A DNA stretch of 64,000 bases. It comes from an uncultured Candidatus Berkelbacteria bacterium. GTDB lineage: Bacteria; Patescibacteriota; UBA1384; UBA12157. The DNA lies in the NCBI GenBank assembly GCA_903877885.1, contig CAIRFN010000006.1, forward strand, positions 156,332-220,331, in the 5' to 3' direction. Positions within the stretch are counted from its first letter, which is position 1, and each line of letters begins with the position of its first letter. Of this stretch, positions 1 to 64,000 are shown one piece after another. The notes beneath the pieces were generated by a model. It saw nothing but the letters and a program-made list of their open reading frames with translations. It ran no database searches and was not told the DNA's origin. The position numbers and the translations under genes are program-made.

Positions 1-342
1 TTAAAATTGGCTCAAGATTACTTCAAACTTGATGGCAGAATTGTTAATAATGCCAATCTCACTGATTTAAAAAATGAAATTTCACAAGGTCATCCGGTAA
101 TTGTGCCAACTGCCGGAAGATTGCTAGGAAATCCAAATTTCAAAAATCCCGGGCCGGTTTATCATATGGTTGTAGCGATTGGCTATGATAGCAAAAATAT
201 TATCGTTCAAGATGTGGGTACGAAAAACGGCGAACATTATGTTTATAATCAAGAAATATTTTTTAATGCCTGGCACGATTGGACAGGCTCGGACTCAAGT
301 ATTGAACAGGGTAGAAAAAATTATTTGGTTTTGACAAATTAA
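1..342 (+). CDS. C-terminal fragment of a peptidase C39-like (cysteine peptidase) domain protein; the gene starts upstream of the window
   Basis: The ORF runs off the left edge. The C-terminal block YHMVVAIGYD...QDVGTKNGE...WHDW resembles the His-containing end of Peptidase_C39_2-type domains. Confidence 0.4.
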   Translation, partial: LKLAQDYFKLDGRIVNNANLTDLKNEISQGHPVIVPTAGRLLGNPNFKNPGPVYHMVVAIGYDSKNIIVQDVGTKNGEHYVYNQEIFFNAWHDWTGSDSSIEQGRKNYLVLTN

Positions 343-359
343 CCCTGTTAGCGTACAAT
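331..359 (+). promoter_or_regulatory. sigma70-like promoter for rny (TTGACA-17-TACAAT)
   Basis: TTGACA at 331-336, a 17-nt spacer, then TACAAT at 354-359. A GGAG Shine-Dalgarno lies before the ATG at 406. Confidence 0.4.
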
Positions 360-405
360 GAGAATAGTTACTAATTAACAGAACAGATATCAATGGAGAA
401 CAACA

Positions 406-1893
406 ATGACAATTTTTATTTATGTGATAGCCGCTTTGGCCGGTGGCACCGGTCTTGGTTATGCCGCCAGAATTTATATTGCCAAGCAACAAAATGATCA
501 GCTTGAGCAAAAACAAAAGGAAATTTTACTCGAAGCTAAAACCGAAGCACTAAAAATTAAAGAAGACGCCAAAAAGGACGAAGAGCGATCTAAAAAAGAT
601 CTTCAAGAATTGGAGAAAAGTTTGCGTCGCCGCGAGGAAATGATTGATCGACGACTCGATTCAGTCGAAGATGAAAAGAAAAAGATTTTAGACAAAGAAA
701 AAGAAATTAGTTCGATTAAAGATCAAATTTCTGATATCAAAAAGCACCAACAAGAAGGTTTGGAAAAAGTGGCCAAACTCAAAAAAGAAGAAGCGCGCGA
801 ATTATTACTTTCAAATATCGAACGCGAATATAAAGACGATTTGATTCGTAAAATTAAAGAACAAAAAGCGATTGCTCAAGAAGAAGCGCAAAACATTGCG
901 CGAGAAATTTTGGCGACCGCGGTTCAACGACTTTCGTCCGATCATACTGTCGAAACCACCACTACATCGGTGCATTTACCGAGCGATGAAATGAAAGGCC
1001 GAATTATCGGTCGTGAAGGCAGAAATATTCAAATTTTTGAAAAAGAAACTGGTACGGATTTAATTATCGATGACACTCCGGACACTGTGGTTATTTCCGC
1101 TTTTGACCCGATTCGCCGCCACGTGGCTAAAATCGCCTTGGAAAAATTAATTTCCGACGGCCGTATTCATCCAGCCAGAATTGAAGAATTGGTTAAAAAA
1201 GCTCGCGAAGAAATCGCTGTTCAAGTTAAGGAAGCCGGTGAACAAGCCGCTTATGAAGTTGGTGTGGCTGGTTTGCATCCAGATTTAATTAAGATTTTAG
1301 GTCGCTTAAAATTCCGTACTTCTTATGGTCAAAACGTCTTGCAACATTCGATTGAAGCCACTTATATTGCCGGTATGCTGGCCGCTGAACTTGGTGCTGA
1401 TGTCAATTTGGCTAAAAAAGCCGCCCTGTTGCACGATTTAGGTAAAGCGGTTGATCACGACGTACCAGGTGCGCATCATCATATTAGTATGGATATTGCT
1501 CGAAAATACGGTTTGAGTGAAGATATTATCCATGCTATTGGTGCCCATCATGACGATATTGAAGCTAAAACAGTTGAAGCGATTATTGTTCGCGCTGCTG
1601 ATGCCATCTCTTCGAGCCGACCTGGTGCGCGTCGCGAAACCTTGGAAAACTATGTCAAACGTCTTGAAGAATTGGAAAATATTGCCAATTCCTTCCCAGG
1701 TGTAGACAGAACTTATGCCATTCAAGCCGGTCGTGAAGTTCGTATTTTGGTTAAACCAGAAGAGATCGATGATTTAACCGCTTTGAAATTATCCAAAGAT
1801 ATTGCTCGAAAAATTGAAGCAGATTTGCAATATCCTGGTACGATTAAAGTGAATGTGATTCGTGAGACCCGTGCTATCGAGTTCGCAAAATAG
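406..1893 (+). CDS. rny: Ribonuclease Y
   Basis: N-terminal TM helix, a long coiled coil, a KH domain (GRIIGREGRNIQ) and an HD domain (LHDLGK, HHH, GAHHDD); 495 aa. Confidence 0.9.
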   Translation: MTIFIYVIAALAGGTGLGYAARIYIAKQQNDQLEQKQKEILLEAKTEALKIKEDAKKDEERSKKDLQELEKSLRRREEMIDRRLDSVEDEKKKILDKEKEISSIKDQISDIKKHQQEGLEKVAKLKKEEARELLLSNIEREYKDDLIRKIKEQKAIAQEEAQNIAREILATAVQRLSSDHTVETTTTSVHLPSDEMKGRIIGREGRNIQIFEKETGTDLIIDDTPDTVVISAFDPIRRHVAKIALEKLISDGRIHPARIEELVKKAREEIAVQVKEAGEQAAYEVGVAGLHPDLIKILGRLKFRTSYGQNVLQHSIEATYIAGMLAAELGADVNLAKKAALLHDLGKAVDHDVPGAHHHISMDIARKYGLSEDIIHAIGAHHDDIEAKTVEAIIVRAADAISSSRPGARRETLENYVKRLEELENIANSFPGVDRTYAIQAGREVRILVKPEEIDDLTALKLSKDIARKIEADLQYPGTIKVNVIRETRAIEFAK

Positions 1894-1941
1894 TTTACAA
1901 ATTACAAATTTCATTACGAATTTACAAATAGATATTGAAAC

Positions 1942-1968
1942 GAGCCCGCGGTTAGCGGGCTCGTTTTG
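1942..1968. terminator. Bidirectional intrinsic terminator between rny and the convergent GC-rich ORF
   Basis: gagcccgc-ggtta-gcgggctc hairpin followed by gttttg. Confidence 0.6.
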
Positions 1969-1972
1969 CGCA

Positions 1973-2386
1973 TTAGCGCAAGTGGATGGTGATTTGACCC
2001 ACGCACTTTTTCAAGTCGTGGTTGACTTCGTTCCAGCCGGTGGGCTGAAGGAAGACGATATAGTCGCCATCCTGGGTTTTCAACTCAACGAACGTGTCTT
2101 TGAGTTGAAATTTCGGACACTCCCAGCTGGTTTCCCAGACTGCGATTCCGAACTTCGGTGACCAGACCTTTGCGGGCCCAGTGACCGAAATGGTCTGAAA
2201 CGGCTTGCAGATTTTATACTGCTTGCCGTAACTGTCCTGGATAACCAGGAGCGGCAGCTTAGCTTTCCATGAATGGTAAGCCTGGCAACCGGCGATCGAG
2301 GCGTAAGCCGCGATCAGGAGGAGCGCAACGACGGCGATGAGCCGGTTGCGGAGGCCGCGGGTGCGACGAGTGTTACTGCGAATCAT
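1973..2386 (-). CDS. Hypothetical membrane-anchored Cys-containing protein on a GC-rich island (likely horizontally acquired)
   Basis: 137-aa ORF with an N-terminal Arg-rich segment plus a hydrophobic anchor (LIAVVALLLIAAYASIAG) and four Cys. Local GC is clearly higher than the AT-rich background. Confidence 0.45.
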   Translation of the reverse strand: MIRSNTRRTRGLRNRLIAVVALLLIAAYASIAGCQAYHSWKAKLPLLVIQDSYGKQYKICKPFQTISVTGPAKVWSPKFGIAVWETSWECPKFQLKDTFVELKTQDGDYIVFLQPTGWNEVNHDLKKCVGQITIHLR

Positions 2387-2507
2387 GCTTTTATCCTTAC
2401 TTCAAGGTTCGAACTGCTTCAGAGAAGGATTTCTCTGTAAGCGCAAATATTCAGCACTAATATAGTATGATACCACAAAATCAGCCAAAAGTCAAGAGTA
2501 AGTGGTC

Positions 2508-3464
2508 CTATTTCTGGAAAATCTTGCCAATGACTTCTTCGGTGTCGGGATCGGTAATGGAAATATTTTCGACTGGAAAGACGGCGAAAACTTGTTCAAT
2601 CACTTGAGCCAAATCTTCTTTTTGAACGCGAATAATACCGTTATTTTCTACCAACTTTTTATTTTTACAATCGAGTTTGGCAAACTTTTCCTTGGCTTCC
2701 AAATTATCCAAGAAGATTTCAATTTTCTTTTCTGGCGCATATTTATTTTTAAGTTCTGCCAAACCGCCATCATAAATTTTTTGGCCTTTATTAATAATCA
2801 CCACCCGTTTGCACAGCGCTTCAATATCGCCCATGTAGTGACTAGTTAAAATCATGGTTGTCTTTTTTTCTTCATTGATTTTCTTTAAGAATTTGCGAAT
2901 TGCGTGTGAAGAAATTACATCTAATCCGATTGTTGGTTCATCAAGAAAAATAATTTTTGGACTATGTAAAAACGAGGCAGCCAATTCGCATTTCATCCGT
3001 TCGCCCAAACTCATATTACGTAGCGCTTTAGTTAGTAATGGTTTCATATCTAAAATTTCGACTATTTCATCCAAATTCTTTTTATAAACTTCAGTCGGAA
3101 TGGCATAAATTTCTTTGAGCAAATTAAAAGAATCAATCGCTGGCAAATCCCACCAGAGTTGATTTTTCTGACCCATCACAATGGCCATTTGACCTAAATA
3201 TTTGTAATCGCGTTCCCAAGGCGTAAAACCTAAAACTTTGGCTTCGCCGGAAGATGGGTGAATAATTCCAGAAAGAATTTTTAAGAAAGTGGTTTTGCCG
3301 GCGCCATTGGGACCCAAAAAGCCAACAAATTCACCTTCTTCAATGGTAATATTTAATTTATTGACCGCGGTTGTTTCTACTTTTTTGGACTTAAAAAGAT
3401 TGCGCCAATTAAACTCGGTTTTAGAGAAAACTTTGGAAATGTTTTTTGCTTCAATCGCAGACAT
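2508..3464 (-). CDS. ABC transporter ATP-binding protein (ABC-2 type system)
   Basis: Walker A GPNGAGKTT, signature MSLGERMK, Walker B IIFLDEPTIGLD, plus a C-terminal extension. It lies in an operon with two ABC-2 permeases. Confidence 0.85.
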   Translation of the reverse strand: MSAIEAKNISKVFSKTEFNWRNLFKSKKVETTAVNKLNITIEEGEFVGFLGPNGAGKTTFLKILSGIIHPSSGEAKVLGFTPWERDYKYLGQMAIVMGQKNQLWWDLPAIDSFNLLKEIYAIPTEVYKKNLDEIVEILDMKPLLTKALRNMSLGERMKCELAASFLHSPKIIFLDEPTIGLDVISSHAIRKFLKKINEEKKTTMILTSHYMGDIEALCKRVVIINKGQKIYDGGLAELKNKYAPEKKIEIFLDNLEAKEKFAKLDCKNKKLVENNGIIRVQKEDLAQVIEQVFAVFPVENISITDPDTEEVIGKIFQK

Positions 3465-3474
3465 GTTGTTCCTT

Positions 3475-4266
3475 TCAACTTGAGGCGCTGGAATATGTTC
3501 GTTGGCCTAATGACCATAAATATCGAACAACGGCGCCAAAAAGTAAGGTTATAAAAATCATAAATACAATGTATTCGGGTTGCGGCGGATAAAACAAGAT
3601 TTGAGCCGGAAAATAGCTAACCGTCACAATTGGAAAAATAACTAAAATAGCAATTTTAATTCCTTCGGAAAAAATTCCGGCCGGGTAGCGCATAAAAGTA
3701 TTAAGTTTATCCATGATTTCGGCGATAGTCCAAAGCCGAATGAACCAAAAAGCGGGGATAACGCATAAAATCATTAGAAAATAATATAAGATAAAACCAA
3801 AACCGGCTAAAATAAAAAACCAAATCACGTTATCTAAACCAATGGGAACACCGGATTTAATTGCGGCATAAATTGCTAACGGAATTAAAAAAATCAAAGT
3901 AATAAAATTGTAAATTCTGGGCGACTTAATAGAAACCATAATCATCGGATCAACCGGTTTGGCTAGATAAAAATCAAACTCGCCGCGGCGGATTAAATCT
4001 GTGGCCATTGATTGAATACCGCGTTTGGTCCAGGCATTGTGAGCTACAATAATAATTCGGGCAAAGGCGTACAAGAAAATCACTTGCCAATAATTCCAAC
4101 CGGCTAGGTTTTGAATATTAGCAAAAATTACACCAAAGAAAATTAAAGAAATCGTAATATCTAAAATTCGCCACAAAAAACTAGATATAACATAACCTGG
4201 CATTTGTGAATCGCGAATAAAAGAATTACGCATCAAAACTAAATTGATTTTTATATATCTAAGCAT
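3475..4266 (-). CDS. ABC-2 family permease
   Basis: About 6 TM helices and 263 aa, immediately upstream of the ATPase on the same strand. Confidence 0.7.
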   Translation of the reverse strand: MLRYIKINLVLMRNSFIRDSQMPGYVISSFLWRILDITISLIFFGVIFANIQNLAGWNYWQVIFLYAFARIIIVAHNAWTKRGIQSMATDLIRRGEFDFYLAKPVDPMIMVSIKSPRIYNFITLIFLIPLAIYAAIKSGVPIGLDNVIWFFILAGFGFILYYFLMILCVIPAFWFIRLWTIAEIMDKLNTFMRYPAGIFSEGIKIAILVIFPIVTVSYFPAQILFYPPQPEYIVFMIFITLLFGAVVRYLWSLGQRTYSSASS

Positions 4267-4269
4267 ATT

Positions 4270-5064
4270 TCAACGTCCTGTTCCGCTATAAATTTTCAAA
4301 CCTTTTTTGTAAATGATGGCAAAAATTAACCAGAATAAAATGCCCCAACCTAGTATTTGCACCCAACCAATTAAAACTTCATTTAATGGCACTTTATTCA
4401 TAAAAACATTAGCTGGAAAATCAAATAAATAACGAAATGGCAAAGCCATAAAAAAAGTTTTAAGTGCGCCGGGTAAAAAAGTTAAAGGGAAAATACTGCC
4501 GGCTAAAAAACTAATAATAAAACTAACCAGATTAATATTTCCTTCTTGATCACCAAGCCTAAAAGTTAAAGCATGTAAACAAAAATTAATGGCAAAACTC
4601 AAGAAAATTCCCAACAAAATAGTCACTATAAAACAAAGGGCCATTGTTAAGGTTGGTAAAATAATGTAGCTGGCGGCGAAAATAAAAATAAAAATTGCAA
4701 ACGGAATATAAAGCAGTATTTCAATCGCTACTTGGCTTAAAGCAATTAAAAGGTAGCAATAAACAGCGTTCCAAGGTTTAACTAGTTTATTGGTAAACGT
4801 TCCGTTCCAGATCTCATTACTTAAATAAATAAAGTCCGTCACATCTAATCTAAAAATAAAGCTAATCACAAAATAATAAGTAATTGTATTCGCCAAGGTA
4901 TAATTGCCGATATCGGTTTGGCCATTGGACGCAAAAACCGCTTTCCAGAGCGAAAAATAAATGAAAAAATAAATCAAACTAAAAATAATACCGACCAAAT
5001 AATCGGCTTTATAGGTAAAAAATTCCCGAAAAGAAACATAAAAGTATGATAGATATTTTTTCAT
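4270..5064 (-). CDS. ABC-2 family permease
   Basis: Multi-TM, 264 aa, first gene of the minus-strand ABC operon. Confidence 0.7.
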   Translation of the reverse strand: MKKYLSYFYVSFREFFTYKADYLVGIIFSLIYFFIYFSLWKAVFASNGQTDIGNYTLANTITYYFVISFIFRLDVTDFIYLSNEIWNGTFTNKLVKPWNAVYCYLLIALSQVAIEILLYIPFAIFIFIFAASYIILPTLTMALCFIVTILLGIFLSFAINFCLHALTFRLGDQEGNINLVSFIISFLAGSIFPLTFLPGALKTFFMALPFRYLFDFPANVFMNKVPLNEVLIGWVQILGWGILFWLIFAIIYKKGLKIYSGTGR

Positions 5065-5094
5065 TTGATAAATACATCTTATCAGAATTTCCAG

Positions 5095-5125
5095 TATAAA
5101 AAAACCGCCACACGAGGTGGCGGTT
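5095..5125 (-). terminator. Intrinsic terminator downstream of the 76-aa GC-rich ORF
   Basis: aaccgccac-acgag-gtggcggtt hairpin with a U-run on the minus strand (plus-strand A-run 5095-5101). Confidence 0.5.
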
Positions 5126-5136
5126 GAGTGACGCGG

Positions 5137-5367
5137 CTAGTCGGTTGGAAAAACCCGTTTGTGGGTGAGTTGCTGCCAGAGCGTGTCGTCAGCAACAACT
5201 AGTTGCTCATCGAGAATCTCGGCCGCTTTTTCCAAGCCGTTAGCCATTTGTCGATCGTTGACGTAGGGCAAAGTTGCCCGAATGGCGTGGATAGCCAAAT
5301 TGGCGACTTCACCGCGAACGGCGACAATGGAAAACAGGCTCCAAATCAACTTATCGGTTTCCTTCAT
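5137..5367 (-). CDS. Hypothetical small protein on a GC-rich island
   Basis: 76-aa ORF; GC-rich relative to neighbours; no recognisable motif. Confidence 0.4.
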   Translation of the reverse strand: MKETDKLIWSLFSIVAVRGEVANLAIHAIRATLPYVNDRQMANGLEKAAEILDEQLVVADDTLWQQLTHKRVFPTD

Positions 5368-5422
5368 GGTGACCTCCTAGTTTGATTCGAACTGTAAAAA
5401 ATCAGCGATTTTTTTAAAAACA

Positions 5423-5446
5423 ATCCGCATGTAGATTTACGGATTG
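5423..5446 (-). terminator. Terminator hairpin downstream of tRNA-Arg
   Basis: aatccg...cggatt hairpin followed by a minus-strand U-run. Confidence 0.4.
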
Positions 5447-5482
5447 CTATTATTATATCTTAAATTTTACAAAAAGTCAATA

Positions 5483-5557
5483 TGGTGCCCCCTCTAGGAG
5501 TCGGACCTAGATTTAAGACTTAGGACGTCCTTGTTCTATCCATTGAACTAAAGGGGC
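5483..5557 (-). tRNA. tRNA-Arg (anticodon CCU), CCA encoded
   Basis: The reverse complement folds as acceptor GCCCCTT/AGGGGGC, D arm GTTC..GAAC, anticodon stem AGGAC/GTCTT with loop GTCCTAA (anticodon CCT), a T arm, and ACCA at the 3' end. Confidence 0.8.
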
Positions 5558-5611
5558 TTTTTAATCACATCTAGATTTTATCACAAAGTTAAGGTATAAT
5601 AAAGTCATAAT

Positions 5612-5688
5612 CGGGGTGTATCCAGACGCTGAGGCGTCATAGCGCAGCCTGGTATAGCAGACGTCTTTGGCGTCATAGAGCGCATCAT
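5612..5688 (+). pseudogene. Degenerate tRNA-Pro-like fragment with an internal tandem duplication
   Basis: It shares cggggtgta and tagcgcagcctggta with the 5' half of the adjacent tRNA-Pro. It carries two GACGC..GCGTC-ATAG(A)GCGCA units and no T arm. Confidence 0.3.
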
Positions 5689-5700
5689 TAAATTATTTTT

Positions 5701-5774
5701 CGGGGTTTAGCGCAGTCTGGTAGCGCGCGTCGTTCGGGACGACGAGGTCGGCAGTTCAAATCTGCCATCCCCGA
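5701..5774 (+). tRNA. tRNA-Pro (anticodon CGG)
   Basis: Acceptor CGGGGTT/ATCCCCG (one U-U mismatch), D arm GCGC..GCGC, anticodon stem CGTCG/CGACG with loop TTCGGGA, T arm GGCAG-TTCAAAT-CTGCC. Confidence 0.8.
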
Positions 5775-5847
5775 AAAATAATTTAATAAAGCAACGAGGT
5801 CGTGAGTCCGCCTTTAGGTAAAGCATCTCGCCACCCCGACCAAATTA

Positions 5848-5876
5848 TTGATTTTTAACTAAAATTCTGATATAAT
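5848..5876 (+). promoter_or_regulatory. sigma70-like promoter (TTGATT-17-TATAAT) for the transporter gene at 5911
   Basis: TTGATT at 5848-5853, a 17-nt spacer, then TATAAT at 5871-5876. Confidence 0.45.
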
Positions 5877-5910
5877 CGATCCGTTTAGATAAAGATGGAT
5901 TGAGGAAAAA

Positions 5911-6927
5911 ATGGAAAAAGAAAAGAAAATTCAAATTGAAATTTCCACCAATACGATTTTAAAACTTGCTCTAGCGATTTTAATCTTTTGGTTTCTTTTT
6001 ATTATTCATCAAATTGTAGTTCTCTTTTTATTGGTTTTAATTATTGTGGCCGCTTTAACGCCACTGGTCGATAGAATGACTAAATATATGCCACGAGCTT
6101 TGGCTGTCACTCTTTTAGCTTTGGGCTTTTTGGCCGTTTTAATTGTTTTTGGTTTTTTAATTGTGCCGCCGCTTTCAGCTGAAATTAAACAATTGGCGAT
6201 TAATTTACCAATTATTATTTCTAAATTTGGGCCGATTTATCACAATTTTCAACTTTCAATTGGCAATTATCAAGAAAGTATTTTAAATATTTCCAGTCAA
6301 GTTGGACAATTAACGTCGGGAATTTATTCGACGACGATCGGTTTTATTTCCGGAATTGTTGGTCTTGTAACCATGTTAGTTTTGACTTTTTACATGTTAA
6401 TTGATAAAGAAACAATCAATACTTATTTTTACGGCTGTTTTTCTAAAGATAAACAGGAAAAAGTAGCAAAAGTGGTAACTAAAATTAGTGAAAAAATGTC
6501 TCAATGGCTTGGCGGTCATTTGTTTTTGATGCTGGTCGTTGGCATTTTATATGGTCTAGCTCTAGCAATTCTAGGTGTACCTTATTCTTTAGTTTTGGCT
6601 ATTTGGGGCGGGTTAGTCGAAATCATTCCTTATCTGGGGCCGTGGCTAGCAATTGTGCCAGCGGTTTTAATTGCTTTTACTATTTCTCCAATCACCGCCT
6701 TGTTCGTTTTTATTGCTTATATTATTATTCAACAATTGGAATCGCATTTTTTAACACCAAAAATTATTGGTCAGGCCGTCGGTCTTTCGCCAGTAATTAT
6801 CATTTTAGCTTTGCTTATCGGCGCAAAATTAATGGGTCTTTTGGGTGTAATTATTGCTGTGCCAGTGGCCGCGATTATTTCAGTTTTAGTTTTAGATTGG
6901 TCGGAAATTAAAAAATTATGGAAATAA
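5911..6927 (+). CDS. AI-2E family transporter (PerM/YhhT-like, UPF0118)
   Basis: 338 aa with about 8 TM helices; the topology and length are typical of AI-2E permeases. Confidence 0.65.
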   Translation: MEKEKKIQIEISTNTILKLALAILIFWFLFIIHQIVVLFLLVLIIVAALTPLVDRMTKYMPRALAVTLLALGFLAVLIVFGFLIVPPLSAEIKQLAINLPIIISKFGPIYHNFQLSIGNYQESILNISSQVGQLTSGIYSTTIGFISGIVGLVTMLVLTFYMLIDKETINTYFYGCFSKDKQEKVAKVVTKISEKMSQWLGGHLFLMLVVGILYGLALAILGVPYSLVLAIWGGLVEIIPYLGPWLAIVPAVLIAFTISPITALFVFIAYIIIQQLESHFLTPKIIGQAVGLSPVIIILALLIGAKLMGLLGVIIAVPVAAIISVLVLDWSEIKKLWK

Positions 6928-7346
6928 AAATTGAATTTTTTTCACAACAAATGCGAAACTTGCGCGAAGAGCACCAGTTAACCCAGGAAGAACTGGCACA
7001 TCAATTAGGTGTGTCTCGACAATCAATTATTTCGCTGGAGCGCGGTCGCTGTTTGCCGAGTTTGCCATTGGCTTTGAGTTTGGCTGATTTGTTTGATTTG
7101 GTTTTGGAAGATATTTTGCGACCAACCCAAACGAATTTAAATATGCAAAATCAAACACAAATCAATGAACCTTTGGTGCAAATTGCTGAACAAGAAAATA
7201 ATTATCTAGCCCAAATAAAATTGCCAGAAAATATTGATAAAACTAAAATCGAAGTTGAGCTCAAAGATGATTTATTGGTTGTAACTTTGCCGAAAGTGGC
7301 AGTTGCACCAAAAATAATTAAAATTCAAATAAAAAATTTATCATAA
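6918..7346 (+). CDS. XRE-family HTH transcriptional regulator with a C-terminal Hsp20/alpha-crystallin-like tail
   Basis: The N-terminus QQMRNLREEHQLTQEELAHQLGVSRQSIISLERG is a canonical HTH_3. The C-terminus IKLPENIDKTKIEVELKDDLLVVTLPK matches the last beta-strands of small heat-shock proteins. Confidence 0.6.
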   Translation: MEIKIEFFSQQMRNLREEHQLTQEELAHQLGVSRQSIISLERGRCLPSLPLALSLADLFDLVLEDILRPTQTNLNMQNQTQINEPLVQIAEQENNYLAQIKLPENIDKTKIEVELKDDLLVVTLPKVAVAPKIIKIQIKNLS

Positions 7347-7347
7347 T

Positions 7348-8073
7348 ATGCCAAAAACAGAATTAAAATACAAACGCATTTTATTAAAACTTTCCGGCGA
7401 AGCATTGCTGGGTGAACGTGAATATGGTATCGATCCGGAAGTTTGCGATTACATTGCTAAAGAAATTGCCAAATTAGTTAAAAACAAAATCGAAGTGGTG
7501 GTGGTTTTAGGCGGCGGTAATATTTTCCGCGGGCTGGCGGCGGAAAAACACGGTATGAAACGAGTAACCGGCGATTATATTGGCATGCTTGCTACAGTGA
7601 TGAATTCCTTGGCTTTGGGTAGCGCTTTAAATAAAATTAAAATCGAAAATCGCGTTCAGTCGGCCTTGGACATGTCAAAGGTTTGCGAACCTTATATCCG
7701 CAATCGCGCCATTCGACATTTGGAAAAGCATCGAGTGGTAATTGTGGCGGCGGGCTCGGGGCATCCATATTTTTCAACTGATACCGCGGCGGCAGTCAGA
7801 GCTTGCGAACTGGATTGCCAAGTGGTTTTGAAAGCGACAAAAGTTTCCGGCGTGTTTGATAGAGACCCGGCTAAACACGACGATGCTAAAAAATTTGATA
7901 AATTAACCTATTTGGATGTGATTAATAATGATCAAATAAACGTCATGGATAGTACGGCCATCACGCTTTGTAAAGATAATAATATTCCGATTTTGGTTTT
8001 AAAATTGACGATTAAAGATAATATTTTGAAAGCTTGCCAGGGTCATAAAATCGGGACAATAATTGAGGCTTGA
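7348..8073 (+). CDS. pyrH: UMP kinase
   Basis: ILLKLSGEAL, VVVLGGGNIFRG, and length 241 aa. Confidence 0.9.
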   Translation: MPKTELKYKRILLKLSGEALLGEREYGIDPEVCDYIAKEIAKLVKNKIEVVVVLGGGNIFRGLAAEKHGMKRVTGDYIGMLATVMNSLALGSALNKIKIENRVQSALDMSKVCEPYIRNRAIRHLEKHRVVIVAAGSGHPYFSTDTAAAVRACELDCQVVLKATKVSGVFDRDPAKHDDAKKFDKLTYLDVINNDQINVMDSTAITLCKDNNIPILVLKLTIKDNILKACQGHKIGTIIEA

Positions 8074-8105
8074 AAAGTTTGCAATAATTTGCTAAAATAA
8101 GAGTA

Positions 8106-8783
8106 ATGGTTAAACCTTTTATCATTGGAATAACCGGAGGGACAGCTTCGGGCAAAACTTTTGTCATTGAAGCACTCAAGGATTACTTTGGGTCCAATAT
8201 TTTAGTTATTTCGCAAGATCAATATTACAAAAGTTCGGATGTCAAAACCATGGAACGTTGGGCTAGAATGAATCTTGACGAGCCAAAAGCTTTTGATAAT
8301 GAATCATTGGCTGAGCATTTGAAAAAATTATTGAAAGGTGAAAAAGTGATGGCGCCGGTTTATAATTATGCCACTCATCAACAGGAGAAAGCCCAAATTG
8401 AATTAGAACCAAGGCCGGTGATTGTTCTGGAAGGCATCTTAATTTTCCACGAAAAAATCATTCGGAATTTGACTAATTGGAAAGTATTTTTGGAAGCCTC
8501 GCCCGATATTCGTTTGGCAAGAAGATTACTTCGAGATTTGGAAGAACGCGGAGTTGATCAAAATGAACTTCATGCCGACATCGAAAGATATATGAATATT
8601 GTTAAGCCGATGTATGATCAATATATTGCGCCAATGAAAAAGTTTGCCAACAAAGTTTACAATACGGATAATGGTTCGCTGGACGCGGCTAAAGATATTG
8701 TTGGTCGCTTAAAAAAGGTTTACAAAAAGCATAAAATTGTTGTTGAAGAAAAAGTGTTGAAGGAAAAAGAGTATCAGTTTTAA
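8106..8783 (+). CDS. udk: Uridine kinase
   Basis: P-loop IIGITGGTASGKT; overall uridine/cytidine kinase architecture. Confidence 0.85.
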   Translation: MVKPFIIGITGGTASGKTFVIEALKDYFGSNILVISQDQYYKSSDVKTMERWARMNLDEPKAFDNESLAEHLKKLLKGEKVMAPVYNYATHQQEKAQIELEPRPVIVLEGILIFHEKIIRNLTNWKVFLEASPDIRLARRLLRDLEERGVDQNELHADIERYMNIVKPMYDQYIAPMKKFANKVYNTDNGSLDAAKDIVGRLKKVYKKHKIVVEEKVLKEKEYQF

Positions 8784-8812
8784 AAATATAATAGTTGATA
8801 AAAAAACATGGT

Positions 8813-8889
8813 GGGCGGTTAGCTCAGCTGGTAGAGCGCCTCGTTGACGTCGAGGAGGTTCAGAGGTTCGAACCCTCTACCGCCCACCA
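8813..8889 (+). tRNA. tRNA-Val (anticodon GAC), CCA encoded
   Basis: Acceptor GGGCGGT/ACCGCCC, D arm GCTC..GAGC, anticodon stem CCTCG/CGAGG with loop TTGACGT, T arm with TTCGAAC loop, then ACCA. Confidence 0.85.
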
Positions 8890-8980
8890 TGTTTTTTTGT
8901 ACCTGAATTAGCTCAGTGGTAACCAGATTTCGGCTGCCGCCTCAATCAAGATTGGCTATTACCAAATCGTCTTCGACGAA

Positions 8981-9056
8981 AGAGCGCCTCGTTGACGTTA
9001 TGAATGATAGAAGTTCGAACCTCTATGACGCAAAGCGTCTGTTATACCGCCCACCA
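8981..9056 (+). pseudogene. Degenerate partial duplicate of the 3' two-thirds of tRNA-Val
   Basis: agagcgcctcgttgacgt (18 nt identical to tRNA-Val) ... gttcgaacctcta ... taccgcccacca, with insertions; no 5' acceptor strand. Confidence 0.35.
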
Positions 9057-9063
9057 TGAAAAA

Positions 9064-9086
9064 AACAGGTCTAAAGCCTGTTTTTT
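9064..9086. terminator. Small bidirectional terminator hairpin
   Basis: A-run, acagg-tctaaag-cctgt, T-run. Confidence 0.35.
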
Positions 9087-9140
9087 TGTATCCAAAATAT
9101 ATGATATGCTAGAAAAAACAGCTAAATAAAAAGGAATTAA

Positions 9141-10043
9141 ATGAAAAAAATTGTCATTGCTCAACCGATGCATATGTATCCGGATCAAATCGAACGTTTG
9201 AAAAAATTGGGGTCTGTAACTTTTTACGACGAGTTTACTAAATCGTCAAATGAGTGGCTGGAGCGGGTCCAGGGCGCGGATATAATCTGTTCCAACAAGA
9301 CTGGTTTAAAGCAAAAAATCTATGATTTGGAAAATGTCTACATGTCGCTACCGTTTGTCGGCGTTGGTTGGATGGACCTAGAAAAACTAAAGGCCAGAAA
9401 TATTATTGTTTCCTGTTGCCCGGGTTGCAATAAAGAAGCAGTATCTGAATGGATGTTGACTATGATTTTGAATCTGGCTAGGGAAATTCCGGCCATGGTT
9501 AATAATGACAAAATGAAACGCAATTCCTGGACTGACAAAACCGGTTTAGCCGAAAAAAACGTGACGGTTTTAGGTCACGGCAATATCGGTTCGCGTATCG
9601 GCGAGGTTCTAAAAGTTTTATTGATGAATGTAACTTATTTTGACAAAGGCGATAATCTGTTGGAAAAAGTCAAAGATGCGGATTTTGTGGTTAATGCTTT
9701 AAGCGAAAACCCGGGGACGATTGGACTGCTGGACGCTGAATTTTTCCAGTCCCTAAAACAAGGCGTTTATTTTGTCACTATTACCAGTTCCACGCTCTAT
9801 GACGCTGATGCCATGATTAGCGAAATTAAATCCGGCCGGATTGCCGGCGCGGCCGATGATTGCGGCACAATCGATGTGGGCGACTCCAGCGATCCATATT
9901 ATTTGAAATTAACGGCTAATCTGAAGATTCTAACGACGCCGCATATTGCCGCCAGAACCGATGTGACTTGTCGCAAAAGTTACGATATGATGATTGATAA
10001 CATCGAACACTATCTCAAAGGCGAATTGATTAATTTAGTTTAA
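9141..10043 (+). CDS. D-isomer-specific 2-hydroxyacid dehydrogenase family protein
   Basis: NAD-binding VTVLGHGNIGSRIG and the catalytic region TPHIAARTD. Confidence 0.8.
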   Translation: MKKIVIAQPMHMYPDQIERLKKLGSVTFYDEFTKSSNEWLERVQGADIICSNKTGLKQKIYDLENVYMSLPFVGVGWMDLEKLKARNIIVSCCPGCNKEAVSEWMLTMILNLAREIPAMVNNDKMKRNSWTDKTGLAEKNVTVLGHGNIGSRIGEVLKVLLMNVTYFDKGDNLLEKVKDADFVVNALSENPGTIGLLDAEFFQSLKQGVYFVTITSSTLYDADAMISEIKSGRIAGAADDCGTIDVGDSSDPYYLKLTANLKILTTPHIAARTDVTCRKSYDMMIDNIEHYLKGELINLV

Positions 10044-10051
10044 AATAGATA

Positions 10052-10423
10052 TTATTTAGAACCAAATAAACGTTTCCAAAAACCAGGTTTTCTAACAACA
10101 TCTTCTTTTGGTGGTACGCCAACATAACCGATTTCGGTTACTTTGGGTTGCTCTTCTGCTGGTGTTCGATCGTAATGGCTAAAATCGGCTGAAAGCACAT
10201 TGCCATTCGCGTCGGTCATTGGTTTCTGCTCTGGCGCTATTGGTACAGCCATTCGATATTCTGGTTTTGGTTGTTTTGACGGATCTGGTACTTCTAAATG
10301 AGTTGGTCTAGAATTATTTTGAATTGTAGCTTCATCGCTTCCTACATTTTTATTTTCGTCTGTTCCGCTTTGACCTTCTTGTCGAGCAATTTCTTCCATA
10401 TCCATTCCCATGTTTTGTTCCAT
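10052..10423 (-). CDS. Hypothetical low-complexity (Pro/Glu/Gln-rich) protein
   Basis: 123-aa ORF with a disordered-type composition and an amphipathic C-terminus. Confidence 0.35.
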   Translation of the reverse strand: MEQNMGMDMEEIARQEGQSGTDENKNVGSDEATIQNNSRPTHLEVPDPSKQPKPEYRMAVPIAPEQKPMTDANGNVLSADFSHYDRTPAEEQPKVTEIGYVGVPPKEDVVRKPGFWKRLFGSK

Positions 10424-10479
10424 AAAACTCCTTTTTAATTTATTTAACTAAGTATATTTTAGTTCAATCATCATAAAAT

Positions 10480-10513
10480 CACAAATAAAAAACCGCCAAA
10501 TCAATTGGCGGCA
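10480..10513 (-). terminator. Intrinsic terminator overlapping the stop codon of the HTH protein gene
   Basis: ccgccaa-atca-ttggcgg hairpin followed on the minus strand by a U-run. Confidence 0.5.
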
Positions 10514-11187
10514 GAGTTTTGACTAATTCTTTTAATCAGTTTGGAAATTGTGGTTAAATGGACTAAAGTTGATTTAACAATTTTTTCCGCGGTAGCTTGT
10601 TTTTTACCGGCCAAACTAATAATTCTGGTGGCAAAAAGATTGATTAAATCTTTTGTTCTTTCTAAACTTTCGATGGCTGTTTCCTCGATTGATTTTTCCT
10701 TTCCGACAGAAATTATATCTTCCGGCGGGTTCAAATCGTAAATGGCATCGAGAATTTGATCTAAATCTTTTTGATCAAGTTTAGGCAAATGAACCAAGAT
10801 CGATTCTAATGTTATTGGTTCGACTACCAAAACTGTTGGCAATAAAATCGGCGCTTCAATTTCTACTACAGTTTTTCTACCAAGACGAGCCAAGGCAATT
10901 TCTTCGTTTTGTCGATTAATCTCTTTCTCTCGTTCGTAACAATCGGTTGGAATCAAACTTCGGTCAAGTTTAACTAAATCCACTAATTTTTCCATCCATT
11001 CGATTTTGACTAATCGGCCGGATTTCATCATTGAAACCGTACTTAACGGCACTTCGGCTTCGGCGCATAATTCTCTCTGTGCGAAACCTAGAGTTTTTCC
11101 TTTCTCGGCAATTAGTTCTGCCAGTTTCGCCAGCGTCAATGATTTGCCTTCAACCATTGTTTTCTCCTTATCGAATCGGACCACCAA
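10501..11187 (-). CDS. Hypothetical protein with an N-terminal XRE-like HTH
   Basis: LTLAKLAELIAEKGKTLGFAQRELCAEAEVPLSTVSMMKSGR is HTH-like; the rest is uncharacterised. Confidence 0.45.
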   Translation of the reverse strand: MVVRFDKEKTMVEGKSLTLAKLAELIAEKGKTLGFAQRELCAEAEVPLSTVSMMKSGRLVKIEWMEKLVDLVKLDRSLIPTDCYEREKEINRQNEEIALARLGRKTVVEIEAPILLPTVLVVEPITLESILVHLPKLDQKDLDQILDAIYDLNPPEDIISVGKEKSIEETAIESLERTKDLINLFATRIISLAGKKQATAEKIVKSTLVHLTTISKLIKRISQNSAAN

Positions 11188-11222
11188 TATTTTAGCTGGT
11201 TAATAGTCATTTGTCAAGACAA

Positions 11223-11507
11223 TTATGATAAATAGGCTATTAACCGATAAGCTATAAGAACAAGAAATCCGGCGCCAAGTAACAGGCTGAAGCATAGATG
11301 TATATTTCTCGTAAATTTTACACTAGTGTAGCCTAGCACAAAAGCGAGAAATAAACAGATCCAAATACTGATACTCCAGCTATCCAAACAAGCTTTATCT
11401 ATGACGACTTCAAGTTCAGCCAAGATAAAGGTGGAAACCGCGGCCAGGTGGTAGGTTTGATGTTCGTTGTCAGGTTTGGCATTTTCAATTGTCAAATCTT
11501 CAAACAA
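11223..11507 (-). CDS. Hypothetical small membrane protein
   Basis: 94 aa with two hydrophobic segments. Confidence 0.3.
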   Translation of the reverse strand: MFEDLTIENAKPDNEHQTYHLAAVSTFILAELEVVIDKACLDSWSISIWICLFLAFVLGYTSVKFTRNIHLCFSLLLGAGFLVLIAYRLIAYLS

Positions 11508-11559
11508 GCAAAGCCTCCTTGAAAGTTGGTTGCGCTCGCTTCCATTTTACCGAACCAAC

Positions 11560-11618
11560 CTTTTTTATGTCAACAAAAACAGGTCAGAAATATCAGTTCT
11601 TGATATCTTCGACCTGTT
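11560..11618 (-). terminator. Intrinsic terminator immediately 3' of tmRNA
   Basis: aacaggtc ... gacctgtt long hairpin followed (on the minus strand) by UUUUUG. Confidence 0.6.
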
Positions 11619-11623
11619 TTTTG

Positions 11624-11945
11624 TGGTGGAGCTGACGAGAATTGCACTCGTGTCCAAAAAGATTTTGACACAATTCTTTAAAAACAAGTTTAAATTTGTC
11701 TTCGTTTTTTCTTCTATCGACTAAGACAACCTAGATAGATATAGACCAAATTGTGACGCCCGTTCTCTCCGGTTGGTCATCAAAGAGACAGACGCTGCTG
11801 TAAAGCTTAAGCTATTAGGCTAGAGCTAAGGCAGGTGTAAACGTATTTTTTGCGTTTAACATTTTGCCATTTGATTTAACGAGTCAAAATGACGTGCTCG
11901 ACTTGAAATTGTGGGTTGATCTTCCTGTCGAATCTAAACAGCCCC
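11624..11945 (-). ncRNA. ssrA: tmRNA (SsrA), one-piece; predicted tag AKNTFTPALALA
   Basis: The minus-strand 5' end GGGGCUGUUUAGAUUCGACAGG matches the tmRNA acceptor strand plus the UUCGAC motif. The 3' end GGACACGAG-UGCAAUU-CUCGU-CAGCUCC-A-CCA parallels the E. coli 3' end, including the G3:U70 pair. The internal frame GCA AAA AAU ACG UUU ACA CCU GCC UUA GCU CUA GCC UAA UAG sits at plus 11812-11853. Confidence 0.85.
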
Positions 11946-11955
11946 ATTGACTAGA

Positions 11956-11984
11956 ACTATATCATAATTTTAACAAAAAATCAA
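11956..11984 (-). promoter_or_regulatory. sigma70-like promoter for ssrA (TTGATT-17-TATAGT on the minus strand)
   Basis: The reverse complement of 11956-11984 reads TTGATT, a 17-nt spacer, then TATAGT, about 10 nt upstream of the mature 5' G. Confidence 0.45.
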
Positions 11985-12077
11985 TCATTTGACTTGCATT
12001 TTCAATTGCTAAAATCACTAAAACGATTTTTGTTAGATGTGGATAAGTTTCAGATTAACAGGTTCGGGGTCGAACCC

Positions 12078-12105
12078 TTGACAAAGTTGACAGATCTGGT
12101 ACAAT
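12078..12105 (+). promoter_or_regulatory. sigma70-like promoter (TTGACA-16-TACAAT) upstream of the CHAP hydrolase leader
   Basis: TTGACA at 12078-12083 and TACAAT at 12100-12105. Confidence 0.45.
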
Positions 12106-12184
12106 TAAAAACGTGTTAACTAAAAAAAGCCGACAAAACGTTGGCGTTGGTTAACGCAAAGAGATCAGTAGTTGACTTACAGTA

Positions 12185-12380
12185 CTTTAAGAGGATGGGG
12201 CTCAGTTATTCGACTCTTTTCATTGGAGGTCATCATTTGTACACCCGCTCATTCGGGGCTTCAGTTTACAGCCCTCGTAAGGGGACAGGCTCAAGGGGAT
12301 GCACCAAAAACAAACCTCAAACAAAAACAAAACAAAATTGACTCAAATAACAATCTAATTGCTCTAACACGCCCATTTTG
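12185..12380 (+). promoter_or_regulatory. Structured GC-rich 5' leader (candidate riboswitch or attenuator) of the CHAP hydrolase gene
   Basis: A GC-rich block of roughly 110 nt contains the hairpin GGGGCU-UCAGUUUAC-AGCCCU and repeated AAGGGGA motifs. It is followed by an A-rich tract and a CGCCC-AUUUU-GGGCG hairpin. No canonical in-frame start precedes the signal peptide. Confidence 0.3.
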
Positions 12381-12984
12381 GGCGGGGGGATTTGTTGCTC
12401 TTGGAATTGTGGCTAGTTTATTTTTAAACGCGCCTCAAGCCCATGCGGCGATTGGTTGGAGCGATAGCATGATTGCTCAAAAAGTTTTGGCTGATGCGAC
12501 GCCGTTAGCGGTGGCGAATAACCAGCCGACTGAGTCAATTAATCCTACTGCTTCTAGCGCAGATGATTTTATCGAGAAGCCATTCGTGGCCGAGACAAAA
12601 ATCACTCCGCCGGATCCACCAAAAGTTTTGGCTTCAAGTTATCGACGGACGCCAGCCGACTATTCATTGGTCACTGGACCGCATTACTTTCCATATGGCT
12701 ATTGTACTTATTACGTTTCCCAAAAAAGAACTATTTCTTGGTCGGGAAACGCAGGGACATGGCTTAGTGGAGCAAAATCTTTTGGCTATTCGATTGGCGA
12801 TGAACCAAAACCAGGTGCCATTTTGGTAACTGCAGAAGGCGGTCGCGCCGGTCATGTAGCCTATGTTGAATCTGTTAACGCCGACAGTTTTACCGTTTCT
12901 GAAATGAACTATAAAGGTTACGGTATTGTGTCTAGTCGAACCATCCCAGATTCATATGGCGCAATCAAAGGGTTTATCTATTAA
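12358..12984 (+). CDS. Secreted CHAP-domain peptidoglycan hydrolase (amidase/endopeptidase); start uncertain
   Basis: Signal peptide ALTRPFWAGGFVALGIVASLFLNAPQAHA/A, then a CHAP domain (FPYGYCTYYV...GHVAYVESV, Cys and His spaced as expected). The frame is open back to TTG 12172, but that part is leader-like. The only start flush with the signal peptide is ATT at 12358; ATG 12466 is an alternative. Confidence 0.65.
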   Translation: MALTRPFWAGGFVALGIVASLFLNAPQAHAAIGWSDSMIAQKVLADATPLAVANNQPTESINPTASSADDFIEKPFVAETKITPPDPPKVLASSYRRTPADYSLVTGPHYFPYGYCTYYVSQKRTISWSGNAGTWLSGAKSFGYSIGDEPKPGAILVTAEGGRAGHVAYVESVNADSFTVSEMNYKGYGIVSSRTIPDSYGAIKGFIY

Positions 12985-13000
12985 TTTGGTGATATCAAAA

Positions 13001-13036
13001 AGAGGAAATCGCAACAGCGAAATCCTCTTTTTTAGT
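13001..13036. terminator. Bidirectional terminator between the CHAP gene and smpB
   Basis: A-run, gaggaaatcgc-aaca-gcgaaatcctc hairpin, T-run. Confidence 0.55.
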
Positions 13037-13051
13037 ATGTAAAATTTTTTA

Positions 13052-13468
13052 TTAATTTAGTTCTCTGGCGGCGGTTCGGTTTAAATCGCGTTTTTTGAGT
13101 TCTTGCCGATGGTCATAGATTTTTTTGCCGCGAGCTAAGGCAATTTCTAATTTGGCATGGCCTTTTTTAATATAGAGCGCTAGAGGAATGAGCGATAAGC
13201 CTTTTTGTTGGGTTTTACCGATCAGCGAACGAATCTGACTTTTGTGAAGTAATAATTTGCGGCTGCGTTCCGGCTCTTTGACGAGAGAAATATGCATATT
13301 TAAAACCCAAGCCTCATTATCCGAAACACGACAAAAAGTGCCATTCAGATTGGCTCGATGAGCCCGAATCGCTTTAATCTCTTCGCCAGTCAAAACTAGT
13401 CCGGCTTCAAACTTTTCCAGAATTTCATATTCCAGATTGGCTAATTTGTTTTGAGCTATATATGACAT
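13052..13468 (-). CDS. smpB: SsrA-binding protein
   Basis: 138 aa with an SmpB-like N-terminal region (LVLTGEEIKAIR) and a basic C-terminal tail (GKKIYDHRQELKKRD). Confidence 0.9.
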   Translation of the reverse strand: MSYIAQNKLANLEYEILEKFEAGLVLTGEEIKAIRAHRANLNGTFCRVSDNEAWVLNMHISLVKEPERSRKLLLHKSQIRSLIGKTQQKGLSLIPLALYIKKGHAKLEIALARGKKIYDHRQELKKRDLNRTAARELN

Positions 13469-13527
13469 TAATATTATTGTACCTGAAAAATCCCCAAAAA
13501 ACTAGATTGCAAAATTGTGAATTTCTA

Positions 13528-13557
13528 ACCTCACCTCCACTTCCGAAGTGGCGGTGG
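13528..13557. repeat. REP-like palindromic element, copy A (core CCACTTCCGAAGTGG)
   Basis: acctcacctccacttccgaagtggcggtgg; a near-identical sequence recurs at 13996, 14711 and 40472. Confidence 0.75.
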
Positions 13558-13576
13558 TTGTGTTTATGAAATAAAA

Positions 13577-13599
13577 ACCTCATAAAAAATATGAGGTGT
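13577..13599 (-). terminator. Terminator hairpin downstream of the 90-aa ORF
   Basis: cctcata-aaaaa-tatgagg followed by a minus-strand U-run. Confidence 0.45.
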
Positions 13600-13635
13600 T
13601 TGTTTATGGTTGGAATAGTTTTGTTTTGTCTAATT

Positions 13636-13908
13636 TTATTTTTTAGCTCTTTCTCTCATTTCGTCTAAGCCACGATTTTTTTCTTCTTCCATGACAGCTT
13701 TCCAGGTTTGATTTAATCTGCTAGCAATTCGATCGGCGCGTTCTCTTCCATCTTCGCCACCACATGTTACTAATTCTGGTGGAATCGTAATAATTATGTG
13801 GGCGCCATCAGGGTAATCTGCGTGTACGCATTGGAGTTTAAAAGGACCATCAGTTGAAGCCCTTTTAACTCCTTCAGGAAGCCATTGCATCAAATTCTCA
13901 TTTGCCAC
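13636..13908 (-). CDS. Hypothetical small protein between two REP copies
   Basis: 90-aa ORF with no recognisable domain, bounded by REP A and REP B. Confidence 0.4.
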   Translation of the reverse strand: MANENLMQWLPEGVKRASTDGPFKLQCVHADYPDGAHIIITIPPELVTCGGEDGRERADRIASRLNQTWKAVMEEEKNRGLDEMRERAKK

Positions 13909-13995
13909 GGAATATCTCCTTTATGTAAGGGGTGTTTTGCTAATTTAAATATAACAAAATTTAAATCCAAAGCAATAGATTATCTTACGAATTAA

Positions 13996-14025
13996 ACCTC
14001 GCTTCCACTTCCGAAGTGGCGGTGG
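13996..14025. repeat. REP-like palindromic element, copy B
   Basis: acctcgcttccacttccgaagtggcggtgg, 12 nt upstream of the transposase ATG. Confidence 0.75.
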
Positions 14026-14037
14026 TAGAATATAGCT

Positions 14038-14706
14038 ATGAGAAAAGATCCGTTGGTTAATGGACAATGTTATCATATATTCAGTCGAAGCATTGCTAAA
14101 TATATTATTTTTAATAATAGCAGTGACTTTGAGAGGTTGATTGAGCTCATCGATCTTTATCGATTTAATGATTTTTTTTATAAATACTCAGGTTTTCTTG
14201 AGCTAAATGCTTTTTTTAGATTAAAATATGTAGAAGGTTTGAAACTAACGAGTTCAAAATCAGTTGAAATAATTTCTTATTCAATCATGCCGACTCATAT
14301 TCATTTAACACTTAAACAATTAGTGGATGGTGGGATTTCGAAATATATGGCAAAGATTTTGAATAGTTATACTCGATATTTTAATATTCAACATCAGAGA
14401 AAAGGCCCGTTGTGGGAGGGAAAATTTCAAAGCGTCTTAGTCAATGACGACGATCAGTTATTGCATTTAACCAGATATCATCATCTTAATCCTGTTTCGG
14501 CAGGGCTAGTTACTAAACCAGAAGATTGGACTTACTCGTCTTATAAAGAATATCTTGATGATCTAGAGGTAGATGGCTTTTGTGATTTTAAGGATCTAAT
14601 TGTTTTCAATCGTGACCAATATAAAAAATTTGTTGAAGACCGAATTGATTATCAAAAGAAATTATCAGAAATAAAACATTTAATATTTAACGATTATAGT
14701 GGTTAA
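14038..14706 (+). CDS. REP-associated tyrosine transposase (RAYT) / IS200-like HuH transposase, COG1943 family
   Basis: N-terminal YHIFSRSIAKYIIF (compare YHVxxRG..IF), HuH motif MPTHIHLTL, and a C-terminal LTRYHHLNPVSAGLV..PEDWTYSSY that resembles RayT DYIYINPVKHGWV..SDWPFSTF, including the catalytic Tyr. It is flanked by REP copies. Confidence 0.7.
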   Translation: MRKDPLVNGQCYHIFSRSIAKYIIFNNSSDFERLIELIDLYRFNDFFYKYSGFLELNAFFRLKYVEGLKLTSSKSVEIISYSIMPTHIHLTLKQLVDGGISKYMAKILNSYTRYFNIQHQRKGPLWEGKFQSVLVNDDDQLLHLTRYHHLNPVSAGLVTKPEDWTYSSYKEYLDDLEVDGFCDFKDLIVFNRDQYKKFVEDRIDYQKKLSEIKHLIFNDYSG

Positions 14707-14710
14707 TTTA

Positions 14711-14743
14711 ACCTCACCTCCACTTCCGAAGTGGCGGTGAGGT
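14711..14743. repeat. REP-like palindromic element, copy C (full outer stem ACCTCAC/GTGAGGT)
   Basis: acctcacctccacttccgaagtggcggtgaggt, directly after the transposase stop. Confidence 0.75.
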
Positions 14744-14781
14744 TTGACAAAATTGGAAAGCTTTCGTAGTATGGAATTACT

Positions 14782-15207
14782 ATGACTATTAAATTTCAAA
14801 AACTTTTTCCAGATGTAATCTTGCCAGGTTATACTCATGCTGCAGATGCCGGCATGGATTTGCGAACGCGTGAAGCTAAAATTTTGGCGCCAGGCGAACG
14901 ATATTGTTTTAAAACCGGTTTTGCTATGGCTATTCCCGATGGCTATGTTGGTTTAGTTTGGGACCGATCTGGATTAGCGCTCAAAGAAGGTTTAACTTGT
15001 TTGGCCGGCGTAGTTGATTCTGGCTACCGAGGTGAAGTTGGCGTTGTTGCGCTAAACACATCTGACAAAAATATTGAAATTGAAGTAAATGATCGCGTTG
15101 CGCAAATGTTAATCCAACCAGTCGAAATTTGTGAAATAGAAGTTGTCGATGAATTATCAAATAGCGAGAGGGGCGAAGGAGGCTTTGGTGCCAGCGGAAA
15201 AAAATGA
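14782..15207 (+). CDS. dut: dUTP diphosphatase
   Basis: GVVDSGYRGEV and [10 protein letters not shown] motifs; 141 aa. Confidence 0.9.
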   Translation: MTIKFQKLFPDVILPGYTHAADAGMDLRTREAKILAPGERYCFKTGFAMAIPDGYVGLVWDRSGLALKEGLTCLAGVVDSGYRGEVGVVALNTSDKNIEIEVNDRVAQMLIQPVEICEIEVVDELSNSERGEGGFGASGKK

Positions 15208-15811
15208 ATTTAAACCTTGGAAACGTCTCTCTTGGGACGAGTTTTTTATGCGCATCGCCATTACCGCGACCGGGCGTGTTTCTTGCAATTACCATCGAAT
15301 TGCCTCTGTTTACGTTGATGATGATCATAAAATAATTTCGATTGGCTACAATGGTCCGTCGGTTGGTGACTACGATGGCAATGTTTATGGTTGCGCTAAA
15401 GTTGATGGCGACCCGATGTCTGGCGAAATTCGCCGTTGTCGCGGTGTTCACAGCGAAGTTAACGGTATTATCAATGCTTTTGACACGCGCAGACTTAAAA
15501 ACGCCACGCTCTACATTACTCAATTTCCTTGTTATGACTGCATGAAAGTTTTGAATAACGTCGGGATTAAAAAAATTATTTATCTTCATAATTATTTACG
15601 AGTTAAAGATGGCTCGGACGGTAATGATCGCCATCCTGAACCGGAAGCCATTGAGCTCGCGCATCGTAGAGGGATTATTTTAGAGCAATTTAGATTTGCC
15701 GATGACGCGGTTTTTGATTTTCCGGACGAAAAAAAGCGTGTTGATGAAGTTAATAATTTTAAAAAAGAATCGGTTAAAAAAACGATCGAGGATCATGAAT
15801 CAAGATTTTAA
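15188..15811 (+). CDS. dCMP deaminase (ComEB-type cytidine/deoxycytidylate deaminase)
   Basis: Zinc motifs HSEVNGI (H-x-E) and PCYDC; the N-terminus is [13 protein letters not shown] start at 15188 is preferred (GGAGG 5 nt upstream). The frame is open from 15143 and overlaps the end of dut. Confidence 0.8.
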
Positions 15812-15822
15812 AAAGGAGAAAA

Positions 15823-16812
15823 ATGCCAGAGAAAATAAAGTTGAAGTTGACCGATGAAACACATCCCGAATATCAATATTTGAATTTAATTAAAGATATT
15901 CTTGCTAACGGGTCTGATAAGCCGCTTTTTGGTCATGAAGGCGAAGAAATTTTTATTCGCAGTGTTTTTGGTCGCCAAACTCGATATGACCTTTCTAAAG
16001 GTTTCCCTCTTCTTACAACCAAAAAAGTTTTTATGCGTGGGATTATTCATGAACTTTTGTGGTTTTTAAAAGGCGATTCTAATATTAAATATCTGGTTGA
16101 TAATGATGTTCATATCTGGGACGAATGGGCTTACAAATACTATAATATTGCTGCCAAAAAAGGCGAAGTCTTAAAATTAACTCAAGAAGAATTTATTGCC
16201 AAAATTAAAGAATTGCCGGCTGATGATCCGAGTGTTAAGCGTTGGGGCGATTTAGGCAACGTTTATGGTGTGCAATGGAGGAAATGGCAGACTGGTGATG
16301 GTCGTTTTATCGATCAGCTGGCTTGGGCAATTAGCGAATTAAAAACCAACCCATATCGTAAATCGATTATGGTTTCGGCTTGGAATCCAGAGTTTATTTA
16401 CGAGATGGCCTTGCCAGGCAAATCCATGGCTATTGCGCCGTGCCATACTATCTATCAGTTTGTGGTTAATAACGATAAATTATCATTACAACTTTACCAA
16501 CGCAGTGCTGATACCTTTTTGGGCGTGCCGTTTAATATTGCTAGCTATGCTTTATTAACCATGATGGTGGCTCAAGTTATTGGGTTAAAACCAGGAGAAT
16601 TTGTTCATACTTTTGGTGATGTTCATCTGTATTCCAATCATTTTGAACAAGCCAAAGAACAAATTGAGCGCGAGCCAAAGCCTTTCCCAACCATGAAAAT
16701 TAATCCAAAAGTTAAGAATATCGATGATTTTAAATTTGAAGATTTCGAAGTCGTGGGTTACGATCCGCATCCGCCTATCAAAGGTGACATTACCGTAATC
16801 GGAGGATTTTAA
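15823..16812 (+). CDS. thyA: Thymidylate synthase (ThyA)
   Basis: RYDL, the active-site PCH in [10 protein letters not shown], and [16 protein letters not shown]; 329 aa. Confidence 0.9.
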
Positions 16813-17304
16813 TTGAATAAACCAAAAATTAGCATCATTGTGGCTGTGGGTAAAAACCGAGAGATTGGTAAAAATAATCAACTCCTTTGGCATTTGCCGG
16901 AAGATTTAAAACGGTTTAAGGAGCTGACCACCAATCATCCGATTATTATGGGTGAGCGGACGTTCAATTCCATCGGCCGGGTTTTGCCAAATCGGACCAA
17001 TATTGTTTTGTCGCAAGATGCTAATTTAAAAATTGATGGGGCGATTGTTTGCAGTTCAATTCCCAAAGCAATCGAAGTGGCCCAAAAACACGATGACGAG
17101 GAAATCTTTATTATTGGTGGCGCTTCGATTTACGCTCAAACCATCGATTTGGCTGATAAGTTGTATCTCACTTTGGTGGACCAAAACTTTGATGCCGATG
17201 TCTTTTTCCCGGATTACTCAAAATTTGATAAAATAATATCAGAAAGCGAATTGCAACAATCTGGCGATTTATCATTCAAATATTTAGTTTTAGAAAGAGG
17301 TTAA
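16813..17304 (+). CDS. folA: Dihydrofolate reductase
   Basis: [31 protein letters not shown] and IIMGERTF; 163 aa. Confidence 0.85.
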
Positions 17305-17305
17305 T

Positions 17306-18550
17306 GTGAATTTAAAAAAACAAGATCCGGAAATTTTTAATATCATCGAATCGGAAAAAAAGCGACAGGTTGAAGGTTTGGAAATGATTGCCTCGGAAAA
17401 CTATGTTTCCGAAGCGGTTTTGGAAGCTACGGGCTCGGTTTTAACCAATAAATATGCTGAAGGCTATCCAGGCGCTCGCTACTATGGCGGCTGCGAATTT
17501 ATTGATCAAGCCGAGAGTTTAGCCATTACTAGGCTCAAAAAATTATTCAAATGCAAATTTGCCAATGTTCAACCTCATTCTGGTTCATCAGCCAATATGG
17601 CGGCTTATGCCGCTTTAATCAAACCCGGTGACAAAATTCTCGGTCAAGGTATGGATTCTGGTGGCCATTTGACTCATGGCGCGAAAGTCTCTTTCTCTGG
17701 AAAGTGGTTCGAATCTGTTTCTTATGGTCTCGATCCGGAAACCGGGGTTTTAAATTACGATGAAATCTTAAAAATCGCTAAACGTGAAAAACCAAAAGTA
17801 ATCATGTGTGGCTATTCCGCTTATCCAAGAAAAATCGATTTTAAAAAGTTTCGAGAAATCGCCGATTCGGTTGGCGCCTATTTAATTGCTGATATTGCCC
17901 ATATCGCCGGATTGGTTGCTACCGGTTATCATGAATCGCCAATTGGCGTGGCCGATATCGTTACCAGTACCACCCACAAGACCTTGAGAGGCCCTCGTTC
18001 AGGTATAATCATGACAAATGATGAAGAACTAGCCAAGAAAATTGATAAGGCGGTTTTCCCCATGCTTCAAGGTGGACCATTAGAACATGTTATTGCCGCT
18101 AAAGCGGTGGCTTTTGGTGAAGATTTGCTTCCGGAATATAAAAAATACATCAAGCAAGTTTTGGTTAATATGAAAACTTTTGCCAAGACTTTGCAAAGTT
18201 TTGATTTTGATTTAGTCACCGGCGGTACGGAAAATCATTTGATTTTAGTGGATTTAAGAAATAAAAATTTAACCGGAGTCGATTTTCAACACGCTTTGGA
18301 AGAAGCCGGGATTTCGGTCAATAAAAACGGCATTCCCAATGACCCAAATCCGCCGAAAGTTACTTCTGGTATTCGGGTTGGTACCGCTGCCCTTACTACT
18401 CGCGGTATGGGCGAAACCGAAATGAAACGCATTGCCGAATTATTTAACATCGTGGCAGAAAATATCAATAATCCAAAAGTTTTAGCCAAGGTTAAAAAAG
18501 AAGTAAAACAAATGACTAAAAACTTTCCGGTGCCGGGAATAAAATCATGA
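17306..18550 (+). CDS. glyA: Serine hydroxymethyltransferase
   Basis: ASENYVS, the PLP lysine context [12 protein letters not shown], and length 414 aa. Confidence 0.9.
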
Positions 18551-19128
18551 ACAAACTAATTTGTTTGGTTGGAATGCCGGGGGCTGGTAAGTCGGCTGTG
18601 TCCGAATATCTATTATCCAAAAAAGATTTTGGTTATTTTCGGTTTGGTCAAATTGTGCTCGATAAAGTGATCGAAAGCGGCCAACCTCAATCCGAAGAAT
18701 TAGAGCGGAAAATTCGCGAAGATATTCGTACTGAACACGGCATGGCCGCCATGGCGATTTTAAATTTACCAAAAATCGAATTACTGATTAAAAAAGGTGA
18801 TGTGATTGGCGACGGCCTGTATTCTTGGGAAGAATATTTATTTTTGAAAGAAAAATTTGGCGATAATTTAATTATTGTTGCGATTTATTCTTCGCCTAAA
18901 CTTAGATATTCACGGTTAGAAAATCGAGCTGAAAAACATGGCGTTGACACAGAACTTAAATTTAGAAGTTTTACAGAAGATGAAGTTAAAACTCGCGATC
19001 GGGCGGAAATCGAAAATTTGCATAAAGCTGGTCCGATCGCCATGGCCGATTATACTTTAATCAACACCACGACTCTCAAAAACTTACAATCTCAAATCGA
19101 TCAAGTCCTCACGGAAATATACAAATAG
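18547..19128 (+). CDS. P-loop nucleotide/nucleoside kinase-like protein (shikimate-kinase/AAA_18-like fold), function unassigned
   Basis: Walker [11 protein letters not shown]; 193 aa. It overlaps the glyA stop and closes the thymidylate cluster. Confidence 0.5.
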
Positions 19129-19203
19129 CCAGCCATCTTGCCACCTTTGGCTATCTGGTGTAGAATAGAGATATTAAGATATCTTTATATGATTGGAGAT
19201 CAA

Positions 19204-20403
19204 ATGGAAACCGAATCAAACCAAAACGACCACAAAACAATTGGTCGTGAACTAGCCTTATTTAGCTTTGACGAACAGGTTCCAGGCGTTGTTTATTGGT
19301 GGCCAAAAGGCTGGACAATGTTTAATTTGATTAAAAATGATTTGGCTAAACAGCTCGCTGACGATGGTTACGTGGAAATAAACACGGCTAGAATTATCAG
19401 CACGGAAACTTTAAAACAAAGTGGCCATTTTGATAATTATCATGAAAAACTTTTCTTTGTTGGTAATGAAAAAGAACTCGAAAAACCAAAATGGTGTTTA
19501 AAGCCAATGAGTTGCCCAGGCGGTTTGAAAATTTTTAGTCAAGAAATTCATTCCTACAAAGAGTTGCCAATTAAAATTGCTGAATTCGGTTCAGTTTATC
19601 GCTATGAACAAGCCGGTGAAGTCAATGGTCTTCTTCGAGTTCGCAATTTGACTCAAGATGACGCCCATATTTATTGTGAAGAAAATCAAATCGAAGGCGA
19701 AATCGAAAAATTAATTGATTTTGTTAATGAGACTTATTTGCGTTACGGTTTTAAAGATATTCGAGTGGAGCTTTCGACTCGTCCAGAAAAATCAATTGGT
19801 TCTGATGAAGTTTGGGGAAAAGCCGAAAATGGCCTTAAAAAAGCTCTTGATGGCAAGAAAATCGAATATACTATCAACGCTGGCGATGGTGCTTTTTATG
19901 GTCCAAAAATCGATTTTCATGTCAAAGATTCTTTGGGCCGCTCTTGGCAAATGGGCACAATTCAGCTTGATTTTGCTATGGCTGAACGTCTTGACGCTAA
20001 TTATATTGATCGAGATGGCAATAAAGTTCACCCGGTCATGATTCACCGCGCGATTTTTGGTTCACTTGAACGCTTCATTGCAATTTTGTTAGAATCAACT
20101 GGCGGGGCACTGCCTGCTTGGTGTGCGCCGGTTCAAGCGATGATTTTACCGATCTCCGAAAAACATGTCGAGCATGCTCAAAAAATTGCGGCTGAATTAA
20201 AAACCCAAAATATTCGAATTCAACTTGATGATCGCAATGAATCAGTTGGCCGCAAAATCCGCGATGCTGAACTTCAAAAAGTGCCATTTATTATTGTTTT
20301 AGGCGACAAAGAAATTGAGTCCGGCAAATTAGCCGTTCGTGTCCGCGGTAGTAGAGATTTAGAAAATCTCTCAATCGAAGAATTCGTTGAAAAAGTTAAA
20401 TAA
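19204..20403 (+). CDS. thrS: Threonine--tRNA ligase, minimal form lacking the N-terminal TGS and editing domains
   Basis: NDHKTIGRELALFSFDEQVPGVVYWWPKGW (compare ThrRS RDHRKLG..LF...PG), class II motifs LRVRNLTQDDAHIY and GSLERFIAILLE, and a C-terminal anticodon-binding domain. The start was moved to ATG 19204, which has a GGAG Shine-Dalgarno. Confidence 0.8.
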   Translation: METESNQNDHKTIGRELALFSFDEQVPGVVYWWPKGWTMFNLIKNDLAKQLADDGYVEINTARIISTETLKQSGHFDNYHEKLFFVGNEKELEKPKWCLKPMSCPGGLKIFSQEIHSYKELPIKIAEFGSVYRYEQAGEVNGLLRVRNLTQDDAHIYCEENQIEGEIEKLIDFVNETYLRYGFKDIRVELSTRPEKSIGSDEVWGKAENGLKKALDGKKIEYTINAGDGAFYGPKIDFHVKDSLGRSWQMGTIQLDFAMAERLDANYIDRDGNKVHPVMIHRAIFGSLERFIAILLESTGGALPAWCAPVQAMILPISEKHVEHAQKIAAELKTQNIRIQLDDRNESVGRKIRDAELQKVPFIIVLGDKEIESGKLAVRVRGSRDLENLSIEEFVEKVK

Positions 20404-20508
20404 TACTATTTAAAAAACTGTCCAAAAATATGGTTCAATTTATGAGCTAAATATCGCGATCGCGATAAAACGCTCATTATTTAAACCTGTAATTTGGATG
20501 GTTTTTTG

Positions 20509-21558
20509 TTATTTGTGGTTAATCAATTGATCGAGGATTTCCCACCGTCTTTTTTTGTCGGAAGCGGGAACATCATCTTTCATTTTAGCTGAAACTGTAC
20601 CAACGCGTGGTGAGTACTGGTTAACATAGGCTTTGAAAAAACCAATTTTCTGGCAAGCGTCAAAAGTGTGATTAAATTGCTCTTCGGTTTCACTGGGAAA
20701 ACCAACGATAATATCAGTAGACAATTTTAGATTTTGAATTTTCGATTTTAATTTATCCACAAGTTCTAAAAATTGGGTGCTGGTGCATTTTCGGTTCATT
20801 TTGCGTAAAATTTCATCATCGCCAGATTGCATCGCCAAATGCAGTTCTTTAGTCCATTTTTTTAAATTACTAAAAGTTTCAATTAATTCATCCGACATAT
20901 CTTGTGGATTAGAAGAAATAAAATTAAATTTAAAATCACCTTCAAAGTTATCCACAGCTTGCAAAAGTTTACTAAAATCAAAGTCATAGGAATTCACATT
21001 TTGGCCCAAAAGCCAAATTTCTTCAAAGCCTTTGTTGAGAGCGATTTTTACTTCTGCAGTGATATCTTCTGGTTTTCGAGAAACTTCACGTCCACGGGTG
21101 TAGGGGACGGCACAATAGGAACAGAAGTTGTTGCAACCAGTCATAATTGGAATATATGCGATCGATCCAGAAAGTTCTGGAATTATATCTAAATAATGAT
21201 TTACATTATTGTTATTCTGGATTCCAGATCCGGAACCCGTCCGGTCTGGAATGACAGAGGAGAGGTGAGGCAAATCATCAATGTGCAGAAATTGAATATC
21301 GCGGGCCGCGTATTTTTTGCGGTCGCTTTCTAAAACACAACCGGTAATTAAAATTTGTTTACCGCCGGCGCGCCATTTTTTAATACCACCCCAAATTCGA
21401 TCAATCCCTTTTTGTCTAACTGAACAAGAGTTCACAACCACCAAATCAGCCTCTTGTTCGGAGGCTGATTCATATCCTAAACTATTTAATTTTGATTCAA
21501 TTCGTTGGGAATCAGATATATTCATCTGACAACCAAGAGTCATTATAAAATATGTCAT
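20509..21558 (-). CDS. MiaB/RimO-family radical SAM methylthiotransferase without a TRAM domain
   Basis: N-terminal MTTase domain (TLGCQMNISDS), radical SAM CNNFCSYC; only 349 aa. Confidence 0.75.
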   Translation of the reverse strand: MTYFIMTLGCQMNISDSQRIESKLNSLGYESASEQEADLVVVNSCSVRQKGIDRIWGGIKKWRAGGKQILITGCVLESDRKKYAARDIQFLHIDDLPHLSSVIPDRTGSGSGIQNNNNVNHYLDIIPELSGSIAYIPIMTGCNNFCSYCAVPYTRGREVSRKPEDITAEVKIALNKGFEEIWLLGQNVNSYDFDFSKLLQAVDNFEGDFKFNFISSNPQDMSDELIETFSNLKKWTKELHLAMQSGDDEILRKMNRKCTSTQFLELVDKLKSKIQNLKLSTDIIVGFPSETEEQFNHTFDACQKIGFFKAYVNQYSPRVGTVSAKMKDDVPASDKKRRWEILDQLINHK

Positions 21559-21616
21559 AAAATTATCAGCTGATTTATTATAGCATTAAAAAAGTTTCTA
21601 ATCAATAAATAAAAAA

Positions 21617-21648
21617 CCGAACAAAATTAATTCTGTTCGGAAAGATAA
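21617..21648 (-). terminator. Intrinsic terminator downstream of the 112-aa ORF
   Basis: ccgaaca...tgttcgg hairpin followed by a U-run on the minus strand. Confidence 0.5.
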
Positions 21649-21663
21649 TTCTTCAGTGTTTCG

Positions 21664-22002
21664 TTAAACTTCGTTGTCTTTAACCAAGAATATTGGTGGG
21701 GCTCCGTTGATAAAGATGTATTGGATGTAATCGATATCGATTGGTTGAGCAAGCTGCCAAATATCGTCACTATCTAACGAACCGGGTATCGGTTCTTCGA
21801 GTCGACATTGACCACCAAGAGTATCAAAACTTCTGATGCGGACTGGGTTATCAAGCTTCACTCTTAGCGCATTGAGTGATTCTTCGGTGACAATGCCATG
21901 GTGCCAGTCATATTCTAATCCCTGCGGATTAACCTGGACGCCATCATTTTCTCTTATTGTCAAGTTTGGTCTTTGCTGAACATCACAAATCATTGTTGCC
22001 AT
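21664..22002 (-). CDS. Hypothetical protein (moderately GC-elevated)
   Basis: 112-aa ORF with no recognisable motif. Confidence 0.35.
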   Translation of the reverse strand: MATMICDVQQRPNLTIRENDGVQVNPQGLEYDWHHGIVTEESLNALRVKLDNPVRIRSFDTLGGQCRLEEPIPGSLDSDDIWQLAQPIDIDYIQYIFINGAPPIFLVKDNEV

Positions 22003-22065
22003 CTACGGTTACCTCCCCTTAAGATAAAATTATCATACATTAAAATTAGATTTAAATCAACCAAA

Positions 22066-22090
22066 AAATGCCCTTTCGGGCATTCTTGGC
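22066..22090 (-). terminator. Intrinsic terminator downstream of rplY
   Basis: aatgccc-tttc-gggcatt followed by a U-run on the minus strand. Confidence 0.55.
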
Positions 22091-22112
22091 TATACTTATA
22101 TAGTTATAAATC

Positions 22113-22796
22113 TTACTCTTCTTTAGCTTCTTCGCTTTCGGCTTTTTCGGCTTCTGTTGCGGCTTCCATACTTTCAATGGCGGCTTTTTCGGCATCGCCA
22201 GTTGATTCAGTTTCCATTTCTTCCAATTCGGCCTCAGAACGTGGTTCGCTGACCATGGCAATGGTTTCATCAGCGTCGGTAATAACTTCAATACCTTCTG
22301 GAATAGTTAAATCAGAAACTTTGATCGAATCTTCAAAGGTTTTTAGAACGGAAATATCGACTTCGATTTCAGAAACCAATTTGTCTGGCAAACATTTAAC
22401 TTCAATCGCATCTTTACTGGTAATTAAATTACCTTCTAAATCACGAACAGCTGGCGATTCACCAACAAATGTTAGTGGAATTTCAGTGTGAATTTCTTCT
22501 TTCATGTTAACTTTATACAAATCGACATGAAGAATTTGATCAGTGATTGGGTCGTATTGTGGTTCAAGAATCAAGGTTTTAACTGGTTCTTGGCCATCAA
22601 TTTTCAAAGTAACGATAGTTGAGCTACCAGCTTCTTTGTAAATTTTTTCAAATTCTTGGCGACCAAAACTTAAATTTAAGTTTTCAAAACCACGGCCATA
22701 CAGGACGGCAGGAATTTTGTTGTCATTTCGAACTTGTCTTGCTTTTCGGCCGAGTTTCTCGCGAACTTCAGCGGTTAAATTGACTGTTTGTTGCAT
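22113..22796 (-). CDS. rplY: 50S ribosomal protein L25 (Ctc form) with an acidic C-terminal extension
   Basis: NLTAEVREKLGRKARQVRNDNKIPAVLYG, then a beta-barrel and a Glu/Ala-rich tail. Confidence 0.85.
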   Translation of the reverse strand: MQQTVNLTAEVREKLGRKARQVRNDNKIPAVLYGRGFENLNLSFGRQEFEKIYKEAGSSTIVTLKIDGQEPVKTLILEPQYDPITDQILHVDLYKVNMKEEIHTEIPLTFVGESPAVRDLEGNLITSKDAIEVKCLPDKLVSEIEVDISVLKTFEDSIKVSDLTIPEGIEVITDADETIAMVSEPRSEAELEEMETESTGDAEKAAIESMEAATEAEKAESEEAKEE

Positions 22797-22826
22797 GATA
22801 TTTTTCCTCTATTTCTGGCAAATTTT

Positions 22827-23120
22827 TCACTTTGCCCAAATTTTTTCAAAATCGCCTTTAAAACTTTTTAAACTATTTGATAAATCTAAGACTTCATCGG
22901 TAGTAATGGCTGGTTCAATTTTAGTGTCATCAGCCTTATTTTCTTCATTGAACATGGACATAAACACGGTCAGATGGCCGTCGGTACAGGTTGTTTGAAC
23001 GACCAAGATTTGTTCGAAAGCGCCGCGAACTTTGATTTGAGATAACTCAAATTTTTTGCCGCAAATCGGACAAGCCAGGTCACGCTGAATTTGTTTCAAT
23101 AATTCTGGCATATTTGGCAT
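22827..23120 (-). CDS. Hypothetical small protein (single CPxC)
   Basis: 97-aa ORF between rplY and trmD. Confidence 0.3.
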   Translation of the reverse strand: MPNMPELLKQIQRDLACPICGKKFELSQIKVRGAFEQILVVQTTCTDGHLTVFMSMFNEENKADDTKIEPAITTDEVLDLSNSLKSFKGDFEKIWAK

Positions 23121-23167
23121 ATTTAAATCCTCGTATGAAGATATTGTATCTTAAATCAGGCAAAAAG

Positions 23168-23842
23168 TCAAATATTAGAATCGAGTAAATCTGGTCTTCG
23201 GACTTTAGTTCGTTCGATTGACTGATCGCGTCGCCATTTGGCGATTTCGGCATGATTGCCGGAGAGTAAAATCTCCGGTACATATTTCCCTAAAAATGTT
23301 TCAGGTCTGGTATATTGAGGGTATTCTAAAAGATTTTCCGAGAACGATTCTTCTTGGATTGATTCTTCTTTATCGATAAAACCAGGAATCATTCGGCAAG
23401 TAGCATCAATAATTGTTTGAGCTGGTAAATCGCCAGAAGTTAAGACAAAATCACCCAAAGAAATTTCTTCATCAACCAAGTCGCGAATGCGTTCATCATA
23501 GCCTTCAAATCGACCGGCAATCAAAATTAAATTATCTTCTTTGGCAAATCTTTTCGTATCATTTTGATCAAACTTTTTTCCTTGAGGACAAAGTAATATA
23601 ATTTTTGATTTTTTATTCCGAATTTTATCGAGGGCATTTGCCATCACATCAACTTTTAAAACCATGCCTGGGCCGCCACCATAAGGAGTATCATCGATTG
23701 AGCGGTGGATGTCGAAAGCATAGTCATGCAAATTATGAATATTAACCTCAATAATTTCGCGACTAATGCCACGCGCAATTAGACCCGTTTGTAAAAACGA
23801 ATCGTAGATACCAGGTTGAGTTGTAATGATATTAAAATTCAT
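23168..23842 (-). CDS. trmD: tRNA (guanine37-N1)-methyltransferase
   Basis: DDTPYGGGPGMV and the SPOUT knot region; the start was placed at MNFNIIT. Confidence 0.9.
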   Translation of the reverse strand: MNFNIITTQPGIYDSFLQTGLIARGISREIIEVNIHNLHDYAFDIHRSIDDTPYGGGPGMVLKVDVMANALDKIRNKKSKIILLCPQGKKFDQNDTKRFAKEDNLILIAGRFEGYDERIRDLVDEEISLGDFVLTSGDLPAQTIIDATCRMIPGFIDKEESIQEESFSENLLEYPQYTRPETFLGKYVPEILLSGNHAEIAKWRRDQSIERTKVRRPDLLDSNI

Positions 23843-24001
23843 ATTTTTTCCATTTCTTAACAAAAAATCGCCAAATCTGTCAAACAGAAATTGTGGCGAT
23901 TTCTTGTATTTTAAATTTTATAATTTATCGCAATAAATTTCCGCGACAAACTTCCCTGACCAATTTATCGATAGATAAATTTCTATGATAAATAGGTTTG
24001 G

Positions 24002-24340
24002 CTATACCACTTCAGTGGCTTGACCATCTTCTAATGGCTTTTCGTCATTAGCTTCAGGTACGCGTACTTCTCTTCCACCTTCTGGCTCAACAATCTTCAG
24101 GTTAACCCGAGCATTGTTTTTGGCGCCAAGAACGCGAAGTAGGGTACGGATCGATTTAGCGGTGCGACCTTCTTTACCGATGATTTTGCCCATATCTTCT
24201 GGATTAACGGTAAGTTCGATTAAAACTCCCATTTCATCGACAGAACGACTGGTTTTAACATCGTTTGGATTGTCAACAATCGCTTTTACAACTGTTTCAA
24301 CAAATTCTTGATCAGCTTGTACCATAGTAATCCTTTGCAT
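24002..24340 (-). CDS. KH-domain RNA-binding protein (YlqC/UPF0109 family)
   Basis: IIGKEGRTAKSIRTLLRV KH core; its position between rpsP and trmD is typical. Confidence 0.8.
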   Translation of the reverse strand: MQRITMVQADQEFVETVVKAIVDNPNDVKTSRSVDEMGVLIELTVNPEDMGKIIGKEGRTAKSIRTLLRVLGAKNNARVNLKIVEPEGGREVRVPEANDEKPLEDGQATEVV

Positions 24341-24445
24341 GTGTTTGATACTGGTGTATCTTTGGTTTTGGGCAGTTCGACCAACTGCTTTAAAATCTAA
24401 TTTAATTGTAACAAATTAACAATAAACTGCAACAAGTTAAAGATA

Positions 24446-25012
24446 TTATTCAGCTTTTTCTTCAGTCTTTTCTTCTTCTTTTTCTGCGACTTCTTCAATA
24501 ACCGCTTCCTCGGCTGGTTTTTCTTCAACGGTTTCGGTCTTTTCAGCTACTTTTTCCGCTTCTTCTTCCTTAATCTCGGAAATTGCTTCTTCGGCAGCAG
24601 CCATTAACGGATCAACATGATCAGCGGCTTCTTTTTCAGCTTCGACTTGAGCGTCAAAAGCTTCTTTAGCCGCTTCTTTTTCGGCTTGTTCACGAGCTTT
24701 TTCGACTTCTTCTTCAGCCTTGATTCGTTCTAATTCTTTTTTGCTAATTTTGCGATATTTTTTGACCACAATGGATTTGTGTTCCATTTTTTCACGAGTC
24801 ATAAGTTTAGCGACGGTGTTTGAAGGTTGTGCACCTTTTTTCATCCAATCAATCGCTTTCTCTTGGTTTAAAACTAATTCTTTAGTTCTTGGGTCATAGT
24901 TACCGATCATTTCCACATATGGAGAAGTAACCGCTTTGCGGCTATCGGCGACGACGATTCTATAATTTGGTTGTCCTTTTTTGCCTGTTCGGCGAAGTCT
25001 AATGACTAACAT
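24446..25012 (-). CDS. rpsP: 30S ribosomal protein S16 with a long charged C-terminal extension
   Basis: MLVIRLRRTGKKGQPNYRIVVADSRK core, then a roughly 100-aa Lys/Glu/Ala-rich tail. Confidence 0.85.
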   Translation of the reverse strand: MLVIRLRRTGKKGQPNYRIVVADSRKAVTSPYVEMIGNYDPRTKELVLNQEKAIDWMKKGAQPSNTVAKLMTREKMEHKSIVVKKYRKISKKELERIKAEEEVEKAREQAEKEAAKEAFDAQVEAEKEAADHVDPLMAAAEEAISEIKEEEAEKVAEKTETVEEKPAEEAVIEEVAEKEEEKTEEKAE

Positions 25013-25150
25013 GTTTTTTCCTCTACCCTGAATTTAATTTAAGGGTCAATTTTATTTAAAATCGATTCCTTAGAGGGCATCTTTGTGACAGATGTTTAGA
25101 AATCTTTAATAATTATATCAAATTTACTATCTATTGTCAATCAGATATAA

Positions 25151-26503
25151 CTATTTTATTTTTCCAAACCATTTTGGCTTGGTCCCGTGGAAGCCTTTGA
25201 TAAAATCGGTAAAGCTCATGATCTGTTTTCCTTCGGGTTGAACCACATCTAAAACAAGTTTGTTATCGTCCATATGAGTTTGATGGATAATCAATCTTTT
25301 ATCATCAATAAAGGTGTAAGATCCTGGCCAAGGAAAATAGGCGCGAATTTGCGCGTCGATTTTGGCAGTTGGTTTTGTCCAATCAATTTCGCCGTCTTCT
25401 TTTTTAAATTTTTTTGTTCGGCTAGCTAAATTTTCATCTTGATCCATTGGATGAAGTTTATTATGGATTAGTCGAGGCAGTGAATGATAAAGCAATTTAA
25501 CGGCGGCGACAGCCAAGCGTTTTTCCAAACTTAAGCTATTATCATCTTCATCAATATCAATTTTGATTTGTGAAAGGACTGGCCCTTTATCAATTTCTGG
25601 CACCATTTTAATAAGTGACACGCCAGTTTCAACATCATTATTTAATATTGCAGTTTGAATTGGGGTGGCACCGCGGTATTTTGGTAAAAGTGATGGATGC
25701 AAATTAAGGGCGCCGAACTTGGCGACAGTTAAAATGTCATTTTTTAGAATTTGGCCGAAGTCGCTTAAAATAATTATATCTGGATCTTGAGCTTTAATTT
25801 TTTCTAAATCCAAATTAATGTTTTCGGTTTCTAGAATTGGTAAATCAAACCTAATCGCTTCTTCGTGTACGTTCGTGAACTTAGTTGCTTTATCTCGTCC
25901 GGCTGGTTTGGCTTTTTCAGTTACAACCAGCGGGATGTTTAAACCCAAAGAAATTAAGCCGCGCAAAATAATCGCTGCAAATTCGCCGGAGCCAACGAAA
26001 ACAATTTTCTTTGATTTTAAATCTGGAAAATCGCTTAAATATTTTTCTCGAACTCGGTCAGTAAACATAATACCGTTTAAATGATCGATTTCGTGTTGCA
26101 AAATGCGGGCTAAAAAACCTTTGGGCGCAATCTTTTTAGTTCGACCCATCTCATCTTGATATTTAACTTTAAGTTTTTTGCTTCGCTCGGTTTCCAATTC
26201 AATTGGTGGAATTGAAAGACAACCTTCATCAGCCAAATCAGTTTCATTGGAATATTCAATAATTTCCGGATTGACAAAACAAGTCAAAGGAATAATTCCC
26301 CGATCTTCATAAGGACATTCGACAATTAAAACTCGATTATCAATGCCAAGTTGATTGGCAGCTAAACCAACGCCGCCTTCGCCCCGTAAAGCTTTGGTCA
26401 TAGCTTTAATTTGATCAATTAAAGATTCGTTAAAATCGACCACTTTTTGAGTTGTCTTTTTTAAGATTTTATTTGGAACTGTGACTATTTTTAAGTTTTT
26501 CAA
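25151..26503 (-). CDS. Fused peptide deformylase / methionyl-tRNA formyltransferase (Def-Fmt)
   Basis: The N-terminal half has PDF motifs GVGLAANQLG, EGCLSIP and QHEIDHLNG. The C-terminal half is Fmt (KIVFVGSGEFA ... NLHPSLLPKYRGATPIQTAILN). A single 450-aa ORF. Confidence 0.85.
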   Translation of the reverse strand: MKNLKIVTVPNKILKKTTQKVVDFNESLIDQIKAMTKALRGEGGVGLAANQLGIDNRVLIVECPYEDRGIIPLTCFVNPEIIEYSNETDLADEGCLSIPPIELETERSKKLKVKYQDEMGRTKKIAPKGFLARILQHEIDHLNGIMFTDRVREKYLSDFPDLKSKKIVFVGSGEFAAIILRGLISLGLNIPLVVTEKAKPAGRDKATKFTNVHEEAIRFDLPILETENINLDLEKIKAQDPDIIILSDFGQILKNDILTVAKFGALNLHPSLLPKYRGATPIQTAILNNDVETGVSLIKMVPEIDKGPVLSQIKIDIDEDDNSLSLEKRLAVAAVKLLYHSLPRLIHNKLHPMDQDENLASRTKKFKKEDGEIDWTKPTAKIDAQIRAYFPWPGSYTFIDDKRLIIHQTHMDDNKLVLDVVQPEGKQIMSFTDFIKGFHGTKPKWFGKIK

Positions 26504-27659
26504 TGTTTTTCTCGTATAACTTTTCTAATTTAATGGCACAGGAAAGACTGGAAAATTCTTTAGCGCTTTCTTTGGCATTTTTACCCATCTCTTTACGTTT
26601 TTCGGGATTATCTAAAAGCGATTCTATTTTACCAGCAAAATCATTAATATTCAAGTCTGTAAGGTAACCATCATGGCCATTTCTTACTAAATCCGATGGC
26701 CCCATTTTATTTACAGCCACAACTGGAATGCCGGCAGCCATCGCTTCAGTCACCACTATACCTTGAGTTTCGGTGATTGAAGGAAAAACAAACAAGTCGG
26801 CCGCACCATAAAATTTGTTAGCATTTTTCTTTTGCATCATGTCGGTAAAACTAACATAATCATTAATGCCCATTTTTTTAGCTAGGTCTTCATAAAAATT
26901 AAGTTCTGGCCCGCCGCCGACCATTAATAAATGAACATCAGCCAAACGGTGTTTTTTTAATCTGTTAGCTAAAATCTTTTTAAAAGCTTTGAATAAAAAA
27001 TCGATATTTTTTTCTTTGGCAATTCGGCTTAAATACAATAGAATTTTTCTATTTTCCGGAATATCCCATTTGGCGCGAATGACTTTATCGGGAAAATGAT
27101 GCTCCATTTCCTCAATATGAATGCCAGTCGGAATAGCTTCAATTGGCTTTGTTACGCCATAAGTTTTTAAAATTCTGGCCATTGAAGGTGACGGCGTAAT
27201 AACCTGGTCGCAATCGTTGCAAAAATCGCGGCTAATATTTTTCAAGATTTGTTTAGCGGCTAAATTGAAAATTGGGACATAATGAGTATATTCGGCAATT
27301 AAAGTATGGTAGGTATAAACCATCGGAATGTTGAGTTCGTGTGCCACTCTCATTCCCAGTCGGCCCATGGTAAAAAGATGTTGCGAATGAATAATATCTA
27401 ATTTTAATTCTTTAGCTTTTTTAATAACTTTGGCAGCTGCAGTTGGCAAAGCAATTGGATAGTTTTCTTCGCCCGGCCAGGTGAAAGAAGGAAAGCGAAA
27501 AACATGATCCGGATCTTTGTCTTTAAAACCTTTAGTTTTTGGTGTAAAAACGTAAATCTTATGACCTCTTTTTTCCAACTCTTCGCGAAAGGTTTCAATC
27601 GAAACCACCACGCCGTTTAAGGTTGGCAAATAACATTCAGAAAAAATCCCAATATTCAT
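26469..27659 (-). CDS. Glycosyltransferase family 4
   Basis: GT-B C-terminal motif FVFPSITETQGIVVTEAMAAGIPVV. Confidence 0.8.
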   Translation of the reverse strand: MNIGIFSECYLPTLNGVVVSIETFREELEKRGHKIYVFTPKTKGFKDKDPDHVFRFPSFTWPGEENYPIALPTAAAKVIKKAKELKLDIIHSQHLFTMGRLGMRVAHELNIPMVYTYHTLIAEYTHYVPIFNLAAKQILKNISRDFCNDCDQVITPSPSMARILKTYGVTKPIEAIPTGIHIEEMEHHFPDKVIRAKWDIPENRKILLYLSRIAKEKNIDFLFKAFKKILANRLKKHRLADVHLLMVGGGPELNFYEDLAKKMGINDYVSFTDMMQKKNANKFYGAADLFVFPSITETQGIVVTEAMAAGIPVVAVNKMGPSDLVRNGHDGYLTDLNINDFAGKIESLLDNPEKRKEMGKNAKESAKEFSSLSCAIKLEKLYEKNIEKLKNSHSSK

Positions 27660-27693
27660 ATTTCTCCTAACTTTCTTCTACTATAACAAAATA

Positions 27694-29502
27694 TTAGACA
27701 ATATCGAAGGGGTCGACGTCAATAATCCAACCTTTGCCAAGTTTTTTTAAAAATTCATCAAGTGTAGTGTTTCTTTTTGGTAATTTTAAAATCAGTTGAT
27801 AGTAAAAATAATCGCGTTTTTGTAAATTCCGCGCTGGCGCCGGGCCTAAAATATCTAATTCAATTTTTTCTTGTGTGACAATTTTTTGAATTTGGGTTTT
27901 TACTTTTTGCGTTTCCAGCTTGCATTCAGCTTCGCTGTAACTTCGATATGCTAATTTAATTAATTTAACGAAGGGTGGAAAATTGAATTTTTGGCGATTA
28001 ACTATTTCTGTTTGGTAAAATTTTTCATAATCCAAACTGGCCAGTGAACCGATAAAGCTGCTTTCTGATAATCGCGTTTGAATTATACCTGTTTCGGCAA
28101 TGCTCAAAAATTTGTAAAAGTTCTGAAATGATTTTTCAAAATTTCGAAATCCAGGAAAATTTAAACTTTGGTCTGCGTCTATAATAGCGACAAATTCGAT
28201 TACTGGAAAGATTTTTTTAAGCGCAAAACTGGTCACTACCGCAATATTCCAATCAGAATTTAAATCGTCTTCATGATCCTTCTCCACTCGAATTATTTTG
28301 GCATCTGGATATTGTTTTTTAATAATGCTAACTATTTTCCCAGTCGTTAAACCAATATCTTTTAAGTTTAAACTTTGGCATTTCGGACATTTAATAATAT
28401 TGGAAAATTGTTTTTCGCAATTATTACAATAAAAATTATCATCAATAATATTTAATGGCAACTGACATTGGGGACAAACATAAGTCCAACCACAATCGTC
28501 GCAAGTTCGACGCGAAGCTTGACCGCGACGATTTAAAACCAAAATCGCTTTTTGATTATTTTCTAAAATCAATTCGATTTTTTCTTTGAGCGGTTGACTT
28601 AAAATTTGTTTTTCAAAAGTCATATTTACAATCGAAATATCGGGGACTTTTTCGTTTTTATTTTTATACAAGAATTTATTAGTTTTAGCTTGGAAATAAG
28701 TTTCAATACTCGGTGCGCTTGAGCCTAGTACTAGACTCACGTTCGTGAGCTTGGTAAGTTGTTGCGCCACTTTAATCGCGCTAAATCTTGGTGATTGGTC
28801 GGATTTATAAGTTTCATTTTCCTCTTTGTCAATAATAATTAAACCCAAATTTGGCGCAGGCGAAAAGATTGCCGAAGTCGAACCTAAAATAATTTTTGCT
28901 TCCCCCCGACGAATTTTATCCCAAGCTAACCACCGCTGGGTCAGTGTTAAATTACCGTGAATAATTGTAATATCTTCTTTAATATATTTAGTAAAATAAT
29001 CAATCAAACTTAAATCCGGCACTAAAATAATTGTTTGTTTTTTCTGCGCCAACGTTTTTTTAATCGCCCGTAAATAGAATTTTAATCTGCTTGCAAAATC
29101 CGCCACAATTAAATATTGTTTAGCGTTAATATTTGGACTAGACTGGATTTCAATATCATAGTTAAGATTTTTCTTGATTGTTCGTTTGGCCGGTGGTACT
29201 ACAAAGTTGAACAACGTCTTACTAAAATCGCTTAAATAATAATCGCTCATCCACTTAGCTAAATCGGTTTGTGTTTTGTAGACGACTGGCACTGGGTCGA
29301 TCACGGCGACGATTGGTTTTAAATTTAGAATTTGCGACGAGCGTTTAATTTCTACAATTATGCCTTCAATATTTCTGCCGCGAAACGGCACCAAAACTAA
29401 AAGACCGATTTTAATCATCGGTAAAATTTCCGGCGGGATTGAGTAATCAAAAATTCCCTCACCCCGAGTTCTAATTTTCGGCACAACCTTGGCAATTTGC
29501 AT
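27694..29502 (-). CDS. priA: Primosomal protein N' (PriA) homolog with degenerate helicase motifs
   Basis: A 3'-DNA-binding-domain-like N-terminus, a PriA-like segment ILGSTSAIFSPAPNLGLIIIDKEENETYKS, and a Cys-rich zinc region (CDDCGWTYVCPQC..CNNCEK..CPKCQS). No GxGKT Walker A is present, and DExH is replaced by DKEE. Confidence 0.7.
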   Translation of the reverse strand: MQIAKVVPKIRTRGEGIFDYSIPPEILPMIKIGLLVLVPFRGRNIEGIIVEIKRSSQILNLKPIVAVIDPVPVVYKTQTDLAKWMSDYYLSDFSKTLFNFVVPPAKRTIKKNLNYDIEIQSSPNINAKQYLIVADFASRLKFYLRAIKKTLAQKKQTIILVPDLSLIDYFTKYIKEDITIIHGNLTLTQRWLAWDKIRRGEAKIILGSTSAIFSPAPNLGLIIIDKEENETYKSDQSPRFSAIKVAQQLTKLTNVSLVLGSSAPSIETYFQAKTNKFLYKNKNEKVPDISIVNMTFEKQILSQPLKEKIELILENNQKAILVLNRRGQASRRTCDDCGWTYVCPQCQLPLNIIDDNFYCNNCEKQFSNIIKCPKCQSLNLKDIGLTTGKIVSIIKKQYPDAKIIRVEKDHEDDLNSDWNIAVVTSFALKKIFPVIEFVAIIDADQSLNFPGFRNFEKSFQNFYKFLSIAETGIIQTRLSESSFIGSLASLDYEKFYQTEIVNRQKFNFPPFVKLIKLAYRSYSEAECKLETQKVKTQIQKIVTQEKIELDILGPAPARNLQKRDYFYYQLILKLPKRNTTLDEFLKKLGKGWIIDVDPFDIV

Positions 29503-29518
29503 AATATAATAGTACTAC

Positions 29519-30034
29519 TTAATCTTCATGTCGTTCAACAGTAAAACGAAATAAGGCGATTTCTTCGTCGGGCTCGATGCCGCCTTTTTCGCGAGCGATT
29601 GTGACTTGTTCTTCAACGCTTTTTATTCCTTTGATATCGGGTAAAAGCAAGCCATCGCGGCCGTCGGAAGCTTGAACAATAATGCCGTATTTTTCAATAT
29701 CCAAATCATCATTGGAAAAAACTTGTTCTGGTTCGTTTAATACATCAACACTAACCTTTAAATCCGCGAGTTCTTTAATTTCAACTGGTAAAAATCTCGG
29801 ATCTTGAGTGGCGGCAGCCACAGCATTGGCTTCGATTTCGCCGGCTAGATTTTTGTAAGTTGGTAAAACTGTGCCAATACAACCGCGCAGTTTATCGTTT
29901 TTATCGCGCAAAGTGACAAAACAGCTAGCGCGACGCGTTAAAATTTCCGGATTAACTTTTTTTAAATCCGGCAATTCTTCTTTTTCTAAATATAATTTGA
30001 TAGTATCGTAAGCTAATTGTTGGTAAATATCCAT
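29519..30034 (-). CDS. AMMECR1-domain protein
   Basis: RGCIG motif; 171 aa. Confidence 0.75.
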   Translation of the reverse strand: MDIYQQLAYDTIKLYLEKEELPDLKKVNPEILTRRASCFVTLRDKNDKLRGCIGTVLPTYKNLAGEIEANAVAAATQDPRFLPVEIKELADLKVSVDVLNEPEQVFSNDDLDIEKYGIIVQASDGRDGLLLPDIKGIKSVEEQVTIAREKGGIEPDEEIALFRFTVERHED

Positions 30035-30040
30035 TTTGGT

Positions 30041-30838
30041 CTAACTTTCTGGAACCTCGAAATTGGCAACGGCATAGCCAACGCCAAACGGGCCTTCATA
30101 ACTTAAAATTTGTGGTTCATAATTCATTTGGTCAAGCGCGCCGAGCAGAATTAAAATTGAGCGAAAGCCGCACTCGAACCAGTTGTCAATAATATCATCT
30201 TCATAAAAAAGAATATCTTGAATTTGTTTATTTTTTAAATCGTTAATCAACTGTTCATCATATGTTTTAGTTTCTGGAATTTGGATTAACTGATGGCTTA
30301 AATCACCAGAAGCTAAAATTCCGACTCGACCAGCGTATTTTTTTGCAACTTCGCCAATGATTTGACCAAAAGCAAAATGTTTGGCTCGATCTAAATTTGA
30401 ATAAGAAATGTTAACGATTTTTAAACCCATTTCTTGAGCGGTGCGCAGATAATACAAGGGGACCATTGCACCGTGATCAAGTTCATAAAACTCGCCACCA
30501 TTATCATATGGCACAAATGGAATGCCTTCTTTGTTGGCTGCTTCGGCGATATTTTCGACTAATTCCAAATCATTATTGTATTCAAAGGTGATATTTGGCT
30601 GATCAAATTGGGCTAGAGTGCCGAAACTTTTGGGCATAGCCGAAATATTAAAGCGATCCGGATAAATCAGTCCATGAGGTGAGATAATAATTAAGGTTTC
30701 AATTTCGGCTTCGCCAAAAATATGAGCTAGCTTACGCATACTAACAGCAGTGTCGGCGACTTTTTTCAAATCCTCTTTGCCGATTTCCGGAATTAAAAGT
30801 GGTGGATGCGGGGCTAGCCCGGCGAAATTTAATGACAT
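30041..30838 (-). CDS. LigB-family (class III extradiol dioxygenase-like) protein
   Basis: APHPP, ISPHG, LDHGAMVPL and ASGDLSHQL motifs; adjacent to the AMMECR1 gene with a 6-nt gap. Confidence 0.65.
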   Translation of the reverse strand: MSLNFAGLAPHPPLLIPEIGKEDLKKVADTAVSMRKLAHIFGEAEIETLIIISPHGLIYPDRFNISAMPKSFGTLAQFDQPNITFEYNNDLELVENIAEAANKEGIPFVPYDNGGEFYELDHGAMVPLYYLRTAQEMGLKIVNISYSNLDRAKHFAFGQIIGEVAKKYAGRVGILASGDLSHQLIQIPETKTYDEQLINDLKNKQIQDILFYEDDIIDNWFECGFRSILILLGALDQMNYEPQILSYEGPFGVGYAVANFEVPES

Positions 30839-30840
30839 AT

Positions 30841-31668
30841 TTATCCTTGTGGTAAAACATCGGGTGTTTTAATCGGTCCAAATAAATCGATCGGATAGAT
30901 GGCGACAATGGCGCGACCGATCATATTTTGTTTTGGCACTGTACCCCATTCGCGCGAGTCAGAGGAGTGTGGTCGGTTGTCGCCGAGCACAAAATATTCA
31001 TTTTGACCAACAGTGATTTTAAAATCTTCAACGCTGGTCGTCGTAGTAATCCCTGGGGACAAAAATGACTGATCGAGCATTTTACCATTAACGTAAACTT
31101 TATTATCTTTAATTTCCACATTATCGCCAGGCAGACCAATCATTCGTTTAATGTAATCATCTTGCGGACTTTTTGGTGCCTGGAAAATCACCACTTCTCC
31201 ACGAATTGGTTCGCGCAGTCTGTAACTTATCTTATCAACTAAAATCATTTCGTTGTTTTGAAAATTTTGCTCCATACTCGGGCCATCAACCAAAAAAGGT
31301 TGAATTACAAAAAGTCTTAAGGCGATACCTAAAATTAGAATGATATCAAAGGCTTTAACTGTGCTCCACCATCCTTCGATCGCCTCGTCGTCTTGCGGTT
31401 GATCCTTATATTGATTGGAAATGTATTTAATCCAGAGTACAAAACCCCAAATACCAAAAATAGTTAAAACTGCGCTGACGATTAACATGATCGAAAGACC
31501 GGGTGTGTTAGGAGTTAAAGATGTTAGAACAAGTAAACCATAAACTAGATTTAAAAGCGAAATAATAAGAGTTCGTGTTGCCGAAGCTTTGAAACAAAAA
31601 CAGATAATCACGACTAAAGCAGTGAAACCAGCCAAATAATATTCGTAAGACGTTGGTAAAATAGGCAT
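30841..31668 (-). CDS. lepB: Signal peptidase I with an N-terminal multi-TM extension
   Basis: S26 boxes GPSMEQ, RGEVVIF, YIKRMIGLPGD and VLGDNRPHSSDSREWG. Confidence 0.8.
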   Translation of the reverse strand: MPILPTSYEYYLAGFTALVVIICFCFKASATRTLIISLLNLVYGLLVLTSLTPNTPGLSIMLIVSAVLTIFGIWGFVLWIKYISNQYKDQPQDDEAIEGWWSTVKAFDIILILGIALRLFVIQPFLVDGPSMEQNFQNNEMILVDKISYRLREPIRGEVVIFQAPKSPQDDYIKRMIGLPGDNVEIKDNKVYVNGKMLDQSFLSPGITTTTSVEDFKITVGQNEYFVLGDNRPHSSDSREWGTVPKQNMIGRAIVAIYPIDLFGPIKTPDVLPQG

Positions 31669-31686
31669 GAATTCCTTTCTTTAAAT

Positions 31687-31763
31687 TGGTGGTCGCTACT
31701 GGATTTGAACCAGTGACCTCTTGCGTGTGATGCAAGCGCTCTAACCAACTGAGCTAAGCGACC
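31687..31763 (-). tRNA. tRNA-Val (anticodon CAC), CCA encoded
   Basis: The reverse complement reads GGTCGCTTAGCTCAGTTGGTTAGAGCGCTTGCATCACACGCAAGAGGTCACTGGTTCAAATCCAGTAGCGACCA. Confidence 0.8.
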
Positions 31764-31835
31764 AAAACTAATCAAATTTTACCATATTTTTAGACTTTTG
31801 GCCAGAGGCAATAAATAATATATAATAGAGAAAGT

Positions 31836-32573
31836 ATGTATCCAATTTTATTTTATCTTGGCAACTTTCCGATTTATTCTCACGGCGTGATGATTGTTTT
31901 AGGTATGATTGTTGGTGGCGCTATCACCACCAGATTTTTAAGTCGAACAATTCCGGTATATGAAACTTTTATGGAAGTTATTCTAGCCTCGCTTTTTGGC
32001 GGAATTTTGGGTGCCAGAATTCTTTATCTACTCCTTTACTCAAATCAATTTTCTAGTTTCAAAGATATGATGTCATTTTGGAACGGGGGAATGGTTTCTT
32101 TCGGCGGCGCTATTGGTGGAATTTTGGCGGCCGGGTTAGTTTTGAAACTAAAAAAAGAACCGGTTTTAAAATGGTTAGATTTTAGTATTTTTGGGCTAAT
32201 GATCGGTTGGGCCATCGGTCGAATTGGCTGTTTTTTAAATGGCGATAGTGTTGGAATTTACACCACATCAATTTTGGCGATTTGGGGTCGATATCAAACC
32301 GCCTTATTCGAAAGTATCTGGCTGGTTTTAATTAGCGGTTTTCTATATTGTTTTTACCAAAAAAATAAAAATGTTTGGCCAAGCGGAATAATCTTTAGTT
32401 TAGCGATTGGTTTGTATGGATTTGGTCGCTTTTTAATTGATTTTGTTCAAGACGAACCAATCTGGTTCTGGCATTTGCGTTATGGCCAAATCGGATCTAT
32501 TTCAACCTTGGTATTTGCAATCATTTTGATTTTAGTGATAATGGAAAGAGAACGAAAAACTAAAATCAAGTAA
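31836..32573 (+). CDS. lgt: Prolipoprotein diacylglyceryl transferase
   Basis: Multi-TM protein with the Lgt signature GWAIGRIGCFLNGD. Confidence 0.85.
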   Translation: MYPILFYLGNFPIYSHGVMIVLGMIVGGAITTRFLSRTIPVYETFMEVILASLFGGILGARILYLLLYSNQFSSFKDMMSFWNGGMVSFGGAIGGILAAGLVLKLKKEPVLKWLDFSIFGLMIGWAIGRIGCFLNGDSVGIYTTSILAIWGRYQTALFESIWLVLISGFLYCFYQKNKNVWPSGIIFSLAIGLYGFGRFLIDFVQDEPIWFWHLRYGQIGSISTLVFAIILILVIMERERKTKIK

Positions 32574-32576
32574 ATT

Positions 32577-33260
32577 ATGAAAATAGCCAAAAATATTGAA
32601 ATAAAATTTTTAGGGACTTCCAGCGGCGAGCCAATTCCTCGAGGTGATGATTGCGAGCAATGCCAGTCAAAGGACATAAAAGATAAACGTCTGCGGGCGA
32701 GTATTTTGATTAACAAAAAAATTTTGGTTGACGCTGGTCCAGATGTTTTAAAGCAACTTACTCGATCTCAAATTGAAAATTTAGAACTGGTGCTTATCAC
32801 TCATGACCATCGGGATCATTGCGGCGGAATTATTGATCTTACAAAAATCAAAAAAGATTTGGAAATTATTCATCTTAAACCTGGTCAGCATTTTGCTTGG
32901 GAAGGGATTGATTTTTATGCTTTCAAAATCCGTCATTCCGAAGTTGTTACTACAGTTGGTTTGGAAATTAATTCGATCGTTTACATTCCAGATTCGGCCG
33001 ATTTAGAATGGGCTCAAAAATATTTAAAGGAATCGAAAATTGCTATTTTGGACGGTTCAGTTTTAAATCGTAGTTTTGCAGGTCATATGTCGATTAACGA
33101 AATAATTAATCAAACCAAAAATCTGCGTAATTTGCGCCAAATTTATTTTACACACAATGGTCATACTCACCGAACTCACGATGAGATGATTAGAACTGTC
33201 AAAGCTCTGGGTGACCACCGTTACACCCTGGCATATGATGGTTTAGAAATCGAAGTTTAA
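32577..33260 (+). CDS. MBL-fold metallo-hydrolase
   Basis: ITHDHRDHCGG motif. Confidence 0.7.
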   Translation: MKIAKNIEIKFLGTSSGEPIPRGDDCEQCQSKDIKDKRLRASILINKKILVDAGPDVLKQLTRSQIENLELVLITHDHRDHCGGIIDLTKIKKDLEIIHLKPGQHFAWEGIDFYAFKIRHSEVVTTVGLEINSIVYIPDSADLEWAQKYLKESKIAILDGSVLNRSFAGHMSINEIINQTKNLRNLRQIYFTHNGHTHRTHDEMIRTVKALGDHRYTLAYDGLEIEV

Positions 33261-33262
33261 GG

Positions 33263-33811
33263 TTGACTAAATTCAAAAAATCTTTTATTCTAAGTTTATC
33301 CTTTGACCGGAGGGCGAATAAGGTGAATTTTGGACAACCGATTTTTAATATCAACTTTAAAGTCAAAACCACGCAAGATATTTTTGCTGGTTTAAAACTT
33401 TCCTTGCCACTTCATTTGATTGTCGAAGATTTAGAAAAAATCAATCAGGCGTTGAAATTTATCAGTGATAATTTTTCTGGTCATAATCATGTAACTTCAA
33501 GCGGTTATATTGCCAGGGGAAAGTGCTCGCGCTTTAAATCATTTATTACGGCCGAGATTGAACTAGATTCAGTTGCGATTGCTCGATTTAACCTGGTAAG
33601 GTTTAAACAATACAAAGAATCTGAAGTTTTTGTTTGTCATGCGCATATCAATGAGAGTAGAGTTGAACTATCGGTTCGAAATATTTTTTATGATGGCCAT
33701 GGCTTTTATATCGAAGACATTCGTCATAAAGATCATCGTGCCAAAAATTTACAAGCTGCAATTGATCATCTGACACCGCACCATGTCGATTCCGAAGGGG
33801 GTTTGGGATGA
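33263..33811 (+). CDS. Hypothetical His-rich protein
   Basis: 182-aa ORF with several HxH pairs; no confident family. Confidence 0.35.
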   Translation: MTKFKKSFILSLSFDRRANKVNFGQPIFNINFKVKTTQDIFAGLKLSLPLHLIVEDLEKINQALKFISDNFSGHNHVTSSGYIARGKCSRFKSFITAEIELDSVAIARFNLVRFKQYKESEVFVCHAHINESRVELSVRNIFYDGHGFYIEDIRHKDHRAKNLQAAIDHLTPHHVDSEGGLG

Positions 33812-34005
33812 AAATTCTGTCACTACTATCGATGCTTCCGGCGATACTGTTTTTGATCACAATTCCCGCGATCATCATTTTGACGCCGAATAGTGTCTAT
33901 AGAATCTGTTTTACTCTCACAGGGATTTTCACCTTTGTGCTATTTGTAGCTATTCTGGTGGCTTTACTTCTCCCTAGAAACGAACCAGCGATCGGCGAGT
34001 GCTGA
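33808..34005 (+). CDS. Hypothetical small membrane protein
   Basis: 65 aa with two TM segments; overlaps the upstream stop. Confidence 0.3.
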   Translation: MKILSLLSMLPAILFLITIPAIIILTPNSVYRICFTLTGIFTFVLFVAILVALLLPRNEPAIGEC

Positions 34006-34114
34006 TTGCAAATTACTTACCATCTTGCCTCTGTCTATTCAGGGGCTTTTTATTAACCAAAAAACCAACCCCAGGGGTTGGTTTTTTAAGGTTTTGTTAT
34101 TATCAAAATTGAAT

Positions 34115-34471
34115 TTATACAGTAGCGACTTTGACGCGTTCAACCAGTGTAGTAAATTCAGCGGCGTTTTGTTCAGCCATTTGGGAAAGCACTTTGCGGT
34201 CGAGATCGATTTTGTTATCTTTCAAAGCTTTCATAAAGACTGAATAAGTGATGCCGTTTAGTCGGCAAGCGGCATTAATCTGGATAATCCAAAGAGCGCG
34301 GAAGTCGCGTTTCTTGGTTCGGCGGTGAGCATAAGCATGTTGGCCAGCTTTAAGAATGGCTTGGTTAGCCATTTTGACCAAATTCTTACGACCATGTCGA
34401 TAACCTTTGGTTTTAGCAAATAGATTTTTATGAGTTTTTTTAGTGGTAACACCACGTTTTACACGAGCCAT
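34115..34471 (-). CDS. rplT: 50S ribosomal protein L20
   Basis: MARVKRGVTTKK...RALWIIQINAA. Confidence 0.9.
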   Translation of the reverse strand: MARVKRGVTTKKTHKNLFAKTKGYRHGRKNLVKMANQAILKAGQHAYAHRRTKKRDFRALWIIQINAACRLNGITYSVFMKALKDNKIDLDRKVLSQMAEQNAAEFTTLVERVKVATV

Positions 34472-34489
34472 ACTATCCTTTCAGGATTT

Positions 34490-34687
34490 TTAAAGGTAAG
34501 GAACCATTTTTCTAATATTTTTGGCATCAACTTTATTAAAAGCGACGGTTTTATCGGCATCGCGACGAACGCGTTTGCTTTTACCGGTTGAACGATGCTG
34601 GGCTGAAGTTTTTCGATGTAAAACCAAACCACTTTTAGTGATTTTAACAATTCTTTTGACAGCTGATTTACAGGTTTTTAGTTTCAT
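34490..34687 (-). CDS. rpmI: 50S ribosomal protein L35
   Basis: MKLKTCKSAVKRIVKITKSGLVLHRKTSAQHRS. Confidence 0.9.
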   Translation of the reverse strand: MKLKTCKSAVKRIVKITKSGLVLHRKTSAQHRSTGKSKRVRRDADKTVAFNKVDAKNIRKMVPYL

Positions 34688-34786
34688 TCGGTTATTCCTC
34701 TACAAATTTACAAACTAATACCTGCCTGGCCGACAGGCAGGCTAATATTAAGAAATATAATATCTTAGTTTTTTTATTATATCATA

Positions 34787-35305
34787 TTATTTTGATTGAA
34801 TCAATACCGCGGAGAAGCGATTACCCATTCTTTCAAGACTGGTTTCGCTAGTGGCATTGGTATCGGTCATAATTCGATTCATCAAAGCGCGAACCCGATC
34901 TTGGAAGATCATTTCGCGGCCGCGAAGTTGAATCGTAACTTTAACCTTATCGCCGGCAGCAAAAAACTTTTTAATTCGGCCTTCTTTGACTTCTAAATCA
35001 TGATCACCAATTTTAATTCCCATGCGAACTTCTTTAATAGTTGTCTCATGAGATTTGGCTTTTTGCTTGGAAATCTGTTTTTGCAGGTTATAAAGATGTT
35101 TGCCGTAATCCATTAATTTGGCAATCGGCGGATTTTGGGTTTCGTTTAACAAAACTAAATCTGTTTCAGCCTGATAAGCAAGATAAAGAGCCTGGTCAAT
35201 ACCGACCTTGCCTAAAACTTTGCCCTCTTCGTCAATTAACATGACTTCTGGGGCAGTAATTTCCTGATTAATTTTTTGTCCTTTAATTTTGTCTCCTAAA
35301 TCCAA
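34787..35305 (-). CDS. infC: Translation initiation factor IF-3
   Basis: INQEITAPEVMLIDEEGKVLG, the C-terminal domain, and the infC-rpmI-rplT gene order. Confidence 0.85.
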   Translation of the reverse strand: MDLGDKIKGQKINQEITAPEVMLIDEEGKVLGKVGIDQALYLAYQAETDLVLLNETQNPPIAKLMDYGKHLYNLQKQISKQKAKSHETTIKEVRMGIKIGDHDLEVKEGRIKKFFAAGDKVKVTIQLRGREMIFQDRVRALMNRIMTDTNATSETSLERMGNRFSAVLIQSK

Positions 35306-35313
35306 ATAATAAT

Positions 35314-36075
35314 TTAACGCTTTTCCTGGATAATTATATCACGGGCAACCACAATTTTCAAGGCCCGAGGCATATCGCGGCAAATAATTGGTGTTTTGGC
35401 GATGATTTCATCATCAACTCGAACCGACAAAGATGCTTCCAAAGTCTCAATTTTAATTTCATTGGAAACAAATCGGCTAGAATAAATATCATTAATGTCT
35501 TCTTTTCGGCCGATAAAAGCATTGAATAAACTTTTGATACTGGTTTTGTTTTCGTAACTTAAATCCTTAATCTCTACTTTTACACCTGGTTTGATAATAA
35601 TTTTATTAAAATCAGCGCTCAATTGAATCTCATCCATAGTCAAATAGGCAGTGGCCGGTTTAACTGATTCAATTGTTGCTTCGGTCATAAAATATTTATT
35701 TGGTTCAATACAACAAGCATTAACAGTTCTTAGCTTTCGAAATTTTAAAGCCTGGCAAGCTTCTTTATAATCATGAACGCCAATGCGCTTGGCTATTTTA
35801 GATTCATAATCTTCGGGAATAATACCTAAAACAGTATCTTTATTACTATCTTGGTTAATAATTGCCGTGACAATTTTATTAACGATTTTTTCCGAACCAA
35901 CGGCCACGATTGTCGAATAACCTTTAGTAATACCCAAAGTCGCCAGTTCTTCAATTGTTCTTGCCGGCGATGGAAAAACGGTTTCACCCGCAATGCCTAA
36001 ATCGCCTAAAGTATCTTTGACTTTCTCTTGCCACAAGGCTTTGTTTCCGGCCGGCTCCATTATATAGTAGTACAC
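35314..36075 (-). CDS. Diacylglycerol/lipid kinase catalytic-domain protein (YegS/DagK-like)
   Basis: TIVAVGSEKIVNKIVTAII resembles the DAGK_cat GGDGT region. Confidence 0.5.
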   Translation of the reverse strand: MYYYIMEPAGNKALWQEKVKDTLGDLGIAGETVFPSPARTIEELATLGITKGYSTIVAVGSEKIVNKIVTAIINQDSNKDTVLGIIPEDYESKIAKRIGVHDYKEACQALKFRKLRTVNACCIEPNKYFMTEATIESVKPATAYLTMDEIQLSADFNKIIIKPGVKVEIKDLSYENKTSIKSLFNAFIGRKEDINDIYSSRFVSNEIKIETLEASLSVRVDDEIIAKTPIICRDMPRALKIVVARDIIIQEKR

Positions 36076-36097
36076 TTACTACTCCTTTAGAGCATTG

Positions 36098-36508
36098 TTA
36101 AACTTCAGCCGGTGTTTCAACTTGATCTTCTTTAACCTCTTCAACGTGCGATTTGGTCATTTCTTTGTCACCATTAGGCATATTTGATTTACCGATGAAA
36201 ATGGCACCAGAGCGAATATTTAAATCCTTGGTGGTAGTTGAACCATAAACTTTACCAGTTGGTAGAATTTCGATTTTTGCGCTAGCCGTGATTGAACCAT
36301 AAACAATGCCAGCGATTTGGACTGTTTCGGCTGAAATCGGGCCTTTAATATAGGCTGTTTCAGCAATAATGATGTTTTTGTCGGATTTGACTTCACCTTC
36401 AATTTGACCATGGATCGTGATTTCACTGGCATCGTAGAGAGTACCGACGAGTTTGACATTTGCCCCAACGATTGTGCTGGGACCCGAGACATTTTTGTCG
36501 CCAATCAT
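36098..36508 (-). CDS. Bactofilin (CcmA-like) cytoskeletal protein
   Basis: Repetitive beta-helix pattern (IGANVKLVGTL..ITIHGQIEGEV..) and a disordered tail. Confidence 0.75.
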   Translation of the reverse strand: MIGDKNVSGPSTIVGANVKLVGTLYDASEITIHGQIEGEVKSDKNIIIAETAYIKGPISAETVQIAGIVYGSITASAKIEILPTGKVYGSTTTKDLNIRSGAIFIGKSNMPNGDKEMTKSHVEEVKEDQVETPAEV

Positions 36509-36633
36509 TTAAGACCTCCTTAAATTTAATATTTTGAATATACTTCTATGCTATCGAGAATCATTCTAGTTGTCAAATGGCATTATTGACAATCGAGTAT
36601 GATTAGTTAAGATAAGATCAGGAGGCGAACCTT

Positions 36634-37482
36634 ATGACTACGACAAATCGATTTCCCTTGATTCTTTGGGACGAAACCGAAGAATATAAAACCGAATATC
36701 AAGCCGCTTGCGAGAGATTCAAAACTCTTTATCAAAAATTGCTTGATCGAGGTTTCCGTTGTACTTTTTTGGGCGATTTAAAATATGATCAAAACGGTGA
36801 TGTTCAAGTTTGGCTAAATTCTAATCCATCATTATATCGAAGTGATTGGACGGCTCAAATTGCTCAAGAAAAAGCTTTAATTCATGGCGATACCGGTTGG
36901 TGGAGTCTGGACGAACTTGCGGATTTTGTTGACGGCCATGGTTTGATGTTCGAATGTGCGATGTGGGATTTTGGCTGGCGTCGCAATAAATTAGATCAAA
37001 CCAAGTGGACCAAATTATCGGCCAAAGAAAAGGATAAAACTTGCCCGGCTAAAATTACAGCCAGGGAAGAAAAAAATAAACATCTATTTCTGATGATGAT
37101 TGGCCGAATACCGCAGTGGCGGAAACTAATGGTCTTACCAAATTCTTCGGCCGGGATGAATCGAACCTATAATATCAGAGTTACGACTAAAGGAATGATT
37201 TTTATTTATCTTTGGTATAATTCTTTTACGGCGTCTTCGACTGAACAAATGGGGATTTTGTCAGTAATGGCTAATAAACGGGCTTTAATTGCTGCCAATC
37301 AAAATGATTTTGTAGTCAAAGCCTTTAACGCCAAATTAGATGAACAAGATGTGATTTATATCAAGTTTATGCGAAACGACAAATGCATTTTGGAATTTAT
37401 TTGGCCTAGCCAAATTTCGGCATGCCATATAAACCAATTGTTCGACGATTTGGCTTGCAAGGTTGAATCGATCAAAATTTAA
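36634..37482 (+). CDS. Hypothetical Trp-rich protein
   Basis: 282-aa ORF with no family recognised. Confidence 0.4.
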   Translation: MTTTNRFPLILWDETEEYKTEYQAACERFKTLYQKLLDRGFRCTFLGDLKYDQNGDVQVWLNSNPSLYRSDWTAQIAQEKALIHGDTGWWSLDELADFVDGHGLMFECAMWDFGWRRNKLDQTKWTKLSAKEKDKTCPAKITAREEKNKHLFLMMIGRIPQWRKLMVLPNSSAGMNRTYNIRVTTKGMIFIYLWYNSFTASSTEQMGILSVMANKRALIAANQNDFVVKAFNAKLDEQDVIYIKFMRNDKCILEFIWPSQISACHINQLFDDLACKVESIKI

Positions 37483-37625
37483 CTTACCAAGTCGGCTTTT
37501 TATAAGGCCGATTTTTTAAATCAGCTCATAACAATCCCTTTACAACTCTTGACGAATCTGGTACAATTGGAAAAGCATTAAACGCAAAAAATATTTTTTG
37601 CCCTCAAATATGGAGTAAATAATCA

Positions 37626-40439
37626 ATGAAAGACAAAATTGTCATCCATGGCGCTCGCGCCCACAACCTAAAAAACGTGACTGTTAGTATTCCTCGTGAT
37701 GAATTAGTTGTTATCACCGGCCTTTCCGGCTCGGGTAAATCATCACTGGCCTTTGACACTTTATATATGGAAGGCCAACGCCGCTATGTGGAAAGTTTAT
37801 CCAGTTACGCTCGTCAATTTTTAGGTAATTTGGAAAAACCGGATGTCGATTTTATTGAAAATTTGTCTCCTTCAATCTCGATTGATCAGCGTTCAGCCAC
37901 CCAAAATCCGCGTTCAACTGTTGGTACTATTACTGAAATTTACGATTATTTAAGATTGTTGTTTTCAAGAATCGGTCATCCACATTGTCCACAATGCTCA
38001 AAAGAATTAGTTCGTCAACAGCCACAAGAAATTGCCGTGACAATCAAGAAAGATTTTGATTTGGAATCAGGCAAGGCTAATGTTCTAATTTTAGCTCCAG
38101 TGGTTCGTAAACAAACCGGCGAACATAAATATATCTTAAGTAAACTTCGCGCTCAAAAAATTACTCGAGTTCGAATTGATGATATTTTGATGGATTTGGT
38201 TGAAGCTTTGATGCTAACTTTGGAAAAAAGCAAACTTCACACTATTGAAGCAGTTGTGGCTCAAGTAAATCCGAATGAATTGCTTGAAGAAGCCAAATTT
38301 GAAAAACAAATTGAAAAAGCTCTTGAAATGGGTGATGGTCAAATTACGGTTAAAGATTTAACGACTGATGATGAAAAAAAATATTCTAAACATTTTACAT
38401 GTAACAAATGTGGGACGATTCTGGAAGAATTACAACCAAGAATTTTCAGTTTTAACTCGCCATATGGCGCCTGTCCATCGTGCCAAGGTTTGGGTGTAAA
38501 AATGGAAATCGACCCAAAGTTGGTGATTCCAAATCCTCGTTTAACTTTAGCCGAAGGGGCAATTCGACCTTGGGCAAGAATCACTAGCCGTGCCAACTGG
38601 CATAATAAAGCTTTGCAAGAATTATCAGCCAAATATAAATTCTCGCTCGATGACGCTGTCGAAGATTTGCCGAAAAAAGTGGTTAACATTATTCTTTATG
38701 GTGATATGAAAGACGGCGGTACATTTGAAGGTGTTATTCCCAACTTTGAAGCCCGCTATGATGAAACTGATTCTGATTATTTAAAGACTGAAATTGAAAA
38801 ATACATGGTGGAAAAAGTTTGTCCAACCTGTCACGGCCAAAGACTCCGTCCAGAAGTTTTAAATATCACTCTGGATAACAAAAACATTGTTGATGTGACC
38901 AGTATGAATATCGAAAAACTGTTAGAATATTTCAAAGAACTATCCCAAAGCAAGAATTTGAAAGATTTTGAACAAATGATCGCCGGCCAGATTATTAAAG
39001 AAGTACGCGAACGGTTGCAGTATTTGTGCGATGTTGGTTTGGGTTATTTAACCTTAGACCGTAATGCCAGCACTTTAGCTGGTGGCGAGGCCCAACGAAT
39101 TCGACTGGCGACTCAACTCGGCACCGGGCTGATGGGTGTGGTTTATGTGCTTGACGAACCATCAATCGGACTTCATCCGCGTGATCATGACAAAATGTTG
39201 AAAACTTTGAATACCTTGAAAGAACTTGGTAATACGGTGGTGGTGGTTGAACACGATCAAGCTACGATCGAAGCCGCGGACTGGGTCATTGATATGGGTC
39301 CAGGCGCTGGCGATCACGGTGGTTTGGTTTGCGCTGAAGGTACTTTGGAGGATATTAAAAACAATCCAAATTCACCAACCGGTTTGTATTTGTCTGGCAA
39401 AAAAGAAATTGCTATTCCAAAACATCGCCGACCACAGACCGACGCGCAAATTGTAGTTAAAGGTGCGCAAGAATTTAATCTTAAAAATATCGATGTCGCG
39501 ATTCCACTTAATAATTTTGTGGTTGTTTCCGGTGTTTCCGGATCTGGAAAATCAACCTTGATTTTGGATATTTTAGCCAAGGACTTGGCTCGCCAATTAC
39601 ATCACGCCAAAGAACCAGTTGGCAAGCATAAATCCATTTCTGGCGTTAAATATTTAGATAAAGTTATTTCCATTGATCAGTCGCCAATCGGCCGCACACC
39701 TCGAAGTAATACCGCGACTTATACTAATTTGTTTATGCCAATTCGGGAATTATTTGCCAACACGCCGGAATCAATCACACGCAAATATGAAGCGGCTAAA
39801 TTCAGTTTTAACCTTCGTGGTGGCCGTTGTGAAAATTGTCGCGGGGACGGATCACTAAAAATCGAAATGCATTTTTTACCTGATGTTTATATGCCTTGCC
39901 CAGAATGTAAGGGCAAACGTTATAATAAAGAAGTTTTGGAAATTACCTGGCGTGACAAAACCATTGCTGATGTTTTGGAGATGTCAGTTGAAGAAGCTTT
40001 AGCTTTCTTTGCTGGCGAAACTGAAATTATCGACAAACTTAAGGTTTTGGAAGCTGTTGGTTTAGGCTATATGCATCTTGGTCAACCAGCCACTATGCTT
40101 TCGGGTGGAGAGGCACAACGCATTAAACTGGCGACCGAGCTGTCACGTCATGATACTGGCAAAACTTTGTATATTCTAGATGAACCAACAACCGGTTTGC
40201 ATTTTGAAGATATCAAACGTTTGTTGGCAGTTTTACAGGCTTTGGTTGATAAAGGTAATACTGTGGTGGTAATTGAGCATAATCTTGATGTAATGAAATC
40301 GGCTGACTGGATTATTGATATGGGCCCAGAGGGCGGCGACAAGGGCGGTCAAATGGTTGGCGCTGGCACACCGGAACAAATCGCCAAACTCAAAGAATCC
40401 TACACCGGTAAATATTTAAAAGATTTTTTAAAAAAATAA
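37626..40439 (+). CDS. uvrA: Excinuclease ABC subunit A
   Basis: Two ABC modules ([12 protein letters not shown] and [10 protein letters not shown]), zinc-finger Cys clusters; 937 aa. Confidence 0.95.
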
Positions 40440-40464
40440 ATAGAATTAGAATAAATTAAACCTG

Positions 40465-40495
40465 AAAAAGTCCACTTCCGAAGTGGGCTTTTTGG
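40465..40495 (+). terminator. uvrA intrinsic terminator built on the same CCACTTCCGAAGTGG core as the REP elements (copy D)
   Basis: aaaaag-tccacttccgaagtggg-cttttt. Confidence 0.6.
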
Positions 40496-40517
40496 GTATT
40501 AAAATTAAATTATTTTT

Positions 40518-41987
40518 CTAAATATTTCGCAGATAGTACTCGACGGGTGCTAAATTATCGGTAAGAACTGGAGCGTCTGGAATTTTTTCTTGCCAGAGAC
40601 TTCGTAATAAAATATTCTGATTAATGTCATCAGAATGGAAAGAGTATTTTTGGTTGGTTTTAGTGGCGACTAACATAATATTTTGTAATCCCGTGGGATT
40701 TGGCACTAAACCAGTAGGTAAAAATACAAAGACTTGCGGAAAAACTTGACTAAATGTTTTGTATTCTGCTTGAGCAAATTTACCATTGTCACCAGTCAGG
40801 GCTGAAACCATGTTTACGATCACAATGCCATGATCATCTAGACTCTGGTTCATTTCTTTAACCGACTCTATGGTTGTTAAATTATAAGGTGGCGTCAATG
40901 AATTAAAAGCATCAATCAAGATGGTATTATATTGTTTTTTATTTTGGTTTAAAAACAATCTGCCATCTTCGTTGGTGATTTTAAGTCTAGAATCTTCTTG
41001 AAAATTAAAATATTTTTTGGCAATTTTAGTCATCATTGGATCAATTTCGACAACGTCAATCTTTGATTCAGGATGTCTTGCTAAAAAATCTCGCGGGTAA
41101 GTAAAAGCGCCACCACCAATCATTAGAGTATTTTGTGGCCCGGGATTGAAATAGTCGGCGAGTCGATAAAATTTAGTGTAAGTCGCAACCAGATCATTGT
41201 CTATAAAAATTGCAGATTGGGCGCCGCGGGGACCGGTGGCTAAAATTCTAACTGGTCTCAAAGTTGACTGGTCTTTTGCTTCAAATATTTTTACAGTTGA
41301 ATAGTAAGTTTCGATCAAGTTATTTTTTTGTTTTTGACAAACTACCAAAGAACTAAATAATAGAATTAAAGTAAGTGATAAAAACAGATTCGTCTTCAAA
41401 TTGAGTTTGGGAACAATTATTAAAGCTAGGGCAAAGGTACCAAAAGCCAATCCGATTAATATTTTTGTGATGCCAAAAAACGGAATTAACCAGAAACCGG
41501 CGCTAAAAGTACCTAAAATACTACCGACGGTCGATAGAGCATATAGATTGCCTACAGTTTGTCCAGACGCTTTTAAATCAATCAATTTTAATTTTGCTGC
41601 ATAGGGCGAAACCATGCCTAAAAAAATGTTCGGTAAGGCAAATAAAATTAAAGCGGAAGCAAAAGAATTAAAACGAAGATCAGAAAAGATTTTTTGGGTG
41701 ACTTCTAAAATTTGTTCATGACATATTCCGATAGCGCCAATCAAAATTGAAGAAATGACCAAGATGCCAAAAAGAATTTTGTAATTTGGATTACGGTCAG
41801 CTAGTTTCCCACCTTGCCAATAACCGATCGATAAACTCCCTAAAATTACACCAATTAAACTTGTCCAAATAAAAAGAGATGTTCCCAATGTTGGTGCTAG
41901 GATTCGAGAGCCAACTAATTCCAAAATCATTACGACTGCACCACTAAAAAGCACAATTATTTCTAAATTATATTTTTTCATATACAA
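40518..41987 (-). CDS. Spermidine synthase-like aminopropyltransferase fused to an N-terminal multi-TM domain
   Basis: N-terminal half with about 7 TM helices. The C-terminal half is the SpeE fold (MIGGGAFTYPRD, VVEIDPMM, ILIDAFNS). Confidence 0.75.
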   Translation of the reverse strand: MYMKKYNLEIIVLFSGAVVMILELVGSRILAPTLGTSLFIWTSLIGVILGSLSIGYWQGGKLADRNPNYKILFGILVISSILIGAIGICHEQILEVTQKIFSDLRFNSFASALILFALPNIFLGMVSPYAAKLKLIDLKASGQTVGNLYALSTVGSILGTFSAGFWLIPFFGITKILIGLAFGTFALALIIVPKLNLKTNLFLSLTLILLFSSLVVCQKQKNNLIETYYSTVKIFEAKDQSTLRPVRILATGPRGAQSAIFIDNDLVATYTKFYRLADYFNPGPQNTLMIGGGAFTYPRDFLARHPESKIDVVEIDPMMTKIAKKYFNFQEDSRLKITNEDGRLFLNQNKKQYNTILIDAFNSLTPPYNLTTIESVKEMNQSLDDHGIVIVNMVSALTGDNGKFAQAEYKTFSQVFPQVFVFLPTGLVPNPTGLQNIMLVATKTNQKYSFHSDDINQNILLRSLWQEKIPDAPVLTDNLAPVEYYLRNI

Positions 41988-42321
41988 ATTATATCATTTT
42001 AATGTAAATCAAACTATTTTTATTTGTTATTAAAAAAGGGGACAGACGAGTTGTCCCCAGGAAGGGTGAGAAATTCGAGATTAATGGCGAGAAGTTTTGT
42101 GTAAGGTTCTGGTGTAGGTTAGATGTTTGGTGGAATTAGTGTAATTAAGTGGTAGATCTTTTAAGATCCAGAATAAAATAGCAAAAAGCAAAATTCCAAA
42201 GAACAAATCAATTATCGTAAAACTTCGATAACGTTGTTGTAGGTGCATAATTTCCTCCCTTAGCCTCGAATATAATATCATATCAAACCAAGAAAATTTC
42301 GTCAACACTGATGTTTTTGGA

Positions 42322-42657
42322 TACGAAAAAAGCCTTAAGTAATCGATAAGCCAGGTTCTGTTTAGGCAGCATCTATCTTCGCGTCGGACCCAGTGGACAT
42401 CTGTCGAGCAGACATTGATGATAATGGGCCATCCGACTTGCACCGAGCTAGGCTTGCCACAGACATACATTACTGTATGAACGCGTGAGCTCTTACCTCA
42501 CGATTTCAACCTTACCTCCGCGGTTAGCGGATCGGCGGTATATTTTCTGTTGCGCTGTTCTCGAACCTCACGGCCCGCTCATTTTCACGAGCGCTGTACT
42601 CTTTGGTGCCTGGACTTTCCTCACTCTTGCGAGCGGAACTGCCTCGATTACTTAAGG
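42322..42657 (-). ncRNA. rnpB: RNase P RNA
   Basis: The minus-strand reading contains GAGGAAAGUCCAGGCACC (the conserved GGAAAGUCCGGGCUCC region) and ACAGAACCUGGCUUAUCG (the conserved 3' region). A 13-bp P1 helix CCUUAAGUAAUCG/CGAUUACUUAAGG is followed by a U-run. Confidence 0.8.
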
Positions 42658-42727
42658 CGGATAAATCATATCACAATTTCCTTGAAAAATCAAGATAAAA
42701 GTGGTAGAATATAAAAGTACTAATATT

Positions 42728-42798
42728 CCCGGATCGTCTAATGGCAGGACGGCTGGTTTTGGTCCAGTAAGTTGGGGTTCGAATCCCTATCCGGGAGC
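42728..42798 (+). tRNA. tRNA-Gln (anticodon UUG)
   Basis: Acceptor TCCCGGA/TCCGGGA, anticodon stem GCTGG/CCAGT with loop TTTTGGT, T arm TGGGG-TTCGAAT-CCCTA. Confidence 0.7.
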
Positions 42799-42869
42799 TT
42801 AAAAAATGAACACATTGAGTGGTCATTTTTTGTTTGAATAGTTCAACTATCATACACTAACTTCCAAGG

Positions 42870-42900
42870 TTAGTATATGGTTGCCGGTTGGGCCGAAGGC
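42870..42900. repeat. Palindromic repeat, copy 1 (ACTAACTTCCAAGGTTAGTAT + TATGGTTG)
   Basis: The same 21-nt palindrome-containing sequence and the trailing tatggttg recur at 43688-43730 in direct orientation. Confidence 0.6.
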
Positions 42901-42947
42901 GTTGACCAATATTATCGTAAATTGAACTATTGAATGCGTGGTTTTTG

Positions 42948-42968
42948 TATAAAAAATCCCGCAGAAGC
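42948..42968 (-). terminator. Intrinsic terminator downstream of the 202-aa ORF
   Basis: tcccgc-agaa-gcggga followed by a U-run on the minus strand. Confidence 0.5.
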
Positions 42969-42992
42969 GGGAGTTGTAGAATAATGTAAAAA

Positions 42993-43601
42993 TTAATGGA
43001 GTTCAAGTTCTTTTAAGCCAGATTGATCAATCTTCACAAAAATTGTGTGGTGATTTGGTCCTTCAATATCCCATGAGCCACCATCATTTTCGCAGATTTG
43101 GTAATTATCAAACGGTTTAATACATATCAAACCATATTTGTATCCAACTCTCTCAAATTGAGCGCGAACAGATGATCTTCCTAATTCGGTTATTTTAAGA
43201 ACAGTATTATGATCGGACGGAGTATGAATTTCTTCACCAATATAGAATGGTATCCCATCTTTTTCAATTGGATTAGCAATATATCCAACAGTAATTATCA
43301 TCTGCTCCATCGAGGTAGCGAGCATTGTTGCACTAATATAGCGTAGCTGAAAACCTTCGGTTGGATGAAAGATTTGCAGATCAAGACTGGTATTGCGAAG
43401 CATAGACCAGGGAGCAAGTTGCACATTCCAATTTCTTGCTTGATAAAAAGTAAAAATCTGTTGATGCAAAATCGCGGTTGGATTTTTGGTCCCCGATGCG
43501 ATTTTCAGCTGAAATTCTTCAGGCGAAGATGGGAAGCCGAATGGATATTCAAAATGTGGGGTCAAACAGAGAAACTTTTGTAAAGGATCGATCGAATTCA
43601 T
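42993..43601 (-). CDS. Hypothetical protein flanked by direct palindromic repeats
   Basis: 202-aa ORF with no domain recognised. Confidence 0.4.
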   Translation of the reverse strand: MNSIDPLQKFLCLTPHFEYPFGFPSSPEEFQLKIASGTKNPTAILHQQIFTFYQARNWNVQLAPWSMLRNTSLDLQIFHPTEGFQLRYISATMLATSMEQMIITVGYIANPIEKDGIPFYIGEEIHTPSDHNTVLKITELGRSSVRAQFERVGYKYGLICIKPFDNYQICENDGGSWDIEGPNHHTIFVKIDQSGLKELELH

Positions 43602-43687
43602 AGGTCCGCTCCTTATTGAGAAGATGTTTATAAGTTAACAGATAGAATAAGAAAACGCAATATTTTTGTAAACAAATAATCCGATAC

Positions 43688-43730
43688 TAACTTCCAAGGT
43701 TAGTATCGGATTAGTATATGGTTGATAACT
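43688..43730. repeat. Palindromic repeat, copy 2 (extended stem CCGATACTAAC..GTTAGTATCGG)
   Basis: ccgatactaacttccaaggttagtatcggattagtatatggttg. Confidence 0.6.
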
Positions 43731-43790
43731 GATTGACATATCCAATTTTTTCTGGTTTAATACAATTATCTTGTACCGGAGGTAAGTTAG

Positions 43791-44495
43791 ATGAGTACCT
43801 TAAGACAACAACTTCGTGAAGTGCGCCAAAATATCGCTGAAGCGGACAGTTTATTATTGTTAGATGGAATGAAATATCCACGTGGACGATTTTATAATTT
43901 AGAAGAAGATGCAGTTGGAAAGAGAGAATCAAGTATTGCCATCATCCAAGCATACAATCTTTTAAAAGAAACCGGTAAAAATTATCCGAAACTGTTAAAT
44001 CATCTTTACTATTTAGCCAGAGATGTTTATCAATCAGAGCATGATGATTATATTTTGAGAGTTAGCGAAACACCGACCGAAGTTCGCGATCAGATCAAAG
44101 CTATTGCCGGCGAAGGTCGTCAAATTCATAATTCACCGGGCATTTCCATCGAACGTCGAATCACGGATTCCCGCTTGTTTGTTATTGGAGATAATATCTT
44201 CCCGGCACAAATTCGAGATTCCAAACGCGGTTGTAGCGCCTCGATTTGCACCAACTGTTTTGAGCCGATTGCATATTCGACCCAAAAGTGTCGATGTTGC
44301 AACTTTGAATTGATTGGACCGTTTGGTTTTCCGGAAATTGAAGTCTGGCAAAAACTTTCTGAATTCGAAAAAAGAAGGTTGGTCGAAAAAGTCTATTGTA
44401 GTAACAATCATGGAAAATTAGGCGTATTAGTCAAAGGAGAACTGAAGAAAGTTGTTTTAGCTAAAATCAGAGTTTTCAATATCAGCCGGCGATAG
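43791..44495 (+). CDS. Hypothetical protein with a Cys cluster (CSASICTNC ... CRCCNFE)
   Basis: 234-aa ORF with a possible zinc ribbon. Confidence 0.4.
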   Translation: MSTLRQQLREVRQNIAEADSLLLLDGMKYPRGRFYNLEEDAVGKRESSIAIIQAYNLLKETGKNYPKLLNHLYYLARDVYQSEHDDYILRVSETPTEVRDQIKAIAGEGRQIHNSPGISIERRITDSRLFVIGDNIFPAQIRDSKRGCSASICTNCFEPIAYSTQKCRCCNFELIGPFGFPEIEVWQKLSEFEKRRLVEKVYCSNNHGKLGVLVKGELKKVVLAKIRVFNISRR

Positions 44496-44526
44496 TATCA
44501 AAGGCTTTTTAATTACCAAAAAAACG

Positions 44527-44552
44527 GCCGCCTGGCCGTTTTTTGGATTAGA
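44527..44552. terminator. Bidirectional terminator between convergent genes
   Basis: aaaaaaacggccgcctggccgtttttt. Confidence 0.6.
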
Positions 44553-44562
44553 CTATACAAAT

Positions 44563-45021
44563 CTAATTAGTAGTCTCGGTTGTCGTTGTTTTATGATTGA
44601 TTCTCGGTAAATATTTACCATTGAATGAACCGACGGTCGGAATTGATTTGACATCAGCTTTAACCGTGGTCAAATCAGTATCGGCATTGATTTTTGCCTT
44701 CAAGGTATTAAGGCTGGCAATATCGGCATTGATATCATTGATGATCGCGCCTTTTTGGTCAGTATCCAAAGTCGTTTTTTTAGTGGTAATGCTAATTAAA
44801 CGATTTAAACGATTGATATCTTTGCGGATTATTCTTGCACCTAATTTCTGCCACTTTTTGACTTGCTTTTGATTGATTTTAACAATTTTTTGTTCAAGTC
44901 TAACTTTAGCGGTCGCGATTTTTTGCTCGCGGGTCAAGGCGGTATCGCTTTTAGCTGAAACCATTGTTGGCATCATTAGAATTACTGCCAAAGCAATTAT
45001 TAAGATCAGTTTTTTGTTCAT
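44563..45021 (-). CDS. Hypothetical secreted coiled-coil protein
   Basis: Signal peptide MNKKLILIIALAVILMMPTMVSA, then heptad-like repeats. Confidence 0.4.
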   Translation of the reverse strand: MNKKLILIIALAVILMMPTMVSAKSDTALTREQKIATAKVRLEQKIVKINQKQVKKWQKLGARIIRKDINRLNRLISITTKKTTLDTDQKGAIINDINADIASLNTLKAKINADTDLTTVKADVKSIPTVGSFNGKYLPRINHKTTTTETTN

Positions 45022-45121
45022 ATATCTCCTTAATTAATCAAATATTATTTAGCAAGTAAAATTGATTTTTTTAGCCTCCTTTCTTTTTCTTAGCTATATC
45101 ATATTTTGAAAAACTTAGAAT

Positions 45122-47644
45122 TTACTGAAAATGTTTGCGATTTTGAAATTTGTAAATTTCAAACCAAGCAATTGATAAGAACGACAGACCGAAACTGACC
45201 AATAAATTAGTCAAAGAAATTTGTTCGAATTTAAAAATATCATTTAAAAATGGCATATAAATTGAAGCAGCCAGAAAAATTAAGGCAACAAAAATTATTA
45301 TTTTGAAAGCTAGATTTGTTTTAAAAATTGATTTAAAAATAGATTTGGTCCAACTTAAGTTGGCGGCTAACAGGAATAAATTGGAAAAGATAATGGTGGA
45401 AAATGTCATTGTTCGGATTTGGTCGGGAGATAAGCCACTAGTTTGGGCATAGTTATAACTAACAAGAATTAGGATCAGGGCCGACAAGCCTTGAAAAAAA
45501 CTAATCATCAGCATTTTTGAACTAAAAATCGGTTCGCTGATTGATCGAGGTTTTTGGTGCATAATATCAGGATCAGCCGGTTCTTGTTCAAATACAATGG
45601 TGCAGGCCGGATCGATAATTAATTCTAAAAAGACAATGTGAGCTGGCAGCAAGATAAGCGGCCAACCAAGTAAAACCGGTATGAGTGATAAACCAGCGAT
45701 CGGAATATGAACTGCTAAAGTGTAACTCATGGCTTTAATTAAATTATTATAAATTCTTCGACCAAGTCTAATACCGCCAACAATTGAAACAAAATTATCA
45801 TCAAGTAAAATCAAAGATGCGGCCTCGCGGGCGACGTCAGTGCCACGTGCGCCCATAGCAATGCCAATGTGCGCTGATTTTAAGGCTGGCGCGTCGTTAA
45901 CGCCATCACCGGTCATCGCCACAATTTCACCATTGGCTTTTAGGGCGTTAACAATCAATAATTTTTGTTCAGGAATAACTCGGGCAAAAACATTGGTGAT
46001 TTTAATTTTTTCGGCTAATTCTGCGGCTGACATTTCTTCTAGTTCACCACCAGTAATAACGGTTTCGAAGTTTTTAAGACCAATAGTTTTGGCAATATTA
46101 ATCGCGGTTTCTGGATAATCACCGGTAATCATAATTGTTCGAACTCCGGCCGAATAGCACAGTTCGACAGCATTAGTAACTTCCTTGCGAACCGGGTCGG
46201 AAAGTCCGACTAAGCCTAAAAATTCGAAATTAATTTCCTGGCGATTGTCTGGCAAGGTTTTTTGATTAGAATTGGCTTTAGCCACGCCCAAAACTCTCAA
46301 ACCATTTTGAGCCATTTTTTTAATTTCTTGATGAATTGCCAATTTTTTATCTTCAGCCAGTTTGCATAGATGCATAATTGCTTCCGGTGAACCTTTCGCT
46401 GCTATCAAATAATTATTATCTTTGATCGATTGCCAGCCATGAACAACTGTTAGTGAAGTTTTTTCCAAAGGATATTCTTTGACTAATTTGTGATTATGAT
46501 AGATTTGACTAAAGTTTGGTAAAACATCACGACCCAAATTAAGGAAAGCAGTTTCCATCGGATCGAACGGTTCGGGTTGGCAAGCGTAAATGGCATAAGT
46601 TAAAATCTCATGACCTTGGCCGTTTGCAAAATCCGTTCCAGAGTAATTACCGCTTTCAGAATTTATTTGAGCAATAATCATTTTATTTTCGGTAATAGTG
46701 CCGGTTTTATCGACGCATAAAACGCTGGCGCTACCGAGTGTTTCAATTGCCGCTGAACGCCTGGTTAAAACATTGTTTTTTGAAAGTCGCCAAGCACCGA
46801 CAGCTAGGAAAATCGTCAAGATAATCGGAAATTCTTCCGGTAAAAGGCTCATTGCCATCGTAATGCCAGCTAAAATCGCTTGGATCCAACTGCCACGGGT
46901 TAAGCCATAATAAATAATTAGAATTAGAGAAAGACTAATGCTAATCAAAGCCACTTTTCTAATCATTTTTCCAACTTCTTTTTGAAGTAGCGTTTTTTCT
47001 GGTGTAATACTCGCCAAAGCTTTGCCAATCCGACCAACTTGAGTCAGCTGACCAGTGGCGATTACTTGAGCTAAGCCGTGACCTTTAACAACTAAAGTGC
47101 CAGAAAAAACATAAGGCAGATTATCACCGCCAGGTTTTATTTCCGGCAAATTTTCAGTTTGGACTAGTTTGTTTACCGCCACAGATTCTCCAGTTAAAAG
47201 CGATTCATCGACTTGTAGATTAATTGCTTCCAAAATAATAGCATCGGCTGGAATACGGTCGCCTTCGGCTAAAATAATCAGATCATTTTCTACTACTTCT
47301 CGGCCAGGGATTCTAATTATTTTTCCATCGCGCATCACCAAAGCTCGCGGACTGGCCAAATTTTTTAAAGCCTCCAAAGATTTTTCGGTTTTTCGTTCCT
47401 GATAAATAGTAATACCAACAATAAATAGGACAAAGAATAATAAAAGACTACCTTCTTTTTGATCGCCTAAGAAAAAGTAAATCGTGGCACTGATTAATAG
47501 TAATAAAATCATCGGTTCTTTAATGACTTCAAAAAATAAGGTCAAAGTATTTTTTGATTTTTCTGATTCAATTTCGTTAAAACCAAATTTTTTTAGGTTT
47601 GATCTCGCTTGAGCCGAAGTCAAACCTTGAAATTTTGTATTCAT
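45122..47644 (-). CDS. Cation-transporting P-type ATPase (type II, Ca2+/Mg2+-like)
   Basis: CVDKTGTITENKM phosphorylation motif, MITGDYPETA, VAMTGDGVNDAPALK; 10 TM segments; 840 aa. Confidence 0.9.
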   Translation of the reverse strand: MNTKFQGLTSAQARSNLKKFGFNEIESEKSKNTLTLFFEVIKEPMILLLLISATIYFFLGDQKEGSLLLFFVLFIVGITIYQERKTEKSLEALKNLASPRALVMRDGKIIRIPGREVVENDLIILAEGDRIPADAIILEAINLQVDESLLTGESVAVNKLVQTENLPEIKPGGDNLPYVFSGTLVVKGHGLAQVIATGQLTQVGRIGKALASITPEKTLLQKEVGKMIRKVALISISLSLILIIYYGLTRGSWIQAILAGITMAMSLLPEEFPIILTIFLAVGAWRLSKNNVLTRRSAAIETLGSASVLCVDKTGTITENKMIIAQINSESGNYSGTDFANGQGHEILTYAIYACQPEPFDPMETAFLNLGRDVLPNFSQIYHNHKLVKEYPLEKTSLTVVHGWQSIKDNNYLIAAKGSPEAIMHLCKLAEDKKLAIHQEIKKMAQNGLRVLGVAKANSNQKTLPDNRQEINFEFLGLVGLSDPVRKEVTNAVELCYSAGVRTIMITGDYPETAINIAKTIGLKNFETVITGGELEEMSAAELAEKIKITNVFARVIPEQKLLIVNALKANGEIVAMTGDGVNDAPALKSAHIGIAMGARGTDVAREAASLILLDDNFVSIVGGIRLGRRIYNNLIKAMSYTLAVHIPIAGLSLIPVLLGWPLILLPAHIVFLELIIDPACTIVFEQEPADPDIMHQKPRSISEPIFSSKMLMISFFQGLSALILILVSYNYAQTSGLSPDQIRTMTFSTIIFSNLFLLAANLSWTKSIFKSIFKTNLAFKIIIFVALIFLAASIYMPFLNDIFKFEQISLTNLLVSFGLSFLSIAWFEIYKFQNRKHFQ

Positions 47645-47714
47645 AATCTCTTTCTTTTTCTACTATATATATTAGTATAGCAAAAAATATTGATTGAGTC
47701 TTTGAAAACTTATA

Positions 47715-47743
47715 TTGACAATTGAACAGATTTGTGGTACTAT
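47715..47743 (+). promoter_or_regulatory. sigma70-like promoter (TTGACA-17-TACTAT) for the RRM protein gene
   Basis: TTGACA at 47715-47720 and TACTAT at 47738-47743. Confidence 0.45.
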
Positions 47744-47751
47744 ATATATGT

Positions 47752-47850
47752 AAGTTTAATGACCTCGTGAAGATGACGAATCGACCCGAGACGTAAGCTT
47801 AGGTCGATTTATTAGTAATTCCTCGTTTACGAGGAAATTTCAAGGAAAAA
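47752..47850 (+). promoter_or_regulatory. Structured ~100-nt 5' UTR of the RRM protein gene
   Basis: Two hairpins: tcgacc..ggtcga and ttcctcg-ttta-cgaggaa. Confidence 0.35.
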
Positions 47851-48162
47851 ATGGAAACTCAAAACAACAAATTGTTTGTTGGTAATCTTCCTTTTTCGAT
47901 TGATGACGCCAAATTAGCCGCTCTCGTCACTGACGCTGATGCTACTTTGAAAGTCGTTGAAGCTAAAGTCATTGTTGACCGCTTCACCAATCGTTCAAAA
48001 GGTTTTGGTTTCATTACCTTAGAATCAGACGAAATGGCCCAAACCGCTATCTCTTTGATCAACGGTAAAGAAATCGACGGCCGTCAAATCGCCGCCAATA
48101 TTGCCCGACCAATGGAAAAACGCGATAACAATCGTGGTGGTTCATTCCGTCGCTCATTCTAA
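47851..48162 (+). CDS. RRM-type RNA-binding protein with a Gly/Arg-rich tail
   Basis: RNP2 KLFVGNL, RNP1 KGFGFITL, and the C-terminal RDNNRGGSFRRSF. Confidence 0.8.
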   Translation: METQNNKLFVGNLPFSIDDAKLAALVTDADATLKVVEAKVIVDRFTNRSKGFGFITLESDEMAQTAISLINGKEIDGRQIAANIARPMEKRDNNRGGSFRRSF

Positions 48163-48269
48163 CTTCGGTTAGAAGCAAATAACAAAAAGTCCCAAAGTCG
48201 CAAGATAAGGGATTTTTTGTTGTATAAAATCTTGATTAAATATTGAAATTCGTTTAATCTTAAAGTGCC

Positions 48270-49466
48270 ATGAAAAAAACCTTAAATATTTCCCGGGAAA
48301 TTTTGGCGGTTTTATTAACTTCGGTTATTCTTTTGTTTTCTTTCCTTGCTTTCAGAACTAACATTTTCAACCAGACAAACGGTCGGACTTTTTTAGTGCA
48401 ACCGATTTCGGCGATTATTGTACCGCACCATGATTTAGCCAGTTCCCTTCGAGCCAGAACTCTGTTAGACGCTTCAGCTAAGGTTAATCCAAAAACTGTG
48501 GTCATTGTTTCGCCAAATCATTTTGATGCCGGTGGCTATAATATTGAAACGACCGATCGAACTTGGCGACTAACCAATGCCTATTTTATGCCAGACACGA
48601 CTAAAATCCAGGCGCTTAACTTGCCACTTGTAGATATGGCATTTGATCGCGAACATGGTATTTTTAACCTGTTAGATCCGGTTAAAACTGTTTTTCCTGA
48701 TACAAAAATTATCCCGATTATGATCAAACAAAATACACCAGCTGCTCAAATCGATGATCTGGAAAAGAGCTTGGAATTGGTTTGCGGTGGTGGTTGTCTT
48801 CTAATTTCTTCGATTGATTTTTCACATTATCAACCAGCTTCGATTGCTTCGGTTCATGATCTGTTGAGCATTAAAACATTATCAAATCTCAATGAAAACT
48901 TAGCTTGGCAAACCGAGGTTGATTCTAATCCAACCTTATATTTAACAATCAAATGGGCTAAAGCCAAAAACACCAATGATTTTCACTTGTCGGCTAATAC
49001 CAATTCTGGCATTATCTCTCATTCGCCGGATGCCGAATCAACCAGTTATGTTTCCGGTTGGTTTGAGTCCGGTTTGGTAAATCCGACCAAAACCGAAACT
49101 TTTGTCGCTGGATTTAATTTAAATAATCTGTCTGATAAGAGATTAGCAAATGGTTTAGATCAAAAAATTGATTTGAATAATAATCATGAGATGGGTTTGA
49201 TTTGCTACAATAAACCAGAATATTGCGGTTTAAACCGGTTGTTTTGGGGTCCGAATTTTTACCATCCGATTCTAAATGGTTTGGTTGTTGAAGGTGAAAT
49301 TCAAACCGATCAATATAAATTGGTTTTGGCTCCAACCGATCCGCAAACCAATTTGATTCTAACCGGTCAAAAAAAGCTAGATGAAATTAATCAAATTCGT
49401 CATAATTTAGGGTTAAATCCTACTACAATTGTTGATGAATATGATACAATATATTTAAATAAGTAA
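48270..49466 (+). CDS. Memo-like (MEMO1 family) protein with an N-terminal membrane anchor/signal and a C-terminal extension
   Basis: All five Memo blocks align: AIIVPHHDL (APHAGY), VVIVSPNHF (ILGPSHH), DREHGI (DEDEHSIE), IIPIMI (IIPVLVG), LLISSIDFSHY (VVSSDFCHW). Confidence 0.7.
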   Translation: MKKTLNISREILAVLLTSVILLFSFLAFRTNIFNQTNGRTFLVQPISAIIVPHHDLASSLRARTLLDASAKVNPKTVVIVSPNHFDAGGYNIETTDRTWRLTNAYFMPDTTKIQALNLPLVDMAFDREHGIFNLLDPVKTVFPDTKIIPIMIKQNTPAAQIDDLEKSLELVCGGGCLLISSIDFSHYQPASIASVHDLLSIKTLSNLNENLAWQTEVDSNPTLYLTIKWAKAKNTNDFHLSANTNSGIISHSPDAESTSYVSGWFESGLVNPTKTETFVAGFNLNNLSDKRLANGLDQKIDLNNNHEMGLICYNKPEYCGLNRLFWGPNFYHPILNGLVVEGEIQTDQYKLVLAPTDPQTNLILTGQKKLDEINQIRHNLGLNPTTIVDEYDTIYLNK

Positions 49467-49482
49467 GATTTAGGGAGGGAAA

Positions 49483-51084
49483 ATGAAGAAAATTTGGCTT
49501 TGGATCTCAATTATTGTCTTAATTTTAGCGCTTGGTGGTGAACTATCGTATCTTTATTGGCCACAGATTAAGGTATTTAGTCAAAAATATTTGCCAAAAT
49601 CGGCTCAAACTGTTCAACCGATTATTCAAATTGCCGCTAGTCCTTCGGCCAGCCCGACAGTCAAATCGGTTGTAGTTTCCGACGCCGGTGTGACCTGGAT
49701 TGAACCCAAAAAACTCGATGATTTGAAATTAACAGCTGCTCAAACGACAAACGACGCCATCAATAATACTAATATCTATTACAAAATCGCCGATCTAACT
49801 GGCGGCGGCGAGTTAGATTTGGATGTTTATCAACCAGATTGTCCGTGTCAGCCGGAACTACTTCGATTTAAAAAAGATTCGGCTGGTAAATACACCTATT
49901 TAGTTAAAAACTCGGCCGAGCAGGATTATTCGACTTTTAGCCAAGTTATCAAACCTGAAGTAGTCGCCGACTATCAAACTATTTATCAATCAATTACGGC
50001 GCCAGACTTTTTAACCGTAAATGGCGCAACCTTAAAAGCCGGTGGTAATACTGGATTATTTTCCGATATCAGTAAAGACGCTCAAGAAATTACCACGACT
50101 GATTATGGTAAAATCTATCGAACCGGCATAAATTATTCCTTAAAGTTGGCCGATTCAACTTATGCCATCTATGTTAATAAATTTTCATTTCAAACCGATA
50201 ATGAAATTTCCCTTGTAACCTGGCTAGACGGCACAGCTAATACTGCGCGTTACACGGCCGAAGGTTATGTTGCTTGCGGTCGAACCGCTTCGAATAATAT
50301 TGTTAGCGACACGACTGATATTTCCAGTCGTTTAACTCAAATCGGTAAAACTAATGCCGGTGATCCGGTTTATACGGTGGTGGCTACCGACGCTTTAATG
50401 AAAGCGGCTTATGATAATTACAAGGTCGGTCGTGATAAGGATATTTTGACAATTGACCAATTTGCGGCCAAAAAACCAATTTTCATCTGGAAGAATGCTC
50501 TTGGCGATTATATTGTTTTTACCGGTCGTGATTTTGCAGGACTTGCCGAATGCGGTAAACCAGTAATTTATTTGTATCCAACCGAGGAAACTCAAGTCAA
50601 TGTTAAGCTTGGGGCGACTATTACCAAATCTGAACCCGTTTATAATAATGGTTGGCAAGTGATGGCTAAACCTAATGGCGAATTAACTTTTGGCGATAAA
50701 ATATATCAATCGCTTTATTGGGAAGGCACTGGTCAAGATTATCCGATTGTCAATCAAGGTTTTGTCGTAGCCAAGGCAGATTTAGAAAGAACATTGAAAG
50801 AGCAAGTAGCTAAATTAGGCTTGAATGATAAGGAATCCGCTGATTTTATGGCTTTCTGGTTACCAAAAATGCCTAAAACTGCTTATACTCGTTTAACTTG
50901 GTTTGGCACAAAAGACATAAATCGATTGGCGCCGCTAACAATTACCCCAAAACCAGATACAGTTATTCGCATTTTCTTGGATTTTCAAGGTTTAAATCAA
51001 AAAATCGATCTTAAACCACAAGTTTTGAGCGCGATCCCGCGTCAAGGTTTCACCGTTATCGAGTGGGGCGGTTTACTTAAGTAA
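49483..51084 (+). CDS. Hypothetical secreted/anchored protein
   Basis: 533-aa ORF with an N-terminal hydrophobic segment and no known domain; 17 nt after the Memo-like gene. Confidence 0.45.
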   Translation: MKKIWLWISIIVLILALGGELSYLYWPQIKVFSQKYLPKSAQTVQPIIQIAASPSASPTVKSVVVSDAGVTWIEPKKLDDLKLTAAQTTNDAINNTNIYYKIADLTGGGELDLDVYQPDCPCQPELLRFKKDSAGKYTYLVKNSAEQDYSTFSQVIKPEVVADYQTIYQSITAPDFLTVNGATLKAGGNTGLFSDISKDAQEITTTDYGKIYRTGINYSLKLADSTYAIYVNKFSFQTDNEISLVTWLDGTANTARYTAEGYVACGRTASNNIVSDTTDISSRLTQIGKTNAGDPVYTVVATDALMKAAYDNYKVGRDKDILTIDQFAAKKPIFIWKNALGDYIVFTGRDFAGLAECGKPVIYLYPTEETQVNVKLGATITKSEPVYNNGWQVMAKPNGELTFGDKIYQSLYWEGTGQDYPIVNQGFVVAKADLERTLKEQVAKLGLNDKESADFMAFWLPKMPKTAYTRLTWFGTKDINRLAPLTITPKPDTVIRIFLDFQGLNQKIDLKPQVLSAIPRQGFTVIEWGGLLK

Positions 51085-51245
51085 AAAATATTTAAACCTG
51101 TGGATAAGTGGCAAAATCTGATCGAAATTTTATCAATATTACTCCTTAAAAAAACCGATTTTAACCTGTAAAGTCGGTTTTTTACTTGACAAAAAATTAG
51201 CTAATCTTAATAATAGATATGTAACCTAAATAACAGGTTAAATTA

Positions 51246-51270
51246 TTTACTCGGGACTGACCCGAGTAAA
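51246..51270 (+). promoter_or_regulatory. 10-bp perfect stem-loop immediately upstream of the Shine-Dalgarno of a small ORF
   Basis: tttactcggg-actga-cccgagtaaa, 8 nt before GGAAGGAGG. Confidence 0.4.
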
Positions 51271-51291
51271 CACCGGAAGGAGGTGATACAA

Positions 51292-51495
51292 ATGGCATTT
51301 TCAGTACAATCCCAAAAGTCAGGTCAAACCTACTACCTTCACTCTAAAGAAGTGACTCTACGTGGTGGCCGACTCCAAACCATCTATTTCTTCGCTCGCG
51401 AAGTCAAAGATGGCGCTATGGATTCATTACCAGCTGGCTATGAAGTTATGGAAAACTCACGCACTGGTCTTCCAATGCTTCGCAAGGCCAAATAG
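51292..51495 (+). CDS. Hypothetical small protein (67 aa)
   Basis: Strong Shine-Dalgarno GGAAGGAGG 8 nt before the ATG; no family assigned. Confidence 0.4.
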   Translation: MAFSVQSQKSGQTYYLHSKEVTLRGGRLQTIYFFAREVKDGAMDSLPAGYEVMENSRTGLPMLRKAK

Positions 51496-51624
51496 TTTTG
51501 GCCGAGAAGCAGATAGTTGCTTCGCAAGGCTAAATAATTCATATTATTTAGAAGATATTAAAAGAAAACTTGTTTCTTCCGGAATCTTCGGTTGACGCAG
51601 GTTTTCTTTTTTTATGTTTCTCTC

Positions 51625-51653
51625 TTGACTTTTAACCTGAAATATGGTAGAAT
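51625..51653 (+). promoter_or_regulatory. sigma70-like promoter (TTGACT-17-TAGAAT) for the polysaccharide cluster
   Basis: TTGACT at 51625-51630 and TAGAAT at 51648-51653. Confidence 0.45.
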
Positions 51654-51740
51654 ATACCAGATTAGTTGGTTTTTGACATAGCAGTCAAAACCTGCTAACT
51701 TTAAAAGAAAGACCCATAAAATTAAATTATTAAAACTTAT

Positions 51741-53099
51741 ATGAAAAAACGATCTGAATTATTTTTTACCATTGCTCTAATCCCCGTCGACCTAATTATG
51801 GTCCTCGTGGCTTTTATTTTAGCCTATAAATTACGGTTCTATTTTAATTTGGTTCCAATTACTTATTATGAACCATTTGAAAGTTATTTCCGCTTTATTT
51901 TGTATACCATTCCTTTATGGTTTGTAGTTTTTGCCGCCAACGGTTTGTACTCAACCGACCGCCGCGGCGTAGCTCGGGAATTTGGTAAAATTTGCGTCTC
52001 GGTTTCTGCTGCTATTGCCCTTTTGATGGTCGGGATCTTTTTAACTCGTATTTACTTTTTTTCTCGTTTAGTGATTGGTTTAGCTTGGATTTTAACAATC
52101 CTGACTGTTTTGGCTGGTCGCTACATTCTACTTTTGGTGCAAAGACTGCTTTATCGCCGCGGTATAGGGGTTCACAGAGTCATAGTTATTGGTAACAATG
52201 GTCTGGCCAAAGCCATGGTTAAACAGTTAACCGAAGATAAAAATCTTGGTTACAAAATGGTTAAATTAATCGACAAAGAGGGGATTGAAAAGTTGGAAAC
52301 TATTTTTCGAAATAATCCTGCCGACGATATTTTAATCGCCGATGCTGATTTAGACCAAAACGAAGTGGTCAAAGTTTCGAATTTTTGCCGCGAACATAAT
52401 TTAGGTTTTAAGGCAATTCCTAACTTGTTTCTGGTTCAATCGGCCCATGCTTCAATGCAAACTTTGGCCGGTATTCCGGTTTTGGAATTCAAACGAACTC
52501 AACTTGATGGTTGGGGTCGAATTATTAAACGTATTTTAGATATTATCGGTTCTTTGATTTTGATTATTCTAACCTCACCGTTTATGCTGATTGTAGCCAT
52601 TTTGGTTAAATTAACCTCAAAAGGTCCAATTTTATATCGACCAGAACGGGTTGGATTAGATAAAAATTTTGTGATGTATAAGTTTCGAACCATGCATGAA
52701 AATGCTGAAAAACTACATGAAGCTTATATTAAAAAATATGGTAATATGTTTAAACTTAAAAATGATCCGCGTTTAACTTCGGTCGGACATTTTCTTAGAA
52801 AAACTTCGCTTGATGAACTACCGCAATTTTTCAATGTCTTGAAAGGCGACATGAGCTTAATCGGCCCTCGCCCACCAATGCCAGAAGAAGTGGCTCGTTA
52901 CAGTGATTTTCAAAAACGTCGACTTGGCGTCAAGCCAGGTATTTCTGGTATGTGGCAGGTTTCAGGCCGTTCGGAACTCTCGTTTGACGAATGGGTTAGA
53001 TTAGACGCCTATTACATTGAACATTGGTCTTTGTGGCTTGATTTTGTTATTTTCTTAAAAACCATTTGGGTAGTGGTTAAAGGCCGCGGAGCGTGCTAA
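51741..53099 (+). CDS. Undecaprenyl-phosphate sugar phosphotransferase (WbaP/CpsE-type bacterial sugar transferase)
   Basis: N-terminal TM helices and a C-terminal catalytic domain (KNDPRLTSVGHFLRKTSLDELPQFFNVLKGDMSLIGPRP). Confidence 0.9.
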   Translation: MKKRSELFFTIALIPVDLIMVLVAFILAYKLRFYFNLVPITYYEPFESYFRFILYTIPLWFVVFAANGLYSTDRRGVAREFGKICVSVSAAIALLMVGIFLTRIYFFSRLVIGLAWILTILTVLAGRYILLLVQRLLYRRGIGVHRVIVIGNNGLAKAMVKQLTEDKNLGYKMVKLIDKEGIEKLETIFRNNPADDILIADADLDQNEVVKVSNFCREHNLGFKAIPNLFLVQSAHASMQTLAGIPVLEFKRTQLDGWGRIIKRILDIIGSLILIILTSPFMLIVAILVKLTSKGPILYRPERVGLDKNFVMYKFRTMHENAEKLHEAYIKKYGNMFKLKNDPRLTSVGHFLRKTSLDELPQFFNVLKGDMSLIGPRPPMPEEVARYSDFQKRRLGVKPGISGMWQVSGRSELSFDEWVRLDAYYIEHWSLWLDFVIFLKTIWVVVKGRGAC

Positions 53100-53108
53100 A
53101 CTTAATAT

Positions 53109-54212
53109 ATGAAAGATATTAAAGATCTAAAAATCGCCATTGTGGTTGAAGAACTGACTCAACTTGGTGGGGCCGAACGTGTGCTCGACGCGCTACTGGA
53201 ACTGTTTCCCAAAGCGCCAATTTATACTTTAGTTTGGGATAAAGAAAAAACCCAACACCGGTATGATCAGTTTGATGTTCGACCTTCTTTCATTCAAAAA
53301 CTACCGTTTGGCATTAAAAAATATAAGTGGTATTTACCTTTGATGCCCATGGCAGTGGAAAGCTTTGACTTAAGTGAATTTGACCTAATAATTTCATCAA
53401 GCTCAGCTTTAATTAAAGGTATCGAAACCACTAAAAACCAAATCCATATCTGTTATTGTCATACGCCAACTAGGTATTTATGGAGCGATGTTAAAGATTA
53501 TTTAAAAACCGCGCCAATTCCACTAGTTGCTCGGCCAATTATGCCGTTGGTAATATCAATGCTTAGAAAATGGGATTTGAAAGCCTCAAAACGGCCGGAT
53601 TTTTATATTGCCAATGCTGAAAATATTAAACAGAAAATTAAAAAATATTATAATCGCGATTCAGTGGTAATCTACCCGCCGGTGGATACTGACAGATTTA
53701 AAATTAGTCAAAATATCCAGGATTATTTTTTAATTACTTCGCGGATTGAACCATATAAAAAAGTTGATTTGGTGGTCGAAGCCTTTAATAAATTGGGTTT
53801 AAAACTCAAAGTCGTTGGAAGTGGTACCAAAAAAGCGGAAATTGCCAAAATGGCTGGTCCAAATATCGAATTTACCGGGCGACTATCAGATGAAGATTTG
53901 GCTAAAGCCTATGAAAGCTGTATTGCCTATCTATTTCCTCAAGAGGAAGATTTTGGGATTGTGCCAGTTGAAGCGATGTCGGCGGGCCGCCCAGTGATTG
54001 CCTATAAAAAAGGCGGATCTTTGGAAACCGTCATTGAAGGTAAAACCGGCGAATTTTTCTATCCGCAAACTGTCGAAGCTCTGGTATCAGTAGTTAAAAA
54101 TTTTGATGCTCAAAAATACAATTCTCAATTTATTCGCAACCACGCCTTAAAATTTTCTAAACACGTTTTCAAAGCTAAGATTTTAGAGTATATTAAAGAT
54201 AAGATAAATTAA
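53109..54212 (+). CDS. Glycosyltransferase family 4
   Basis: EDFGIVPVEAMSAGRPVIAYKKGG motif. Confidence 0.8.
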   Translation: MKDIKDLKIAIVVEELTQLGGAERVLDALLELFPKAPIYTLVWDKEKTQHRYDQFDVRPSFIQKLPFGIKKYKWYLPLMPMAVESFDLSEFDLIISSSSALIKGIETTKNQIHICYCHTPTRYLWSDVKDYLKTAPIPLVARPIMPLVISMLRKWDLKASKRPDFYIANAENIKQKIKKYYNRDSVVIYPPVDTDRFKISQNIQDYFLITSRIEPYKKVDLVVEAFNKLGLKLKVVGSGTKKAEIAKMAGPNIEFTGRLSDEDLAKAYESCIAYLFPQEEDFGIVPVEAMSAGRPVIAYKKGGSLETVIEGKTGEFFYPQTVEALVSVVKNFDAQKYNSQFIRNHALKFSKHVFKAKILEYIKDKIN

Positions 54213-54223
54213 AAGGAGTACTT

Positions 54224-54841
54224 ATGGAATTACGCGACTATTTCAAAATCATTGGTAAATACAAAGTTGTTTTCTGGACAATTATTATTTTGTGTGGACT
54301 CTCAGCTTTTGTTTGGACAAAAATTCAACCAGCTTCGTACTTGGCATCGAATACTTTTACGGTCAATAAATCGGCAAGTTTAAAGCAAAAAGATGTTAAT
54401 TATTATCTTTACGATAATTATTACAATGTTCAATCATCTGGTTTGTTTAGTCAAATTGTAGCGACTTGGTTTGAGTCGCCATCACTGGTCACTGAAATCT
54501 ATCAAAAAGCTGGTGTGGAAGTACCAAATGTGAGTCAAAAAACCTTGTCTCGGACTTTCAAAGCTGTTCGGACTGAACCAGCGACGATTAACGTGAGTAT
54601 TTCTGGTTCAAATAAAGAAGATTTATCCAAGTTGTTAGACGCCGCGGCTGTGGTTTTGCAAAATCGAACCAATGAATTAAATAATGGTGGTGATTCAACT
54701 TACGATATCGCTATTTTTAAACCAGTCGTATCTGACGCCAGCTCAAACATTGTGCTAAATACAATTATTGGATTATTTGCTGGATTACTTTTATCAATCA
54801 TTTTGATCTTGGGTGTAGAATACTTCAAAGCCGAAAAATAG
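54224..54841 (+). CDS. Wzz/CpsC-like polysaccharide chain-length determinant domain protein
   Basis: TM helices near both termini; the N-terminus IIGKYKVVFWTIIILCGLSAFVWT and the periplasmic segment are typical of Wzz. Confidence 0.55.
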   Translation: MELRDYFKIIGKYKVVFWTIIILCGLSAFVWTKIQPASYLASNTFTVNKSASLKQKDVNYYLYDNYYNVQSSGLFSQIVATWFESPSLVTEIYQKAGVEVPNVSQKTLSRTFKAVRTEPATINVSISGSNKEDLSKLLDAAAVVLQNRTNELNNGGDSTYDIAIFKPVVSDASSNIVLNTIIGLFAGLLLSIILILGVEYFKAEK

Positions 54842-54862
54842 TCTGATGCTGGCGGAGGGAAA

Positions 54863-56275
54863 TTGGGCTTATTTACTAAAAATAAAACGGAAAAAGTACG
54901 TAAACGCACGAATATTGATACGATTGTGCGTGTTTTACGTATCGAAAAAAAGTTAATTAAAAAGGCTAACCACTTACATTTTTTTAGTTTTATCGTGTTT
55001 TTGATAACAATGGCTGTAATCTTAAATTTGAGTTTTTTTGGTACAGTGGCGGCTTCAACGATTAAAACTAAAACAGATATTTTAAAAACCTTTAAAAATG
55101 GGACTTATTTGGTTGTTTTTCAAAATAATTCGGAAATGCGACCAACCGGTGGTTTTATTGGTAGTTTTGCTACGGTTACATTTTCCGATTACAAGGTTCA
55201 GAAGATTGATTTTAACACCAATATTTACAAATTAGACGATGCTTTTACGGCTAAAAATCAAGTCGCGCCGCCGGCGCCTTTGGCAGTTGTTTCTCATAAT
55301 CATTGGGCTTTACGGGACTCAAATTTTGCGATTGATTATCCAACCGCGGCTAAAGATATTCAGTGGTTTTTCGCTCAAGAATCTGGTCAAAAAGTTGATG
55401 GTGTAATTGCGGTTAATGCTTCGGTGGTTCAAGATCTACTCAAAATGACTGGTCCGGTTTATTTGGCTAAATATCAAACGACAATATCAGCTGATAATTT
55501 CTTTGATCAGATGGCCGAGAAGATTGAAAAGGAATATTTTTACGATGCTAGTCATCAGACGGAAAACGAACCGAAGACCATTTTAAAAGATTTGATGCCG
55601 ATTTTAATGAACAAAGCATTCAGTTTGCCAAAAGTTCAATTAGTTAAATTTGTTTTACAAACGATGAATCAAAAACAGATTCTATTCCAATCCAATAATG
55701 ATCAAATTGAACAAGCGATTTTGGCTAATAACTGGGGTGGTGAGATTCAAAGTTCGAACAGTGATTATTTGGCTATTAATAATGCCAATATCACGGACTT
55801 AAGTTTGCAAAAAAACGGTGGAGCTAAAACCAGCCTGAAAGTTAAGGAATCGGTTGATTATCGGGTTTCTAATCTTGATGATAATTTAGTGGCAAATCTG
55901 GCATTAACTCGTTCTCATACCGGTAGTTATGCCTGGCCAGACGGCACCAATGTTAACTGGACTAGAATTTTAGTGCCAGTTGGTTCAACTTTGCAAAAAG
56001 CCGAGTTAAATGGCCAAAATATTATGGATAAAATTCAAATTAGTGAGGATGCAGGAAAAACGACTTTTTCTTTGTGGCTAAATACCAATCCGCAAACCAG
56101 CAATGTTTTAAATCTAAGCTATAAATTGCCAATTTCAACGCAAAATTATCATCTTTTAGTTCAAAAACAACCAGGTAATTTGGGTGATAAGTTGTTTGCA
56201 TCTTTCAATAATCAAGTTTTGTTCAATGGTGTTTTGGATACGGATAAAGATATAAAATTAAAAAATAAAAAATAA
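54863..56275 (+). CDS. DUF4012-domain protein (polysaccharide-locus associated)
   Basis: Single N-terminal TM and the MRPTGGFIGSFA motif characteristic of DUF4012. Confidence 0.55.
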   Translation: MGLFTKNKTEKVRKRTNIDTIVRVLRIEKKLIKKANHLHFFSFIVFLITMAVILNLSFFGTVAASTIKTKTDILKTFKNGTYLVVFQNNSEMRPTGGFIGSFATVTFSDYKVQKIDFNTNIYKLDDAFTAKNQVAPPAPLAVVSHNHWALRDSNFAIDYPTAAKDIQWFFAQESGQKVDGVIAVNASVVQDLLKMTGPVYLAKYQTTISADNFFDQMAEKIEKEYFYDASHQTENEPKTILKDLMPILMNKAFSLPKVQLVKFVLQTMNQKQILFQSNNDQIEQAILANNWGGEIQSSNSDYLAINNANITDLSLQKNGGAKTSLKVKESVDYRVSNLDDNLVANLALTRSHTGSYAWPDGTNVNWTRILVPVGSTLQKAELNGQNIMDKIQISEDAGKTTFSLWLNTNPQTSNVLNLSYKLPISTQNYHLLVQKQPGNLGDKLFASFNNQVLFNGVLDTDKDIKLKNKK

Positions 56276-56279
56276 TTTT

Positions 56280-56370
56280 TGTCATCCTGGAGCCGGATGG
56301 CATCCGACATTCAGGATCCAGATATTATTTCTGGATTCCGGATCCTGTTACGAGCCGGTCCGGAATGACA
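56280..56370. repeat. ~90-nt GC-rich compound imperfect palindrome
   Basis: Outer arms tgtcat.../...atgaca with CCGG pairs; inner CAGGATCC..GGATCCTG and GGATG-g-CATCC. Confidence 0.45.
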
Positions 56371-56388
56371 TAATTTTGATTTAAAAAA

Positions 56389-56406
56389 TCCCCCAAGAGT
56401 GGGGGA
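56389..56406 (-). terminator. Intrinsic terminator downstream of the 174-aa ORF
   Basis: tccccca-agag-tggggga with a U-run on the minus strand. Confidence 0.55.
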
Positions 56407-56440
56407 GTGGATAACTGCTTTTCAGGCAGTTTTTTTAGTC

Positions 56441-56965
56441 TTAATCTTCCGTATTAGTATCTATTCTGTCATCTTCAGTATAATTTGTTGGCAGCATATC
56501 CGAATAAATACTGGCTTCGGAGTCAGGATATACATCCGTGCTATTGCCGTAAAATCCGTTCTTTTTACCACCGGCGCCAACCAACGCAGTGATTTCCTCT
56601 CGACGATCAGGATTGGCTTTCCAGAAACTGAAGACCAATTTGGCTAAGGCAGTGTTATCGTTTGCGTCACCGCAATTATTCGATAATTCGCCATAGACTG
56701 GTATAACCCGACCATTAATACTATACCAATTTTTTTCTTCTTCCTGAATTGCTGGTCGGGACCAGAGAATAATTTCGGCTAAAGTCAGTTTCAATTCTCT
56801 GTTAAAACTTTCGGTAATATCGACAATTGTGCTCCAGCGATCAATGTATTCTAACTCCAGAATTTGTTGGGCTATTTCTGCTAGCACTTCAGGAGTTTTA
56901 TTTTTAGAATAAGCATTCAACGCATCCAGAAAACAAAAATCAACCATTTTCAAACCCTCCAACAA
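56441..56965 (-). CDS. Hypothetical protein
   Basis: 174-aa ORF with no recognised domain. Confidence 0.35.
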   Translation of the reverse strand: MLEGLKMVDFCFLDALNAYSKNKTPEVLAEIAQQILELEYIDRWSTIVDITESFNRELKLTLAEIILWSRPAIQEEEKNWYSINGRVIPVYGELSNNCGDANDNTALAKLVFSFWKANPDRREEITALVGAGGKKNGFYGNSTDVYPDSEASIYSDMLPTNYTEDDRIDTNTED

Positions 56966-57044
56966 ATTCAGCCTTAAATTGTATTCAAGACTGTACGACT
57001 ATTTTACGTCAAAAATTAGTTTTGGTCAAGCTAGATAATACCGA

Positions 57045-57070
57045 AATGTACACCCCGGGGGTGTACATTG
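57045..57070. repeat. Perfect 26-bp palindrome AATGTACACCCCCGGGGGTGTACATT
   Basis: Located just downstream of the VIT transporter stop, in the promoter region of the 174-aa ORF. Confidence 0.6.
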
Positions 57071-57091
57071 GTTTGGTTTGTCAAAAAAATT

Positions 57092-57832
57092 CTAAATTGC
57101 GCCGAAGAGTTTGCCGATGAAATAACCAGCGAGCGCCGCGCTCATGCCGATAATGGCCATTTGAAAACCGCTTTTGACGGGTTTGCCGACTGTTAATTTG
57201 GCTTTGTAAATTCCGACTAAAAAGAGGACGACAACCGAAATAGCCAGACTTATCCACAGGGCGGTTTTAATTGGCGCGAAAAAATATGGTGTAATTGGCA
57301 CAAATGAACCAACCAACGCCGAAAAACCGACCACAAAACTAGAGGTGTAAATTTCTTTTTGGGTCACGGCTTTAAGTTCCAGTTCTTCCTTCATCATTTG
57401 GTCAAGCCACAATTTATCACTCGATATAACTTTGGCCACAATATCGTCCAGAAGTTTACCATCAAAACCTTTACATTTGTAAATTTTGCGAATTTCCGCT
57501 TCTTCTTTTTCCGGCATAGTATCCATTTCCCGCTTTTCTCGAGCTAATTCCGACAAATAATGATCGCGCTCAGCCATTTTGCTGGTTAAAGCGACTGCGG
57601 CCATCGAAATACTTTCAGCAAAAGTGGCGGCCATACCGCCGGCAATGACAATTTTAAGATCATTGCTCGCCGCCGCGACACCTAAAATGACACCCAAAAC
57701 ATTAACCAGGCCGTCTTGGCCGCCTAAAATCATATCAGATAAAGTATTGCCACTATTTTTTCGAGAGAGTTCGCCACTATGCATATTTACCTCCTTAATA
57801 ATGATATTTTTAGTATAACTCTTCTCTGTCAT
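57092..57832 (-). CDS. VIT1/CCC1-family iron/manganese transporter
   Basis: Conserved N-terminus SDMILGGQDGLVNVLGVILGVAAAS, a central cytoplasmic helix bundle, and C-terminal TM helices. Confidence 0.7.
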   Translation of the reverse strand: MTEKSYTKNIIIKEVNMHSGELSRKNSGNTLSDMILGGQDGLVNVLGVILGVAAASNDLKIVIAGGMAATFAESISMAAVALTSKMAERDHYLSELAREKREMDTMPEKEEAEIRKIYKCKGFDGKLLDDIVAKVISSDKLWLDQMMKEELELKAVTQKEIYTSSFVVGFSALVGSFVPITPYFFAPIKTALWISLAISVVVLFLVGIYKAKLTVGKPVKSGFQMAIIGMSAALAGYFIGKLFGAI

Positions 57833-57933
57833 TTTGACAAAATATCCGGTACAATGTTATTGTAGTAAAAGAAAGCCGAAGGTTTAAATCACCTGATTTT
57901 TAAATATTGAAGAAAAAACAAAGGAGAGATTAG

Positions 57934-60900
57934 ATGCCAGCACAACAAGAATATACCGCTAAAAATATTACTGTTTTAGAGGGACTCGAACCGGTTCGAA
58001 AACGACCGGGCATGTATATTGGGGGAACCGGACTCGAAGGTTTACACCATTTGATTTGGGAAATTGTGGATAACTCGTTCGATGAGGCAATGGCCGGATA
58101 CGCCAAACAAATCGATGTTGAGCTCTTGCCAGATAATAAAGTTCGCGTGATCGATGATGGTCGTGGCATTCCAGTGGATAAACATCCAACGACCGGAAAA
58201 TCCGCTTTGGAAACTGTCTACACTGTGCTTCACGCTGGTGGTAAATTTGGTGAAGGTGGTGGTTATAAAGTTTCCGGTGGTCTTCATGGTGTCGGCGCTT
58301 CGGTTGTAAACGCGCTTTCAACTCATTTGCGCGCTGAAGTTTATCGTGATGGTCATATTTATGCTCAAGAATATGCCAGAGGAAAAGTTTTGGGAGATGT
58401 CAAAATCGTGGGTGAAACTGATAAAGATAAACATGGTACAGCCATTACTTTTCAACCTGATCCGGAAATTTTTCCTAATACCACTTTTTCACTAGATACG
58501 ATTTTAAATCATTTGCGTCAGCAAGCTTATTTAACCAAAAAAATTCATTTGCGCGTGGTTGATCATCGGGAAAATCCTGATGAGCCAGGTTATAATTTTT
58601 ATTTTGAAGGCGGCGTGGCCAGTTTTGTTCGTCATATCAATAAAAATCGTGTGGCACTCAATGAACCACCGTTTTATTTTGAAAAAGAAGTGGCTGACAA
58701 TACGGTTGAAGTTTCGATTGCTTATACCGATGATTACAATGAACACGTTTACACCTTTGCGAACAATATTTATACAGTTGAAGGTGGAACCCATTTGACT
58801 GGTTTTCGCACCGCTTTGACTCGCGCCATCAATGATTACGTTAAAAAATCGGAAATGAATAAAGGTGGAGATTTAACTTTTTCTGGTGAAGATGTGCGTG
58901 AAGGTTTAACGGCTGTGGTTTCGGTAAAATTACCAAATCCGCAATTTGAAGGTCAGACCAAAGGAAAGCTCGGCAACCCGGAAATGAAAAATATGGTTGA
59001 GCAGGTGACTTATGAAGGTCTGTCTTATTATTTTGAAGAACATCCACAAGATGCCCGAAAGATTATTGAAAAATGCGCTTTGTCGATGCGTGCTCGGGTG
59101 GCTGCCCGCGCCGCGCGCGATACCGTGATTCGAAAAGGCGCTCTGGAGGGTATGACTTTGCCAGGTAAGCTAGCAGATTGTTCCAATAAAGATTCCGCTA
59201 ACTCCGAACTTTACATTGTCGAGGGTGATTCCGCCGGCGGATGTTGGGATGGAAATACTAAAATTGCCTTAGCCGATGGTCGCAATCTTTCATTTATTGA
59301 TTTAGTCAAAGAAGATAAACAAGGTAAACAGAATTTTTGCTACACGATGCAGAAAAATGGTCATATTGGTGTTGCTCCAATTTTGAGTCCAAGAATAACC
59401 AAACGAAATACCGAAGTTATCAAGGTTACTTTGGACAATAATGAAGAACTTATTTGTACCCCAGACCATTTGTTTATGTTAAGAGATGGATCATATTTAC
59501 AGGCAAAAGATTTAGACAGCAGTATGAGCTTAATGCCTTTAAGGAAAAAAACATCTCAATTGGGTGGACGAATTACGATTTCTGGTTATGAAATGGTCTT
59601 AAATCCTCAAAACCATAAATGGGTTTTTACACATTTACTAGCCGATAATTATAATCTTGAAAATAACGTTTATTTATCTGAAGATGGTAGTCATAAACAT
59701 CATCAGGATTTTAATAAATTAAATAATAATCCCGATAATATTATCCGTATGACTCCAACTGACCATCTTGATTTGCATCGATCACATGCTAATAAAACTT
59801 TGCATACTCCAGAAACTATTGCTAAATGCAATGCAATTAAAAAGACGGAAGCTTATCGAGAAAAAATCAGCGCCACGATTAAAAATAATTATGGCCAAAT
59901 GTTAAGCGAAAAAGCTAAAAAACAATGGAGCGATCCAGAATATAAAGAGTTTATGCTTCAAAAATATATGGCTTTTTTCAACCAAAATAAAGAATTTCGA
60001 ATACGAATTCTAAACACTATAAACGAAGCTCAAAAACAATATTGGGCTAAGCCGGAAAACCGAGCTAAACAAGCTGAAAAAGTTAAAGAATATTTTACAA
60101 CTCACCCGGAATTAAAAGCGATTTTAGCCGAGAAAGCCAAAACAGAATGGCAAGACGCGGAGTTATTGAATTGGCGTCGAGAAAAAACTAAAGAACAGTG
60201 GAATCAAGATTTTCGAGCTAAACGAAAAGTTGCCTATAACCAAGTTTATTTAAATACCGGTTTAAGTTTTGCTAAAAAAGTTCTGGAAAAAAACGGTCAA
60301 GTCGACTTATATAACCAAGAAAGATCGTCGCTACCAAAAAGAAATCCAAATCTTGTCAAAATGGAAACGCTGATTTCACGATTCTTTAATGGCAAAAAAG
60401 AAGAATTTGTTGAGGCAGTGGCCAATTTCAATCATAAAATTAAATCAATTGAAAAAATCAATCAAAAAATTGATGTCTATGATATCGAAGTTCCAAACAC
60501 GCATAACTTCGCCTTAGCCAGTGGTATTTTTGTACACAATAGTGCCAAACAGGGTCGGGACAGAAAATTCCAGGCAATATTGCCACTTCGCGGTAAGATT
60601 TTAAACGTCGAACGCGCCCGTATGGATAAAATGCTATCTAACGAGGAAATTAAGAATTTGATTATTGCGATGGGTACCAGCATTGGCGATACTCTGAATA
60701 TGGATAAAATGCGTTATGGTCGCGTCATCATTATGACTGATGCTGATGTTGACGGCGCCCATATTCGAACCTTATTATTAACTCTTTTCTATCGGCATTT
60801 TCAAGAAATCATTACCGGTGGACATTTGTTTATTGCCCAACCGCCGTTATTCTTGGTCCAAAAAGGTAAGACCAAACAATGGGCTTACAATGAAGGTCAG

Positions 60901-61152
60901 ATGGAACAAGCGGTTAAAAAGATGGGTAAAGATGGGGTTAATGTTCAGCGTTACAAAGGTTTGGGAGAAATGAACCCGGAGCAATTGTGGGACACCACGA
61001 TGAATCCGGAAAATCGAGTTTTACTTAAGGTTTCGGCTCATGATGCCGAGCGCGCTGATGAAATTTTTTCCATGTTGATGGGCGACGAAGTAGCTCCCAG
61101 AAAACGATTTATCCAAACTCATGCTAAAAATGTTAAAAACCTAGATGTATAG
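57934..61152 (+). CDS. gyrB: DNA gyrase subunit B, interrupted by an in-frame intein
   Basis: GHKL ATPase, TOPRIM and C-terminal GyrB motifs. The host sequence EGDSAGG | SAKQGRDR is split by a 433-aa insert; the extein totals 639 aa. Confidence 0.95.
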   Translation: MPAQQEYTAKNITVLEGLEPVRKRPGMYIGGTGLEGLHHLIWEIVDNSFDEAMAGYAKQIDVELLPDNKVRVIDDGRGIPVDKHPTTGKSALETVYTVLHAGGKFGEGGGYKVSGGLHGVGASVVNALSTHLRAEVYRDGHIYAQEYARGKVLGDVKIVGETDKDKHGTAITFQPDPEIFPNTTFSLDTILNHLRQQAYLTKKIHLRVVDHRENPDEPGYNFYFEGGVASFVRHINKNRVALNEPPFYFEKEVADNTVEVSIAYTDDYNEHVYTFANNIYTVEGGTHLTGFRTALTRAINDYVKKSEMNKGGDLTFSGEDVREGLTAVVSVKLPNPQFEGQTKGKLGNPEMKNMVEQVTYEGLSYYFEEHPQDARKIIEKCALSMRARVAARAARDTVIRKGALEGMTLPGKLADCSNKDSANSELYIVEGDSAGGCWDGNTKIALADGRNLSFIDLVKEDKQGKQNFCYTMQKNGHIGVAPILSPRITKRNTEVIKVTLDNNEELICTPDHLFMLRDGSYLQAKDLDSSMSLMPLRKKTSQLGGRITISGYEMVLNPQNHKWVFTHLLADNYNLENNVYLSEDGSHKHHQDFNKLNNNPDNIIRMTPTDHLDLHRSHANKTLHTPETIAKCNAIKKTEAYREKISATIKNNYGQMLSEKAKKQWSDPEYKEFMLQKYMAFFNQNKEFRIRILNTINEAQKQYWAKPENRAKQAEKVKEYFTTHPELKAILAEKAKTEWQDAELLNWRREKTKEQWNQDFRAKRKVAYNQVYLNTGLSFAKKVLEKNGQVDLYNQERSSLPKRNPNLVKMETLISRFFNGKKEEFVEAVANFNHKIKSIEKINQKIDVYDIEVPNTHNFALASGIFVHNSAKQGRDRKFQAILPLRGKILNVERARMDKMLSNEEIKNLIIAMGTSIGDTLNMDKMRYGRVIIMTDADVDGAHIRTLLLTLFYRHFQEIITGGHLFIAQPPLFLVQKGKTKQWAYNEGQMEQAVKKMGKDGVNVQRYKGLGEMNPEQLWDTTMNPENRVLLKVSAHDAERADEIFSMLMGDEVAPRKRFIQTHAKNVKNLDV
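59242..60540 (+). mobile_element. GyrB intein (Ssp GyrB-type) with an HNH-family homing endonuclease region
   Basis: Begins with Cys (CWDGNTKIALADGRNLSFIDL) and ends ...NTHNFALASGIFVHN followed by Ser. The internal SHKHHQDF..NPDNIIRMTPTDHLDLHRSH is HNH-like, followed by KA..EW helical repeats. It resembles the Synechocystis GyrB intein blocks (VIKVTLDN..ICTPDH..MLRDGSY). Confidence 0.85.
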
Positions 61153-61160
61153 AGGATAAT

Positions 61161-61370
61161 ATGCCTAATATTGAACCAGAACCAAATCAATTTAAAAATA
61201 GTGACAATCAAATCGAAGAACCGAATGTAATTTTGGAAACTCAAAAAGAACATAAAGATTGGTATAATGTCAATCAAATGGGCCGCCAAGGCAATCGTCC
61301 AGTCAATGTCCCTCGCGAAATCAAAAAAGAAAAAGGCACCCATAAACGCAGTTCAAGTAAGGGAAGATAA
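61161..61370 (+). CDS. Hypothetical small basic protein between gyrB and gyrA
   Basis: 69-aa ORF starting 8 nt after gyrB; low-complexity and K/R-rich. Confidence 0.25.
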   Translation: MPNIEPEPNQFKNSDNQIEEPNVILETQKEHKDWYNVNQMGRQGNRPVNVPREIKKEKGTHKRSSSKGR

Positions 61371-61390
61371 TCTAAGGAAGGAAGAGCAAA

Positions 61391-64000
61391 ATGGCAGACA
61401 AAGACGAACAAGACAAAAAAGATAAAAAAGAAGAAGCTGATGAATCTGAAGAAATAGCAGAAACCGATGATTCAGAAGAATCGGCTGATATTGATGAAAT
61501 CGAAAATCCGGAAACAGAACTTAATCCAGAAGAATTAGCCAAAGAGGAAGCGATTTTTAACTTTGGCAAGGATTCGGGTGAAGAGGAAAAAACTGATTAC
61601 GGTATGATCAAAATGAGAGACTTGGAACTTGAAATGCAGGAGTCTTATTTGGATTATGCCATGTCGGTAATCGTGGCTCGGGCTTTGCCTGATGTTCGCG
61701 ATGGTCTTAAACCGGTTCATCGCCGCGTACTTTTTTCGATGCATGAGTTAGGTCTAACCGCCAAAGCCAAATATCGAAAATCCGCCCTTGTGGTTGGAGA
61801 CGTTTTGGGTAAATATCATCCTCATGGCGATATCGCTGTTTACGATACATTGGTTCGTATGGCTCAAAGCTTTTCGATGCGTTACCAGTTGGTTGATGGC
61901 CAGGGAAACTTTGGCTCAATCGATGGCGACTCGGCGGCCGCCATGCGTTACACTGAATGTCGCATGTCCAGTTTTTCCGAAGAAATGTTGGCTGATATTG
62001 AAAAAGATACGGTCGATTTTGTGCCAAACTATGATTCGACTCGTGAAGAGCCGCGCGTACTACCGAGCAAATTGCCAAACTTACTACTCAACGGTTCAAT
62101 GGGCATTGCTGTTGGTATGGCAACCAATATCCCGCCTCATAACCTGGGCGAATTAGTCGATGGTGTGACGCACTTAATCGATAATCCCGATTGTACCATG
62201 GAAGATTTGATGCAATTTGTTAAAGGTCCGGATTTCCCGACCGGCGCTGAAATTTACGGGCTTAGCCAAATCAAGAATGCCTACGCTACCGGTCGCGGTT
62301 CAATTGTGATGCGCGCCGTCAGTTCTATTGAAGAATTAAAGCGTGGCGGTTTTAGAATTGTGATTTCCGCTCTACCTTATCAGGTTAACAAAGCTGATCT
62401 TATTTCTAAAATTGCCGATTTAGTTAAAGATAAAAAATTGGAAGGTATTTCCGGGTTGCGTGATGAATCCGATCGGACTGAAGGTATTCGCATCGTAATT
62501 GATCTTAAAGCCACTGCCTATCCGAAAAAAATCTTAAATCGATTATATGAATTGACTTTAATGCAGACATCCTTCCATGTGAATATGTTGGCCTTAATTG
62601 ATGGAATTCAACCACGTATTTTAACTTTAAAAACTGTTTTAGAAGAATATTTAAAGCATCGTCAAATTGTGGTTCGTCGTCGAACCGAGTTTGAACTTAA
62701 GAAAGCCAAAGACCGCGCTCATATTTTGGAAGGTTTGCGCATTGCTTTGGCTCGAATCGATGAAGTCGTGGAAGTAATCAAAAAGAGTAAAACCAGAGAA
62801 GAGGCGAAAGCTTCGCTTTGTGCAAAATTCGAACTGACTGAAATTCAAGCCAACGCTATTTTGGAAATGCGCTTATCGGCCTTGGCTGCTTTGGAAGTCC
62901 AAAAAATTGAAGAAGAATATCAAGCTTTAATTACTTTAATCAAAGAATTAGAAGAAATTTTAGCTTCGGAACCCAAGATTTTAGGTATTATTAAAAAAGA
63001 ATTACTAGATATTAAAAAGCGTTTTCCTGATCCGCGTCGGACCCAGATTTTTGAACAAGAAATTGGCAAATTCCGGGCTGAAGATTTAATTCCTTCAGAA
63101 CAAGTAATTGTCATGCTAACCAAAGGTAATTACGTTAAACGAATGCCGGTTTCGGCTTATCGCTCGCAAGTTCGTGGCGGTAAAGGTGTTTTGGGTATGG
63201 AAACTAAAGAAGAAGATGTAATTGAACACATGTTGGCTGCCAATACTCACGATGATTTACTCTTTTTTACTGACCGTGGTCGGATTTTTCAGACTAAAGT
63301 TTATGATTTACCATCAGCTTCCAGAATTTCCAAAGGTCAAGCGGTGGTTAATATTTTACAGATTTCGCCAGATGAAAAAGTCACAGCCGTGATTGCGCTT
63401 GATAGTGAAGATAAAGAAAAATTGAAATATTTTGTGATGGTAACTGAACGCGGCGTGATGAAAAAGAGTGAAATCGCTTTATACAAAAACGTTCGCAAAA
63501 CTGGGATTGTGGCGATTAAATTAAGCGCCAACGATAAATTGCGTTGGGTCAAAACCACTTCTGGCGCGGATAAGATTTTCATTGCCTCGGCTCAAGGACA
63601 ATCGATTTTGTTTGATGAAAAAGACGCTCGACCAATGGGGCGTTCCGCCGCTGGTGTTCGAGGAATTCATTTACGCGGCGAAGATAAAGTGATCGGTGTG
63701 GATGTGGTTTTGCCAAGTCTTGAAGAAAAAGCTTTTGTTTTGGCGGTTTTGGAAAACGGTTTTGGTAAACGCACGCCTTTACCACAGTTTAAGATTCAAC
63801 TTCGCGGTGGTATGGGAATTCGCGTAGCAGCGGTGGCCGCTCGAACCGGCAAAGTCGTGGCTACCCACGTGGTTTATGGTGATGTTGCTGATGTTATTTT
63901 AGCCAGTAAACAAGGCCAAATTATCCGGATGGATTTGGCGACAATTAAGATTTTGGGTCGCGACACTCAAGGTGTGACTTTGATGAAAATGCATGATAAT
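61391..64000 (+). CDS. gyrA: DNA gyrase subunit A (3' end beyond the window) with a ~50-aa acidic N-terminal extension
   Basis: AAGGAAGGAAG Shine-Dalgarno; [32 protein letters not shown], the active-site region [11 protein letters not shown], and GyrA-box-type C-terminal repeats. No stop codon before position 64000. Confidence 0.9.

Follow-up and report, generated by a model that had tools for sequence, protein, structure and literature searches.

PriA pseudohelicases have so far been described only in Deinococcus. In PriA proteins of the Deinococcus-Thermus group, the Walker A lysine is replaced by arginine (Lopper, Boone & Morrow 2015, PMC4504706). The Deinococcus radiodurans protein has no ATPase and no helicase activity; it binds single-stranded DNA, fork DNA (Kd about 108 nM), and DnaB (PMC4504706). 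In Escherichia coli, K230R alone abolishes the PriA ATPase. The phenotype of cells carrying this allele (priA300) is nearly that of the wild type, and only the PriA-PriC pathway and some special cases depend on the helicase (PMC5778457). The K230A protein has been used in DnaB-loading assays, and PriA-PriB restart proceeds without an ATPase requirement (PMC10175261). E. coli work from 2026 suggests that forks whose lagging strand is duplex must be unwound before the loading-competent state is reached (PMC13594977).

A limited literature search for PriA in the Candidate Phyla Radiation, Patescibacteria, and Omnitrophota found nothing relevant. Here we describe putative PriA pseudohelicases from Berkelbacteria, other candidate-phyla bacteria, and Omnitrophota.

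The priA locus

The window is the whole 64,000-nucleotide stretch of Berkelbacteria DNA that was analyzed. It contains a degenerate priA ortholog at positions 27694..29502 on the minus strand. The gene is an intact open reading frame with an ATG start and encodes 602 amino acids plus a stop. The protein scored 302.9 bits against the NCBIfam priA model TIGR00595 (cutoff, 230.35). The match begins at model position 13, approximately at the former P-loop, which is about where the alignment with PriA proteins of the PDB also starts. Those PDB proteins were matched with E values of about 1e-53 (phmmer). All scores against the full-length equivalog models PRK05580 and PRK14873 were far under the cutoffs. 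The Pfam scan found PriA_3primeBD and PriA_C and gave no DEAD, no ResIII, and no proper Helicase_C match. The identical protein is encoded by 16 contigs that were assembled independently, which rules out an assembly artifact.

The priA-def-fmt order is a common gene arrangement. The window priA occupies this position, with a def-fmt fusion (25151..26503) two genes downstream, and clade members have the same order. The fuller order Memo-AMMECR1-priA-GT4-def/fmt is common to the window, to L002-L005, and to the distant clade members L014 and L081-L083. The window gene is very probably the organism's orthologous, single-locus priA, with a product that has turned into a pseudohelicase.

Other genes around priA encode UvrA, GyrB/GyrA, RNase Y, transporters, and similar proteins. 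A helicase elsewhere that might compensate had been suggested in the initial annotation as something to look for. The search used Pfam on open reading frames of at least 260 amino acids, with precomputed Pfam matches around priA and to 10 kb past either end. Among the window genes scanned and within about 10 kb on each side, it found no compensating helicase or primosome partner (DnaB, loader, PriB, DnaT, DnaD, RecG, Rep, UvrD, or PcrA). About 84 kb was inspected; the genome is estimated at roughly 0.9 Mb from complete relatives, which include CP011213.1 and OY969116.1.

Domain organization and predicted structure

Apart from the missing winged-helix domain, the predicted structure has the whole PriA fold. 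The AF2 model is confident and well packed (pLDDT, 92.2; pTM, 0.90), and Foldseek aligned it to E. coli PriA (8FAK chain H) with a TMq of 0.88. Sequence identity to the PDB PriA chains is 21 to 25%. The next family, Mfd, had an E value about 40 orders of magnitude weaker than PriA. The priA features described below all lie on the minus strand.

The 3'-DNA-binding domain (3'BD) spans residues 1 to 106 (29185..29502) and contains the Pfam PF17764 match (residues 15 to 98; E value, 3.2e-19). Its pocket residues D19, Y20, and K62 align with D17, Y18, and K61 of E. coli. F18, D19, and Y20 are invariant within the close clade, where this is the best-conserved domain (mean pairwise identity, 0.64). 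It is followed by a short, unconserved linker of 21 residues (107 to 127; 29122..29184) that replaces the winged-helix domain and the Q-motif segment (about residues 109 to 221 of E. coli PriA). The linker region is a gap relative to E. coli PriA and to the canonical protein P0117. It is the least confident part of the model (pLDDT, 57 to 76), and its mean pairwise identity is 0.22. Neither the alignment nor the AF2 model shows a winged-helix domain in this position, ahead of lobe 1.

RecA-like lobe 1 (residues 128 to 285; 28648..29121) appears to keep its fold in the AF2 model and Foldseek alignments, with the ATPase motifs lost. RecA-like lobe 2 (residues 286 to 480; 28063..28647) retains motif IV and carries the inserted two-zinc cysteine-rich region (CRR; residues 331 to 380; 28363..28512), which has four CxxC pairs (C334/337, C343/346, C359/362, and C372/375). 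Mean pairwise identity is 0.54 in lobe 1, 0.50 to 0.52 in lobe 2, and 0.49 in the CRR. The C-terminal domain (CTD; residues 481 to 602; 27697..28062) contains the Pfam PF18074 match (residues 510 to 598; E value, 5.6e-11) and was modeled with a pLDDT above 90. The initial annotation had recognized a 3'-DNA-binding domain, a PriA-specific segment, and a Cys4-Cys4 insertion. All three are present: the first as PF17764 with its pocket residues aligned, the second as a motif II neighborhood that aligns with PDB and E. coli PriA proteins, and the third as the eight cysteines at 334, 337, 343, 346, 359, 362, 372, and 375.

Two structural ideas were rejected. Loss of the winged-helix domain is not specific to a pseudohelicase syndrome, as 21 of 74 motif-intact canonical PriA proteins are equally short, with no more than 60 residues separating 3'BD and P-loop. 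A pseudohelicase locked in a fork-bound, CRR-pivoted conformation had been suggested by the fit of the AF2 model (TMq of 0.88 to 8FAK and 0.73 to apo PriA). The canonical, motif-intact control P0117, modeled in the same way, gave a TMt of 0.89 to 8FAK and 0.71 to 4NL4 and ruled against it.

Loss of the ATPase and helicase motifs

The initial annotation had reported a PriA without a GxGKT P-loop and with DEEH changed to DKEE. This observation is confirmed. The former Walker A motif (motif I; residues 130 to 143, YLIVADFASRLKFY; 29074..29115) has lost its glycines and threonine, has a one-residue deletion, and has arginine (R139) for lysine. ADFASRLKFY stands in place of the canonical GVTGSGKTEVY, as found by phmmer, MAFFT, and regex. 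In the phmmer alignment with PDB PriA proteins, ASRLKFYL lies opposite SGKTEVYL, and IIIDKEENETYK lies opposite IVIDEEHDSSYK. MAFFT alignments with E. coli PriA agree with this mapping and place R139 opposite K230; YLIVADFASRLKF begins at residue 130. The former motif II region (residues 219 to 234, LGLIIIDKEENETYKS; 28801..28848) has DKEE for DEEH by alignment, and relatives have DQEE.

The initial annotation had proposed mapping the motifs by a profile alignment. Mapping by profile and structure extended the losses to the Q-motif, the winged-helix domain, TPQ, and motifs V and VI. Motif Ia has lost its TPQ, and the Q-motif segment, opposite E. coli LNTEQATAV, is deleted. What is left of motifs V and VI lies at residues 420 to 472 (28087..28245), with a 6-residue deletion. 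Motif V is degenerate (VVTSFALK-KIFP in place of IGTQMLAKGHHFP). KFLSIAETG replaces QVAGRAGRAGKQG in motif VI, and the arginine fingers are absent. Motifs III (GSxxP) and IV (LNRRG) are retained.

An intact Walker A or B at a shifted position would have contradicted this picture. A regex scan of the whole protein found no [AG]xxxxGK[ST], GK[ST], DE.[HDQ], GRxGR, or RxxR. The other two frames of the minus strand contain no Walker A and no DExH that could lie behind a frameshift.

The alignments establish that the predicted protein lacks every element needed to bind and hydrolyze ATP: the Q-motif segment, the P-loop glycines and threonine, the catalytic glutamate and histidine of DExH, and the motif VI arginines. 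The designation "ATPase-dead" therefore rests on several independent losses (P-loop, motif II, Q-motif, and motifs Ia, V, and VI). Residual ATP binding, as distinct from hydrolysis, may persist.

Conservation of the degenerate state

The same motif loss is common to about 110 full-length Berkelbacteria-type homologs with 34 to 60% identity, so it is not a chance lesion of one gene. Every Berkelbacteria-named PriA match seen is of the degenerate type. These observations go beyond the initial annotation: the degenerate state is the conserved condition of the whole lineage and recurs elsewhere.

The dead-site residues rank among the best-conserved positions of the Berkelbacteria-type relatives. 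R139 is present in all 34 close-clade sequences. In motif II, D225 and E228 are each present in 33 of the 34, and Q226 and E227 in 31; the lysine at 226 is unique to the window protein. Over a wider set of 170 degenerate sequences, the Walker A lysine column is basic (R or K) in 162 and the Asp320 column is kept in 157. The eight cysteines are invariant in 52 diverse degenerate sequences and 94 to 96% kept over all 170. This pattern of conservation demonstrates purifying selection on the predicted pseudohelicase state across the whole Berkelbacteria-type lineage.

The cluster of Arg139 and Asp225-Gln-Glu-Glu most likely has a structural role, which we infer to be something like a salt-bridge network bracing lobe 1. 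Judging from the sequences, its strong conservation could also reflect a pocket that still binds some ligand. In one subclade the gene is split at the linker into two overlapping open reading frames, in the same neighborhood and in independent assemblies.

Recurrence in other lineages

The same signature was found in other Patescibacteria. Distant matches from the genome scan with a close-clade profile are biased to sequences with a D-Q motif II, and for this reason an unbiased homolog search of Omnitrophota was run. None of 120 Omnitrophota PriA proteins keeps GK[ST], DExH, or the motif VI arginines, and 119 of the 120 have arginine at the K230 column. They are about 600 to 630 amino acids long and have a 3'BD, CRR, and CTD without helicase Pfam domains. 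Like the Berkelbacteria type, they combine arginine at the Walker A lysine column with a D-Q motif II and no motif VI arginines.

Outside the motif columns, identity between the Omnitrophota and Berkelbacteria types is 27%, and identity of either group to canonical PriA proteins is 31%. Of 50 bootstrap NJ trees built without the motif columns, 49 did not unite the degenerate groups in a single clade. For these two reasons, the motif losses in Omnitrophota and in the Berkelbacteria type were probably independent in origin. Canonical PriA does exist elsewhere in the candidate phyla, at least in Torokbacteria (P0145).

Database names vary. Relatives of the window protein are called primosomal protein N', primosome assembly protein PriA, and "Probable replication restart protein PriA." Among the Omnitrophota, one relative bears the name "replication restart helicase PriA"; from its sequence, helicase activity is almost certainly absent.

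Alternative explanations

The window protein might be a specialized paralog, such as a regulator or fork-binding factor, with a canonical active PriA elsewhere in the genome to handle restart. The inspected 84 kb would leave room for such a gene, and the Torokbacteria protein shows that canonical PriA occurs in candidate phyla. Against this, the gene is in the classical priA-def-fmt position with a neighborhood kept across the clade, and the Berkelbacteria-named matches seen are all degenerate. In addition, priA is normally single-copy and the genomes of such bacteria are small. We consider a paralog very unlikely.

Candidate-phyla genomes are reduced, and a gene with eroded ATPase motifs that occurs as two open reading frames in one subclade might be a nonfunctional relic on its way to being lost. 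A decaying gene would not be expected to keep intact reading frames in about 110 homologs at 34 to 60% identity, all eight zinc ligands, and many residues that are invariant both inside and outside the former active site. Conservation is even across the domains except the linker, and the model is confident and well packed. The split form itself keeps both halves, as overlapping open reading frames in the same neighborhood and in independent assemblies. Decay is therefore extremely improbable.

The protein might instead still be an ATPase and helicase that works with noncanonical residues, Arg139 serving for the Walker A lysine and Glu227/Glu228 as the base. The high conservation of the dead-site residues would fit such a role, with R or K at the lysine column and Asp320 kept in 162 and 157 of 170 degenerate sequences, and motifs III and IV are retained. 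However, the P-loop has lost its glycines and threonine and is one residue shorter, and deletions have removed both the adenine-recognizing Q-motif segment and the arginine fingers of motif VI. K230R by itself kills the E. coli ATPase (PMC5778457), and no ATPase could be detected in D. radiodurans PriA, whose motifs are less altered (PMC4504706). An active enzyme is thus highly improbable.

Proposed function

As an orthologous pseudohelicase, the window PriA would neither translocate along DNA nor unwind it. It would recognize abandoned forks and D-loops through its 3'BD, lobes, CRR, and CTD. It may then act as an ATP-independent platform that recruits DnaB, directly or via a loader, as D. radiodurans PriA and E. 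coli K230R/K230A do. The initial annotation had called the protein an ATPase-dead scaffold. The first part is borne out by several motif losses in the predicted protein; the scaffold role is supported by analogy, since D. radiodurans PriA and the E. coli K230R/K230A proteins work without ATPase.

[quoted passage not shown] The 2026 E. coli results imply that a helicase-less PriA would be handicapped on duplex-lagging forks unless compensated (PMC13594977).

A broader reading is that loss of the PriA motor is recurrent and convergent, in Berkelbacteria, other Patescibacteria, Omnitrophota, and possibly some Nitrospirales. Each loss would have come by the same conservative changes, Walker A lysine to arginine and motif II glutamate to glutamine. 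The dead pocket would have been repurposed under strong selection, and PriA would load DnaB constitutively and without ATP, through direct contact. The pocket could then be a built-in latch instead of a nucleotide-binding site, or a nonhydrolytic site for a ligand or partner. We put this reading forward tentatively and regard it, taken whole, as rather unlikely.

The motor-less PriA appears to be the conserved state of a whole candidate phylum, and a large clade of Omnitrophota carries its signature throughout. Should biochemistry confirm this, recognizing forks and recruiting the helicase without ATP would be a common bacterial solution. Natural minimal PriA proteins of about 600 amino acids, even in two pieces, would then be available to separate the needs of loading from those of unwinding.

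Comparison with described PriA proteins

The window PriA has the domain order of canonical PriA from E. coli and Klebsiella pneumoniae (4NL4, 6DCR, 6DGD, and 8FAK): 3'BD, lobe 1, lobe 2 with the CRR, and CTD. It also keeps the 3'-end pocket residues and the eight cysteines. Unlike canonical PriA, it has no winged-helix domain and appears to have no functional helicase motifs. Its architecture resembles the engineered winged-helix deletion protein 6DCR. Among natural proteins, it is similar in length to the short, motif-intact PriA proteins without a winged-helix domain (NF004069, a 612-position model), and its residues 30 to 601 align with model positions 24 to 611. In those proteins, in contrast, GxGKT, DExH, and the arginines of motif VI are intact, and the window PriA scored 220 bits against the curated cutoff of 767 for this type.

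The E. coli K230R (priA300) and K230A/K230D variants are changed at the same Walker A lysine. Although they have lost ATPase and helicase activity, they can still assemble the primosome, carry out PriA-PriB restart, and load DnaB in vitro (PMC5778457 and PMC10175261). They are single-residue laboratory mutants of a complete helicase that works with PriB, DnaT, and DnaC, whereas the window PriA is natural, has lost all of its ATPase motifs, and has no PriB or DnaT in the sequence inspected.

D. radiodurans PriA, taken here from its published description, is similar in having degenerate Walker A and B motifs, arginine for lysine, and intact DNA-binding and cysteine-rich regions. The window PriA has the non-consensus Walker A and B motifs with a lysine-to-arginine change that serve as the sequence criterion for a pseudohelicase in that work (PMC4504706). 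Its erosion is far wider, with the Q-motif, winged-helix domain, TPQ, and motifs V and VI also affected. It comes from Berkelbacteria-type Patescibacteria, is compact at 602 amino acids, and is known from sequence. Its origin is likely independent of the Deinococcus-Thermus clade, because its named relatives are all Berkelbacteria or Patescibacteria. By analogy with D. radiodurans PriA, ATP-free fork binding and helicase recruitment would be expected of the window PriA too.

priA gene and family assignment

The priA gene occupies 27694..29502 on the minus strand as an intact ORF that begins with ATG. It encodes a protein of 602 amino acids, and the profile searches concur in identifying this product by sequence as a PriA. 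The PriA 3'-DNA-binding domain (3'BD; E 3.2e-19) and C-terminal domain (CTD; E 5.6e-11) were found with Pfam; matches to DEAD and ResIII were absent, as was any correctly positioned Helicase_C domain. It scored 302.9 bits against the NCBIfam model TIGR00595 (priA; cutoff, 230.35). That match starts at model position 13, about where the PDB alignment starts, which is the former P-loop. The PDB search matched E. coli and K. pneumoniae PriA structures (E about 1e-53). The sequence is real, since 16 independently assembled metagenomic contigs encode the identical protein.

Database names are inconsistent and include primosomal protein N', "primosome assembly protein PriA," "Probable replication restart protein PriA," and "replication restart helicase PriA." The UniProt "Probable" wording is used for PriAs without detectable helicase domains.

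Loss of the ATPase motifs

The initial annotation described a PriA that keeps its PriA domains and has lost its ATPase motifs. Profile searches, alignments, and a regex scan show that this observation is correct. Motifs were mapped by pairwise HMMER and MAFFT alignments with E. coli PriA (from MG1655), and both were concordant. The two strings quoted in the annotation, YLIVADFASRLKF and LGLIIIDKEENETYKS, begin at residues 130 and 219, and the Cys4-Cys4 insertion contains eight cysteines in four CxxC pairs (residues 334 to 375). The P-loop is absent in both alignments. Motif I reads A-DFASRLKFY where E. coli has GVTGSGKTEVY; the glycines and Thr are lost, one residue is deleted, and Lys230 is replaced by Arg139. 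Motif Ia (PEIGLTPQ in E. coli) is PDLSL, with TPQ deleted. Motif II (IDEEHD) is IDKEEN, and the annotated change from DEEH to DKEE appears in both alignments. Motif III is mostly retained (GSATP to GSSAP), and motif IV is retained (LNRRG). Motif V reads VVTSFALK-KIFP (E. coli, IGTQMLAKGHHFP). Motif VI reads KFLSIAETG (E. coli, QVAGRAGRAGKQG), with both arginines absent and a six-residue deletion. A 21-residue linker stands in for E. coli residues about 109 to 221, which hold the winged-helix domain and the LNTEQATAV Q-motif segment ahead of the P-loop.

The regex scan found no Walker A, GK[ST], DE.[HDQ], GRxGR, or RxxR across the whole protein and no Walker A or DExH in the other two frames of this strand. 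The annotation had named intact Walker A/B motifs at shifted positions as the finding that would overturn its reading; none is present in the protein or the other frames.

Conservation of the degenerate state

About 110 of the 120 best database matches are about 600 amino acids long or fragments thereof and contain only the Pfam 3'BD and/or PriA_C domains. Canonical PriAs of about 808 amino acids (with DEAD, Helicase_C, and ResIII matches) appear among these 120 only at 32 to 34% identity. The degenerate motifs are common to all of the short homologs, nearly all of which have Arg in the Walker A lysine column. Most read D-Q-E-E at motif II; the D-K-E-E of the window protein is unusual. Residue 226 (codon 28825..28827) is Lys here versus Gln in 31/34 close relatives, and this is the only Lys at that position among the 34 close-clade sequences.

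Mean pairwise identity in the 34-member alignment of the close clade is 0.64 for the 3'BD, 0.22 for the linker, 0.54 for lobe 1, 0.50 to 0.52 for lobe 2, 0.49 for the cysteine-rich region (CRR), and 0.41 for the CTD. Positions of the former active site rank with the best conserved (R139, 34/34; D225, 33/34; Q226, 31/34; E227, 31/34; E228, 33/34). No variation occurs in this clade at the eight cysteines or at the 3'-end pocket residues F18, D19, and Y20. A decaying pseudogene is ruled out by the conserved former active site, cysteines, pocket residues, and domains. The same pattern indicates that the lobes are kept for a noncatalytic purpose.

The gene is in two pieces in one Berkelbacteria subclade (P0091 to P0102, including the complete chromosome OY969116.1). 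A 3'BD ORF of 115 to 121 amino acids overlaps a body ORF of 490 to 496 amino acids in a different frame, and the split point is exactly the linker that substitutes for the winged-helix domain. The ORF pairs are at 8001..8357 and 8302..9792 in locus L014, 2161..2508 and 2501..3973 in L081, 694..1041 and 1034..2506 in L082, and 2143..2508 and 2501..3973 in L083. The Memo-AMMECR1-priA-GT4-def/fmt neighborhood is the same at these loci. This is a real gene fission, as it recurs in independent assemblies.

Gene neighborhood

priA is flanked by a Memo-like/AMMECR1 pair and a GT4 glycosyltransferase gene, which is followed by a def-fmt fusion gene, rpsP, trmD, and others. The gene order around priA is identical in distant members of the degenerate clade, and priA-def-fmt is a frequent arrangement in bacteria. 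This is the housekeeping priA locus of the organism. Named relatives of the protein are Candidatus Berkelbacteria or unclassified Patescibacteria, with complete genomes CP011213.1 (915 kb) and OY969116.1 (929 kb) among them, which places the window in a Berkelbacteria-like member of the candidate phyla. No compensating helicase, DnaB, loader, PriB, or DnaT was found either in the window or in the 10 kb flanking each end.

The def-fmt fusion (25151..26503, minus strand) is a single 450-amino-acid ORF for peptide deformylase and methionyl-tRNA formyltransferase; it is 461 to 496 amino acids long in relatives. The AMMECR1 and Memo/LigB-like genes (29519..30838, minus strand) lie directly upstream of priA, a pairing retained throughout the clade. 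No radical-SAM partner was seen beside them. A second Memo-like ORF (48270..49466, plus strand) lies about 18 kb away. gyrB (57934..61152, plus strand) encodes a 1,072-amino-acid product with an intein (Pfam Intein_splicing, residues 453 to 869) between the GyrB domain and Toprim; the adjacent gyrA extends past the window end. Two plus-strand ORFs had no Pfam match, one of 533 amino acids (49483..51084; E <= 1e-5) and one of 282 amino acids (36634..37482; E <= 1e-4).

Wider distribution

Across 1.84 billion representatives, exhaustive searching retrieved 17,889 PriA-like matches. Motif state was assigned for 260 proteins (the 120 best matches, 139 new ones among the 150 best of the 17,889 representatives, and E. 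coli PriA), with degenerate defined as lacking GK[ST], DExH, and the motif VI RxxR pattern. The set contained 170 degenerate, 74 fully canonical, and 16 mixed proteins. Among the degenerate PriAs beyond the close clade are some annotated as Parcubacteria group and Patescibacteria group bacterium. The canonical motifs are intact in Torokbacteria PriA.

A scan of species-representative genomes, biased because D-Q was within the search pattern, found degenerate PriAs in about 35 Omnitrophota genomes (including loci L030, L035-L036, L039, L041-L045, L049, L051-L060, L062-L067, and L074; e.g., L058, 8001..9788). It also found them in Peregrinibacteria, Buchananbacteria, some Nitrospirales, and a Deltaproteobacteria MAG. 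In that scan, PriA was canonical in Anaerolineales, Akkermansiaceae, and Christensenella. The degenerate PriAs outside Omnitrophota (L032, L034, L047/L048/L050, L068, L072, L076/L078/L079, and many of P0124-P0256) also include those of Parcubacteria-group and other Patescibacteria and of a Bacteroidales MAG.

Because of the D-Q bias, a separate unbiased search was run from one Omnitrophota PriA. Its best 120 matches (P0273-P0392) contained no GK[ST], DExH, or motif VI arginines (0/120), and Arg occupied the K230 column in 119. All 120 keep the eight cysteines, and motif II reads D-Q. Omnitrophota PriAs (about 600 to 630 amino acids) are also pseudohelicases as judged from these motifs. With motif columns excluded, Berkelbacteria and Omnitrophota types share 27% identity and either shares 31% with canonical PriAs, and the degenerate groups did not form one clade in 49/50 bootstrap NJ trees, a crude analysis. 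The Omnitrophota type therefore probably arose independently of the Berkelbacteria type, and the shared Lys-to-Arg and Glu-to-Gln signature would be convergent.

Several other variants were observed. acIV/Acidimicrobiia actinobacterial PriAs lack the P-loop region and retain DEHD. P0230 and P0233 (about 810 amino acids) are degenerate yet retain the long N-terminal region. Two MAGs labeled "uncultured Candidatus Saccharibacteria" encode Berkelbacteria-type degenerate PriAs with 53% (L007; CAYSSM010000008.1) and 48% (L013; CAYZMA010000019.1) identity to the window protein; these labels may be taxonomic misassignments.

Predicted structure

The AlphaFold2 model (91-sequence alignment) had a mean pLDDT of 92.2 and a pTM of 0.90, and its sole weak stretch was the linker (about 107 to 128). 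The top Foldseek matches in the PDB were PriA chains only: 8FAK chain H (TMq 0.88, E 1e-49) and 6DCR and 4NL4 (TM about 0.73). 6DCR is an engineered E. coli PriA with the winged helix deleted. The next family, Mfd, was about 40 orders of magnitude weaker in E value. The predicted PriA fold is thus complete except for the winged helix, with the 3'BD, two RecA-like lobes, cysteine-rich insertion, and CTD.

Because the model matched the pivoted 8FAK state better, a constitutively "switched-on" pseudohelicase was considered. This idea was dropped, as canonical P0117 modeled the same way also favors 8FAK (TMt 0.89, versus 0.71 to 4NL4), so the preference is not specific to the pseudohelicase. The CRR is pivoted and pore forming in both template-free models, as in 8FAK, a cryo-EM structure of 2023, and its position differs from that in earlier crystal structures.

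Proposed function and comparison with known PriAs

The protein combines a PriA fold and DNA-recognition elements, conserved over a lineage, with the loss of every ATP-site motif. It would bind abandoned forks and D-loops and then bring in the replicative helicase without ATP hydrolysis. In E. coli, the CRR must pivot to enclose a single-stranded lagging strand, and the arm has to be unwound first if it is duplex (PMC10175261, PMC13594977). By analogy, a motorless PriA would act only where the lagging arm of the fork or D-loop is single stranded from the outset, unless another helicase clears the arm. Sequence, predicted structure, conservation, and experimental precedent in other PriAs all favor the initial reading of an ATPase-dead PriA that may act only as a scaffold.

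The E. coli priA300 (K230R) protein lacks ATPase, helicase, and translocase activity and is near wild type in vivo, and helicase activity is required only for the PriA-PriC pathway and some special situations (PMC5778457). DnaB-loading assays routinely use K230A PriA (PMC10175261). PriA was shown to be a pseudohelicase in D. radiodurans in 2015 (PMC4504706). Deinococcus-Thermus PriAs match Walker A and B poorly, including the Lys-to-Arg change. The purified D. radiodurans protein has neither ATPase nor unwinding activity; its Kd is about 215 nM for ssDNA and about 108 nM for fork DNA, and it associates with its own DnaB in a complex (PMC4504706). A 2017 review describes helicase activity as conserved "except in Deinococcus" (PMC5778457). 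In the literature searched, which had limited coverage, no description of degenerate PriA in candidate-phyla bacteria or Omnitrophota was found.

The window protein belongs to this known class, and the mechanism is not new. The class has a much larger distribution than Deinococcus, previously undescribed in that literature. Specialist attention is merited by its breadth of occurrence in candidate-phyla bacteria and Omnitrophota, by the signs of convergence, and by the variant that is naturally in two pieces. Compared with Deinococcus PriA, the window protein is more eroded and more compact.

Follow-up and report, generated by a model that had tools for sequence, protein, structure and literature searches.

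A divergent HNH-type intein in the gyrase B gene of a Berkelbacteria-like Patescibacterium

Inteins of DNA gyrase subunit B (GyrB) that carry an HNH-type nuclease belong to a family that is already described and widespread, and the copy analyzed here is an ordinary new, divergent member of it. The intein presented in a 1997 paper on an HNH-family endonuclease is reportedly that of Synechocystis GyrB. As cited in PMC3359363, the title of that paper speaks of an intein with an endonuclease of the HNH family. The Ssp GyrB intein, the type member of the family, splices in E. coli, and mini- and split versions of it have been engineered (PMC3620165). In the His-Me finger classification of Jablonska et al. 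(2017), an HNH_3-related group named “Gyrase subunit B intein / dCTP deaminase intein” was distinguished, with 84 bacterial and 7 archaeal sequences listed under “Gyrase subunit B intein” (PMC5714182). A further point of reference is I-HmuI, an extended monomer in which the helices that follow the HNH core contact DNA (PMC3384342).

Here, we describe a GyrB intein encoded within a window of 64,000 nucleotides (the whole stretch of DNA that was analyzed). It is, with high confidence, a canonical class 1, splicing-type intein of the GyrB HNH family, and it interrupts the active-site motif of the gyrase B Toprim domain. The feature is genuine and no artefact; its architecture, insertion site and inferred mechanism are those of described GyrB inteins, from which it differs in host lineage and in its divergence (at most 54% identity).

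Position of the insert within gyrB

The gyrB open reading frame (57934..61152, forward strand, stop included; TIGR01059 and Pfam) encodes a 1072-aa precursor of extein and intein and runs without frameshifts or stops. Translation of this frame reproduced exactly the coordinates and lengths given in the first-pass annotation, namely a 433-aa insert at 59242..60540 (forward strand) in a 1072-aa GyrB. The insert reaches from Cys1 to Asn433, corresponds to GyrB aa 437-869 and lies in frame between Gly436 and Ser870; its identification as an intein was based on Pfam Intein_splicing, TIGR01445, TIGR01443 and homologues. The N-extein (GyrB aa 1-436; 57934..59241, forward strand) ends in ELYIVEGDSAGG, where the Toprim domain begins, and the C-extein (GyrB aa 870-1072 and stop; 60541..61152, forward strand) begins at the +1 nucleophile Ser of SAKQGRDR. 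In the translation, ELYIVEGDSAGG is followed by CWDGNTKIALADGR at the start of the intein, and NFALASGIFVHN at the end of the intein is followed by SAKQGRDRKFQA; the insert opens with CWDGNT and closes with GIFVHN ahead of SAKQGRDR.

The Cys at the start of the insert, the VHN/S at its end (a slash marks a splice junction throughout) and the splitting of Toprim had all been noted earlier and were borne out by the sequence and by Pfam. The Pfam Toprim match opens at residue 870, directly past the insert and at profile position 13 of 96, from which it follows that the insert interrupts Toprim behind its first strand. When the insert is removed, a 639-aa GyrB results in which the Toprim motif EGDSAGG/SAKQGRDR is made whole. 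The expectation that this extein would align with GyrB from end to end also held, as the gyrB equivalog model TIGR01059 was covered over positions 1-639 of 639 by aa 7-1072 of the protein with 893.3 bits (cut-off 882.4), the insert being handled as a single large gap in the alignment. Besides Toprim, Pfam recognized HATPase_c, DNA_gyraseB and DNA_gyraseB_C, which lie to either side of the insert. Directly downstream of gyrB lies gyrA (61391..64000, forward strand; open frame, translation and the gene call on a public contig), which continues past the window end and contains no intein in the portion within the window (61391..64000). The identical 1072-aa protein was found on 13 public metagenome contigs (e.g., ENA ERZ18625396 scaffold_36). 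Precomputed Pfam matches for these public copies include Intein_splicing.

The Hint domain and predicted splicing

Two Hint lobes (aa 1-129 and 399-433) enclose an I-HmuI-like HNH nuclease, Trp-containing helical repeats and a small helical module. The N-terminal lobe (59242..59628, forward strand) contains block A, C1WDGNTKIALADGR, and block B, C72-T73-P-D-H76. The C-terminal lobe (60436..60540, forward strand), recognized by TIGR01443, by invariant residues and by inteins of the PDB, contains block F, DVYDIEVPNTHNFALASG, and block G, IFVHN. The insert scored 68.1 bits with Pfam Intein_splicing (cut-off 35.8), and the profiles for the two intein termini matched at the expected ends, with 38.2 bits for the N-terminal region (TIGR01445, cut-off 24.5; intein aa 1-79) and 33.2 bits for the C-terminal region (TIGR01443, cut-off 15.6; intein aa 411-433), which is far more than chance would give. 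A sequence search of the PDB aligned NrdJ-1, Npu DnaE and Pho RadA to intein aa 33-95 and 395-433; the matches of this search were confined to such Hint segments, with none to the central domain. The NCBIfam model of an RtcB-related intein (NF052663) matched aa 1-241 with 129.8 bits against a whole-protein cut-off of 1050 and was set aside as a related intein from another host protein.

Conservation was assessed in an alignment of the insert with 36-38 homologous inteins. Hint blocks A, B, F and G, which the first-pass annotation had named as the features an intein should possess, were all present and invariant or nearly so in this alignment of 37-39 sequences. Cys1 of block A was invariant (37 sequences), as were T73 and H76 of the block B TxxH motif. 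In block F (D411/D414...H421-N-F), V412, D414 and N422-F-A-L425 were invariant and H421 nearly so. G428 and F430-V-H-N433 of block G were invariant as well, with Ser as the +1 residue, so that the end of the intein reads DVYDIEVPNTHNFALASGIFVHN/S. Of 94 columns with conservation of 90% or more in 38 homologues, this intein keeps 90, every splicing and HNH residue included. The start of the intein reads CWDGNT versus CFSGDT in the family consensus. The Hint fold of a class 1 intein was recognized in the insert.

We infer that the GyrB intein splices autocatalytically, because its catalytic residues are intact and its host gene is essential. Following translation of the 1072-aa precursor, Cys1 would undergo an N-S acyl shift and the +1 Ser of SAKQGRDR would attack the resulting thioester (transesterification), whereupon cyclization of Asn433 would free the intein and an O-N shift would produce a functional 639-aa GyrB. 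Since gyrase is essential and its Toprim motif is broken by the insert, efficient splicing is presumably necessary for the organism.

The same observations bear on whether the insertion might not splice at all, either as a Hint-like or BIL-type domain kept in the mature protein or as part of a gyrB pseudogene. We consider this extremely improbable, given that all class 1 splicing residues are present and invariant in the family, and that the insert occupies the catalytic motif of Toprim in a gene whose score exceeds the cut-off of the gyrB equivalog. An unspliced insert would be expected to disrupt the Toprim fold, and the intact reading frame, the directly adjacent gyrA and the recovery of the exact protein from 13 public contigs likewise speak against a decayed or retained insertion.

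Splicing could also have been co-opted as a conditional switch, with redox- or stress-dependent splicing setting the supply of gyrase, in which case the intein would not be purely selfish. That an essential enzyme carries the intein in its active site is compatible with such a role, as are two extra Cys residues near Cys1 in sequence, C33 (at least 90% conserved) and C72 (invariant). Nothing in the data requires a switch, however, and conserved Cys residues are common in Hint cores, and the sporadic distribution of the intein together with its retained nuclease domain suits a selfish element, which makes this explanation very unlikely.

The HNH nuclease and its helical region

The HNH-like motif proposed in the first-pass annotation was recovered as SHKHHQDFNKLNNNPDNIIRMTPTDHLDLHR at intein aa 151-180, within a nuclease core of the HNH (beta-beta-alpha-metal) type that spans intein aa 148-182 (59683..59787, forward strand) and reads DGSHKHHQDFNKLNNNPDNIIRMTPTDHLDLHRSH. 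PHROG 7545 “HNH endonuclease” matched intein aa 111-194 (E 1.1e-9), and two more PHROG HNH families matched more weakly. Conservation in the GyrB intein family is 90% or higher at H153, H154, D156, N161, N162, N166, H175 and H179. In the predicted structure, two strands (aa 151-154 and 167-170) and a helix (aa 172-185) make up a beta-beta-alpha element here; the core is of the beta-beta-alpha-metal kind, in which one His is catalytic, an Asn has a structural or metal-binding role and a further His lies distally. Fold comparison showed that the intein nuclease resembles I-HmuI. Pfam HNH_3 (PF13392) stayed below its gathering score on the intein (12.3 bits versus 24.8, E 0.14); since this match alone would be insufficient, the HNH call rests on the PHROGs and the fold comparison. 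One homologue (P0095) carries a precomputed PF13392 annotation. No Pfam match to LAGLIDADG was obtained in the intein, even at E≤1.

The nuclease core is followed by an alpha-helical region (intein aa 186-351; 59797..60294, forward strand) with Trp-containing repeats of about 37 aa, presumed to form the DNA-binding arm of the endonuclease, and, ahead of the Hint C-terminal lobe, by three short helices (intein aa 354-394; 60301..60423, forward strand) that may be a helix-turn-helix-like module. In the structure model, helices extend over intein aa 190-351 with pLDDT values of 71-96. The repeats, spaced about 37 aa apart, start near aa 220 (MLSEKAKKQWSDPEYKEF), aa 258 (NTINEAQKQYWAKPENRA) and aa 294 (ILAEKAKTEWQDAELLNW), and a shorter copy, EKTKEQWNQDFRAKRKVA, lies near aa 314. 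The “KA/EW” repeats described earlier are present, as EKAKKQW, EAQKQYW, EKAKTEW and EKTKEQW, and they stood out from shuffled sequence: the best internal pair of 18 aa (aa 220 versus 294) scored 45, above the maximum of 39 reached in 200 shuffles (mean 24.9, sd 4.0). Conservation in the intein alignment reaches at least 90% for W229, W303, W311 and W320. PHROG 19446 “homing endonuclease” (E 4.4e-4) and PHROG 22215 (E 2.5e-3) overlap the helical region, and neither NUMOD (NUMOD1/3/4) nor any other Pfam DNA-binding family was found there, even at E≤1. The helices that follow the HNH core may bind DNA. A match to Pfam DUF7948 (E 0.09-0.3) was dismissed as compositional noise of the Lys/Glu-rich helices.

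Whether the nuclease of the Berkelbacteria-like GyrB intein has kept its activity is a closer call than its identity, and we lean toward a nuclease that is still active. Its length of 433 aa is full, within the mode of 429-435 aa that holds for 32 of the 39 inteins (that of the window counted); none of the conserved HNH residues is altered, 90 of the 94 conserved columns are kept, and the gyrB frame is free of frameshifts and stops. At four otherwise highly conserved positions of the presumed DNA-binding helical domain, this intein departs from the family (F246 in place of Y, N321 and V335 in place of T, and S363 in place of R), which could reflect a changed target or the onset of decay. Under the latter explanation, a splicing-competent intein with an inactive HNH endonuclease would be fixed in its lineage late in the homing cycle and would persist solely for the reason that imprecise loss destroys an essential gene. 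Besides the four substitutions, two observations are in favor of this: no close intein has been sampled, the best match being 54% identical, and shorter family members of 313-412 aa suggest that erosion of the endonuclease happens. Set against the full length, the unbroken frame and the intact HNH residues, an inactive nuclease appears less likely than an active one.

Occurrence among GyrB genes and comparison with known systems

The nearest gyrB genes, taken as 80 loci from GTDB species representatives, belong to Candidatus Berkelbacteria and other Patescibacteria, with 88% aa identity for the closest (L001) and 65-73% for the next four (L002-L005). The intein is absent from all 80 loci, in each of which a single tblastn HSP spans the junction. 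The pattern EG[DN]SAGG/[ST]AK is uninterrupted in 79 of them, with EGDSAGG/SAKQGRDR as its most frequent form. Two checks proposed with the first-pass annotation were thereby answered: the junction EGDSAGG/SAKQGRDR, restored on removal of the insert, occurs unbroken in 79-80 of these 80 loci, and intein-free alleles are present in the closest relatives. By its sequence, the host is a CPR bacterium of Berkelbacteria-like type, and every close relative that has been sampled is free of the intein, an absence that could stem from loss and not from gain.

A search with the intein alone returned 1216 proteins at E≤1e-3, and the best 120 all carried GyrB Pfam domains or names. More than 100 public GyrB proteins contain homologous inteins, many of them named “intein-containing DNA gyrase subunit B” at NCBI. 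Matches reached E 6e-156 with 100% query cover and 44-54% identity in a nearly gap-free alignment, the best intein match being 54% identical. In all 38 homologues in which both junctions could be seen, the insertion site is identical (EG[DEN]SAGG/C...HN/SAK). Among the matches listed, hosts within the Patescibacteria include Berkelbacteria, Pacebacteria, Kaiserbacteria, Nealsonbacteria and others. Cyanobacterial hosts among the same matches are Planktothrix, Waterburya, Pseudanabaena and Aetokthonos; other bacterial hosts are Chloroflexota, Omnitrophica and Campylobacterales; and archaeal hosts, according to the labels of metagenome-assembled genomes, are Nanoarchaeota, Woesearchaeota, Methanosarcinales, Thermoplasmatota and Halobacteriales. 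That one intein lineage occupies one position in distant bacteria and in gyrase-bearing archaea can be explained by the high conservation of its target site, and patchy presence at such a site is the pattern expected of a homing (mobile) element. The splicing blocks, the junction and the intein-free alleles together support the earlier interpretation as a self-splicing mobile intein in gyrB, with splicing itself predicted from the residues described above.

Once freed, the intein may act as a homing endonuclease that would recognize intein-less gyrB around GGCGGA/AGTGCC and introduce a nick or cut at, or close to, GAGGGTGATTCCGCCGGCGGA/AGTGCCAAACAGGGT; recombinational repair with an intein-bearing copy as template would then spread the element to the cleaved allele. 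The hosts of the closest inteins have far more distant GyrBs, with C-extein identities of 42-67%. When intein identity was compared with C-extein identity across the 38 homologues, the two rose and fell roughly together and gave no clear transfer signal. The GC content of the intein (33.0%) is lower than that of the exteins (43.0% and 42.0%), and its GC3 of 0.256 is lower than in any of the window's 26 other ORFs with 250 aa or more (mean 0.329, sd 0.035, minimum 0.280). Most of the GC deficit is found at codon positions 1 and 2 and mirrors a composition rich in Lys, Asn and Glu. Low GC is taken as a weak hint of foreign origin and was rejected as proof of recent transfer, because positions 1 and 2 account for most of it and GC3 is only about 2 sd low.

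When 1.84 billion cluster representatives were scanned with the central domain (intein aa 100-395) by a profile-free method, 637 relatives were retrieved. Some of them occur in other host proteins or in compound arrangements, namely in a GyrB with a second, LAGLIDADG-type intein (P0129), in GyrA (P0188) and in two T4-like portal proteins with four Hint stretches (P0161 and P0173).

In practical terms, “intein-containing DNA gyrase subunit B” is the appropriate annotation of this gyrB, and standard pipelines would annotate the feature correctly; since gyrB is a common marker, the mature 639-aa form is preferable for phylogeny. The locus also adds a divergent intein (at most 54% identity) to a family whose type member, Ssp GyrB, is widely used in protein engineering as a split intein. 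None of the Hint-containing structures matched is described as combining Hint and an HNH nuclease in one solved structure, and the literature searched yielded no cleavage assay of any HNH-type intein; the confident model of an I-HmuI-like nuclease with helical repeats offers a start for structural and cleavage work on inteins of this type.

Overall, the intein agrees with Ssp GyrB and other cyanobacterial GyrB inteins in host protein, insertion site (EGDSAGG/.../SAK), length (about 430-435 aa) and the combination of Hint with an HNH-type center. Identity to the cyanobacterial GyrB inteins (Planktothrix, Waterburya, Pseudanabaena and Aetokthonos) is 45-53% over 69-100% of the query, which bears indirectly on the similarity to the Synechocystis GyrB intein proposed in the first-pass annotation. 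A provisional comparison with a Ssp GyrB mini-intein sequence, taken as a lead, gave 57% identity in the N-terminal lobe and 70% in the C-terminal lobe. In contrast to Ssp GyrB, the host here is a Berkelbacteria-like Patescibacterium and not a cyanobacterium. An HNH_3-related nuclease within GyrB inteins and a spread over bacteria and archaea are shared with the “Gyrase subunit B intein” group of PMC5714182, membership in which is assigned here by homology to GyrB inteins and not by the clustering of its authors; relative to the size of that group, current databases are far larger (1216 whole-intein matches and 637 central-domain cluster representatives). The nuclease and the helices behind it correspond to the type of architecture of I-HmuI (PDB 1u3e), an HNH homing endonuclease encoded by a phage intron, whereas in PI-SceI, PI-PfuI, PI-PkoII and TliVMA the nuclease is a LAGLIDADG domain, unlike the HNH nuclease of this GyrB intein.

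Base composition of the intein and its exteins

Third-position GC content (GC3) of the 433-aa HNH-type intein (59242..60540, +) was 0.256; the window's 26 other ORFs that reach 250 aa or more all had higher values, from 0.280 to 0.465. Overall GC content was 33% for the intein versus 42–43% for the exteins (57934..59241 and 60541..61152, +).

The gyrA side of the locus and other genes of the window

Between gyrB and gyrA lies a 69-aa ORF (61161..61370, +), for which the public contig has a gene call and no Pfam match is on record. Directly 3' of gyrB, the start region of gyrA (61391..~61600, +) encodes an acidic and Lys-rich low-complexity extension of ~70 aa that precedes the conserved GyrA start, and no intein was seen among the 870 aa of GyrA visible in the window.

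Elsewhere, a single 449-aa ORF (25151..26503, -) matched Pfam Pep_deformylase (aa 3–152) followed by Formyl_trans_N and Formyl_trans_C (aa 164–413); it is an apparent fusion of def and fmt within a single reading frame. For a 533-aa ORF (49483..51084, +), no family was found in a Pfam search at E ≤ 1e-5. RNAs scoring above the Rfam gathering thresholds comprised a tmRNA (11624..11945, -), a bacterial class A RNase P RNA (42331..42655, -) and five tRNAs; the 64-kb window has no rRNA.

Relatives with several Hint or splicing regions

Among proteins related to the central domain of the intein, the GyrB proteins P0129 (1608 aa) and P0130 (1453 aa) have two Hint regions apiece. P0129 carries an HNH-type intein at the same site as the window GyrB, and its second intein, of the LAGLIDADG type, is positioned further into the Toprim region. 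Two T4-like portal proteins, P0161 (2296 aa) and P0173 (2383 aa), contain four Intein_splicing stretches and appear to be products of phage portal genes with several inteins; the HNH_3 domain of both is related to the nuclease of the window intein.
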